This document shows, in pieces, positions 1 through 64,000 of a DNA stretch of 64,000 nucleotides. This stretch comes from Tricharina praecox (Eukaryota). Every line of letters starts with the position of its first letter. Positions within the stretch are counted from its first letter, which is position 1. Under the pieces are notes generated by a model. The model ran no database searches. It was not told the origin of the DNA and worked only from the letters and a program-made list of their open reading frames with translations. The DNA lies in contig NW_026250406.1 of the NCBI RefSeq assembly GCF_024521635.1, forward strand, positions 868,001-932,000, written 5' to 3'. The position numbers were made by a program, and so were the translations under genes.

Positions 1-3000
1 GTACAAGTTCATACTCGCCGTGAGATCCGCAACCTTCGAAGCCTCGGCGTCCAGACGAATCTGCAGGTCGGCAAACTCGTTCAGCAGCTGGGAGCGACTG
101 ACTTTGTCCTGCTGTTGGGCGGCGAGGGCATCGTCGAGTTCAATCTGCGTCTCTCGTAGATCACTCTCCATGTTCAGTTTCGCCGACTTGAGTTTGTCGA
201 ACTGCTCTTTCGCCCAGGAGAGATCATTCAGCGCCTCATGGTGAACAGCCACAAGCGTCTTGCGCGCCTGGTCCTGCTGGTTGATGTAGTCATACAACTC
301 CTCATGGGTCTTGGCCTGGACCTCCTTCAACGACAATTCTATTGAGTTCATGGAAGCCTCCAGTGCCGAGTTCTTCTGCGTAGAATCGTCGAGCAGATCG
401 TGAAGACGGCTATTCTCCTTCTCTAGCTTGAACGCGCGGCGAGCAGAGTTGTCCTCTTCGAAGCGCACGGACTTCTCGGTTGCGCGATCGATCTGGGCTT
501 GAAGGTGTTTATTCCGCATCTCCGATAGCTGTAGCTGGTTCTGGACCTCTTCGAGTTCGCTCGCAAGGTCCATCCGCTTCTGGAACGCCATGGTGTCCAT
601 CGTGCGGTCGGACCCGGAAGAATCAAGGGTATCTTCGGCACCAGAAGTGAGGTTCCGTCTCGCAGGCGTAGAATGGTTAGAGAAGTCCTGTCGGAACGCA
701 GGCCGGAATTGCTTGGGCGAACCAACTGGGACGCCATTGATCTCCTCCAGCAGAGCCTTCTTCGAAGTGGTGTGCATGCTATCCATCTCCTGCAGTTCAT
801 CCTGATGACGTTTCCGCAGCTCGGCAAGCTCCTTCTCAGCCCGTGCACTCCTCTCGTTCGACACACGCAATGCCTGGTTCGTCTCCTCAAGCTTGGTAGC
901 TAGATCCACAGAGTGGGTGACACTACGGCGGCCAGATTCCCACGATGGCGGCTGCTGTCCCTCGGGATCAAACACCTTCTGAAGAACCAACAACTGATGA
1001 TGCGCCTCCTCGAGCTCGGCATTCGTAGCGGCAATAGTCTGCTGGAACTGTTTAGTATTCGCCTGAGCTTGCACCTTCAACTGGCGCTCCATCTCAAGGT
1101 TCCTGTTCAGCTCAGCAAGCTGTAGCTGCATCTGCGACGACGACTTCTCAGCAGTACGCGTAGTCTTGTGCTCACGCGACACCTCATGGTTAAGATCCTC
1201 GAGGTTAAGCGTAAGCTTCTCCTTCTGCTTTTCCAGCGCGCGGATCTGAACATGGGCATCCTCAAGCAGTTTACGGGTCTTATTGTTATCTTCGAGTGCC
1301 TTCGCCTTCTCAGTGGTCAGGGCAACAATCTTGTCGCGATATTGCTCGGCAGCCTTAGCATTGGCCTTGCTGATCTCGAGATTCTTCTGCTGGATCTTGT
1401 TCTGCAGCGCGCGATTGTCGTTCTCGGACGCGAGGAGCCGGTTCTTGATCTGCGTGGCATCCTGCTCCGTGCGTCGTCGCGAGTTCTCATAAGTCTGTCT
1501 GGCGGCGTCCTGCTCAGCGACGACACGATTCAGCCTCGTGTTTTCGGAGGCTAGCCTCTGCCGTTCGTTCTCGGCCTGGGAAAGCGCATCCTCCTTTGCT
1601 CTGAGGTCTTTGTCCATCCTGGCCTCCTTCTCCTTGACCTGGCGAGACATATTCCTCTCGATTTCGGCTTGCGCCTTGGCTCTCGCAATCTCGACCTCGG
1701 AGACGCGGTCGCGGAGAGTTTTGATCTCAATCTGCAGGTTCCTCTTATCCTTCTCGGACTGGGAGCGGGCCTCGAGCGCGCGACGAAGTGTGTCCTGTTG
1801 ACTGTACAGCTCCTTCTCCATCGTCTCCTTGGCCATACTGAGCGACTCCTTCTCGCGCTTGAGGCTGTTGTACTTGCTCTCATTATTCATGGCGATGTCT
1901 GCGCGATTCTTCCGCTCTTGGTTGAGTTCCGCTTGGACCGAGGCAAGCTCCGACTTGAGCTCTTTGATCTGCTGGTCGAGGAGACGACGGCCCTTGCCGG
2001 ACTCCATCTCCTCGTTAATCTTGCTCTCGAGGAGTCGATGCGCATCTGCCGCCTCCTTCTCGAGCCGCGATTTCTCAGACCTCAGCGACTCAATCTCCTG
2101 TTGAAGACCACGCAGCCGACTAAAGACCTCATCGTGTTTCTCCGTCAACTTCCGGCGCTCATCCTCGAGAACCGTCCGCTCCACATCCATCTTCTTGAGA
2201 TCGGCGTGCAGCAACGAAAGCTCACTCTCCTTTCTGCGCACCAGATCTTCATAACTCGTCGACGTCGCCGACAACTCCGAGAGCTGATCGCGCAGATGGC
2301 GGTTTTCATCCACGAGCTCGCGCAACTGCCCTTGAGTTTCCCGCAGATCTCGATCGTTTTGCGCGAGGTGCTCATCGAGCATCTGATCGGATTTGATCAG
2401 TGCCTCCTCGAGCTCATTGACCTTTTTCTCGCGCAGCCCAAGACGGCTGTGCAGGAGATCAATCTCCTCCTCGAGTTTCTCCTCCGCATCGGTGCGCTGC
2501 GAGCGAGCCCTCTCGGCAGCCGCAAGCTCCTGCTCAATCCTCTCAATTGACGACGCAAGTTCCCGTTTCTCCTCTTCGAGCCTCGTGATAAGCTCACCCG
2601 CCTGCTCCAGCTCCTTCCTCCACAGCTCCGCCTGTTCTTCCGTCTTCCTCTTGGCCAGCATGAGCTCATCAATCTGGTCTTCAAGCGCATCCTGGTCGTC
2701 GAGCGCACCAGCGAGCTTCTCCGTCAGATCCGCCTCTCGCTGCTGCAGTCTGATAAAAATCTCCTCCTTATCTAAGGCCAGCGCACGTTCACTCTCAAGC
2801 GTCTTCTGCACGCGCTGCAACTCAGAGTCAGCCTTCCGCCGCTCCTCCTCAAGCTTCTGTTTGCTCTCGGCCTCAGACTTCATCTGTGCCTCCAGCTTCT
2901 GGATGATCTCGTCGCGTTTCTTGACCTGGCCCGAGGACTGCGTTGTTCCCAATAGTGGCTTCATGCGCATGAAGAGCTTCCACCAGGGGCTCTCGGTGAG

Positions 3001-5928
3001 ATCCAGGTACACCTGCAGATTCCGCTGGATGATCAGACTGGCCTCGGATCGGTAGAGCAACTTCTTAACAACTCTTCTCTGGAGGTAGCCTCTGATATGG
3101 CTCTGGAACCGCATGACGATTTCACGGACCAACGCATCTCTCTGCTCTTCGAGCTCGGCGAGGACACCGGCACGGAAGAAGACCTTCGTAAGGCCGACAC
3201 GGTACAGCGCCTTGTCCAGACCAATATGCTCCAGCAGCAGCCGGCAGGCCTTTTGTCCTTCCAGATACCCCTTAGGCATCTTATTGGACAGTACCTCATA
3301 CCGCTGTCTGAACTCCGCAAATGGCAGACGATTGGGGAAGCCAGTGCGCGCTATACGGATACCTTCGAGCACACCGTTGCATCGTAGCTGGTCCAGGACT
3401 AGGGGTGGGTGTAGGCGTTTCGGGCGCTTTTGGTGGTTCGGGATGATGCAACGGACGAAGTGGGGATGCGTCGAGTTGAGCTGCGTCATCAGGCTCGAGA
3501 GCTGCTCTTTGTGTCGCTGTGCTACAGTGCGGAAGAGACCCTTCTTGACTCGGCTCTTTGGCGCACCCATGTGCTCGCCCGCATCCTCGGAGTAGTCCCC
3601 GAACAGCGAGGCAATGTACGTATCGTGCGACGCGGCGAGGAGCCGAGTGATATTGTCGTTGAGCGGGTCTTTATTCTTTTCCAGCCATCCTTCAGTGCTG
3701 TACTCGACCTCGGCAGCATAATGCGTGAGCATGAACCCTTGGTTGAGAAGCGATCGCTTATATTTCGTTGTTTTATTATCCCAGAGTGAATGTAACTTCT
3801 CAGTGAATGACTTGTCGGTAGCTTTCGGCATGACACAGTCCTCGTCGAGACAAGAGAAGATACCGATTGGATTCGGCAGTTCGATCAGGTCAATGGTAGG
3901 TTGCAGATCGTGGCCGAAATCGATGAATTTCCACTCGATCCGCTCGCGAGCATACTCTTCTTGCTCGAGGACGAACATGTGGTGGTTGAAGAACTGCTGT
4001 AGCTTCTCATTAGTGTAATTGATGCACAGCTGCTCAAAACTGTTTTGCTGTGATTCAAATCGGCATTAGCAATGTACCTCATTAGCTGGGTACAGTGAAC
4101 TCACCTCGAAGATCTCAAAACCAGCAATATCCAAGACACCGATGAATCCTTCACCCTCGCCCTTGGTGTCGAGTTTCCCATTGACCATCTCCACGAGCCT
4201 TCCAAAGCCACGCTCATAGAGACTCTTCGCCAGCGAATCCAAGGAGTGCTTGACCTGCTCGGCCGTCCGCGACTGATTGACCCACTCCCTGCCGGCCTTA
4301 ACTCTCGGCTTCAACAGGCCCTTCGCAAACGCATCGACCGGAATCCCGAGCACATGGCAAACCCTCTCCGCCTGGGCCATATCCGGCAATCTCGCATCCT
4401 CGCTCCCCCGACGCTCCGGCACAACATCCAGATTTCCAATATGCAGCACCGCAGCAATGATCCTCAATATCGCAATCTGCTCGTCCGGTGTGAACCCCAT
4501 CACTCGGAACGCCTCCATGAGCGCTTTGAACTCGTCGTGGTCATTGACACCGGCGATGGCATTGTTGCTATTCTTGGTATAATCCCAACTCTCCGTTCCG
4601 CCCTCGCCAAGTAGGAACATCTCCCGCATCTGACGACTCGCGCCGCGCAGCAGCTGATAGAAGATATGGTAATTCCGCTCGTCCCTATTTTGGCGGACGA
4701 CTCTGCTCTTTTCCAGGAGATACCAGTCGATGAAAGCGCCGGCGATCTGCCCCGTCCTTGTGAACTCGATCCGAATGAACTTTCCGAAGCGCGACGAGTT
4801 GTTATTCCGCATGGTCTGTGCATTGCCGAAGGCTTCAAGGATCGGATTGGCCTGCAGGATTTGGTTCTCGAGCGTGCCCAGTTGTTTTGAGCTGCTGTTG
4901 TCGATTGCTACCGCTGCGAGGTATTGGATGACCTTCTTTGTGTTCTCGGTCTTTCCCGCACCGGACTCTCCACTATCCCCCACTTCATCAGCAATCTCCC
5001 CCAATCACCCAATCACCCAATCACTCATATCCCCAGGACCACATACGTCACAAGAATACTTTGATTCTCCTTCTCATCGAGCATGTTCCGGAACGCCAAA
5101 TCTGTAACGGCAAAGATATGCGGCTTTGTGTCCTCTCGCAGGCGGTTCTTATACATTGCAATGTACTCATTATTGTAAATCGACAGCTGGCAATACGGGT
5201 TCACGGCGACCAAGAACAATCCGGAGTACGTGTAGATCAGATCCCCCTCGTAGCGGACGTGCAGATTGTGGACCACCGACGCTTCGTTCAAATGCGTCAG
5301 CTCCGCCATATCATCCGCCTTGTCGAATTTCGCCGGATTGACTTTGTCCACGTTGTCTTGATGGAGTATGCGTTCCTAGGCACGTTAACATCTCCCCCCT
5401 CCGAGAGCGTCCGTGGGAGCGGGGAATACGTACCGACCCGTTCTCGCACCGCACTGTCAACATCCCGTCCTGATCGTCCAACACCTCGCCCTTGACAAAC
5501 GCCTTCTCGGGGTCCTTAACCCAGACCCAGCGTCTCCCGGAGAAATCGCTGTTCTCGCCGGCAATGCCTTCACCGCCGGCCGCGCCTCCTCCTACTCCTC
5601 CACTTGTCGCACCCACATCTCGCCGCGACGACGCAACATCCTTATCCTTGATGAACTGCGGCGCGAAGGTGCCCTTGACCCCCGACGATGTGCGGACATG
5701 TCTCTGCTGCTGCTGCTGCAGCGGTGGCGGCGAAGAGAAGTTCTGTGATAGCGAGGAGACCGAGAGGCGGTGCGAGGATGGCGAGGAGGAGGAGGAGGCG
5801 GTGGGAATGGTAGGTTGTAGCGGCGGCGATGGCGGTGTGTTCGTGTTGTTGTTCGACGGTTTCCGGAGACTGCCTGAGTTGGGACGCCGCTGCTGCCAGG
5901 GGAGGGTGCGGCGGGGGGGTGTAGACAT
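1..5928 (-). CDS. Type II myosin heavy chain (MyoB/Myo2-like), 3' end truncated by the window edge; exons 5928-5434, 5375-5047, 4972-4105, 4047-<1
   Basis: Motor motifs GESGAGKT (P-loop), NNNSSRFGKF, DIAGFE, NSFEQLCINYTNEKLQQFFNHHMF; N-terminal SH3-like WVWVKDPEKAFVKG; long E/K/L-rich coiled-coil tail; three GT-AG introns restore the frame. Confidence 0.96.
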
Positions 5929-6613
5929 TGCTGATACTGTCTACCGTACCGTACCTATCCGTGTAGCAAAAAAAAAAGAAGAGCCGTTATGAAGAAAGAT
6001 GGAGGGAAGAGCATGCGGTGGAAGGTAGAGAGGTTGCTGTGAGTTCCGGTTCCTGTCCTGGCCCTGTGGGTCGTCCGACTTCCTGCAGTAAGCTACACGC
6101 GAGCATGGATTCACAACACCACCACCATCGACCACTTATCCGCCGGCGCCAACTATGTAATGTAAACAAACAAACAGCACTCATCCTAGCAACCGAAGCA
6201 GCCACATTCCTGCGTCCAAGCTCAGCTCGCCTCGAAGCTTTGTGTATGGAGCAGAGTAAGTGCCAAGATGGTCGGTAGGGAGTTTTACTCCTCGTCTCAT
6301 CTGTGGTTGGAATTGAGGTCAATGGATAGCTTATGATCAATTGGGTAGGGTAGCGTCAACCAATCCGAAGCTGTTGGTTCTCAACGGTCGCGACACTTCG
6401 GACCGCGCAGCGGCACAGCAGGCTTCACCACAGCGATTCAAGACAGTCCAACCCAACCACCTCCACATATCCGCATTATTACAATCATAGGTAATCTATT
6501 CTATCATTACAAACCGTTACGGTTCTCTTTCCCATCACCATCAAAAAGAAAAAATACATCATTATCCCCATCCCATCCCATCCCGCGTTCATGTAACCAT
6601 TATTCCTCCCAGC

Positions 6614-8109
6614 CTAAACCATAAACTCCGCAAAAATATACGGAAAGATAACCACGCACGCCTTCCAAAACACGAGGATACTATTCAAGAAAGCGACCGG
6701 CCAGCCAATGAGCGGGGTGACGCTCTTGAACATGCAAAAGATACTGTACAGCGCGACGGCAAAGAAGTGGTAGAAGAGCACAAACGGGCGTTTCGTGATT
6801 CCCGCGAGAAGGCCGACGGGCCCGTCGATGCAGTTCCCGCCGAGCTGAAAGTACTTGAAGCAGCCGCGCTGGAGAACTCGCAGCCGCGAGTCGTTGGCGG
6901 CGAAGAGGGAGTAGAGAGCTTGCGCGAGGATGTTGACGACACCGCTGAGCGCTTTGCGGTCCCAGTGGAAGGCGCGCATTTGTTCGAGGACGAGGTCGGT
7001 GTTGGTCAGGTCGGGGACGACCGAGGGCGCAAGGAGCTGCGAGAGGAGGACGACGTCATTGAAGGCGACGGTCATGCCGCCGCCCGTCAGGGGATGTCGC
7101 ATGTTCATGGCGTCGCCGAGGAGGATCATTCCGTGTGTGTTGTTTGGTGCCGCTGGGAGGAAGCTGTTCGGCATGCTGGGGAGGCGGTCGACTTCGACGG
7201 CTTTCCGGAAGGAGGCCTGGATCTGTTTTGGGAGGTCGGGGGCGACGACCTCTAGGAGGTAGGATTTCAGGGAACCCGATGGCGGGAGAGATTGCATGTC
7301 GACCAGTGCGCGAGTCTCGTGGGTGCCGATCTGGTAGAGGAGGACAGGTGGGTTGTCGCCCATTATCACATGCCCGTGGTTGGGATTGGGAAGGACGACA
7401 TCGATCAGTTGCAGCCCGACGAAGGTACTGCGGACTTCTGGTTTCCGCAGGTTGCAGCGCTTGCGGAAGTTGGAGGCGTAGCCGTCGGCGGAGACGGTAA
7501 GGGAGGCAAGATAGGTCTCGTTCGTCGTTGAGCCCTTCGGTTTGGCGACCACTCCGAGAACCTGTCCTGTTGCCTCATCGCGGAGAACATCTTTGGCGGT
7601 GGCCTCAACCATCGTGACACTATCCACCCCACTCTGTTAGCTACATCCACGGCGGGGGTGGGGTGGTGAAGGGGATGAGAGTAGTCGTACTTAGGAGCTG
7701 CCCTCGCCGCCGCCCTCAACTTCTGAATAAACTTTCCATGGTGAAAACTCCTGCCTTCCGGTCTCTTCCCATTGCTCTGTCTCGGGTAAGAAATCGTCAC
7801 CGGCTCGCCATGGTAGATACATTGGTAGCCGTAGACGGGAATGGCATCGATGCCCTCGAGACAGTCTATCCCGCGTCAGCCTCATGCCGCCCATCAACAC
7901 TTCAGCGGATCAATCCCACCTCTCAGTCCCAGCTTCTCCAGGGCCTCTACACCCCCGGGCTGCAGCAGCTCTCCCACGATACGATCCGGCTCCGAGAGGT
8001 CGCGTTCAAGCACGAGGACCCTCCGTCCCTGCTTTCCGAAAGCCGAAGCGAGCGCGCACCCGATGATGCCCGCGCCGACAATCGCAACGTCGTATTTGTG
8101 ATCAGCCAT
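6614..8109 (-). CDS. ERG1: Squalene epoxidase (squalene monooxygenase); exons 8109-7920, 7865-7691, 7619-6614
   Basis: GAGIIG FAD-binding motif, DRIVGELLQPGG, GDAMNMRHPLTGGGMTV, hydrophobic C-terminal helices; two canonical introns. Confidence 0.96.
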
Positions 8110-8223
8110 TGAGTCCTATTTCGTTTCTTTCGTTCTTTCGTTTGGTAGTAGTATTAAGGTGTAGTCAAGTCAAGTCAAGTCAAGTCGGGGAGAAGCCGCA
8201 GTTTTTAAAGAGGAGGAATAAAC

Positions 8224-8459
8224 ATAAGGTGATGTCTGGCGAATTTGTTCCGGTTCTGGCGCGAGGTGGACCGTGGAAGTCTGGACGACTTTCTAGTTCA
8301 GGGGTGCTGCTTCGAGCGATGCTTGTCTAGAGTAATGCATGTGAAAGGAAGAAACCACCCGCAACGCCCTACCTGGTGCTAGCTCAGGTACGTCTCTTGC
8401 AGGCGAGCGGTGGGAATAGTCGCCTGATGTGAACGAGAACGCACGATTTATGAGGTGAT
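8224..8459 (-). promoter_or_regulatory. Two sterol-regulatory-element-like 10-mers upstream of ERG1 (ATCACCTTAT 8224-8233; ATCACCTCAT 8450-8459, read on the minus strand)
   Basis: Close match to the SREBP-type element ATCACCCCA(C/T), about 115 and 340 bp upstream of a sterol biosynthesis gene. Confidence 0.4.
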
Positions 8460-8777
8460 TAACGTCTACTGCCTGGCAAAGAAAAGGGGTTCATCCGCGA
8501 TTGAATATATTTCTTCGTGTAGTGGCTATTCCCCGGGTCGAAAAGAGAGAGAGAGAGATGGTCTCGATGAGGGCGCGTCATCATTGTTTCGGAACATCGC
8601 GTTGGTCAGTTCCGGATTAGAGCCCGACTCTTCACATGCGAATCACGCGCTCACGCGGCTTTGCAGATTCCGGAACACATGTTGATATTGAAATTTCTCT
8701 TGGACGAATATTCACTATGATTACAAAGAATTTTCAAAAACGAATCCCTGACTGACACTCAATCCGAGTCTATCTAT

Positions 8778-10639
<1,862 letters not shown>

Positions 10640-11369
10640 TGTGGTGTTTCTGTCTGGTTTGGGAGTGTGTTCTGAGTGTGGGGATTCAGTCGATTATATG
10701 GGCTAGGTGACAATGCCGAGAAGGCGGCATGTGGGGAGGGGGACGAGGGGAGGGTTGGCCGCAGTAGTGGTATCATAGGGCTTTGCGTGTGAGCGATCTA
10801 AGAAGCCCGGAATTAGTTACCAATTTTTTTCTCTTCCGGGCGCGGGGGAAGCCGTTGCTTGATCTTTAAGTGGAGGGGCAAGTTTCGATGCACGCCTTCG
10901 CTACCAGATGTCTGTGCGCCTCTGCATAGAATTGCTGCACATAGCACGTTATCCATCCCCAGCAAATCGCCATCGACGGAATGATGGGAGGGAATTCGTG
11001 ACGACGAAGAGGCGCAAAAACGTTGTCTGGAGCCGGGGTTGTCAATCGGATTCATACATCCCATACATCCGCCCGAAATAAAAGCCGACAAGAGGTCGAG
11101 CAGATAAAAGAAGGCCAAGGAATTGGTCCTGATCGATCGGGAGCCGGACAATGGAGGCTGATCATTCAATCGCACTCGGCGCCGGCATATCCCGCGTGCG
11201 ATCTTGGCATTCACGTCTCCCCGCCGAACGCGTAGCGTTGCTTGTCGACTCACACCGTCAAACAGCTCCCTCTAATGACAACGACAGCGACAACGACAAG
11301 AAGCAGGATCACGACGATTACCACCCGATCAGAAATAGCATCAATACCGCCACCGGCGTTTGATGGACA

Positions 11370-13501
11370 ATGAGCTATGATCACACCCAGCTTACCCACT
11401 CGTCGCAGACAGCTCCGATCCAGGAGTACCGCGTCATGTGGACTGCGGTAAACTCTCTTCTACTTACCCCGCTCCTTCATCACCAGATTGCAAACTGACA
11501 CTCACTGATATGTACAGCAAAAAAAGCAAAAGCTGAAGAAATGGCACGACGGTACTCCCTCCCAACCCACCTCGTCCCACCCACCCCTAATCTTACGCTA
11601 TCGCTGTAGGGACCCTCCGATTCCACACGTTCAACAACCGGATGCTCCTATACGACGAAGCCCGCTCACTCATAACCGACAAGTACCTCAAACCAGGCAT
11701 CCGCATCGATGAGGGCGACGAACTCGAGTTCGAGCAGCACCTGGTTACCGTGGAGGAGTTTCTGCAGACGGTCATACAGGATCTTGCACCGGTATTTGCG
11801 CCGGCGATGCAGAGGGCGCGGGAGAGAGCTTCCACAGCTATCCGTAATGGCATGAGTCCGGCGAGGACGCCAGCGCATGGAACGGGTCATCAGGTACACA
11901 CGCCCATGTCCCGTGGCGCTGCACCAACACCCAATATACCAGCGTTTGAAGGGCCGCAGCAGTATATGCAAACTCCGATACGGCAGCAACAAAGGCCGCA
12001 GACCCCACAGACTCGTACACATCAGATGCCGCAGACTCCTCAGACCCGGCCGCGGATGGATACGGGGCCCCATCCGCAACAACGGCGGCCAGTACAATCT
12101 CCTGCTGTAACCCCTGCGCCGGCCCTTCGAATCTCGGCACCTCTACCTCCGCCGAATTTACCACCTCAACGACAGTACTCTGGGCCTCCTATTCGGAATC
12201 AACCTCCTCCTCGTCCACCCCAGGCGCCGGTATCACGTCTTCCTTCACCTCCTCCACCGCCGGTGTACAGACCTGGGGTACAGGTACGGGCCAGTCCTGA
12301 AATCGAGTCTCCTCCACGCCCACAATTCTCGCCGGCACGACCCCGCCAACTACCTGCGCAACCACCACAATCTAGGCAACTACCCCCACGGTCTAGACCA
12401 CCACCATATCAGGAAGCACAATTCCAATCAGCTACACCCCTGCAAGAGCAGCAGTGCTCTCCACCACTCTTCAAACCGCCCCCTCCAGGTCTTCAAGGAG
12501 CGCCACAACGGCGTTCACCCCAAGCACTGCGTCAACAACCGCCAGAACCCCCACCACCACCATCTCCTCCTCCATTACAGTTTACCGGTCTATCACCTCC
12601 CACACACAAACGATCTGCACCTGCACCTCCGCAGGCTCCGCTCGTACAGCCCCCGGACCAGTACCAATCCACGAATCCGCCTCTTCAGGCAGATGGAGTC
12701 CCAGAGCCCAGGAAATCTGACACTCCAGAACCCGGGATTCTGCGACTGTCCGATCCGCACAAGAAAAGGAGAAAAATGCTTGCGCCGCCCCCGCCACGAG
12801 CCACGCCGCCACAGCAGCAGAAAGAGATGCAGAAAGGGGCCCAGTGGCCATCATCATCCAAGCCTCAACCGCAACCGCAGCCGTGGAAACAACGGCCTCT
12901 GCCGCCGGCCCGGCCACAGCCGGAGCCGGAGCTACAACCTCGGGAACAAGAACAGCCACCACTAGGCATGCAAGCACCCCAGCCACAGCCACAACTGCAC
13001 AAGCAGCAGCAGAAGCAGAAACAACCGCCGAAACAAAAACCTCGGGCGAAGCCACCATCGCTGCCGCCGTTGCCGGACTCGCCACCACCAGCCCAGCCCC
13101 AGCGTTCACCAATATCAATAGACATAGACTCACCACCACCAGCCCAGCCCATACCCCAGCCCAACCCAAAACCAAAACCAAAGCCGCAGCGCAAGCCACC
13201 AACCCATTCAGAACCACCGCCCAAACGTGCGCGAGCCACTGCCACCACAGCCACCGCGGCAGCTATCGACTCGGACTCGGACTCGGATCCGTTCTGTCCC
13301 ATAGCCACTCCCGTCGTAAAGGCTAAGGCGAGAAAACAGCCGGAACAGCCGGAACAGCCGGTGCAAGCCGACGGCCGCCCAGCGGAAGAAAGGGAAGAAC
13401 GGAAAACCCTAGCACAGCTCCAGGCTGAGAGGAAAGACTATGGTGATACCGGTGCGTGGTCGAGGGAGGCGAGGGATCTTTTTGAGTGGAAGCCGTGGTG
13501 A
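11370..13501 (+). CDS. DUF2439 / ZGRF1-N-terminal-like protein (Mte1/Dbl2-like) with a long Pro/Gln-rich disordered region; exons 11370-11447, 11518-11551, 11610-13501
   Basis: Spliced N-terminus reads EYRVMWTAQKKQKLKKWHDGTLRFHTFNNRMLLYDE...GDELEFEQHLVTVEE, matching the remembered DUF2439 pattern; C-terminal GAWSREARDLFEWKP is typical of the filamentous-fungal members. Confidence 0.8.
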
Positions 13502-14167
13502 TGGTGATGTGGTGGTTATTGTGCTTGGAACTTGGGTTTTGGGTTCTGGGCGGCAATTTTCGATTTGCGATTTGCGATGCATTGGATGGCGTTACATGAT
13601 TTGCTTGATTTGCTTGCGTTTGCTTGGTTTGCTTTGATTTGCTGTGCGTTTGGCCCAGCGTCATCTGAGTCTGAGTACCTGCCGTATATCAAGACGGGAT
13701 TGGGGGTGATGGCGGGATGGGGGGATAGCTACTGGTTTTTTACCAACTTTACCAACCGCTTCCCTTCCATGTACGTCCGCTCCCGCCCCCTTCCGCCCCC
13801 TTCCGCCCGCGAGACGAGATCGACAGATCTACGTTCTGGGCAAATAAGGTTCTCACTATATGTTTCACTTTCTTGACTTCGGAGAGTTGGGGCCCGCCTG
13901 GAAATGGATCATACGTATTTTGAAGAATTACATTGATACAAGAACCAGAATACCTACCTCCTACCTACCTACGTAGTAAACACAACCTCGCCGAACCGAG
14001 CGCAGAGAACTCCTCCGTGCAACGAAAAAAAACCCTCCAAATATGAAAATGAACAGCCTACGAAGAGAAATGCAGCCCAGCCATAGGATAAAACAATAAA
14101 AGATAACCGCTAAAAAAACGCTTGTCTTGCCTACAAAACTTATATAATACACCGTTTCTCCCTCAGA

Positions 14168-16042
14168 TTACCAGTAATACTGCCCGCCAGGGCCCTCATC
14201 CGCGCCGCCGCCGCCACCGCCACCCTGCTGCGAGAGCAGGTGAGATTCCTCCGGTGGCGGGACACTTTTCCTCCTAAGTGTCAAGTCGCGTCTTCTCTGC
14301 TGTTGCTGTGGTTGTGGTTGTGGATATGGTTGTGGTGGTGGTTGTGCGCCGTGACCAGCCGTGCTAGGCGGGCTGATAAGACTGTGTTCCGAGCCGGAGC
14401 CGTGGAGTGTCGTTGATCCGCCCGAGCTCGAGCGCTCCGACATTGGCGGCAGCGGTGGGGGCATAATGTTCTCTGCCAGCGACTCTCGTCGGCGGTGGTG
14501 GGTGATATTCCCCGGGACTGTGGGCGCGGGGCGCGGCGAGAGGTGCCCGCCGGTTAGGGTTGCGGTGGGGGAGTTGGTGGTGTAGATTGAGGCGGTGGAG
14601 GAGGGGGGGATGATGGTGGGTGTGGCGGGGATGGGGATTGGGTGAGGGGATGGGCTCCGCCAGTTGCGGGGGACTGGTGGTAGGTTGCTGGAGTCCAAAG
14701 GCGGGAACGGGTGCAGCGGCCCGTAGATGTTGCTTGCGGCGGCGGGCGGCTTCGGGTACACGTCGGGAGAGTAGTGGTCCTCGCCCACGCCGACACCGGG
14801 CGGGCCGTTGCCCATCAGGCTGTCCGATTCTGAGCGGTGCGGGGTGGGGGAGTGGGAGTTGGAGCCGCCGGAGACGATGGCGTAGCCGCCGAGTGCCCCC
14901 CCGCTGCCGAGTGCCCCCCTGCCGCCACTCATTACCCCCTCGATCCTCTCCTTCCGTCGGCGTTCCCGGTCCTTGTTGGAGTTGCGTTTGCGCATCAGGA
15001 CACAGACGCCGACTATCAGGGTGGCGAGGACGATAACGCCCACAACGCCGCCGGCGATCGCACCCTTATTGGTTTTATTCAGGCCGCTTACTTGTGGCTC
15101 TGCGGGCCGGGCGGGCCGGACAGTAACTGTTTCTCGAACCCAGGTAACGCGAGTCCAGGGGTTGTTTTTTGTTGCGCTCTGGAAGGGAATGATGTTTGCT
15201 GATTCGGTGATGGTGGTGAAGCGAGTTGTCGTGGTGTACCCGGAGGTGACGGTGCCAGAGGTTACCGTCGAGGTCCGCGTGATGTCCCGCCAGGTGCTGT
15301 CCCAGATCGTCTGTACGGCGTTCGGGTCCGTCACGGTTACTGTTTCGTCTTCTTCACCAGAGGGCCATGCTTTACTCGTCGGCGAGGGGACGGCCGATTC
15401 CGCTCCTGAATTGGAGCTCCAGGGGCCATCATTCGTCGGTGCCGCGGTCCCCGTCACAGCAGGGTCCCCAGTTCCGTCCTCCATGGTCGCTGGTGCTGTA
15501 GCACTCGGCATCCACTCCCCATCATCGAGCGTCCCCGATGTCCACTTTCCATCATCAAACGTCTGGGTCGCCGTAACAGCGTCGGGCGTCCAACGTCCAT
15601 CATCCTGTCTCTGACGCACCCTCGCCCCCAAAGCCCTCCCCGAGGTAACAGTAGTAGTTATAGTCCTCGTGGTGGTATGCGGATCCACATTATTCGCAAC
15701 AACAATATTCCCACTCGCACTCTTCTTCTCCGTCTTTGTAACCCATACCGTCGTCGTCCCGCGTAGCGTTTCCGGCCGCGTCACAATCGTCGAGTAGTAC
15801 GCGGTGGTGTAGGTTGTTTTCACCGTTGTCCGCGAGGGTACAGTGACCGTCGTGTGCCCGCGACGTTCGAGATCGCGTTGTTGCTGTAGTGGTTGTTTTT
15901 GTTGTTGGTGGTTCTGCGCTGCGGCTGGGATTGCAAACACCATCTGCGGGAGCGCAGCCAGTGTCAGGTAGCACAGGAACAACATTGACGCCGGTATCTT
16001 TGTCTTTGTTCTCGCTGGCGATCTTGTTCTTGTTCTCGTCAT
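14168..16042 (-). CDS. Single-pass type I membrane protein (Mid2/Wsc-like architecture): signal peptide, Thr/Ser-rich ectodomain, TM helix, Pro-rich tail; start 16042 or 15985
   Basis: Intronless ORF; hydrophobic MLFLCYLTLAALPQMVFA; TM segment GAIAGGVVGVIVLATLIVGVCVLM followed by RKR. Confidence 0.8.
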   Translation of the reverse strand: MTRTRTRSPARTKTKIPASMLFLCYLTLAALPQMVFAIPAAAQNHQQQKQPLQQQRDLERRGHTTVTVPSRTTVKTTYTTAYYSTIVTRPETLRGTTTVWVTKTEKKSASGNIVVANNVDPHTTTRTITTTVTSGRALGARVRQRQDDGRWTPDAVTATQTFDDGKWTSGTLDDGEWMPSATAPATMEDGTGDPAVTGTAAPTNDGPWSSNSGAESAVPSPTSKAWPSGEEDETVTVTDPNAVQTIWDSTWRDITRTSTVTSGTVTSGYTTTTRFTTITESANIIPFQSATKNNPWTRVTWVRETVTVRPARPAEPQVSGLNKTNKGAIAGGVVGVIVLATLIVGVCVLMRKRNSNKDRERRRKERIEGVMSGGRGALGSGGALGGYAIVSGGSNSHSPTPHRSESDSLMGNGPPGVGVGEDHYSPDVYPKPPAAASNIYGPLHPFPPLDSSNLPPVPRNWRSPSPHPIPIPATPTIIPPSSTASIYTTNSPTATLTGGHLSPRPAPTVPGNITHHRRRESLAENIMPPPLPPMSERSSSGGSTTLHGSGSEHSLISPPSTAGHGAQPPPQPYPQPQPQQQQRRRDLTLRRKSVPPPEESHLLSQQGGGGGGGADEGPGGQYYW

Positions 16043-19000
16043 GGCGGGCGATAACTGAGGATGGCAGCGGCGGCGGCAGGCGGGTGGTGAGCTTCCTCGG
16101 CCGTCTGTCAATACCTACGACAGGCAGGCAGCTGACCGGACCGGAAAATGTCGTGTGGGTGTGGGTGTGAGCGAGTATAGTAAAATGCGGAGGTGGGTGA
16201 GAAAAGCGGAGAGGAGGAGAAGCAAAAGCAGAAGAAGGAGGCTGGCTGGCTGGTTGGCTGACTGGATGGCTGACTGGATGGCTGGATTATTGCTGGCTGG
16301 CTGCTCTATCCCGCTCGCGATTCGTTACACCGATGGTTTTTGGATTGGCTGGCGGTGCTTCCACAGTCAGGACCGCCCAGGCAGCCACTTGCCCTCCCCC
16401 TCCCCCCTTTGGGGTGTGACAGACAATATCGCCCAGCGTCTAATCTGGCTGCATATTGGATGAGGGCCCAGGGCTGATGCTGCTATATTTGTTGCCGAGC
16501 AGACTGGACAATCCGACAGAGGGGGCACTTAGCTACTATGGCATGGCTCGAAATATGGACTTTATTGAGGAGTTCAAGACGGTCCGTAGTTAGTTGATCT
16601 TCAGGATTCGCGATCGTCGCGAGTCGCCAAGGTCTACTATTACTCTACTAATTAGTACATTTACGCGAATACAGTCCACAGTCCACAGGTCCAGACCACG
16701 TTCCCGGCTTGGCTCCTGGAATAATAATATGGACAATAAGCATCCTCCATGGCACGGTACTCTAACTTAGGCGGCTGTCAGCGTGCTCGGTTACCTGTAA
16801 CTATAGTACTCCATAGCATGATGGATTCTTCACTCCATCGGCATGAACATGGAACCAAATCCCTCCCCTCTTCCTCCCGGTCCTACTCTACCGGTACTCT
16901 ACTCTACAGTCCATCTTCCGGCGAAGACACCCTGTCCGAGAAGTGGTATATATGGTCCCATCACGGACCAAAGTGCCGATTCCCACTCCTATTCAAATTT
17001 CAGCCCACGTAACCACTATGTATACGCAACTCAACCTTCCAGCTCAGCTTCTCATGCGCAACGCATGCTCAGCAGAGTACCGGAACCTACTAGTTAGTTA
17101 GTCAGCACCTAGTTATCTATCTTCCAATTCGTAACAAGCAGTCGCTAATCCGAAGGCAAAAAAACATCAGCGGACACATCCATAGGGCCAGCCCGTGACG
17201 TTAGCTTCCGGAATTAGCGAGTTCATGTTTCAAGCTTCCTACCCCGCCCCGCCCAGCCCAGCCCAACTGCGCACTACGGTCTGCGCAGCCTTCCCGCTGC
17301 TCCACCGCCGCCTCCGCCGCCAGTCGTCGGTGGTCTAAAACCGGGGCACAACGTTGCAAATCCTTAATCGCCAAACGTGCAACCTTTGGAAGCTCGAACG
17401 TAGGGATACTACTAGGTAGTAAGGCTAACAATAGGCTTGGAATGGGATCCGGGGCATTGGTAGCTATGTAGATGCTTACTGTAACCGCCGCGGGGAGCTT
17501 TTCTGGTGACTGGTCGGTGGGAATCGGGTGTCGGGATCATGGCTATGGCCATGGCCAATCGAGGCGCGGCGATCGAGGGATCAATGTGAATGGGTGCGCG
17601 AACGGCGTGCGGGAGGAGGGATTGGACATACCTACTCTACTTATCTACCCGGAACGGTAGCCAGTCACGTACCGTACGTCGAGGTATGATACACACATTG
17701 ATCCACACCACTGACCAGAGCTTGTTTTTTCTTGCGGACCAGTCACAGTAGACCAGTTGCAGACTCACAGTGGCTCAGCTGTGACGGGCTCGAGCTGGGT
17801 ATTTGGAGTGCATATGTGCAGAACTTAGGTAATCGATCTTTGTGATTGTGATACCGTACCGCGCCGTTTGCGGCGGCGTCTGTTGGGAGATAACGCGAAG
17901 ATTAATGATTATTGGCTGCTTATGTACTGGTACAGCTCAGCTCAGGTCTAACTACCGGCAACCGCGCATCAGCCATCAGCCCAGCCCCCCAAGTCTACTA
18001 TGGTAGAGTACCGGCTCCCTTGTTGCTGACGGGAAAGGAGAGGATACGAATCACTGTTCATGATTATGGTGAACTGGTTACTGCCCCCGCTTGAGCGGGG
18101 CGGTGCGAAAGCGGACTCGTCTTCAACTTTCAAGCCCATCATGCATAAGTACCAGAGTACCAACTCTCACTCCATGTAAATACGAGTAAACTGGAGTACC
18201 GTAGCCGGTTCTTACGCGCCCAGTCAGCAAGCCCACCTCCTCGATTCGCTGCTGTAATACTACAGGTATCATTCATCTCGATTCCCGAGTCTCGACTGAT
18301 TTCCATAATCTCCTACGAACGGCCAACATCTAGGTGGGACATATTGCAAGTTCACCTTCCACAGTAGACGGAACCCAGGAGAGGAAGAAACACCACCACT
18401 CCAATACCATATGATCATTTCTCGAGCATCAGTGAATACCGAGTGAGACCGTATGAATGACCGCGCTCGGCATGGCCAGCCAACCTGGGGGGACCATGAG
18501 AAGGGTTAAGTGCTCGCTCTAACACTTTGTCTTGTCTAAGTAGGGTTGGAATCCGCCTCCAACGACAACCACAGTGGCGTCAGGAATCAGGATCCATTGA
18601 GAATCCGAGAGTTGTGCAATGGGCATTCACTCTCCGAATCTACTCTACCTATTCTCGTCGGAATTCGGAGTTCGGAGTTCGGTGACTCGGTCAGCTAGGC
18701 TGCCGGCAGCTACTAATTAACGCATCAACTTCGCCATCCTTCAAGGACTACCTCCCATCTTTGCTCCAGGACTGGGTACCTACAGAACACTGCTACACTG
18801 GTACTTCATCCATCACCGATAAGTACCCGTTGTTCGGACCGAAGCCCGCGGATCCTGGGTTAGAACTACCTACTTAGAATCTTGGATACTTGGACTTTCG
18901 CTTTCATTCCCGTTAGGTAATTCCTCTTTTATTCCCTTCCGGTCACTTCCTCATTCATAGCATCGCCGAGAAAGTGCTCCGAGTCGATTACCACCCGTGT

Positions 19001-19056
19001 GATGTAAGATGCTATCAAATTCCCTCGATGAACCACGGCCTTAACGGAGGAAGTTA

Positions 19057-19432
19057 TTGCCATCGCCATTGTCATTGTCGTTGTCGTCACCGTTGCCGTT
19101 GCCATTACCATTATCATTGTCGTTACCGTTACCGGTGCCATTATCATTGCCGGTGCCATTGTCATTGCCGGTGTTATTGTCGTTACCGCTGCCATTGTCA
19201 TTGTCATTGCCGTTGCCATTGCCACTGCCATTACCTTTGCCATTGTCACTGTCATTGCTGCTGCCATTGTCATTGCCGTTGCTATTGTAGTTGCTGGTGC
19301 CATTATCATTGCCGCTGCCATTGGCGTTGGCGTAGTCATTGGCGTTGCCGCTGCCATTGGCGTTGGCGTTGTCACTGCCATTACCATTGCCATTGCCATT
19401 GCCGCTGTCATTACCGCTGCTGCTGCCGTTAT
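19057..19432. repeat. Degenerate hexamer minisatellite (G[G/A]YAAY on the minus strand), possibly coding for an Asn/Gly/Asp-rich peptide (ATG 19454 to stop 19041)
   Basis: About 60 imperfect 6-bp units; minus frame reads GNDNGNGN... Confidence 0.85.
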
Positions 19433-21294
19433 CGTCGTGGGTAACGGTGAACATGTTGGTTAGCCACACCTGCGACCTGATGTTGAATCACGCCCAATCA
19501 CGCCCAACCACTCCTTTCAAGTTTTAACTTTCAACCTACTCGATGATTGTATCATCGGTGGATAGACAGACAGATCGCTGCTTGACCTCTGACCTCTGAC
19601 CTCTGACCTCGGCCCTCCGCTAGATAGTCCATTGATTGCCCGAGTGCCATGCGGCGTACCGTCCCGTTCTCTCAATCCCGACTCCTGACTCCTGACTCCC
19701 GACTCCAGACGCCGAGTCATAACTTAGTTATACGCGGGTGCCATCTCATGACCCACAGGCACGAATAGTCATCACCAAAGCACTTGCACACCACACTGAG
19801 CACTTCAGAGTCCAGAACGATTAAACCAATATCTACAGCCATCTTATGTAGGTATGCTGTTACACACCCACACACATCCACACACAAACTCACTCACGCA
19901 CTCACTCACTCACTCACTCACTCACTCACTCACTCACCACCCAGGCAAAACAAACAAACGACCACCAACATCTCTCGTTCCAAGTTCCAAGTTCCAAGTT
20001 CAAATCAAAACACTCAGAAAAGTTCAAAACGTCCCTCCCTTCGCGCCGTTGCAGATTTGCAGATTTGCAGATTCACCATGGTCCATACTCATGCTGTCGT
20101 TCCCCCCTCCGCCCACCAATACATACAGTGAAATATAAAAAGAGCACCAAGGAAATCAAGAGAAAGGAAAGAAAAATAACCATTTCGTATCCACACCTCA
20201 TTTTCCACCCCCCCCCCCCCCCCCCTCCGTGCCAATGATGCCAATGATGCCATACATAGCAGCGCTCCCCGACCGATGAAAGATGAAAGATGAAAGAAAA
20301 TCCACCTAAAAATCCAGAAAATAAAACGCGAATTGAAGAAAATAAAAAAGAAAAGAAACCGAAAAGAACGTCCAAAGAAATCTGTTCTGACCAGTCTCCC
20401 CCGCCCCCGCTGTGTCGAATGCCAATCCCATCCAGCCCTCCTCCTACAAGCCTACAAGCCTACAAGCCCAATGCGTGAACACCTGTATGATACGTACTCG
20501 GACCAAAAACCAAACCGTGAGAAAGAGAAGACATCAAAACGGCCAGGTGACAAGTGACAAGTGCATGCTCTCAACCCTGGGCTATACAAGCGAAAGGAAA
20601 AACAACTCAAAAACAAGGGCCCAGGTAAGAGGTCCCAGCAATTCCAGTCCAGTTCCGTTCCAGTTCCAATCCTGTGGCGGGCAGTGCAGTGCATTCCTTT
20701 CCGGCGCGGAGTTCCATTATAGCAGACAAGATCCAGAATCCAGGGTCCTAGTCCGTCCGGGGGCTGGGTTCCAAAAAGGGTCCAATTTTTTTCTTTCCAA
20801 AATCCTGTATCAATGAAGGGCAGAGAAGAGGCATTCCGAAAAGAACCGCAAGGCAGGCAGGCAAGACGGACGAACGGCCTCTCCAGAGGGTATGTTCCAT
20901 CCAAGAAAACTGGCATCGTAACTGGCAATCCAAAATTGATCCAAATGAGCGTGGGTGGTTGTGTGCGGGGCGTGACTCCACCGAAAGCGCGAGGGCTGGC
21001 TCCTTCCGTCCGAAATATGGTCCAAGGTCCGTCTCCAGGAAGATCCAAATCCAAGTGGGGATAAACCATCCACTATTGATACCGAATGGTCCTCAATTCC
21101 AGGCATAAAAACAAAAACAAAAACAATAGGTTTGTCCGGCTCCATCACTCACATTAGGCATCTTCTCTTCATGGCAGGCCAAATCGTGAAAGGAAAAAGA
21201 AAAAGAAAAAAAGAAAAACGAATATCCTCTTCTAACACCCTTCCGGGTACCCGCCCCTGTACATCCACGAATCCCTATCCAGATGGTGATCGCA

Positions 21295-22462
21295 CTAGTC
21301 GCCTGCGCGCGGAGGGTAATACTGCTGCTGTTGGCGGTAGTAATCCGGTGGATAATAGTATTGCGGGTGGTCCGGTTGGGGTTGCTGCGGTTGTCGCTGC
21401 GGCGGCTCGACGGGAACCTGCTGGGCACTCGCTGGGTTAGGCGGCCCGGGGTAATCCGGCGGAGGGTATTGCCTGGGGCGGTAGGGATCCGACGGTGGTT
21501 CCACTGGTCCTGAATCATGCGGGTGGCCATGCGAAGGATACTGCTGCTGCTGCGGATTGCCCGGGTATCGGTGCTGTTCATAGCGGTAGTTGGTAGCTCC
21601 GGAATTGAGCGGCGGTGGCTCGTGTGAAACATGTCCACCGTATGCGGGACGCCCACCATGTCCACCGTTCCCACCGTGGCTCCCGGGATGGGGCACAGTA
21701 TGGCTACGTCCGTACGCATCCGGGACAGCGAAACGGGAATCCATTGGAGGCGGTTCCGATCGCAAGGGATGTGGCTCCTGGGTTGCAGGCAGCTCGGCGG
21801 CGGTGACGGTCGGCGCAGCGCGCCTCCGGCTGTCTTTCCACGCTTGCGACTGGAAGTATTCTGGCCACCCCTCGTCTGCGTTGAGCAACCGAACCTCTGT
21901 CTGTTCTTCCACCACCCCCGAAGAAGCGGATGAAGAGCATGGAGGATAAGGGGATCTATACGTACCAGGTTCTGGCTCACGCTTCCGACTCGACTCCCTC
22001 TTCTCCGTCAGCCACCTGGCTGAATCTGCTTTCAATGATGCAATCATTTGCTGTTGAGCGGGGGTGGGTTAGGACGACATCTTCTTGTTTCGAGTTTTTG
22101 TTCTTCTTCTCTTTCCTCAACGGCCCAACGGTGGAGGACATGAGGGGAGAAGGAACAATAAAAGGCTCTGTAGCGGTAAGGAGGAACGTACGTTTGTAAG
22201 AGGCCGGTATGCATTGTACCAGTAGCCAGGTCGATTCTGGGTCGCCGCAACAGGAACCATCAGCACACAACGAGCACACTTCTCACCGAGCAGAACTTCA
22301 ACATACATCCGGTCCCATACCCGGTCTCAGCGTCGTTCCGTTTCCTAGGTATCGTGGCAGATCGGTTTGTATCACGCGACGCTCTATGCCCTCGCCGTCG
22401 ACAAACCAGGGCTGATCGCTTTCCGGATCATAAGCAGAGTAGTGATGGCTGGGGCCGGCCAT
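21295..22462 (-). CDS. RfeG-like putative transcriptional regulator; exons 22462-22307, 22236-22192, 22050-21295 (possible further in-frame intron 21965-21861)
   Basis: Spliced N-terminus PWFVDGEGIERRVIQTDLPRYLGNGTTLRPG...GYWYNAYRPLTNQMIASLKADSARW resembles the RfeG N-terminal block; Pro/Gln/Tyr-rich C-terminus. Confidence 0.8.
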
Positions 22463-25203
22463 GGTTTCGGGGACAAGAAGCGGGATGTCTGCTCAAAGGT
22501 TTCAAAAGGTCCTGATATATGTGGCCTATCCAGAGTATTGTAGTAGGTTGAAAGGGCGGCTTATTTTTTCTTCTTTCTTTCCTTTCCCGTGTTTTCCGGC
22601 GCAAGCTGAGGGGACGATCCGGATTCCGCAGTGGAGGCCTGAGGCAAGCAAGAGGATCCAGTTACCGGCGCACAAAAGCAGTAGCACTCCGAGAAAGTTG
22701 GTTGGCTTGCGGACTCTTTTCGGGGGGATGAGTGATGTGTCCTTTTTTTTGTTTTGTTTTGGCGTCGGGGAAGGGGTGGATGATGGGTATGCTGCGGGCG
22801 GGAATACGAAGGCAGCAGGCTGCTGCGGATTCGAGGGGTCGGAGTACCTTTTTTCCGCACCGAGACGTCCGATCGGTCTGCTACGGAGAAAATATGAGGC
22901 TGAAGATATATGCTGAAGCACGCGGCCACGGATGCAATGCTGAGCGAGCAGAAGAAGGAGGATCGAACGAAGGGGTGGGATCCGGAGGGGGGCAATAGTC
23001 GGGATGAGGTGGTTCAAATACTCACTCAAGTCGCTCCCCTCTTGCTCCCTTGTCTGGCTGCTTGGCCTGCGTCTGCGCCCAGCGAGCGCTGCACTCTCGG
23101 GCGGCGGGCATCCCTGCCGCCACAAATGTACAACGCCATGTCACACCTGAGAATGGCCACGATTGTTGTCGCATCGGGGGATTCCGACGACGGTAGGCTG
23201 GCTGGTTATGCAGACCGCCGGCACTTTGGCAGCGAATGGGAAACGGCACAGTCGACAAACAAAACAAATAAAACGAACAAAACAGGGTGATCGCTCGGAC
23301 ACTCGCACAGGAATGATTGGCGGTCGCAGGGAGTGGGATACTTGTCGGGACTCGGAGTTGTCCAATCGACAAGAAGCGCACACGCGCCTGATGATAGTCT
23401 AATCGATGACTGGTCTGGCTGAGCACGTGACTACCTACTACCAACGGCCCGGTCTCATGTGAATGCCAAATTCAAACTCAAACTCAAACGGACGGAGTCA
23501 TTTTTCGTGATGCATGTGTTGAACTCTAATTGATAGCCTTTCAAGTTTCCACCAGCCGGTGAGGCGAGGCGCGCGGGTGCCCACGGCGGACCTGCACCTA
23601 CCACCGCTTACTGCGCAGCCAGCTATTACCTACCTGGTTACTCCAGCTCCTTGGAGTAGGCAGTTACCAGCCTCCTCGAATGTGTCTCTCGCCACCCTCC
23701 CTCATACCGGGAGAGCAGCGGGAGGATCCACCATCCACCATCCTTCTAGAAGCCCCACGCGGGACCGCCACCATGGCCCAAAATTCATATAGATGATCCA
23801 GGCCGAGCATCCCCTATGATCCTCCACGTTTTCATATCCAATCGCTATTTAGAGTAGCTGGAGTAGGCCTTGGCTGTTTCACAAAAACCCCTCATGGAAA
23901 CATCCCGGATTGCGTGCATAGGGTACGGTACGGTGGCCGACTCCAGGCTCCAGATCTGGGTATCCGTAGGTATGTATGAGGTAGGTATGGCGAGCCTGAG
24001 AAGTGCTGTTGCCGTGTGGTTGTGATTGTGGTTGTGGGGTTCGACCGGCAGGTAGTTGAGAGACAGTCAACACCGCCGGCCATTGGTGAGCATTGCTTCC
24101 ATGCGGGGGAGGAGAGGGGGGATTCCAACAAGCAAATACATATCCAGCTGAGGTGTTTACGGTACCCCACTTGGTGTATGAACTCGAGCATTAACACGAA
24201 ACCTTAAGTCGCTGGATGACGGGTCGGCGCCGGGCGGGGCCAGGAAGATCTGCAGCTGGGCTGGGTCGGGCCCGCCAATCATGGTGCAGCACGCGAAGAT
24301 GCCCCGCCAACGCCAACGCCCCCGCTCCTCTCTCACTCACTCGAGTCTCTTTCTCTCCCCGCATACGGTACAGGCAGTACCCCCCGCAACCCCCTCCTAC
24401 ACACATGCTCAGAAAGTGCATACATGGGCATATCTCTTCCAAAGTTCCAAAGTTCCAAACGCGACCGACCTTCGAAGGTACCGGTGCTACTCCCTCCCCA
24501 CATACATACGACCCTACATTAGTTAGGTACATACCTCATACGCTGCCTACACACGATCCTACATTTGTAGCATCTACCCGTCTGCTGCCTACACACTTCG
24601 CCTGCTGCCTGGTACGTACACACCCATAGCAGACCAAACCAAAAGCAGCCACCCCGGAAGGATCGTGAAGTATAACGTACGTTTGCATGATGTGTACCAG
24701 TAATGACTCAAAACCTTCATGTAGACAATAGCTCTATTTAACGGCGGCGACGGCGGTGCGGGGTTGGTATGTAGGGTGGTGGTGGTAGGTGGTGGGCGGG
24801 TTGTGATGGGATGGCATGCGCACACTCTGATAGGTAGAGTACATACGCTGTGTGGTATTGCACTGTGCATTGCGCTGTGCATTGCGCGTGACACCATCTT
24901 CCATCTTTCCCGTTCCGAAGTTCCGTCGTTCTGGTCGCTGTCACTCGGCTGGGCCTACTCTAGTGGTTGGCCTGCTCTCGACGTTAGTCACAGCTCATTA
25001 CTCGTGTTCATTATCTGGTCTGCGGTGTAGTTATGTAGAAAGAAACCGCCCACCCCCAGCTCCCCCTCCCCCCCGCGCTCCCAGCTTCCAGCTACCAAAC
25101 TCCCAAACTCCAGCTCTTAAACCCTCCCAAGTTTCAAACTCCCAAACTCCCAAACTTCCCCGGTAATGTACAGTACTAACGGCCGCTCTACAACTACAAC
25201 TGT

Positions 25204-26478
25204 CTACATCTCCGCCCCCGCCCCGCCCAGCGCCCACCACCCTCCCCAAAGCACCAACACAACGCCAATCAGCACACCGCAAACACCCGCGCTCTCCGCG
25301 GCCACCATCGCAGCGCCTACCACCAGTTCCCCCCTCCTAGCAACCGCCCTTCTTAGTCTCCAGTTCTCATCGACGCCAAACGGCGGGCTCACCACCTCCC
25401 CCCCACCCTCCCCAACCCCACCTTGTATGCTAAATACGGCAAAAACAGGTTGATGATCACTCCCCTTATAACTTGGTATGCTATCATACGCCATCACCTC
25501 CAGCCGCGGCGACGGCAGGAACAGCACGCGGTCTGTCCAGCTGGGCCAGCGGTTCTGTACAAACACATCCTCCCTTCCCTCGCCCCCCTCGTCATCTGAT
25601 GCAGGTGCGTCAAGATCGTATTTATAAGTCGGCGGAAACGTAACCGGCGCCTCCTCGAGGCCGTGACAGGTCAGTCCCGCCCTACGTCTTGCGGTCAACT
25701 GATCCCGATCGAGCCAGCTGCGCCAGGCCGAGCGCGGCGTGTTCGGTGGCGGGACCTCCACCCCGAGCCCCACTATCCCCTTCGGCCGTACGTCTGAAGT
25801 GCGGTAGTTCAAGTCGCCGAATACGAACAGGTGCCCGTTGGCGGTGGTGGGGTAGATCTGCTGCACGTCCTCCTGCTCCCCCTCCTCCTCCTCGCCGTCG
25901 CCCTGCCCGTCCCCGTCGGAGGAGGAGGAGGAGAAAACGAGTGTGCGCACCATATCCGCCCAATCCCGATCGCGCCTATCCGCGGCACCCTCATGCGCGG
26001 CGAAGTGGACGGCGACGGCCGTGATCTCCACACCGTCCACGAGCAGCCGCACAGCAACAGCGCCTTTATTCCCCAGCCCCACGCCCGCGCCGCCTACACT
26101 CAGGCCTACACCCAGCCCGGTGCTCGCCCACCTCACATCGGCCACCGCCGCCGCAGAGTGCGTGGGCGTGAACGCGAGCAACGCAGTCGGCCCGACATGA
26201 CACCACCCCAGCAGTTCGAACTCCGCTTCCGCACCATAGACGCTGCGGGTTGCGGCGGATACTGCCGAGGAGAGCGCGGTGATCGGCTGGGTGAGGCGGG
26301 GGCCGCCTACGAAGCTTGCGGAGATGGGGGCGAGTTCTTGGAGTGAGAGCAGGAGTAGCGCGGGGGGTAGGGTGGGGAGAGTTGGTGTTATCGCGGCGGA
26401 TAGGTGAGTGGGAGGTTGCGGGAGAAGCGCGCAGTTCAGCGTCAATAGGTATAACGTGAGTGGGACGGGGGGTGACAT
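25204..26478 (-). CDS. Inositol polyphosphate 5-phosphatase (Inp54-like) with C-terminal hydrophobic anchor
   Basis: Motifs LSLQEL, GNKGAV, HFAAHE, FVFGDLNYR, FPPTYKY, PSWTDRVL, SDHQPV; intronless; hydrophobic tail. Confidence 0.92.
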   Translation of the reverse strand: MSPPVPLTLYLLTLNCALLPQPPTHLSAAITPTLPTLPPALLLLSLQELAPISASFVGGPRLTQPITALSSAVSAATRSVYGAEAEFELLGWCHVGPTALLAFTPTHSAAAVADVRWASTGLGVGLSVGGAGVGLGNKGAVAVRLLVDGVEITAVAVHFAAHEGAADRRDRDWADMVRTLVFSSSSSDGDGQGDGEEEEGEQEDVQQIYPTTANGHLFVFGDLNYRTSDVRPKGIVGLGVEVPPPNTPRSAWRSWLDRDQLTARRRAGLTCHGLEEAPVTFPPTYKYDLDAPASDDEGGEGREDVFVQNRWPSWTDRVLFLPSPRLEVMAYDSIPSYKGSDHQPVFAVFSIQGGVGEGGGEVVSPPFGVDENWRLRRAVARRGELVVGAAMVAAESAGVCGVLIGVVLVLWGGWWALGGAGAEM

Positions 26479-27408
26479 CGCGAGGGTGGTGGGGGGTGGT
26501 GGGCGGCAATAGAGGCGGCAACTGGGTGAGGTGGTGCGACAGTGAAGCAGTGGGGAGGCGCGGAGCGGCAACGGTAACGGATATGAGGAGGTGGATGGAA
26601 TCCGGCGAATGTTGTGCGGTGCTTGCAGACTCCAGAGTCGCAGGTACTCACATGCTGTAGCAGTCTAACTAACCTCTAGTTAGTGTGGCAGCTACTATTT
26701 CCGGTGATGACCTCATGATTTCCATGGTTTCGTCTGGCTGGGACCGCGGCCGGGTCGAGTGCTTGGCGCCTCACCACGGCCAACTTCAAAAGTTGGCCAC
26801 CGGCCAGCTCGACGATTTTGACAACACACACGCAGAGGGATCGTCGTCGCTACCTATCCGAGACACAAGAAAGAACGGTCTAGAGTAGGCAAAAAATCCC
26901 AGCAGAATTACAGAAACGTTCACAGTACGGATTTTGTCAAGCGCTCAAGAAGCTGCAATTAAGGGCGATGGTGGTAATTACAGCAGCTCCCAAACAACCG
27001 CAAACAACCGCAAGCAAGCAAAACAGATGACCCACGTAAATGACCGAAACAATTTCTTTAGGTAGTATGGTATAACTTCTCCCCTTCAAACCCAACGCCA
27101 AAACATCGTGTACAAAAACCTCATGACCAACAATATGACCGAGCGAGCTATCTGAGTTCTGAAAAGAAAGAAAGAAAAGAAAGAAAGAAAAGAAAGAAAG
27201 AAAGAAAGAACAGAAACACAGAAGATATCCCAAACAAAGTCTTTAATGCATGAAAGAAAGAAAGAAGGAAAATAGTCGTAAATCGTCATCGTAAACTCAT
27301 ATTATAACAGCGTGAGTCCGCAACAATATGCCCCCCCCAAAAAGTGTCCATCCTGAACAAGAAGAAAAAAAACCCCTCCCCAAACAAACCGGGTCTTGAG
27401 AAAGCCGT

Positions 27409-28703
27409 TTAATGGTAGTAGCGGCGGCGCGGGGCAGATTCCCGGCCGTAGTTGCTGGCAGACTCGATGATGATTTCGGTGCGCGTGTCGGACTGGTCGA
27501 TGACACGGGGAGCCTCCATCCGTTCGATGCGTTCGATCCTTTCCATGCGGTCGACACGGTCGTGACGGTCGAGGCCGTACTGGGAGCCGCCAGCAATGGA
27601 CTGGTACTCGAGATCACGGACGCGTTCTGCGGACGATGTTAGTACATGTAAATCCTACGACTTAGGAGGCAGGAACGTACCACGACGGATATCCTCGGTC
27701 AGCTCCCGCAGCTCGGCAATCTGCTCCCTGTCCAGGTACTCAAAGATGTAGTAGAAGTAATCGGTCTCCTCGTACTGGTATCCGCAGTCCTCGATCGCCT
27801 CTCTTGTGATGAGGTCCTTCGTGATTTCGGTCCACAGCTCGTTGCCCAGGCCACGAGAGCGGCGTACACCACGCTCCTTTCGCCAATCAACGCCCGACTG
27901 GCCCGAAACCGACTTAGAGTATTCACGAGTTTCGCGAGTCTCACGAGTATCGCGAAGAGAAGAAGCGGGACCCTTCTCGACGTTGACGTACACCCTTTGT
28001 GTTCCGGCGGGCACATCGATGACGGTCAAGTCGTCGGCAATGTCGGGGTAACCGCCCAGATCGACCTCGGAGCGGGTGTAACGAGTGCGCTCGACCGAGC
28101 CGGTCTCGCCCCTGTGGCGGTGACGGTGGCGGTGACGCCGAGTGCGGGTTGATGGCGTGTGATCGTGGGTGTGCGAAATGGTAGTGACGGCAGTGCCGTT
28201 GGCGTAACGGCGCTCACGGAGGTCCAGGTCATCGTAGGAGTACTCGCGGGCCATCCGTGGCCGCGAAGCCTCGGATCCAGCAACCGATACACGGGCCATA
28301 GCCAGCTGGCGGGCACTGATATCACCTATTTATCGTCAGTTTGAGGTCCCAGAGTAATCTAGATGGTTTAGGATGGATATGGTTGGATCGTACCGTGGTC
28401 GATGTGGTGGTGCAGATGGTGGTGCTCGTGCTCAATGACGGGCTCCTGGATTGGGACTGGAGACGGATCCCGATGGCGCTCATGCTCGCGGTGGCCGTGA
28501 TGGCTAGTAGTGGGGTGGATGATGCTCACAGCTGTGCGAGCAACGTTCGCCCCATAGTTGCCCCCGTAGCCCGGAGCGATGGTGGAGAGGCTGTTTGGGT
28601 TGAGTTGTGAGTCCATGTACGGATAGTCCTGCCCGGGAGATCGTCGTCCATACGACTGTCTCCCGTCCAGGTCGAGGGTGTTGTGATCGTGGTACCTTGC
28701 CAT
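27409..28703 (-). CDS. Conserved fungal hypothetical protein (Arg/His-rich, with a C-terminal WTEITKDL...EAIE...GY.YEET..FYYIFEYL domain); exons 28703-28394, 28325-27681, 27626-27409
   Basis: Two canonical introns join three ORF pieces in frame; HHHLHHHIDHG and WTEITKDL blocks are recognisable from fungal hypothetical proteins. Confidence 0.8.
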
Positions 28704-31700
28704 GATGTGTTTGGTGATGGAAAGAGAAGTGCGAGAGAGGAGGGCGAGCTTTCTGGAGGTAGAGAAGGCGGCGGGAAGCCTTTATGTAGTAGTGGTTGAT
28801 TATTGAGTGCCTGGTACCAACAGCCTTGTGGCAGGCGAGAAATTAAGGCGGGCAGATATGAGTCCTGCGGGATTTAGTGTTAGCTACTTTGGACTGTGCA
28901 TGCCGCCGACTGTATGCGGTGCGCTGGACGAGTCCCGCAGCGCGTGGGGCATGATTCGTTGTGAGTGGACGGGGGGTGACCAACCTTTGAAGCTCTGGAG
29001 CTCTGGGGCAGCAGCTAGTGAATGGCGGGCGGATTTGGATCGGAGGAAAGCTATGGGAATCGATATAGGTATCTCACTCTCACTCTCACGAGATCGGGCG
29101 TAAGACTGGATGGGAGGCGGACGGACGGACGGTGGAGGTGAATGCTGTGCTGATCTGAAATGCTTCTTCCGACAGCACTACCGCTCGGTTTATATATGTA
29201 TCGTACCAGCAGGGCCGATGCGACGCCCAGCAAGTAACTAAGGCCAGGTGGGGCGGTCAAGATCGACGACGTAACTACCAGAGCATTTCCTTGCTTTGGG
29301 CAGCGCAAATTCTGTTTCGAATTTCGCCGGTGCTCACCCCCTGGCCAACAGCTTCTCTTTCTCACAGCGGGCCACATGCCTGCGCTTGAGGGCGTGTTGG
29401 TGGAGGGAGGGCAGGAGGAGGGGTTGGCCGTGATGCAACACTGCAGGAGGGGTTGCGAACAGCTACAGGGGTGGCCATTTGGCCTGGTATGACGAAATGC
29501 GTCCTGACCCCTCCAGCGCTAGTTGCCGTAGTTACCTGAGTCCGGCCTCTCCCACCGACTTCTGCTCTGCGAGATCTGGAGTGACCGACGCCCTCCAAAA
29601 AACCAAGGCGCACCCACAACCCCGCCGCCCTTTCCATCCTCTCCCCTCCGTTGCGCCCCACTCACTCCCCTCACTCTCCTCACTCCCCTCGCTCCCTCCC
29701 TCCCGCTCTCCCTCCCTCCCTCCCCACCCACCCACCCACTATCACTCTACCCTCACTGATGTGCTCCTGCGGCGCCTGCCCGCTAAGCGAAACCGCCAAC
29801 TGTCCCAATGTCCCATACTCCCGGTGTCCCAGTGTCCCGTAGATACCCCAGCCAACTGTCCGCAGCCAAAAATACCTCCCCCCCCCCAGGCCCCTGTGCA
29901 CCTGCCACTGAAGTCCATTTCCCTGGCCAACCGCGCAACGTACCCGCCGCATACCGTACTTAGATTCTCGAAGATTCATAAAATGAGATCATGCCTAAAA
30001 TTTACATAAATACACAATACCAGGGGCGTGCGCGGCACAGAAGTGGAGGGATGGATGGTGGATGGATGGTTCGTGTGCGTTCCAGAAGGCTGGGTGGAGT
30101 CTTGATTCAAGCAAGCAGGAGTGCAACTTGCAACTTGCCAGCTCATCGCGAGGAGTTTCACCAGTGACCGTGTGTGCATACATACCAGTGATATGTACTT
30201 GTACATGCCACTTGACCCCAAATATACCCCGCTCCCGCGACTCCGCGACTCCGCGACTCTACATACATACGACTCTGCGACGGCGCGAGAGTCGAGAGAT
30301 GGGTACCCGCCGCCGTCCGGTAGGTAGAGTAGGCTGTGCTGAGGCAAGCTACTGATCTCTGGGTGCCTGCCTACTCCGCTCTACCGTAGAGTAGAGTACC
30401 GCTATGTACGGTAGATATGTGCAGGGGATTTCGAAAGTCAAGTGCACACTGCTCAGAAACCTGACGGATGGATATCATAAGTGACAGTTGTCTTTCGTTT
30501 GCAAACCTAGAGGCAGGCAGGTAGGTAGGTGGGTAAGTAGGAACTCGATGAACTCGATCTCTGTGGCATCATGCCTAGGTAAAGGATGGATTCTGCATGC
30601 CAGTACTTGGGTGTCCAATAATCGCGATCCACCGCAAATGATATCAGGTTCATGATTCATGAGCTCTCGATGTCGATGTGGATGTGGGAAACAAACGGCC
30701 TTCGTTGGCTGCAGCTGTACTGTACTGCATCTACATCGTCCTGCTGATTTGTTTCAACCGTACATTCCTAGGTGCTCGGTCCTGACCGCGTCATCTTGAG
30801 CACACCCTGAGATCACGGTAGGAAAAAAAAAAACAGTGCGAATCCACCGTTGGACTGGGGAGGGGGCGGCGGGGAGCCAATCACAACAGAAGTGATGTGT
30901 TTCCAGGTAGAGTAGGTATGGGTATGGGTATCCTCCGAGAAATCGAGGCGTCGTTGGGATAGGAAGCCAGTACCGGTGGTTACCTCCCCCCGCGGGCATC
31001 CCATGTTCTGCGGAATTCGCACACTCCACTTGACTTGCATTGTTATGGCATGGTATGGCTACATAATGTATGTATAGTGATCGCAAGCCCGGCACGATAC
31101 CGCACGCACTGCAAAATGCCCGTCTTGCATCACTTCCGTTGCCGTAGACGTTCGGTGCCACACGATATCCATATCGCACATATCTTACCTATCATCCGTC
31201 AGTCAAAGTTCCGGATCCCGACGATACGATACCTACGTCCAGATCTCTGGCTGTCAGTTTTGCGACATCCCGATCTGTCCCCCTCCCCGCCCCCGCCCAG
31301 CCTTCGGTAGCTTTTCGCCTCATTGCTTTTGATGTGATGAACGACGATGTCACGGACTCAAGGTGGTTGATGGTTGTGATGATCGGTACATCGGTACCTA
31401 GAGTATCGATCTTCAACCTCTAACTGTGTATGTAGAGGATGTGGAGGATGTGTAGTGGATGTACCGCTGTCAGAGTGTCAGAGCGCGGCTATCATGGACG
31501 TGCGAGCGAGCGAGCATGTCTATCGTACTCTAGATATCGCCCCACCTTGTTCCAACGTCGTCAACGTCCGTCTAGAGTAGGGTGGGGGTTTCAACTTTCC
31601 GTCCGAGCTCGTTTTGAAGCCTGGATTCTGGCATTGCTCCGGATTTTGGTTGTTTGACAATTCAACCATCCAACAGACAGCGTCACTACCCAAGGTACAT

Positions 31701-31851
31701 AGAGGGGAGAAAGGCCACGAGTGAGTCGGAGTGACCGTCCGCATCGCATCGGGCGGCCGTCCGAACCATGATGGACCATCTGAAGAAGTCACCCCTGCCA
31801 CCCCACTCCATGCTACTAACTAACGAGCAACTACGACTGCGATGACGTCAC

Positions 31852-32061
31852 TCACTCCGAAATCTGCAGAAGTCTGCAGTACAATACGTAGAGTACGAAG
31901 CATGAGTGGCGCAGGACTCCCGAACCTTCAGGCTTCTTCAACCCCTTGATCGCCCCGCAGCAGCAGTACCAGCAGCAGCACGCTGCATATCGGCTCTGAA
32001 ACGCGGCATCATCGGGAGATCGACTGGGGTTGTTTCTTTCTTTGTCTTCTTTATCTGTCAT
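31852..32061 (-). CDS. Possible 69-aa Cys-cluster microprotein (AACCCWYCCCG)
   Basis: ATG after a pyrimidine/CA-rich leader, TATTTAT about 190 bp upstream, same strand as the zinc-finger array; no homology evidence. Confidence 0.3.
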   Translation of the reverse strand: MTDKEDKERNNPSRSPDDAAFQSRYAACCCWYCCCGAIKGLKKPEGSGVLRHSCFVLYVLYCRLLQISE

Positions 32062-35000
32062 GGGATATGTATGATGGATGATGCGGGAGGTGGGAGAGGT
32101 GGGAGAGATTGGCTAAATTCTTGCCTCAGCTGCTGCTGCTGGGAATCACATGCGAGCTTGGAAGCTTGGGGAGTGTGATGGGCGCCCGGGAACTTGGGAG
32201 GAAGGGCTTCAGCCTTGCGGCGCGATAGGCTGTTATCGGAGATAAAGAAATAAATACGGCTACGGCTGGCCGTGCTATTCGGACTTGGTGATGAATGGTG
32301 ATGAATGGGGGCGGCGAAGCATCGATACAAGTGAAAGTAACAGCAAAGTCGAGTGATCGGGATCAAAGTGCGACCGCCCCATCCCGGTTCGATTTTGGGC
32401 GTGGTCCTTTGTTTTTCACCGGCGGCGGCCGCGGGACTCAACCGGGAACCCTAGTCACCGGTAGTCACTGGTAGCCACTGTGGGCTTCATCACCTGTCAC
32501 CCGTACCCGGCCGCATCTCTTGGTGCTTACAGTAACAAATTCTAATACGAGTAGGATAAATACTCGTATAGGTACGATATGGTGGGAGTTATATATCGTG
32601 ACCGTGTCAATATACCAGGAGATCAAGTCAACCTACTAGTAGAGGTGAGGGAGGGGATGGAAGGAAGGAAGTGCACTTCACTTCGTTTGTCACCCGAGCT
32701 GTCACAGTGTCACAGCGCTCGCTTGGTTCATACATACCGGTACATACTTCCTACGGTAACTCGCCGCGGAATGGACATGTATGTACTTTACTGAGGAGCC
32801 AGTCAGTGGCAGTGGCGATCTACCGCAGGCCCGGAACCGAGCCGAGTGAGTGGCTGACAGTTGTCGTCGTATCCACGACTTATATAATAGGTACACGTTG
32901 ACCAATTCGGACCACGTGACTGGCCGTCGTTCGCCAGTGAAGAAGAAGGAGGATGATGGATCGACTCATCTGAGTTGGAGTGTGGATCGAGCCTCCGCGA
33001 GGACGCGATGCGGGAGGGGGACAGTGGAACGACGGATGGTGGAAGATCTTCGGATAGTGTATGCCCCCCGGAAAAAAAACGAGGAAACGAGGAAACGAGG
33101 AAATGTATTCTTGCGCTGCACCACTCGGATATCACGAATCACGATGGTCCTTGACCTTGACGACCTCAGGAAGAGGCGGGCGAGCAGGCGTGTGGGCGGG
33201 CCGCGGATGCACGGTGTCATAGCGGAAGAGAGAGGGAGAGCGCCCGCCCGTTTCACTCGTCGCTTCACTTTACTAGCAGCGGATCAACTAGTCGGATGAA
33301 TCATTGCCATGAGACAGGTACCTACCGTACATAACAATGACCGAGCGCCGTTGACTACTCGTACAGTCCACGGAGCTGCCTTGAGGTTCATCGTGGCCCG
33401 TGGGCTCGATAGGTACCGTAGTCATCCCGTTGTGTGTTGTGTTCCTTGATGAGTGGGAATACGCGATGCGAGGGAGGGAGGATTGATCGGATCCCCATGA
33501 TCGGCCCTCGGGAGCTCTGGCAGCCAACGGCCCCCCTCCCAGCGACTTTTCACGAATCACCAGTCGTGTCTTCAAGGGGAGAAACTGAAACAAAACCTGC
33601 TTGACCGGGGCATGATGCTAAACAAACACCAGTAGCATACCTAGCATCGGTTCAGGTTCAGGTTCCGGATTAGGTTCAGGATCCTGCCGGCGTTCATGAC
33701 CAAAACACAACACAACAGTCAACTGCATCACAGGCGTCCGTTTCGTCCGTCATCACCACTGTCCTTGTCTATCGTGCAACACTTAGAACCAAGGAGGAGC
33801 CAGCAGCTCATCTCTGCCCACGGATCCGGAGGATCTACAGACTACAGATGCGTATTCCGAAATACCCACGGTATGGTTGTTTCCCTGGACCGCAACAGCA
33901 ATAACAAACAGCCCGGCTTTCCTGGGGTTTCCAGTCCGTTCGCCGACGCCGACGTCAACCTACGTCCGTACGCAATAATGACAGTGCACTGAAACGCGAT
34001 GGCGGGGGAGGGGGGTTGTGTATGGACGGATAAGGAAAGCTACAAAAAGCTGAATCTGGAGTTGGCTGGTACACACGAAAGCCTAGCACGGCGAAGTGAT
34101 GAAGCCTGTAGCTATGTACGATCTCCGAAAACCTGCTTGCGCTGGTTCTCGCCCTGGTGCGGCCCTGATTGCCACCAATGGTGGACGCTCATCGAAGACT
34201 CCCGAAACCACTAGACCAATGATCATCCTGAGACGGACGGACAGACAGAGCGTTACCGGACACGATGTAATCGGAGGCCTTGACGGGGGGTAGCGTCAGA
34301 ATGCGTGGAGTCTCTCGCGGCCCGGGGGGGGGGATTATGAGGAAACTTGAAAGTCCCTACCATGAGCTATGTGTGGCGGCCGGCCGACAACGCGACTATT
34401 ACTAGGAAGAAGACACGTATGTACTGAATGAAATACATTATAGAAGCCAGTGCTTCATGTAGGCTCACTTCAAGGAGAAGACAGGAGGGCGTTCAGAGTG
34501 CGGGAAAACCTAAGTACAAGACGCTCGGGCATTGGCTTTTTCACTTTCTTATGTACGGTCGACCTCCCAACGACCAGGAGAACAGCCCGGAGAACATCCA
34601 TATCACAAATTCCCGAATATCTACCTACACTGCACGTTGGGTCTCATCTCTTCCCGTCTGAATACTTCGGTTGGATGTGTACTCCCCAGACTGATGGCGG
34701 GGAGGTACACAGCCAACTACCTCAGGGTGGCTACGGGGGGCCCAGCTAGGCAGTAACAGCTCAGCAGCAAATCGATAGGCCCGATAGGCACATTATGATT
34801 GCGAAGCCACAGCTGCCAAGATGTCATCGTGACACGCCGGGATTACTCTGACCGCAGTGCGGGGACGTCAAGATCTTCGAGCGGACTGGTGACTGGTCAT
34901 CGCTGTCGGTATCACATAGGGATCCGGGTCTTCGGAAGCGAATCGAAGGCTGTAGAGAAGGAATACATGGTGCTACTGCGGGTACAAGAGCCAGATAAGA

Positions 35001-37021
35001 AGTTGACCAATTGATACCTACCCGTGACTAACCACGAACAGCACCACTGCAGTCACCTCGCAACTTCAGCTACATAAGCTTAAGGAAACGACAAGTGTGA
35101 CCATATCTTCGGCAGCAGTATGTATCATAGGTATTGTACATACGCTACGCATGTTAATGCGCGCATCTTCCGGGCGAGTGGTTTTTTCTTTTCTTTTCGT
35201 TAGCCTCGACTGTCAGGTGCGCCGAGCGAGTGATATCTGGTCCGAAGGCGCTGTGATTAGTCGATCGCTCCGAAACGTTAGCGTGAATGCCAACAAAGAG
35301 GATGTGCCTCCAATCTACACCTGCCTGGAGCCTTGTCCGCCCGTGCGCTTGCTGTGGTGACAGCGAAGCACGCGCTCGGGGGAAATATGTACTTACGTAC
35401 AGAGAGTATCATACCTGCCTGCCTGCGAAACTTCGTGTACGGTATTGGAATAGCTAGCAGAGACACGGCCTTTCGCAGCTGATTCGGGGGGTCGGGGGGC
35501 TAGAGCACGGTCGCTGGGCAGTGGGAATGCTTGTTTCTAGAAATTCCCCTGCAGGGACAACGCTTGATGGGTACAGGCTGTTAGCGAGCCCCCGGTAGCC
35601 CCCTTTCTCCATGTGTTCTGGATGTTCTTTTTTTGCTACGTTTATTAATACCCGACACATGTATACCCACATGCGGCAGGCTTCTAGAAGCAAGTACACG
35701 TCTTCGTTTGAGACAGAGTGCCCCGCCGAAGTCGCCTTTCCGTCCATCATGGGGGGAATGATGCGGTTGTCCGAAGGATCGGAACAGGGCAATGGGTGTA
35801 AGTACTGTAACAGCTGTCCGGTAGAAGGCATTATATAGTTTGGACAGTCTTCTCTGCATGATCCAGATCTCCGATGACCATCCCGTTCTGCACGTGGCGT
35901 GATCTGTGTAGTGCCGAGGAAAGGGTTCTTAAACCTCATGGCTCCCCACGGCCTTTGCGTCATTCGCGACTTCTTCTTTTTCGAAGCCTTTTCAAACACC
36001 CCCCCCCCTCCCAAGAACCCGGAGCCTCAGGCCTTGACCGCTCACCGCGAGTTTTCACTCCGGGCTGCTTACGGTGGCCTTTGTACAAGGAAGTATGTAC
36101 CCTTCGGGAAAAAAAACGCCTCACGGCCTCAGTCGCACGCACCCGGCCAGTGGCTAACTGCCCCGCAGAAAGTACCTAGATTCCGCATCAACACAACAAC
36201 ACCAAAGGCCGCCGCCGTCTCTGGCGCCCATCACTGAGGATAATCGCCACTGCCTTAACCGTTTTTCGGAGGCCGGGCTTTTCGATTTCGGATCCGCGAT
36301 TTCGTCGTGCGCACTCGACCCTAGCCCTGTGGGTGCAGCAGGCAGCCCAGCCACCTCGAAGACGACTGAGTGCACCAGTTGCACCCACAGTGATGCAAGC
36401 CACATAGATTCAGACTCCGCTCGAACTCTCAGAAGCACTTCACTTCAAGGCATCCACGACCACGGTGTACATCTCCGGGGCTTTGGAGATTAAAAACATC
36501 TGGCTGCTGGGCGGGCACTTTGGCTTCGCACTGACGCCATCCCCGTCGGCTATCTGTCATGGCCGCCTGTAATTGGTCGATTGAGCTTGGGCGGGTCGAC
36601 AGCACAGCAGAAGGGGGGGATATTGTTCCCAGGTCCGCAGGTCTGTCATGATGTCAATGCGTTGAAATGCCAATAAAAAACAAGTGCTGACGTGAAGCAG
36701 TGCAGTGTGAACATCAGGGAGAGATCGATAATAATTATTGCCCAACAAAAAATCCCCCCCGCCCCCCCATCCCCCTCCCAGAAAAGCAAACAAAGAAAAG
36801 AAATAAAGGAAAATACACCGTTGAGGAAACCAAGCTTCGCCCCGTCTAGCCACGCAACGCCATAACCCCCGGAGATCTGTGGAAGGAGAAGGAGAGAGAG
36901 ATCTAATAGAATGAACGCCGCAGAACACCAATGGCCTTTGGGCCAAATCCAAAGGCCGTTTTTAATTCCAAGCATCGGGGTTATCCCACCACCCCTCTCC
37001 TCAGATCAATCGTGGTGGCAG

Positions 37022-37279
37022 TTATTTGCGGAGGTACTGCTCGTCGGGAGTCTCGTGACGCTCGCAGTGGTCGCAGAACTCGTGGCCGCAGTCGTGGCAT
37101 TGGGTTTGTACGCTGAGGCACATGGGTGGTCCTCGGTTTCCGTCGCGGACACACACATGGCAGAACCAGATGTATTCCGGACCGCCGGGGGCGTCGAAGT
37201 TGCTGTGGGTGGCAGCCGGTCCGCCATATCCGCCGAGGGTGAAGCCCTGGGATTGATGCGAAGCGTGGTGAGAAGCCAT
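37022..37279 (-). CDS. Small putative double-zinc-finger protein, copy 1 (85 aa, intronless)
   Basis: MASHHASHQ...YIWFCHVCVRDGNRGPPMCLSVQTQCHDCGHEFCDHCERH; ACAATG start context; TATAAG at 37472-37467. Confidence 0.75.
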   Translation of the reverse strand: MASHHASHQSQGFTLGGYGGPAATHSNFDAPGGPEYIWFCHVCVRDGNRGPPMCLSVQTQCHDCGHEFCDHCERHETPDEQYLRK

Positions 37280-40200
37280 TGTGCTATGGAATGTATGTGT
37301 GGGAAGTTTGTTTTGCGGAGTGAAGGTGGTGTCTGTTTCCACAAAAGAAGTTAGTCTGTGAAGTGGAAGCCAGAGACCGCTCGGGAAACTTACTGGAGGG
37401 TTGGATGTGTTTGGGAATGCTCGCTTGAGTTGGTATGGGGATGGTATAGAGCATGGGCTTGGGAGTCTTATATTCAAATATACTAATACACGAAGCCTCG
37501 TTCTGATGGCACCGCCTAGTCTCGACATCATCGCACCGGCGGTGGGCAAGCACGGAGGCATACGGGATAGGAGGTGGAAGCGGTTGGCCGTCTCATTGTG
37601 GTCATCGAAGGCCGTAGTACACCTGGGTGACACATTTTCCAAACTACTCCTTCTACGATTTCACTGGTGAAGCTGCTGACGGAAGGTAAGATCGCGAACT
37701 TTTTGGGGAATGCAGTTCACTCAATCGTTCCCAACGGTGGGACATGTTGTTGTTGGGGGCAACCTCCGTCCTAGGCGGACTTCGGTATAAGCTACTCGCT
37801 GGGCTGCTATGCGCCTCCAACGGAACGCTTGCGGTGATTAGCAGCTAAGTAGACCCGCGTCATCCTCAAGCACTGACGTGCGGAGTGGCTTTCTAGCGAG
37901 CAGCGACTGTTTCAACGTCCACCGATGTGCTCAATCGATCGACCTTCAGATGTGTTCATTGGGGGAAGCGTGGAGTTCTCGGAAACTTATGGTACGGTTC
38001 GTGCACAGCATCCGTTGTTACTAACATTGCCTCGGGTAGCACGCCTATCGCGTTACGGGCCTTCTTTTGGAGTAGCATAGCGGACTCACTGACCTGACCT
38101 GATCCTTTTACCTCTCTCACGTGCAAGTTCTGATAGGTTCGTTGAAGCTATTACTCCTACAGTTATTCCTGTGTGCCAAACTAACGCAGTTCGCATAGAT
38201 TTGTTGAAGTAGCTCTGAGACTGGATGAGGTGGCTATCTCTTCCTCCTACTCCTCCTACCCCTCCTCCGTTTCATCATTTACAGACGTATGACCTGAGTG
38301 ACCGAGCATTGATAGGATTGAACATGCCCGGATCAACTCTGAATTGCACGAAGGATTTCTGCTTGATTCGTACCGCTTCGCTGCGCAGGGCCCCACATGG
38401 ACCCTGTTGGGCAGCAAGCGAACACTTTTCGGTTCCAATTGTGCAGCACTCCTGCTCACAGTAGTCACATCCATCAATGTCACCACGATCCACTGGGAAA
38501 GAGTGGTTCACCTGAGATATGCTATGAGTGAAACGTTCACGAGGAGCAGCCCGCGGATTGGAAAGGCTGTGGTCACATGTTGGGCCACGCTACGGGATAC
38601 AACTTCAGTGATCAATGGTAGTGCAGCTCGTATGGTTGCAAGTGTACGCCCCAACAGAAAGCGAGTCCGATGGCAGCTGAAGGAACCAAGTTCTCTGTAG
38701 GTTCAATGTCATTTAATCTCCCAGCCTGTGCAGCCAGCTAACCATCCGCCACTCGATATAGTCTTCGGTTCGGCACCCGAAAGACTCATGGATGATTGCA
38801 GTAGGGAGTATTGCATCAGCACCACCTGGCATTGTTCACTGGCTGTTATAAATACATATCATTCGACGGGAAAGGTTGGAGACGAACCGATCCGGCAAGG
38901 ATGGACAGGAATAAGCACAAAACTCAATCGCAGCCCGAAGTGCATCGGGGGGGCCGTTCATGGCTACTATAAGACCGTTAAGGCAGCATGGTATTGCGGT
39001 TGGAATTGCCAGCAATCGTCTACTGGGCGGAGTGATCTGTACGGCGGTATCTTATGGTCTCTCTACCCCCATTCCTCCAAAGTCTGAGCATCACCGCGAA
39101 CGGCAGAAAATGGGTGTACTCCCTAGGACGGCAATGGGTGGCAGGCTCGCTGGGAACCTACGGCCCTGGAGGAGATGTCCTAGCAAGCGAGAATCATCAT
39201 CATCGTGCCCCAGGTGGACGAGATCAAGATCTGCGGGTGAGCGGGGGGGAGGCGGCGTGATGGACCCACATGATCTGGGGTGGATCCAACCAAAAACCCC
39301 GTGGATAGATAGTATGCCCCTTCTGACAGGTTAAAGGTAGCTGGAGTCTGCTCTACCAAACATGCACGCCTTCGGCACTCCGAGGCGTATTCTCACTATT
39401 CGGCAGTGAGGGCAGATTTGACGCCGACGGGATTGTCTTTCTCACCGTTCAGGCTGTAAAAGCACATGCTAACTATGGCTTGGGCTGCATCGACCTTCAC
39501 ATAGATATCCGCGCGGGCAACTACGTACAGATTTTAAATTTTTTACCATGTTTCTGGCGTAAAATGGTAAGATTATACCCATAGTAATGCCAACACGTGT
39601 GGCAGGGTCAGCGATGTGTTGTCCTAAGGAGAGGGTCGAGGGTTTACCTTACGCCACCGCAGAGTGGAAACGACTCACCAGGCAGGCAGGCTAACCGACT
39701 TCGCCACAATGAGGCTAAATGTACGGTCCACGAGTGGAGAAAATACCCACGGTTTCAGAGTCCTCCTAAGGGAAATCCCGCCAGCCAAAGGCCAGAGCCT
39801 GAGGAAAAAAGAACAAGTGCCCCCCTCTGCAAACGAGAGTTGAGAAATCATGTGGGCGCACGAATTCGGAGGGGTGTTACCCCCTCCCCCCAGGCTGAAA
39901 TTTTCCACTTGCGGTTAGGTTAGCCCCTGCCACATTACATGCCTTCTGCCTTCTTCCTTCTTTTCTTCCTTGATCACCTCGACCTCGTTTTCTTTGCACG
40001 AAATGAAGCTATCGTAACCAAACCAAAAAGGGCAACGAGAACCGCAACACACGGATCCGGCAATTCGAAACGGAGATATAATCTTTATTTTCGCGCCGAT
40101 TTCATAAAGAAATAAAAAAGAAGACAAATTGTTTTTTTGGTCTTTTCCAACGGTCTTCGATCTTTGCAACTCGCCGCAACAGGAAAGCACAAGAAAGCAA

Positions 40201-40453
40201 GAAAGCCAGAAAACAAGAAAGCAAGAAAGCAAGAAAGCAAGTACTGGGCGGTCACCAATCATAAATCATAGAAAAAATATCGTTCTCGGTCATGCTGTCG
40301 TTGAATCGATCATGGTAGCCGGACGGTAACTGCAGCGATGTCACACGGCACCGGTCAGTTACAACTTCCAGGAATTGGCCATGCAATGGCAAAATATGGG
40401 GACGACGAACACGTGCTACGGTGCGGACGTACGTAGGTAGAGCTCGGGGCCTT

Positions 40454-40846
40454 CTACTCGCCAACATTCTTGCATACCTTGCAGACCTTGCACGGCTGGT
40501 GGTTGCCTATGTGCACCGACGGGCGTCAGTCAGATTGGTTCCTGTTCGTTATGGACTCCCACAGAGCTCGGTACATACACTCGGGGCACGACGGCTGGCG
40601 GTCGAAGTACCACGGCCCGGCGGAGTGGTTGACCATGCCGTCGGGATTATGGCAGATCCATGCTCCCTGCTGCTCGGACTGCTCGGAAGACCGTCGCTCA
40701 GACCGCTCAGACCGCTGGGGCACCGCGGCCACCGCTGAGGATGGCGTCGCGGCCGGGTGGGAGAGGATGTCGATCGTGAGGAATTTCTGGTGGAGTTAGC
40801 TGGTTGTTCGATGAGTAAAGGCTGGGCGGGGGCTCACTTTGTCCAT
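40454..40846 (-). CDS. Small putative double-zinc-finger protein, copy 2 (89 aa); exons 40846-40838, 40786-40579, 40506-40454
   Basis: Introns GTGAGC..CTAAC..CAG (51 nt) and GTATGT..CTGAC..TAG (72 nt); splicing removes a stop and completes WICHNPDGMVNHSAGPWYFDRQPSCPECNHQPCKVC; TATAAG at 41060-41055. Confidence 0.78.
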
Positions 40847-42483
40847 TGGAGAAACTTGGGCCGGAGGGTTGGGTGTTGAGAGTGTGGTATGTGAATGTGT
40901 ATGTGTATGGGCTATCAGTGGGCCTGAGGAGTAATTGTTGCGAGTGGAGTAGGTATGTGTATATGTATGGGATATAAGTTGAACTGGAAGGTCGAATTGG
41001 CTTCTGTCGTGCTATGGTCTCCGCAAAACCAGGAGGAAACGGTAATGACAAGATCTTATACTGTTGAGAAACCCGAGATCTGAATCCCCCTTCCCCCCCT
41101 CCTCCTCCCGACTTGAAAGAAGACTGGAAAAGCACATCTCTGGAGGTGAATCATGAGGGCTGATGGGCGTGAATTTGCCCAGCCAGCCAGCCAGTAGTAT
41201 TATTCTTTTCTCTCTCCTGCCAAAGCCACGACGACTATGTAAGTATGTACATACTATCATGCCCCGAGTAGTCTCCGAATCCCAACTGCGGTTACGGGAT
41301 GCCCCCCTCCAAGTGAGTACAGAACTCGTTTCAGGCGAGCAAGGCAAGGCAAGGCAACATCTGCCACCCGCCGATAGAGAGAGGTATCCCCTCTCTCTGG
41401 CGCTTTATCACTTATCACCGCGTCATAGGCCTTCTAGTCAAGCGCTGGTAGAGTTGGCTTGTGATCATCGATACTCCATATCTGAGCGAGAGACACACAC
41501 ACGACCTGCCAGGTTCGGGTTCTGGCTCTGGTTCTGGGCCAGGGATTTCTTCAGAAGCACACCGATGTGTGCATACACGATCCGGAACCCGTTGTGTATG
41601 TACAGGCCCCAGGCCAACGGACTCCCGCTCCCCCCTCCGCATCTATGCACGGATGCATTGCTCTTAGGAGATTTATGTATTAGGTTGGGTTTGGTGGGGT
41701 GCGGTGGTAGTGGGGGAGGAGGGGGGTATCAGTACTCTAACGTGTGTTGGGCCAAAAAGCACTATGTATGCTCCACATAACGACCATCCAGGGTAGAAAA
41801 ACTTCCGTTTCATTGGTACCTGCGCTGCACCTCTACTAGGTTAAGTTATGCATGAATTTTTGCCGAGGAAGAAACGCCTGCCTGCGTGCTGCAGATGCGA
41901 TTGGCGGCCGGGGCCCGGTATATACGTTGTCGCTCGGTCGATCAGTCAGTCGGTGGGTCGGTCGGTCACGATAAGTTACTTACTGGTAGTTATTGCTGCC
42001 TTCGGCTATGTACAACTCAAGAGTCTACATTTAACTATATACCGTATTCGAAGCGTAACCGGGATAGTTTGGCCAGGCACGGAGTGTGCTCGGATGGCGC
42101 TATCCGATGGGTGCGGGCATGATTGGTTCGCCAGCCGAACGGGTGCGTGAATGTACGCAATCATTGTGCTCCTAGCCTCACGCTTGTGGTCTGAGGAGGT
42201 TGTTGAAGGAGAAGTGGAGGAAGTGGCTTGCGAAAGAGAAGAACATGTTTCTCTCTCTATCCACCGGACGAACGATTCATCGTTGCGGAAATCGCTGGAG
42301 AAAAAAAGAGCTTTGGAAAATGCAACGAAAGGGCATGTGAAACCCGATATGATCATGAACTAGGTAAATATAAACACATAGAAAAGCAAAGCAAAACATA
42401 ACACCTCCAAGACCAGCTTTAAAACCCCACAACCCGCAAATGCAACACGAATCAAATATCAAAACAATAAGCCGAACTCCGTC

Positions 42484-42870
42484 TCACCCCCATATAACCT
42501 CCACCGAGCATTGTCCGCACCGAGCGTGCCCGCAATCGATACAAGCCGCGACTGTAGCGTACAACCAAGGGCCGGCATAATGGGGCGACAGGCCGTGCGG
42601 ATTGTGACAGTACCAGTAGTTCTCTGGGGTCACTCGGTTGTTTTGGGATAGTTGAGATAGGTGGGATACGGATGCGGTGCAATCGATAGCGCAGTGGGTA
42701 TTGGTGATGTGGTAGTGCTCCTCGGCCGCCGTGATGTCTTTAGTAGCTTCAAGGTGCTGGGGGGACTGAAATAATGGGTCAGTTTGGATTCTTCGGCCAG
42801 TCTTGAGGGTGGTTTCTCTGGATGCAGTCTTTACCTTCTTGGTCTCGGGCGTGCCGTAGTGGGACGTCAT
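42484..42870 (-). CDS. Small putative double-zinc-finger protein, copy 3 (128 aa, intronless)
   Basis: C-terminal YWYCHNPHGLSPHYAGPWLYATVAACIDCGHARCGQC; TATATAAG at 43067-43060. Confidence 0.78.
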   Translation of the reverse strand: MTSHYGTPETKKVKTASRETTLKTGRRIQTDPLFQSPQHLEATKDITAAEEHYHITNTHCAIDCTASVSHLSQLSQNNRVTPENYWYCHNPHGLSPHYAGPWLYATVAACIDCGHARCGQCSVEVIWG

Positions 42871-45800
42871 TCTTGAGATGTAGAGATGTAGAGATGTAGA
42901 AATGTGGAGATGCTGAGTGGAGTGGTGCGAAGACTGGTGGGATTGGTAGAGGCGTCTTCCGAGCTCTGGTATATCGGCAGGGACTATGGGTCTCTGCTGC
43001 GAGTGAAGACTCGAGATGGCTTGATGAAGTTCGAATCAGTGAATACGGCCCCCTCCGAACTTATATACATCAGGACGTCGTCCTTCTCAGGAGCATACGG
43101 AGCAGACGTTTCTGACGGCCTGGAGATCATCCAGCGCCTTCTAGCAGCACAAAATCCCCCCAAGCGGGCATTCACATCCAATGCCCACGAAACAAAAAGC
43201 GGGCATCCAATGTAAAGGCACACTGGGTTCTTCCCGCGCGCGGGGGGTTCGATACTATGTACATACATACGTATGGATGGGAGTCATTCCGGATTCCACA
43301 CTTGCTGCGGACCTTTGTGCGCCCCGTAGCCCACTGGATGGGCTGGGGGTGCTCAGTGAGTAATGTAGGATTCAGGGCCTGCGGGCAGACGCTCTTTGCG
43401 CCCTTCCTCCCTCCCCTTACTCGACCCTGCCTGATATCACCCCAGACAGCCAATAGGCGAGAGCGAGCTCAGCGAACGACTGGTCCCCTCGCCCAGTCCA
43501 AATCCCTTCCCATAGCGTTGAGTCCGCACATTATTGTGCTATTGTTGTTGTTGAGGGGAAAAGGGACGTACTACTATAGACAACGGTTGCATATGAAGCC
43601 TCCATTGGGGGGACCGGTTTTCGGTGATCCGTCGTAATCATTAAACATGCGAGCAGGTTCGCAGCGTGCGCCCGTTCATCCGTCTCCTTCTCCCCCAGTC
43701 CCTCCCCCGTCCCGCCTCTTAAGTCAGAGGCACAGAAGTCTGCAGCCCCACTAAGCGCGTTGCAGCTCTAGATCGAGTGTCAACCACGGTTTTATCCGAG
43801 CGCCTGGCATGCATCATGATTTCACTTCACTTCGGTAGAGCATGATGTAGGGTTCGCACGTGAAACCCCTTTCCCCTCCCCGCAACCCTAAAAGCACTCC
43901 CAACTTTTTTTTCCTTTCTTTTTCTAATGATCACGAAGAGAGTTGATCGTCGCTGCGTTCCGGGGGCTCAGTTGGTTTCGCTGAGCCGACGTAGGTTGGC
44001 AACCCACCATTGCGGGTAGTCTAGCCGGCTTTGGACATGTGTTTGTAGGTTTTGTATGCACGCACAAATTAGCACCTTGAAGGCTTAACTGGCTTCACGT
44101 GTGAAGGGCGAGGGAAGGCGACGCCCCTAAAACAATGGGAGTCAAGGTGACGTCTCTGCAGTGTTCTCCGTGTAGATGCGCATACATTCCAAAGATACTC
44201 TGCTTACATCCCAAGTACTTGGTTCCTCGGGTCTGCGTATGATAATTTGGAATATCACGGGGCATCAGGGTTAACTATAGCATAATAGTCAATAGTGCTT
44301 TTCGCATAACATCACTCTATTCTCCTACTCACAACTCTGGTCGGGGTGCAGCCTTACGGCTATTCCGACGTCGGTTGAGGAATCCATCCAGTGGGGCACT
44401 TATGAATCATGATAACTATACGGCACACGCCGCGCTCGACCCCAATCCGGCAGAGGCACAGTTCGTTTTGAAACGGCCTTCTCCACTGAACAGCCCATTT
44501 CATACGGCGGAGGTCGTATGTACGCATGGTATACGTCTGTACGGGAAGACGGGTAGACTCCTGGAGATCTCAAAGCACTGCACCCTCCACCAACCACGGT
44601 TGCCTGGGCTATGGAGTTCGGTCCGTTCATCTACCACGCGATTCGATTCCGTAGCGACTGCCTGCACCTCCCCTTCCCCTCGCCATCTCCGCATGACGGC
44701 AATGATCACGAGTACAAATTGGGGAAGGCTATGTAGGTATCCGGGGGGTCGGAACCACGGACATTGCGGGTGGTTGGGCTGGAGCGTTCCATCGAGTATG
44801 GCATCCAATTGCTCAGTTCGGCACAACGAGATAAGGAACTTTCGGTTTCCGTTCATGACTGAGCCAGAATTTCTATCGGATCACCTCCGCACGTTCTCTA
44901 GCATCATCACGACTTTGGTGCGACTAGGTAGAAGTTCGCGGAGAATTGACCTTGTTCTTAGCTATGGATGTACCTACTAGTAGAAGCACAGAGCCCGAGG
45001 GCAGGAGAACAGGATGAAACGCCTTTGCTGTTACTAATACTTTCCACTGCGGTTGGAGAACCAGCACCTCGGGCCGTACTAGTACGCATATTCATACCAC
45101 AAATAACTTCCTTCGCTACCCTCATAAGACAATTGACAACTTCTACGAGGAATTACTGATCAGCACCTCCACCGTTCTCCCTGCCATAACCCCCTCTCGT
45201 CTCGATTGGTCCAATCCGGTAACTACAATAATGAACAACGCACAGTGTGGCTCAGTCGCTGCGCACCGGTTATTACCCTAACCCTGAAAACCAACGTCTT
45301 ACAGAATCGTCAAATGCAAACGGCCTGTCTTGTTTCTTTATTTTGCCCCAAAGAAAGTCCGGTCTCTTGGGGAGAGCGCATCGCAACATCTGTCTCACAA
45401 GTAATCTCCTCCTGCCTTACTACGAAAAGTAGGCACTAGTTAGTCAAGTCCTACATACTTCGCTGGCAGTGAATATACCCTCCCCCGCCTCCATTTGGCT
45501 GGCTCAACGGTTGTGTGATGGTTACTCACCGGCGCGGAACAACAGATCATTGCATATTCTATGTGCGCATTGCCCGTCCGCCCGCCCGGCCGTCCGGAGG
45601 CTTGCCTTTCAGCTTCGAGAACACGAGTTTGCCAGGGCAGCGAAGGGGGGAGGAGGAGGCTAGTTACCAGCCACGATCAACAAGGCTACCGGACCAGCAC
45701 TGTTGTGTTGTCATCCGTGGCGCAATTATACCTGACAAAAGACGTTGGAACCGTTGAACCTACCTAACGTACCTACGCGGCGAGAACCGACACAGCTGAA

Positions 45801-46416
45801 GTTCCGCGCAGTGCGCACCCAAATCTATTATCTCATTCCCTTTGGTTTGGTTGGGACCGTTAAGGATCGCTCATGGATGATCAGTCAGTCAAGGCTACCG
45901 TAGTATGTACATAGTAGCCCTAAGGCGAAGGGAGGGGAAGAGGGATCGCTCCGGTTGGAGAAGCTCATTTGGGGGAATGACCCCTTCATCTTCCTGTACT
46001 TTGTCACTCTGTTTGAGTGGGACGTGGCTGTCAGCGGTGACGAGCTGTCGAGCCGGCTTTCATTAGCTGTTACAAAGGCTTTCGCTCCTTAAGAAGACCT
46101 GAAGCCCCCCCTCGGATATGGCTACCTCCAAACGTTACGGAGGAATCTCCAACTACCTCCAGGAGTGGCGGTCTCCGGTACTACTGTTATCAGTGACTGA
46201 TATTCTTCGACGGGGATCCTAAGAAGCTCGATTGGTTCTGGCCTACCATCACGGCTACCAAACTATTAGTCGACACGAGACGATCGGAACAATCTCCGAG
46301 AGCGCACATAAAACGGGCACATCGAAGCCCTTTCGGTGGACGATTCCAGTCTTCCATGCACCTACATACAGAATATCCCTCACCGTCCTTGAGACTCGAG
46401 AGCCCATAGTGTCGGG

Positions 46417-46952
46417 CAGGGCTGTCAACCGTCCGTCCCGTCCGTCTTTGAGATTGCCCGGCCCGGGACGAAATTAGTCGGGCTGAGGAGACGAAGGACT
46501 ACAGTCTTCCGGGCTGGAGAAATGAGGACGGATACCCTACAGGGCCTGGAGAGTAGTCGGACACTAAGAAATTCCTTGGCAGCGGCCGGAGAAAAGGTTT
46601 TTACCCGTATCCCCCAAGCCTAGCCGAATCCCATTTTCCTCCCACCGGCAAACCCAGCCAAATCCCATTCTCACACCGACAAGTAAACCCACCACCGAAA
46701 ATCCAGCACGCCGAAAAGTTCTGCTCGGCGAAAAATTCTGCTCGGTTGCCGGTGGCCGCCGGGCCATTACTTTGTAAACTAGCAGTCAGCATTGTACGCT
46801 AATGTTATCAGGTACCTATAGGTACCTGGCGGGTATCCGGGCATTTCATCCTCCGGACGGAATGGATCAGTCCTCTGGAAAGCCTGTCCGGGACGGGACG
46901 GGACTACAGTCCACTAGTGGACTGTAGTCCGGACGGACGGTTGACAACCCTG
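46417..46952. mobile_element. Non-autonomous hAT-superfamily DNA transposon (MITE-like), 536 bp
   Basis: 22-bp TIRs CAGGG(C/T)TGTCAACCGTCCGTCC at 46417-46438 and 46931-46952 (1 mismatch); identical 8-bp flanks GTGTCGGG at 46409-46416 and 46953-46960; no transposase ORF. Confidence 0.9.
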
Positions 46953-48191
46953 GTGTCGGGCCCAGCCGGGCATACAAAAAGTTCCCTCTCCCTTCAGCAC
47001 CCTTTCCACAAAGCCCATCTCCTCTCTTAGACGGCCGCACTATAGGCAATCACCTCCGTCTTCAACCTACCCCGATAATAGTGAAGGCAATCGCTAGTCT
47101 GGACTGCTGACTCGCAGTCAAGACGGACGTGGACGATTAGTGTGAGCAGACTATTTACCTCTACCTTTGCCGAAGCGTCGTTACGGTGACTACTCCCTTC
47201 CTCTCCTCCCCTCGACGAACGTTGACCATTACCACTGGCATCTCAAGATCGTTAACTGCCCACTCAGTACATACAAACCACAGCAAAGCCGTCCTCAATC
47301 ACATCCAGTATCGATACCTCGGCGTCCCTATCCGGCCGTAACACCCCACTCCCGCCCCGACTACCACGCTGACGCATCGAGTATGCACCAATCCACACCT
47401 CCGCACCTCCATACCTACTTCACATGTCTACTGTCTACCTCTCCAATCCAATTCAATCCAATCCGATCCGATCCAACACCAAACCTAGGTAGGTACCTAG
47501 GTAGGTCTGAAAAGTTAAGGCAATCGACCGTCCAGAATTCTGAATACCTACAGACCACAGACCCTGGGTCCGGATTCCGGAAAACAGTGCTTGTGGCCCA
47601 GCGAAGCCGGCGGAGGTCGGTTGAAGCTGCGACTGACGGTAGGCACGGATGGTAGTTGCGGTACTACTACGGTACCTACCAGATATGATGCTACGGTTTC
47701 GCTATCCGTCCTGCCTCATCCCAGTCTGGGACTGTAGCGGATGTCCGCCAGCACGATGCGGGATGGTTGGCAGCCATCACAGTCATCACAGCCATCACTC
47801 GGCTCCATCCTCCATCCTCCATCCTACCTACCTCGAACCACGAACCTCAAAGACTTCTCCGCTTACAACGTACTCATACAGCCATACTCGGCTTCTCGGC
47901 TTCGAGCGCCAAATGCAGATCTACTGTATCATCTACCATCCACCATCTAGCAAGGCTGCCTCGTATCGTAGAGTCGTTGCCCCGTATACCCACTCCCAAT
48001 CCCAATGCATCCACTATGTACCTACATGATGTACCTATCTAAGTACCTATATACATCGGCGAGTCCCGGTCATCACGGTTATCAGTTATACAGGGCTGTC
48101 TGGAATGGATTTCCGCACGCTCAGCCCTTCGACTCTTCGAGCCTTCGTCGTTCGACAGCCTCGAGGCTGTCGATGTCATGCCATGTCAGAG

Positions 48192-48283
<92 letters not shown>

Positions 48284-48284
48284 C
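48192..48284. repeat. (AAC)31 perfect microsatellite
   Basis: Uninterrupted trinucleotide run of 93 nt. Confidence 0.97.
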
Positions 48285-48558
48285 GGGTACAGGTCATAAC
48301 GTCATAAATTTTCTCCTCAGCCGCCGCTCTCAGCCGCCCCCGCTCCCGCCCCCGCCGCCCCCGCCGGCCCCGCTCCCACAGATCTCCATAGCTCGAGCTA
48401 CTCTACACTACTCTACTCTACTACTCTATCCAAGTTTTTCCGATCTAGTTCTACACGCTCTGGTTCTAAACGAAACGAAATGAAGGGCAAAAGAGAAACG
48501 AAACGAAGGACAAAAAACACAAAACAAAGGCCGTGTAAAAAGCGCAAAGAAAAAAAAC

Positions 48559-48606
48559 AGAAACAGAAAACAGAAACAGAAACAGAAACAGAAACAGAAA
48601 CAGAAA
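48559..48606. repeat. (GAAACA)n hexanucleotide microsatellite in an A-rich tract downstream of zinc-finger copy 4
   Basis: About 8 tandem units, slightly imperfect. Confidence 0.85.
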
Positions 48607-49472
48607 AGCAAACAAAAACAATCCAGAAACAAAATAAAATCCCCTCCCGCCGCCGCCATCATTTCAAGTCAAATCAATTGTCAGTCTAATCCCCTCGCAC
48701 CTCGCACCTCGCACCAACCCCGAGAAAACAAACCAAAAACATAAAGCAAAAACATAAAGCAAAAACATAAAGCAAAAAAAAACGTAAGGAAATATTCCGG
48801 GCTACCCCTCGCGCGTACAGACGCATCATGCCCCCAAAGCAAAGCAAAGAAAGCCATCTACCTGATATGTTTTTGTGATGGAAACGTAGAAAACGCAGGA
48901 AATGTAGACAAATAAACCGATAAAAGGGAAGTAATAGCAAGCAAAAATAAAAAATAGAAACAAGATTAGAAACTGCGCAACAAGAAAAAGAAGAAAAGAA
49001 GGGGGAAAAAAGGAGGAAACCGTGGAAGGGAAAGGGAAAAGGAAAATCTAAAGTTTTTTCTAGTTAAACGTGAGGTAGAAAACGCAATGGTGTAAAGAAA
49101 ATGCAGCGGATAATGAGAAAGAAAGAAAAAAACAGAGGCTAAATCGATCAAGTGAATAAACGGAGGAGAGAGTGTGAAACAAGCGGAAAATAAAAGGAAA
49201 AAAGGAAAATAAAAGGAAAATAATCCAAAGCATGGAACGAGTGTGAGTGGGTGAGCCACGATCCGGGCTATGGGGCCTGCATGATGAGGGCAGGTATATA
49301 TCCCACCACCCAGGCAGTCACCATTCATCCCAAGATTGTCGGATGTCATGCGAGCCACCGTTACACGAAACCCAACCCAACCCAACTGCACACTCCGATC
49401 CGATCTCGGAGTAGATAGAGGCCTCGATCCCAGTCAAAGCGCCTCGGAAGCGCAAGGTGATTGCAGGCTCGC

Positions 49473-49975
49473 CTAGTAAGCCTGGCCCGTCGAGTAGGTC
49501 TGGCAGTTTAGACAGTGTCGGTGATTGCAAGACGGCTCGAGGCAGACGGAGGTATTTGCGAGCAACCAGGGACCGCCGTAGTGATCACGGGTCTGGAATG
49601 CTCGGCAGCAAATCCACATCATCTCACTTCCCGAAGCGGCATGGCCTTCGTTGATGTCGGTCTGGTCATCCGTCGTTTGCTCGCCGCCGTGGCTCCCGGG
49701 GCGCTCGGTCCGTGGTGGCTGCGCAGCGGGTTGAATGTGCGTTTGTTCACTGCTATTGTTCCGGCCGCGGCCCATTCGGGGCAGGTCGGCCGAGTACACA
49801 GGGTGACGGTCACCACCGTGGCTGGGAACGGCCGCAATTCGGGCGTTGAGCTCATGGAACTGGAAAGGAAGGATGATTAGTATTATAACGGTATAAGATA
49901 TGGAGGGATGGATGAACATACCGAGTCTTGGCGGCCGGAGGCACCGTTGGAAGAGGAACCTTTTCCGAGACACAT
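49473..49975 (-). CDS. Small putative double-zinc-finger protein, copy 4 (146 aa); exons 49975-49922, 49859-49473
   Basis: ATG at 49975 (MCLGKGSS...), phase-0 intron GTATGT..CTAAT..CAG (62 nt); C-terminal MWICCRAFQTRDHYGGPWLLANTSVCLEPSCNHRHCLNC; TATAAG at 50197-50192. Confidence 0.8.
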
Positions 49976-52900
49976 GGCGAATAAAGTGCGGGTGGTGGGG
50001 TAGTGGTAGTAGTGGTGGTTTGTATGTGTGTGGGGCGTGGAAGGGAGGTGAGAGGTAGAAAACGATGTCTTAGATTGAGGAGGCGGAGGGATGGTGATAT
50101 ATCTTCGTACTTGGAGTGTAGCTGGTGGTGATGCTGGTGTCTGTGTCTGTGTTGGTGGTGAGAACAATTGAAGCGGCGTTGAATACGGGTTCTTATATCC
50201 AGCAGTATCTTCGGCCTTGTTGACTCCTTCAGACCTCCAAAGTGGTGCAGCCCCACAAGTACAGCTTGCAGTGCCACAGGGAGCACATCTTGTCAACAGT
50301 AGATACGGAAAGGGCGTGCTCGATGCCCGCAACCGACGTTGTTTACCTGAAGAATAGTGTGCGAGGCCGGAGCACCAGTATTGCACGCCCCAGGTACCAC
50401 TTGGTCCAAGGACACTAAACCTCGAGACAGTAAGACCGGTTTTAGGGCCGTTCCCCAGAAGGAAACTCTTTGACCGTAACGCTGAGAACCTTCTGTCCCG
50501 CCCCGCCGCTGACCACAATCTGGCGCATCATATGCTTTCCGCCCCAAGAAGTGCGGTATCAAGTAGCGTGGACGGCAGCCGCCAAACTCAATGTGTCATC
50601 GAGAACGGCAGAGAGCACCGCCGCCGCAAGAAACCTTTAGACACACAAGGCCGAGGCAGCCAGACCGCCGATGGATCCTCCTCATGGCACACCCAGCCTA
50701 CGCTAGGAGATCCAGCCCTCCTGGCGTGTCGGTTGCTGGCGAGCAGGTTGGATGGCCCGGGCCCAAGCATAAGGTAGTTTTCAAAGCGGCAATAGATCTC
50801 TGGCTTTAGGCAACAACTGGTGCATAAGCACAAGCTCCAGACCGTGGGATGGGATGAACGGAATACATCCCCCCAGGATGCTACTTGTGTGAAGATAGGT
50901 ACGGCGCGCTGGTAGCTGCTCCCGCGCACCACAAGGTCGCAAAGAGAAAAGTGCGCAAACCAAGTAAGAAGCCTCGGTAGTAAAAGGTATGCGGGATCGC
51001 CGTGAACTGAATAAAGGCGTGCTAGTCAGTATTGATACTGCACACCGCACACCGCACACCGCAGGTTGTGTTGTGGACAGTCTTGCCGTTGCAGCCTTTG
51101 AGAAAGCCAACTGTTTTTTTCCTCTTTCAAACGTCAGCATCGAGTAGCTGGAAAAGGATATCATAAAGAAAGCATGCATATAACAACAATGATTCAACCT
51201 TGTGGTAGGTAACACTGGTAGGCAGGTACGGCACCGGAATGATGCCGAACCACTGCACCAACCATATTTGAGAAAAGGATCTCGGTTCATCGATCAGCTA
51301 TGCATACATCCATGGGGGTGGGTGGGGGGAGGGGGGGCGGGGCGGTGAGCATTGATGGGGAATGAATCACGGAGAAAATCGAACGGCTGGGCCGGTAGCT
51401 GGAAACAGACAAGCAGTAGAGACACGACAGGTACGGCAGAAACAGAGCAGAGAGCGAGCAGTGGCCGTGATCAGCCTTGAGCTGACCGAATGGTCACTCC
51501 CCTCGGGAAGTCACCAATCAAATTGCGCGCACGCAGGGGATGCTCTGCGCGTGATTTCTGCACTGCCAGTCCTAATTAGTTAGATCCCACAAGGCTGTCT
51601 TTTTTCTTCTCCTTAGCCCAAAAGGGAGTGGGGCCCACAGAGTCTCGCGCTTGCACTGCCCTGTCAAATACCTGGTATGATACCCCGAAACCGTTCGAAG
51701 CACGGGAATTCCCGTCAAATCCCGGAGGATAAACTCTGACACGAAGCTTGGTCCCTCAGGGCGTGATTCCCGCAAACATCTGGCGACGTTTTGGAAAGGC
51801 CCCGTTTGAGCTGATTCGCGGCTGTGCCCGTTGCGCCAGTGTTCGTGTAACCTAAGCGGTAGAAGTGCTACCGGAGGTCGATGTGACACAACGATATATC
51901 TAGGGGAGGAGGCAATGCTGTTGAATTGAGGCTTGCGGATACGGTGCGCGAGCACTCAGTGGGCGTGGCATCGTAGCGAGGAGTTTCCAGGAAAGAATCT
52001 TGCTATGTGCACCACTGTCGTCCCGTTTCTGCACTTACCATCCAGGCAAGAGCTTCGAGGTTGTGTGCAGTACCAATTCGGGCCCTTAGATCCGACCCCG
52101 CACCAGATGGAGCGGACATCAACCAACCTGCCAGGCCTAGGAAGGCTGCCATGGAATTAGGCTTCAGACCGCGATGAGTGGTGAGAACTGCTCGTCATAT
52201 CCGCACACGTATGATGTCTCGGTCGGTCTGGTTGTTTGCCGCCCTAATTGAAGGGCCTTCCAATCGATAATCTGTTTCGGTGAGCACGCAAGCGCCTGAA
52301 AGCGGTATTTAGCGGCTCGATCACGGCAGCCGAGCAGGCAAATGACAGCAGCCGAGCAGGCAAATGACAGCATCCGAACGCCGCAGCCTCGTTTCGTGGG
52401 ATAGTTATGGTTGTCGGGACCTCGCCCGCGCTGATAGAGGCTAGGCCGTCTCTATCCGTTCCTTGCAGTCTCCGAAAAACGGTCTCCAATGCGAAGCCTG
52501 GTGTCAGAGCCGCAAAATGCGAAGCCTGGTTTGCTGCGCGCGAGCATGTTGTCACATGGTTTGTTAATGAGAAGCGCTAACAACGTCATATCCACAGCAA
52601 CGATGGATCCAAAGTCAGTAGGTAAGTGCCTACATAGCTGTCATAGAGAGGAAGCTAGGTTGCGGGAGCTCGGCGGCGCGCTCAACCTCCTGCCAGAGCA
52701 CTGTAAGCCTGAGCGCCTCACGGCGCACTGGAGGTAATGACTGCATGGCACGCACAGCTTTCGGAGCCGAAGCCGCACAGCAGGGGCGGCATCGTAGGCA
52801 CCTATGTCCACAGCGTTCTATGCTCGCCGTTAGTTTGGTGAACGTTTGCTTGCAAGTCGAGAGAGCACTACACATGACAGCGTGGCGCTAGGGTCCGCAG

Positions 52901-53668
52901 GTATACAGTGTAGATACACAAGTCAGTAGGCAAGTATATATAGAGTACTCCGCCAGCGGCGTTCCTGGCGTTCTGTCACCTATGGCAGTACCGTATATAC
53001 TCGGACTGATCACGAGTTGCGACATCGCCGGCCAATCAAGCTGTCGGCACTTGAGCTTCTGCCTGGGATGCAGGATCCAAACGACTGCTCCCCGCACATC
53101 TTGCTCCACTCGAAGGTCCGATAGTTTGCAGCGTCCGGTACGTGTAGATAGATTGCGGCGGATGGTCCAACAATCCTTGCCGCGATGGGAACTTGACCGG
53201 CACTCGCTACCGAGCAGATCCGACGACTTCACGGCACCGTGCTCGATGCGAGTACCCTGGGTTAGTTAGTGGAGCAGGTACTACTACCTACTGCTAGGTG
53301 GTAGATCGGTACGCTGGACGTATGATGTTTGTACTCAGTACGTAAGCTGGGGTTCGCGTGGGCAAATGAAAGCTGCCGCGCCACGCACTCATGGTTACCA
53401 GCACGGGATCTTTCGTCTCGTCGTTGTGTTGGGTTGCAATTCGCCCGTGAATCTTGGTACATAAGGATCGCCGAGGCGGTGTTGTCTTGGCTCCAGAGCT
53501 AGCACTTAACCATCACCGTTCGCTTAGATGGCTGGATGGATTATTCGGGACTCGCTCGCTCTCACGCATCTCCTTGCTTGCGAGCTGCCACCTCCCCGAG
53601 CTGCGTTCCGCTCTTGATTTTCTAACTTTCTTAACAACTACACAGTTCGCTATCCACCATCAGCCATC

Positions 53669-55224
53669 ATGGGCGCGCATCGTCGAACTGCCAACGTCTG
53701 GGTTGCTCGATCCATGCCTGTTCTGATGGCCGGGACCGTGGGTTTTGCGACCTGGGTGTTCCTCTCGTTGGTCTGCGGTAAGTTCTCCCTCGCTCCTCGA
53801 TACAAACAAAAAAGAAAACTCTTAATCGCGCGGTCGCTGACGCGGATCTTCTCAGTAAATCACCTGCTCGTTCGACAAGAACGAACGGCCACAGCGGCAA
53901 TACTCATCACCATCTATGCCGTCTTGCTTCTCCTTCTCGCGACATCGTACCTTCGAACCGTCGTCACCCTGATCGTCAACCCTGGTTACGTACCAAAAGG
54001 CCCGCCAAGAGACGTTGAGCCGCCGAGTCGCCAGCTGCAACTCGACGGTGCGGAAGATGGATGTTCGGAGACGGGCTCAAGAGACACCGCTGCACCTGCG
54101 TCTGTCAATTCCACCGAAGGGCTCTCGTCGCCCCCTCTTCCACGCCCACTGGCTGTGGCTGCGGCGCCGGACAGGTTGTCGGCGGATCCGTCCGATCCAG
54201 TACCACAAACGCCGAACTCGACCACGCTTCTGAACCCACCATCGCCACATCTGTCGCCCTTACCCAACGCCAGTAACGGCGTGCAAGGCAGACCTTACAC
54301 GCACAATTCTCGACCGCATCCAGACGCCGCTCCTTCGAATCTGAGAGACTTCCTCGACAAGGAGATATTTGTGTGTGAGGGCGACGGCCTTCCTCGATAC
54401 TGTAGCAAGTGCAACTGTTGGAAACCGGACCGATCCCATCATTGCTCCGAGATCGAGCGCTGCGTCTGGCGGATGGATCACTTCTGCCCTTGGTATTTCG
54501 CGAAACACTTCCCGAGGAAGCATGAGTGCTGATGAAAATGAAGGGTTGGAGGATGCGTAGCAGAAACGAGCTTCCGGTACTTCTTTCAGGTTGTCGTGTA
54601 CGGCATGCTATACTGTCTCTGTCTGATCGTGTCCATGGGAGTCATCATGCGCGAAAGGAGTAACAATGGCGACAGCATGGATACCAAGTGGCTGGCAACT
54701 CTTGTTTTGTAGGCTCCATCCCTTTCTTTGTCCAGGACCGAAATCGATCTCTGTCAGTCGCTGACATAAGGTGCAGGGCGTGTATCTTTGGAGTATTCTC
54801 GGCTGGCATGGCACTCTCCACCGCGCAGTTGATCGTCCGCAACCTTGGTACTGTCGACTCCCTTTCGGCAGAAGCGAAAGTGTACCAGCTTGCGATCCAC
54901 GACCCGAATCCTCCAGTGAATAACCCAGATGCATACAGGCCTATTGGCCCCCGCGTGTGGCTGCCGGTGAATACAGCCCCCGGAGAGTCGCAAAGGTGCT
55001 TTGCAATCGTCCGGACGCAGCCCGGGGAAAATCCATGGATGTGCGACTCCACGTACGAGAACTTCTGCTCGGCCCTCGGCGGCGGGTTCTTGCAGTGGTT
55101 TGCGTTATCGGGCGTCCCGAAGCCCGGGAGTACTGGTGGGGAGCGTGGGTTTTACCAGTGGAATAACACCATCATTGCAAGGCTCAAGAAAGAGGTGGGA
55201 ATACGAAACAACGAAAAGGCGTGA
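53669..55224 (+). CDS. PFA5: DHHC-family palmitoyltransferase, PFA5-like (DHFC variant); exons 53669-53777, 53856-54492, 54544-54708, 54777-55224
   Basis: Cys-rich domain [36 protein letters not shown]; four hydrophobic segments; C-terminal PGENPW; three canonical introns. Confidence 0.88.
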
Positions 55225-55879
55225 AGGCAATTACGATTTATGATGGAAGATCTCCCCGCCGGATTCCTTGGGCCTCACCGTCCGTCTGGCTTATGGGGCA
55301 TCAACACGGGGCATTAATGGCGTGGTTTATGCTTTTTGCTTTCACTTTTGCTTCATTTTTTTGGCGCATAAACGGGGTTTTTTTTTGTTTCTGCTTCTGC
55401 GTTCTTGTAAACCGGGGTTTCGGTTGATTAATTCTCTTGGAGTTTTTTCATTGGATCGCAGATATTCTTTTGGATACCTACTTCAGTACCAAGATTCATC
55501 ATTCATCATTACTGTTTTCATCATAGCTGTTGGACCGACTCGTTATTGAGTGGTAACATAGGATTGTCTTGTTCATATGTATTGGGTATTTTATTTTGAG
55601 CATGGAATGGAAAAGACTTTGGGAATCTCTATCTCTCTCACACACACATCCTACCTACTCCTACACTTGAGTAAGACCTAGTTTCTCGCAGGGGTCGGCC
55701 ATTCCGATCTCCAGCATAAACCTTCATTCTGCGCCTAATCGGCTCCTCAAATCTATATAGATCTTCGGGCTGCTCATCGTCGGTTGTATACCCAAGCTTA
55801 AGGCGGGGTTTATTAAGGACATATGTAGATGCAGTTCGTCGCCGGTCGATACCCATAGCAGTGAATGCTCCTCTTCTGG

Positions 55880-56293
55880 CTAATGAACGGAACGAGTGAT
55901 CCACTGCGATATCCTCAAACAATCCACATCGATCGGCAAGGCGTTGTTTTGTCTACTTTGTTCGTGAAGCATGGTACCTATGGCTATGTCTTCAAGTGCT
56001 TACGGTCAGCATCACCACGTTGTGCACGTTGTGGGCCCGGGGCGGGCTTCGGCTCAGAATTTTTGGAGCAGCAAATCGACTGCTAGCCGTCTGGGCTTTT
56101 CAGGTGAAACATCTAGTATGTACTGTACACACTCACACATCTTTCGAGGGGCTGACTTGGCCGAAAAGGCCACGAATTCTCTGTATTCCTGTGCCTGCTC
56201 TTTCCCGTCGAATAAATCCCACAGCTCACTCCTTACTTCACCGCGTATTTGCTCAAATCGGATGATGAGGGTAGTTAGAAGAGGAAAGTGCAT
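55880..56293 (-). CDS. Possible small spliced orphan ORF (about 88 aa); exons 56293-56137, 55989-55880
   Basis: Strong GTGAGT donor, GCTGAC branch and AAG acceptor keep the frame; no recognisable homology. Confidence 0.2.
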
Positions 56294-57252
56294 ACAATGA
56301 GTTACCAATGTGTCCCCAACGAGCTGGGTCGGGAGAGTGGTGGCCGAAATATCAATCGGACGTGGGCCGAATTGCGATCGAATAGTGTCTCCACTCGACT
56401 CGGCACGGGAGCGAGTAAGAACAGAAAGTTTCGCAAAGGGTTGCTCGCCTCGCCACGCCTGACGAGTCCTGCTGCCAAAAAGACGAAGAGCAAACGACAC
56501 CTGCCGTCGCGCTTCGGCATCTCGAGATCTCTTTCCCCACCTGAAGTAGGATATGCTCCACGAGGATGTATTGCATCTCACCAATTCTCGCCCGCCATAT
56601 ATCCCTCAACCCTCGCACACACACACACCCGCCGTAACCGCCAACACCGCCACCCGCCATGCGAATGTAACTCGACACAGCTCTGCCTGCGCCACACGAT
56701 CGCACAAGCATCAGCCAGCTCCTCTCACAACACCCACGAATCCCGCCCTCGCTCACCCCCAACCCAACCCCCCATTCTAACCAACCCACCACTCACTCCA
56801 CACCCACGCACGACACACTCAACTTTCGATGCGTGGAGTTTTCCTCGTCGAGTCTCGAACACGACAAGACACGATAACCGCAAACCTCCCCAGCCTCCCG
56901 ACCCCGACCGTGTTCCCCTCCTCGACCTTCTCCTCGTCGTCGCGCGGGTAGACACACACACGCCCCCCCTCCCCCTCCCCCATAGATACCGGATCGGTCG
57001 TATCGCCCGCCCGCCAGCCGCCCACCCGCCCGTCCTGTCCCTCCCTCCAGGACACGGAGGTTTCTAGTCTAGCCGTTTTTTAGTGCGTAGCCTGTTCAAA
57101 GGGTAACAACACGGCATCCACCACATACATACCATACCATACCATACACACACACACACATCGCCCCCTCCCCCTTCCCAACACGAACCCCAACACCCGT
57201 CCCCCCCTTCCCCCTCCCGGCGAACGAACCCGACCGTTACGACGATCAAGAT

Positions 57253-58992
57253 ATGCCTGCGTACATCCCACAAGCCGGCCAATCCAACTCGCTCATCCTC
57301 CCCATCTCGTCCAGCGAAAGTGTCAGCGCCCGCCCGCAGAAGCGACAACGCACTCAGAGCTCCAACTCGTCGGTCGCGGGTGCCGTCGGAAATGCTCAAC
57401 ACCACCAGCAGGAGTTCCAGAGGGCTGCTTATATTCAGCAGCAGCACCAGCAACAGGCAGCACAACAACAGCAGCAGGCAGCACAGCAGCAACAGCAACA
57501 GCAGCAGCAGAGTTCTGCCGCGCTGAAAAATGGCATCGGCTCTGGAGGTGGAGGCGGGGGTGTTGGTGCACAGAAGTACAGTGCGAATGGATACATGGCT
57601 GGAGGGGGACAGAAGGCTGCAGTTTCTACGGGCGGCAATACGAGTGGGATGATAGGGACGCCGGCGAAGCAGCAGCAGCAGCAGCAACCACCTCAAGCTT
57701 ACATGCGAAGTCCCTCGACTACGAACGCGCATATTCACAATACTGCTGGTAGCATGGGTAGTAGAGGTGGAGGCGTTGCCGCTGCGATCGTACCTGCTGC
57801 GCCCTCCAACACGGGTGACGTTCCGAACTTTAGCATGGGAGGTGGTGGTGGTGGTGCGGCAGTCGCTGAGGAGCCTGGGCTTTCATCCCTTAGGGTTCGA
57901 GAAGAAAACGGCACTGAGACATTCGCGGTGCCTCTCGGTATCGCTAACACTTGGGAGGTGGGTTTGGCGTCTCGCGCGATGTGTGCCTCTATCCCTACGG
58001 CATCGCTGACATGATCGCTATTGTTTCACGTACAGAGCTTAGTTCCCGTGCTGCAAACCACGTTCCAAAAACTCGGCGATCCAAAGTTGATGAATTCTAG
58101 AGGAGATACGATCGCGCGTGCGATGCTACCGCATTTCCTCAAGGACGGCATGCTATTTGTCGTCTCGTTTCCGAATCACCACAGCCATACGGCGGCCCCC
58201 CACGTTCCCGCTCGCGCGATACAGCAGCCTCCGCCTCCGCCCCCACCACCACCTCCACCGCCGCCACTGCCTATGACGCCTGTTTCGAACACCATCGTGT
58301 CTCCGGAACCGATACCAAGCAGTAGTGGAATGCCTTCTGGCAACTACAACGCGCTTCCCAACGGCAGCGTCAACAATCCTCCGACACCCTATTCGCCTCC
58401 CCCTCTCCATCCAACACCACCACCAATCCACTATTCCAACACGAACGGTGCTCCGGCGGCTGTTGCTGCCCCGGTTGCCAGCAACGGTGGAGGTGAAGGC
58501 GGAGGCGGTGGTACACCCAGCACATCGAGTTCCTCGTCCCCGCGAGGCGAACCAATACAGTACAAGCTGTCGCGCTCCATCAAAACCGTGATGGACCTCT
58601 GGACAGAATGGCAGAAAGGGTTGTCGCCCAACGAGCCATCGGTGCTATCCCTCGAGTCTACGTACGGGCCTAAGTGGCGCGCCAGCCAGGCGGAGCGCAA
58701 ATTTTATTCGCGCAGGAAGGTGATCATCGAGGAGGTCAAGAAGCTGATGGAACGGGGACATGCCGAGTGGGAAGCACTGCGTGTGGTCGACTCGTGGAGG
58801 GAGAATAAGAGCTTGGATGCGTTATCCAAGAAGATCGTCAAGAAGAGGAAAAATGTAACTGCCGAGGAAAGGGACGAGTTCGAGGAGCAGCACGGGCCGG
58901 GAAGGGAAGCTAGAGGCGGTGGTGGGATTGGTGGTGGTGTTGGCGGTGGCGGCGGTAGTGGCGGTGGTGGCGCGATTAGGCAGCAGCGGCAA

Positions 58993-59036
<44 letters not shown>

Positions 59037-59073
59037 GCAGCAGCAGCCGTCAGGTCTAGGGAACGGGTGGTGA
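57253..59073 (+). CDS. GCR1_C-domain transcription activator (Gcr1/Hot1/Msn1-type DNA-binding domain) with polyQ/G/P tracts; exons 57253-57957, 58036-59073
   Basis: YKLSRSIKTVMDLWTEWQKGL...PSVLSLESTYGPKWR...ERKFYSRRKVII matches the GCR1_C pattern; phase-0 GT-AG intron. Confidence 0.88.
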
Positions 59074-60820
59074 GGGTTAATGCCGCCGGGTGACGGACAT
59101 GTGGCCTTGGCGTACTAGGAATTTCCTTGGTGTTATTACCGGATTGGATTGGATTGGTTGGTTGGTGCTTGCTTTGGGATACCTTCTTGGGCAACAAACG
59201 ATACCCTCTCTTTCTCGACACGATACCCACCCCGCTTTTTCTGGGGAATCTGTTACGTCAGTCTGTTGAGCCGTTTCGTTGGGGTAGGTTGGTTGGGTCT
59301 GTTATGTATTTGGGAGCCATCTTTGTTTGGTCTTTGGCTTTGGCTTTGGTACGGAGTTCCGTCGTGTTTTTTTTTGCTCGGGGTCTATCTAGTCATTTCT
59401 TTGGTCGTCAGTCCGTCGTTTTTTCTGTTTCGTTTCGTTTCGTTTTCGGGGCGAACGTGTCGTGTCTTGCCTTGCCTGGCCTTGCCATATCTTGTCTTGT
59501 CTGGTCTTGTCATGTCTTGTCGCATCTGGTCTGGTTTTGTCTTGTGATATCTTTTTCTTTTTTTTCTTCTTTCCTTCTGATCTGGAGTTCCTTTTCTTTA
59601 CTTACTTAAAGCCTGTTTTGTCCTTTTTTTTTCTCTTCTTCTTCTTGCAGGATGTTCGCGTAGTTGTCACCCCAGACATAGTGATAGGGTATCTACATAT
59701 AGGAATGTGTGAATGTGCAGATGTGCGAATTGGCGAATTGAAAAAGGATACCTACCGTACTGCTGCTGGGGTTTTGCTGTAGTGTTGCTGGGCTACTAGT
59801 AGGCTACACGCCCGTGGGGACGTGGGGCTTGTCGTGTTTGCGTGCGCAATGTGTGGCTCTGCATGATCAAGTCGAGCTCGGGATGGTATCAGTACTGTAC
59901 CAAGAAGGGAGGTGGATATTGCCCCGGCAACTACCTCATCAAGTATAATACCGGCTTCTCTTACAATACCACACGCGGCCTCGTCTTCAAAGCCGTCTCC
60001 GAAACCGTCTCCGAAACCGTCTCCGAAATCATCGTTCTCTGGTTATTCCCACCAACGTTGAGAAGCAATATCGCTGGCAGATGTGTCTAAATCGGGTTTC
60101 ACCCACTTCTTGGAACAAGACCACACAAGCAGGACGAACCTCTATCCGAACACCCTCTCTTCTGCGATCTCGGTGCCGTTATTGCGATGCTCACTGCTTA
60201 GCAGGGCTCCAAATCTCTGTGGTAAGCAGTACCAGTAGATACTTCGGCATGGTGTATCACTCGCTCTATTGCCAAAAATCTTCAATCAACTAAAACCCGA
60301 CTCAGCTGGCCGCTGGTCTCGTCTGGCTACCTACTACGGGCTTTATAGCAATAAATTGATGTTCCTTCTCTCTCTAACCTCATATGGCAGCACTTAAGGT
60401 CATATCCCTCTCTGGAACGGGAACGAAAGTTTTTGCAGACGATCTCTCGCAATTCATCAGTTCCACATCAGTTCCACATGCTTAAGGGACACAGAGTCAA
60501 AGACTGAAATGTTGCCTTGATCTAATAGGTACCCAGCCAACAAACCCACTCTCATCAGAACAAATCCACCATCAACCAGTAGAGCAAACTACGGGGTACT
60601 ACGGGTACAGGTACAGAACAACACGGCCCCCTTCCCTTCCCGCCCTCCAATTTTCCGGCTCGGAAAAAACACGTACACAGTACACAGTACACAAACAAGC
60701 GCAGCAGCACCATAGTTAAGTAGTTATCGTACATCAACAAAAGAGCCAACTCCCATGGAACCACTCCCATGGAACCATGGAATCAATCATACACCTGACC
60801 AGACTCGGTGGTATCATCGC

Positions 60821-63176
60821 TCAACCATCGCGCTCCTTGATGGTGACCGCATACTTTTCGACAGGATTAACCGTATGGGCCGCCAGCCCACCGAAGCTTC
60901 CCCTCTTCAACCCTCCGGAGACAACACACTGTGAGCACCTGCCGTGCGGACATTCCCCACAGATGCCGAATGTCATTGGTACGCCAACCTTTCCGTGCGA
61001 CTCGTAGTTCCGCGGATTGCAGCAGATCCAGTATCGATCCTCAAAGACCGAGCCGATAGACGTGGTTTCATCGTTTTCGGAGCAGCGACGGTCGTTAGAG
61101 GCAGATTGCTTCATCCGATGCCGTTCCGGTTTTGTGTCGCTGACTATCATCCCCCCGGCTTCGAAAATCTTGACGGCCTCCACCGTTCCAGTAGTGCTAT
61201 GAGGAGACGACAGATGGAATTTGTGAGTAGCATTCCTCCGGATCTGGACCATCGCCGCGGGGGATATGCTTGAGACTTCCTCCAGGTCAGGGTCTCCTTG
61301 AAGCGCACGGAAGCCGAGAAGCAGTCGAGTGATCTCGACTTCGTAATCCACATCATTACCTTCGACTTTTTCAACAGTTATCGAAGAGCCGTGGATGATG
61401 CTAGGATGGTAGAGGACTATGATTTCGACATACTCGACATTCGGGTCGTCTAATCTGGACGACCAGTAATTAATGTATTCCTACGGATTATTGTCAGATA
61501 TAGCAGGCAGAATGAACGCTTCCGAGACTCACATTGATCTTGGGTTCCAGAAATCCAAGGCCCATCATAATCTCTCGTACCGCATCACGGAACTTTGCCA
61601 GCGTAACAAACATATATCCCACAGACTCCCAGACAAACTGCCTCAGCCCGTACCGAGCCTCGTGTCTAGAACTCAGAAGCGGAGCCGATGTCTCTGTGCC
61701 CCGCGCAAGTACCTTGTACGGCTCGGGATTAACAAACTCCCAGGAGTCTCCAGTCTCCATATTCCAGGACACATTTTGCACAATATCATCCGATACGGGG
61801 CCATCGTGTACGGCCAAACACTCGGCGTAAGAGAATACAAGAGCATCGTCCAGCAACTTGATATTGATCCTTAGATGTAGTCTATGCGGAATGGAGGCAG
61901 CAATATTGAAAACAGCATTTCCACTGAGTGTTTCCTGCGTTAGAGCTGCCGATGAGTCCCTGACCCAATTCCCGATCCTTTTATCCGTCGAAACCCCGGA
62001 AACAAATGCTGAGAGTTTCTGCTTTCTACTTGTGAATGCCGAGAAGAGCCTGCCAGGTCTCGATGGTAGCTGGTTAGAGGACACTTGAAGGTGAATGCCC
62101 TGAGTGAAGCTCATTTCAGAGGTTGGCGGCCATTTATCTTCCGTGACTGGTGAGTGTGACCAATCTTCAATGGCCAGATTCCTGATGTAGGTTTCTGCAT
62201 GTGACATCTCCGGCATACCAGCGTATTTGATAAACCCGAGTAATTTCTGCGGGATGTCCACAATCAGCAGGGATCCCTCAAAGCCGACAGAGTGACAGTA
62301 ACTTACCATCCAAGAATCAACCGCATTCAAGGAAGTCCAACAGGTTTTCTTAGCACCTGAGCTACTCCTGAAGGTCACCCTCACCATATCCGACGGGCTG
62401 ATCGTACGGAGCGGCTCTGGGTTTTCTGGCACTGTCTCCTCACTGATGCCTTTCGAAGTCGACGTTGTCAGGAGGTCCTCGCTCTGGGTGCTACCAGATA
62501 AGTTCGTTGTACGGATCGAGCCTCTCCTCGCCCAGGACATGACGAATCCTCCGGCGCGTCTATAGCCTCTCGAGCGCAGCCTACTGGAGCTGCCGCGGGC
62601 GGGGGAATCATCGATTTCAATCCGCTCCTTCTCTTTGCCTTTCGTTTTCGCCCGTTTGTCGTCCCTGAGCGCGCATGCCGCGATTATTGTGGAGAGCAAG
62701 CCATGGGGGTTGTGTTTTTCGGCAGCAGCAGCGGCTGACGATTGCGGTGGTGACAATCCGATCAGGCTTGGTGGGCCGCCGGTTACCATTTTGCCAGCAT
62801 CTTCTGTGAGTTCGCGGACGCAAAGGTGGAACTCTGAGGCCGTGTGTCGAGGTTTCGGACTGGGAGGAGGAGGAGTAGTAGCCGCGGACGAAGGAGGCGG
62901 CTCTTCGATGGTTGGGATCTCAGTGGCTGTGGTAGACGGGTCTGATCTCTGCTGCTCAACAATTTGGATCGAACTCATTTGAGTCGAACTCCTGCGGGTT
63001 TGGGGATCGGTTTGCTCCCGGTTGTAAATGGTGACTGTTCCGACGATGTCTCTCAGCGAGTCTTCAATGCTGTATGAAGAGGAAGAACCGATCGACCTGA
63101 TGGATGTTGCAGCATGAACGCTCGCTGAGAATAGACACTCCGAAGAGGCAGACGGTGGGATAAGGCATGTCGACAT
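60821..63176 (-). CDS. Large hypothetical protein (about 767 aa) ending in a fifth copy of the double-zinc-finger motif; exons 63176-61533, 61480-60821 (true start uncertain)
   Basis: 52-nt phase-0 intron GTGAGT..CTGAC..TAG joins the 563-aa and 176-aa ORFs; C-terminal YWICCNPRNYESHGKVGVPMTFGICGECPHGRCSQC. Confidence 0.75.
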
Positions 63177-64000
63177 TCTCGACACGGGACAGTAAACGCC
63201 AAAAAGAACACCGGTTGTGAGGATGTGGGTGAGTGGTGAGGAGGAGCTGCGAAGAGTTAGAGGGGCAATGGATGATCACTCGGTAACAGTGGGTCTACTG
63301 ACTAGTGCCTTCTCAACTTGGCCATTTGCAGGAACCTCACTATTCCAGCCATGATCTACCTGTTGTAATATCTCACTCGTTGCTTGGTCGCTTACGCGGT
63401 GATGACGGCACGAAGCACTGGCCGCCTACCACCCCTTTTTTCTGTCTTCTCTCGAGGCTTTCAGACTCTCTCAACACAATACTGTAAACAAGAAACAAAA
63501 CGAACCTCACTACCACCTATCGATATTTTCTTCCATCTTCGCCTCACTCCGCAAACATACGGGAGCTCTCGGGCAACCGTCCTACTGTCTACACACTCCA
63601 CAATTTCATATCCCGTTTGTTTAGCACGAAGAAGCAACATCTCAAGTGCAGAAGACTTTGCCGTTGACGGTTGAACATGACCCAGAACATTCGACCAAGT
63701 TCCAAGTTCCAACAATGTCAAGCGCCCACTTTGAACTCTTTGCACTCTTTTCCGCTCCGGTACCTAATAACTATGGCCATTGGCCAATCGTATATGTACT
63801 AAGATGGTATGTATGTACACCATCCGAAGCAAGCAAAGAAGAGCTCCCCCCAACGATTCAAGTCCCCGGTCCCAGTCTCAGTCTCAGTCTCAGTCCCAGT
63901 CCCCAGTCTCAGGCAGCAGCAAGTTGCAACAGTCATGCGGGTCCTCTCAGTCTGGAACTCTGGAGGGAAGTGTTTCGTCACGTCTGCTGTCTGCAGCCAG

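Follow-up and report, generated by a model that had tools for sequence, protein, structure and literature searches.

RanBP2/NZF zinc fingers (PF00641) have the published signature W-X-C-X(2,4)-C-X3-N-X6-C-X2-C (PMC12383448, PMC7154859), and a Thr-Phe pair is described as critical for NZF ubiquitin binding (PMC12383448). In the window (the whole 64,000-nucleotide stretch of Tricharina praecox DNA analysed) an array of four co-oriented small genes lies on the minus strand between 37022 and 49975, and their products share the module pattern W-x-C-[CH]...C-x2-C-x-H-x2-C-x2-C. The module resembles the RanBP2/NZF finger in its W-x-C start, its C-x2-C second knuckle, its position at the protein terminus and, at low Z, a predicted backbone that overlaps the entire 30-32-residue finger (Npl4 1q5w, TAB2 7e62, RBM5 2lk1, MDM2 4xxb, Ran-binding finger 2gqe). 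However, that signature is matched by none of 69 distinct modules, the spacing is usually 12 residues where RanBP2 has 10, Gly-Pro-Trp stands near the position of the RanBP2 Asn, the Thr-Phe ubiquitin motif is absent, the second ligand is a distal His in copies 2-5, and the presence of four additional ligands points to a second site. The best reading is that these adaptors, which would bind proteins, form an ancient tandem family and a new RanBP2/NZF-like variant; that the genes are tandem-duplicate paralogues whose RanBP2/NZF-like two-site ribbon makes them portable protein-binding adaptors has, in our estimate, a probability of roughly 55%.

The four microgenes are real genes. The sequence-only reading had placed four motifs on the minus strand, in genes 1.6-6.6 kb apart, and both statements hold: the codons of the first Trp are at 37168, 40660, 42615 and 49616 (copies 1-4), the intergenic gaps are 3.2, 1.6 and 6.6 kb, and the full module pattern has four unspliced matches (copies 1, 3 and 4, and a copy at 61030) versus none in any of 150 shuffles. 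The exact spacing reported for copies 2-4, searched as a DNA pattern, was found three times in the window and in none of 100 shuffles. The features are as follows (L numbers are comparative loci, all from five related assemblies that probably represent few species):

25204..26478, minus strand: phosphatase gene (Pfam Exo_endo_phos2) flanking the array, with synteny in L004
27655..28703, minus strand: conserved gene flanking the array on its downstream side, with synteny in L004 and L016 (63-64% over ~213 aa)
37022..37279, minus strand: copy 1 coding sequence, 85 aa, module 37168-37064
37333..37393, minus strand: predicted intron-like element within the copy 1 5' UTR, also in both orthologous genes
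37467..50197, minus strand: one TATAA[AG] box per copy, on its upstream side (starts at 37472, 41060, 43065 and 50197)
40454..40846, minus strand: copy 2, 89 aa, distal-His form (exons 40846-40838, 40786-40579 and 40506-40454)
42484..42870, minus strand: copy 3, 105 aa, distal-His form (exons 42870-42835 and 42765-42484)
49473..49975, minus strand: copy 4, 146 aa, distal-His form, starting Met-Cys (exons 49975-49922 and 49859-49473)
50169..51234, minus strand: non-coding stretch, conserved and lying upstream of copy 4 (67% identity to L023/L024 over ~1.08 kb)
53669..55224, plus strand: DHHC palmitoyltransferase gene (PFA5-like according to the sequence-only reading), divergent from copy 4, syntenic in L024 and L033
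60821..63176, minus strand: gene of copy 5 (module 61030-60926; protein P0041), outside the array

Lengths of 85, 89 and 146 aa were reproduced for copies 1, 2 and 4, but copy 3 encodes 105 aa and not the 128 first proposed. The proposed intron counts of 0, 2, 0 and 1 likewise need correction, since copy 3 contains an in-frame 69-nt GT..AG intron (42834-42766) that is spliced in the public Tricharina praecox model P0001; both copy 3 orthologues have an intron right after a start codon. A third intron is possible in copy 2 (40477-40330), as in P0001, which uses its introns 1 (acceptor), 2 and 3; with the donor at 40477 and a last exon at 40329-40252 the product would be 107 aa. Completion of the copy 2 motif by splicing, as had been claimed, is borne out by the same splice place in P0001 and by the orthologues in L003/L004, which have no introns. 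For copy 1, contigs of runs X1 and X2 give a coverage of 99% or more, and the intron-like element at 37393-37333 is left unspliced in contigs from two runs. As anticipated, ordinary annotation misses most of these genes, and P0001 fuses copies 3 and 2. The literature searches made for the module and its motif gave no paper, in agreement with the earlier remark that no described function is known for the motif.

Across the 69 modules, a distal His substitutes for the second ribbon Cys almost exclusively: 32 have only the Cys, 34 only the His, one has both and two have neither. In the Cys and His forms alike, the next knuckle most often follows at a spacing of 12. The first Trp and the Gly-Pro-Trp are conserved. 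Copy 1 keeps a W-x-C-H-x-C knuckle followed by a long loop and has four ribbon Cys, but 17 residues separate its knuckles. Judged by sequence, then, none of the window copies is a four-Cys, single-zinc RanBP2 finger, given the distal His of copies 2-5 and the 17-residue gap of copy 1; the PF00641 profile gave no row at E <= 1 for the window copies and 31 aligned members.

The module is predicted to fold as a RanBP2/NZF-like ribbon. AlphaFold models of copy 3 (pLDDT 91, pTM 0.72) and copy 1 (81 and 0.61), which have N- and C-terminal strands, both align to the Npl4 NZF (1q5w; 31/31 residues, rmsd 1.9-2.0) and the TAB2 NZF (7e62; 30/30 residues, rmsd 2.0-2.4), and for copy 1 there is also an alignment with the RBM5 finger (2lk1; 30/30 residues, rmsd 2.2, Z 2.2). 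The overlap with NZF/RanBP2 chains, whose fold is a pair of orthogonal hairpin knuckles, runs end to end (1q5w, 7e62, 2lk1, 2gqe; rmsd 1.9-3.0), but the link is weak, because Z is just 2.0-2.3 and ribosomal eS27 ribbons rank highest (Z 3.0-3.2, 43-45 residues, rmsd 2.7-3.3). The eS27 ribbons in turn differ from the module, with Z far under the tool's meaningful level, 9-19% identity and no shared ligand pattern shown. Foldseek returned no match at E <= 0.001. An Atlas cluster automatically named RanBP2-type, which may be the family member P0026's own, scored 0.95 for P0026.

Another Atlas feature neighbour, PF26652 (Zn_ribbon_double), a probable double zinc ribbon of ascomycete proteins in an all-eukaryote, mostly ascomycete cluster, scored 0.83 for copy 1 and 0.81 for P0026; it is a lead only, because both scores are below the bar of 0.9, and copy 1 has higher scores (0.89-0.90) with three unnamed ascomycete clusters. 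PF26652 gave no row in Pfam scans, whose Pfam copy may predate it. Binuclear zinc fingers (IBR, FYVE, B-box, RING halves) have the C-x2-C-x4-C-x2-C spacing of the module's C-terminal half; they were rejected on weak partial Pfam matches (E 0.0018-0.8), scattered inconsistently over at most 2 of 31 members, that fell below the curated cut-offs and spanned just the last 20-40 residues, and these folds were absent from the structure searches.

On the preferred reading, the four genes would be paralogues from tandem duplications predating the split of three fungi, and each would encode a small intracellular protein (the array proteins have no signal-peptide-like hydrophobic stretch) with a disordered polar tail and a folded module of ~36 residues, a RanBP2/NZF-like zinc ribbon with an added second metal site. 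Site 1 would consist of the Cys of W-x-C, the C-x2-C pair and a second ribbon ligand, which is the CxxC Cys in copy 1 and, in copies 2-5, a His located 12 residues ahead of the following knuckle; site 2 would use the Cys/His right behind the first Cys together with H-x2-C-x2-C. Zinc binding, this assignment of ligands and protein binding we infer. The module would most likely be a portable protein-binding domain, and each protein a small non-catalytic adaptor or competitor with its own TATA promoter. Although the module is widespread in filamentous ascomycetes, gene callers miss or fuse its small genes; the locus makes a tractable test case, because its four paralogues can be paired with orthologues across three species, and the natural Cys-to-His ligand swap is open to biochemical testing.

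The module also occurs beyond this cluster: it is present in Tricharina, Trichophaea, Thermoascus and Penicillium, Eurotiomycete proteins included, and at the ends of larger proteins. Of 50 database proteins, 45 have a single module, and in 36 the last module is within 30 aa of the C-terminus. A fifth motif, also put forward earlier, is indeed present at 61030-60926, with a distal His in place of the second ribbon Cys, but it is a domain near the C-terminus of the 747-aa P0041, which has no Pfam match, and not a microprotein. Elsewhere the module is located at the 3' end of predicted genes, after a ULD_2 ubiquitin-like domain (copy-3 type in L005, copy-4 type in L036/L007); these are candidate genes read from collinear exons, with small exons unresolved, and their N-terminal helical domain, presumably HeLo/SesA-like, has no Pfam match. 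A second array, of copy-3-type genes, lies amid transposon and ankyrin genes and differs between near-identical contigs.

The stand-alone proteins might be decoys or adaptors for larger proteins with the same C-terminal module (the helical ULD_2 fusions and the 747-aa copy-5 family), competing for a shared partner and so tuning a stress or non-self response. CARD-only and PYD-only proteins act as such regulators of inflammasome components. The ending of one scaffold type in two paralogue types and the variable second array both point this way, as do the zinc-finger tails of Sordariales NLRs, which count among the most frequent non-canonical C-terminal domains of these proteins and are discussed as possible decoys (PMC12258605). 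We nevertheless consider this unlikely: the ULD_2 fusion is absent from the window, the fusions are predicted models whose helical domain matches no Pfam family, and, as ULD_2 scaffolds may accept many unrelated tails, a fusion may have arisen when a neighbouring gene was captured. We give a similarly small chance to an array of module-only regulators, conserved and co-regulated as a set, that control larger proteins with swappable module tails. Such a set would comprise four specialised two-zinc recognition modules, three with the Cys-to-His swap, and the tails would sit behind helical effector-like and ubiquitin-like domains of the controlled proteins. Regulation of fused proteins by stand-alone ones would be a new signalling module for fungal biology and, if co-regulated, an undescribed filamentous-fungal signalling layer, similar in design to the domain-only decoys found in animal innate immunity; were it false, a new binuclear RanBP2/NZF ribbon variant and an annotation gap would still stand.

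The preferred reading of retained paralogues draws on synteny. Three species agree in the order, strand and spacing of the four genes (7.0/2.0/3.5 kb in this window; L023, 5.4/1.9/3.6 kb; L013, 6.4/2.1/2.9 kb), and their mostly one-to-one orthologues uphold the earlier proposal of an old local expansion. For copies 1-3 the best match in each of the other species is the copy at the same position; for copy 4 this holds in one of the two. Only 1 of 18 branches of the tree has strong support. Identity to the orthologues is 44% (L023/L038) and 47% (L003/L004) over the module for copy 1, 58% and 68% for copy 2, 57% and 62% for copy 3, and 61% over the module for copy 4 (P0006, L023/L024; exon 1 and intron position conserved), while the copy-4-position gene in L004/L013 has a module 36% identical to copy 4 and 36% to copy 3. 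N-termini, described earlier as unrelated, are so between paralogues but are partly conserved between orthologues, most clearly in copy 4. All eight ligand positions, predicted to be conserved, are kept in 11 of 12 genes. Where dN/dS is measurable, the orthologues are under purifying selection: the proposed check gave 0.26-0.31 in the five of 12 pairs with finite dS, the other seven being saturated (40-44 codons each). Between this window and L013, alignment is convincing at module-bearing frames only.

Gene order kept in two other fungi suggests a job of its own for each gene, most likely partner-protein binding, and paralogue-specific loop sequences kept across species probably mean a different partner or condition for each. 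Conserved order may, however, simply be inherited, since the flanking genes are syntenic too, and a functional cluster would call for linkage exceeding background synteny together with co-regulation. For now the best reading of the array is one of local duplicates kept within a syntenic block and not of a coordinated cluster. The array could also be a by-product, redundant and weakly selected duplicates decaying slowly in a gene-poor block with no paralogue-specific role. The copy 2 orthologue in L023/L038, whose H-x2-C-x2-C is not recoverable and whose start codon is absent at the orthologous place, would fit, and makes that paralogue or its second site dispensable in one lineage; so would the equal synteny of the flanking genes and the extra copies that appear and vanish among transposons (L005, L010, L017, L028). 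The persistence of all four positions despite near-saturated or saturated synonymous sites, dN/dS of ~0.3, position-specific loops and the retained ligands make this improbable.

Two other functions have been described for related fingers, and both are quite improbable here. Single-stranded RNA or DNA binding, as in the ZRANB2/FUS/RBM5 branch of RanBP2 with its basic, base-reading surface residues, would make the proteins small RNA regulators; the RBM5 alignment of copy 1 is compatible with it, and the first Trp and the Gly-Pro-Trp Trp could stack on bases, but the module is neutral to acidic (net charge -2 to +1 in 58/69, mean -0.5, thiolates uncounted), lacks the RanBP2 Asn and spacing, and is mostly single. 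In NZF a hydrophobic residue precedes the fourth ribbon Cys. NZF-style binding of ubiquitin or a ubiquitin-like fold is hinted at by the NZF structural neighbours and the position behind ULD_2 in predicted genes; yet that residue is Glu or Asp in 46/69 modules, and Thr-Phe, the pair critical in NZF (PMC12383448), follows the second ligand in 0/69, though another surface might bind.

Buffering or redox sensing of zinc or copper would suit small, TATA-driven, Cys/His-rich genes with a TGTGCT hexamer near the TATA box, but is very unlikely: the proteins of 85-146 aa have only 6-7 Cys, almost all of which occupy fixed places in the module, and a compact predicted fold whose conserved Trp and Gly-Pro fit structural zinc. 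Metallothioneins are Cys-rich throughout, without a folded aromatic core; the low Cys content, the conserved Trp and the confident compact model argue against that class. TATAA[AG] boxes are found 257-632 nt upstream of the module in 12/12 genes of the three species. TGTGCT lies within 160 nt upstream of the box in 8/12 genes versus 4-6 in control windows (a post hoc count), and the best shared promoter 7-mer reached 8/12 genes against control maxima of 7-10. The conserved stretch at 50169..51234 carries frame-breaking indels relative to L023/L024.

The terminal pattern C-x2(4)-C-x-H-x2-C-x2-C, scanned in six frames over the 64 kb window, matched four times and on the minus strand only: in copies 1, 3 and 4 of the array, and in a fifth copy near 61 kb (copy 5) that forms the end of the 747-aa database protein P0041. 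The module of copy 2 is joined across a 72-nt intron with canonical ends, and the database protein P0001 splices the same motif intron, which backs completion of this motif by splicing. A DNA pattern of the exact spacing of copies 2-4 matched three times in the window and in 0 of 100 shuffles, and a whole-module pattern four times and in 0 of 150. The four motif-bearing minus-strand genes proposed by the sequence-only reading are present in the window. The gene models of copies 1, 2, 3 and 4 encode 85, 89, 105 and 146 aa; the proposed lengths stood for copies 1, 2 and 4, but the 128 aa given for copy 3 had read through an in-frame 69-nt intron. The features of the window referred to here are as follows.

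18930-19450: degenerate hexamer-like repeat, which together with the run at 48190-48290 gives spurious Cys/His-rich or Thr-rich frames
27655-28703 (minus): conserved gene directly downstream of the array, no Pfam match, 63-64% identical in metagenome loci L004/L016
37022-49975 (minus): array of four small genes, copies 1 to 4
37495-39000 (plus): spliced product between copies 1 and 2
46417-46952: small MITE-like element lying between copies 3 and 4; its terminal inverted repeats are 22 nt long and separated by 492 nt
48190-48290: long trinucleotide run
50169-51234: non-coding stretch of about 1.1 kb upstream of copy 4
60821-63176 (minus): P0041, no Pfam match, with copy 5 at its end

A motif profile built from the five copies and searched over 1.84 billion representatives returned 40 proteins at E <=0.001, of which P0013 was rejected as an unrelated repeat protein. 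The best match was P0001, which its source calls a hypothetical protein of Tricharina praecox; its introns include that of copy 3, the motif intron of copy 2 and an additional one in copy 2. Since P0001 begins with copy 3, stops within the copy-3 module and ends with copy 2, this public model is two genes fused. The exact sequence of copy 1 was absent from a collection of 15 billion sequences. Word-index searches, a type insensitive for a module this short, gave no candidates for copy 1 and 11 proteins for the motif alignment, 10 of them known already. The region ahead of the module in P0041 is common to, and conserved in, five relatives (P0005, P0010, P0019, P0024 and P0034), which points to an unnamed domain.

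With the DNA pattern for the spacing of copies 2-4 we obtained 41 metagenome loci. The profile upheld the module in 24 of them (16 contigs, five assemblies); the other 17 were set aside as chance matches, 16 having no profile match and L009 a weak partial match only. The search of related fungi for synteny, suggested together with the array, revealed the complete array in two other fungi, with order, strand and spacing kept. In one (L023/L038, GC 0.58) copies 4-3-2-1 lie on one strand, spaced 5.4/1.9/3.6 kb and adjoining DHHC and GCR1_C genes; in the other (L004/L013, GC 0.46) the order is identical, the spacing is 6.4/2.1/2.9 kb, and orthologues of the window genes at 28703-27655 and 26478-25204 follow. 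The corresponding spacing in the window is 7.0/2.0/3.5 kb, and the flanking genes equal the array in synteny. Modules at the same position were identical to the window copies at 44-47% (copy 1), 58-68% (copy 2), 57-62% (copy 3) and, in L023, 61% (copy 4), and modules at different positions at 21-42%. The L004/L013 gene at the copy-4 position is 36% identical to copy 4 over the module and, as we read its sequence, has the Met-Cys start and the intron after codon 17-18 of copy 4. The copy-2 orthologue of L023/L038 had no recoverable H-x2-C-x2-C. A dN/dS check gave 0.26-0.31 in the 5 of 12 orthologue pairs where dS was finite, dS being saturated in the other seven. Because the module tree was mostly unresolved (1 of 18 branches strong), we make no claim about the order of duplication. 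The array is real, old and maintained by selection; its four genes are unannotated or mis-annotated and belong to an unstudied fungal zinc-finger family.

We pooled 69 distinct module instances from all fetched proteins and loci, a set biased by the queries. W-x-C-[CH]-x-C occurred in 32 of these, and in 34 a His 10-12 residues ahead of the next knuckle replaces the Cys; one module has both the Cys and the distal His, and the two with neither by rule both have a distal Cys. This exclusivity was not built in, since the DNA pattern required the His and left the Cys position free. In both forms the ligand most often stands 12 residues from the knuckle (24 of 34 for His, 18 of 33 for Cys), and the Cys is kept with a longer loop (17-21) in copy 1 and its relatives. 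A loop insertion, after which the ligand role would have passed to the His, fits these sequences.

AlphaFold gave confident compact models of both forms (pLDDT 91 and 81), with a strand at each end of the module. Structure alignments and spacing together lead us to infer a split of the ligands between two predicted sites. Wide structure searches reached only Z 2.0-3.2, with eS27 ribbons best, and RING, IBR, FYVE and B-box folds were not among the matches listed; Foldseek found nothing under E 6, and a sequence search of solved structures nothing under E 0.37. The Npl4 and TAB2 NZFs and MDM2 fingers were among the structural matches of both models; the copy 1 model also matched the RBM5 finger and a Ran-binding one. 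In every case most or all of the finger's length was aligned. The predicted fold is probably a RanBP2/NZF-like ribbon. In contrast to the RanBP2 family, whose signature is given in PMC12383448 and PMC7154859, 0 of the 69 modules match that signature, and the array modules have no Pfam match. The Thr-Phe (TF) feature of NZFs, described in PMC12383448, is likewise missing from the modules of the array family. On these three grounds we place the module outside RanBP2/NZF membership. Atlas put P0026 (0.95) with a 110-member ascomycete cluster auto-named RanBP2-type, possibly P0026's own cluster, and gave PF26652 at 0.81-0.83, a lead only. In the literature covered (few subscription papers), searches on the motif and on fungal double zinc ribbons or PF26652 returned nothing on the module, and the fungal papers listed there lack the term RanBP2-type zinc finger. 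This locus contributes orthology that keeps its order across three species, a Cys/His ligand swap and a link to ULD_2 genes.

Family members occur in Trichophaea, Thermoascus and Penicillium. No kinase family turned up in 18 frames of the window, nor in a selection of 49 proteins and flanking frames that took in 32, picked by eye, of 169 long frames. The module lies mostly close to the C-terminus (36 of 50 proteins), and by a strict rule 5 of 50 proteins carry two or three modules. At three metagenome loci (L036, L007, L030) a copy-4-type module, and at L005 a copy-3-type module, lies at the 3′ end of a collinear series of exons. A ULD_2 ubiquitin-like domain is part of each series and scores above the Pfam cut-off at two of the loci, L005 and L036. 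In L036 and L007 a helical N-terminal frame without Pfam match precedes these exons, and in L028 the module is preceded by a frame that begins alike but is shorter; such starts are known from HeLo/SesA-like domains. A second array holds three copy-3-type modules (L028/L029/L041, variants L010 and L017) and, like a dispersed copy-2-type module (L001/L031/L040), sits amid transposon, ankyrin and NACHT fragments. Around its last module (L028/L041 19021/9992, L010 15083, L017 9992) the contigs share 93-98% identity, but the module itself varies strongly, and one of its versions is similar to the syntenic copy-3 gene. Such sequence variation suggests gene conversion or allelic diversity.

None of the small array proteins has a hydrophobic N-terminal stretch. 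They would be small intracellular proteins in which a disordered tether displays a zinc-stabilised surface. Because the module is portable (it ends unrelated proteins), has a neutral-to-acidic surface and carries loops conserved within each paralogue, we favour, with a probability of about 0.55, the reading that the array modules bind proteins, each a different partner. Decoys are discussed in PMC12258605; that the stand-alone array proteins are decoys of the fused proteins, such as those with ULD_2, seems unlikely, yet ranks first among the alternatives. The next, also doubtful, is that the array consists of redundant duplicates in decay, against which stand its age and its maintenance by selection. 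Binding of nucleic acid by this neutral-to-acidic surface is improbable, and equally so is binding of the ubiquitin family by a module with structural matches to NZFs and no TF motif. Metal handling by the array proteins is the least probable.

A TATAA[AG] box precedes the module by 257-632 nt in all 12 array genes of the three species; no shared promoter 7-mer did better than control. TGTGCT, spotted post hoc, occurs no more than 160 nt ahead of the TATA box in 8 of the 12 genes, with every paralogue group of the four represented, although orthologues are not independent; its background is 0.05-0.10 per window, and the most frequent 6-mer of the controls reached 4-6 of 12. Expression data were contigs, with no strand or level information, of two sequencing runs presumed to be RNA, one of them possibly the source sample; of four runs compared with the window, two gave no alignment. 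These contigs skip two GT..AG introns on the plus strand (37627-37690 and 38697-38761), so the runs contain spliced molecules. Copy 1 is covered at >=99% identity (36768-37439 in run X1, 36853-37403 in run X2), its predicted 5′ UTR intron unspliced. Copies 2 and 3 lacked contig cover over their coding parts and showed no junction, which is not evidence against expression; the comparison covered copies 1 to 3, a long repeat lying before copy 4. This lends modest support to transcription of copy 1, and of no other copy.

The plus-strand product at 37495-39000, which contains the two skipped introns, has no long frame, begins about 55 nt from the end of the copy-1 cover, as with a two-way promoter, and is partly alignable in L023. 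The stretch at 50169-51234 is 67% identical to L023/L024. On the minus strand near 51020 it holds a conserved motif resembling a branch point and acceptor, and it may be a long UTR or a non-coding RNA; no Rfam family was found in 28000-64000, this stretch included. At 12478-12755 of L004, the copy-1 orthologue carries a tandem duplication of about 140 nt (94% identity) in its 5′ UTR, and the duplicated segment contains the intron-like element. Copy 4 (first exon 49975-49922) and its counterparts at L023 17751 and L004 1204 all start Met-Cys, and the divergent neighbour of copy 4 in the window is a DHHC palmitoyltransferase gene; lipid modification of copy 4 would be a guess only.
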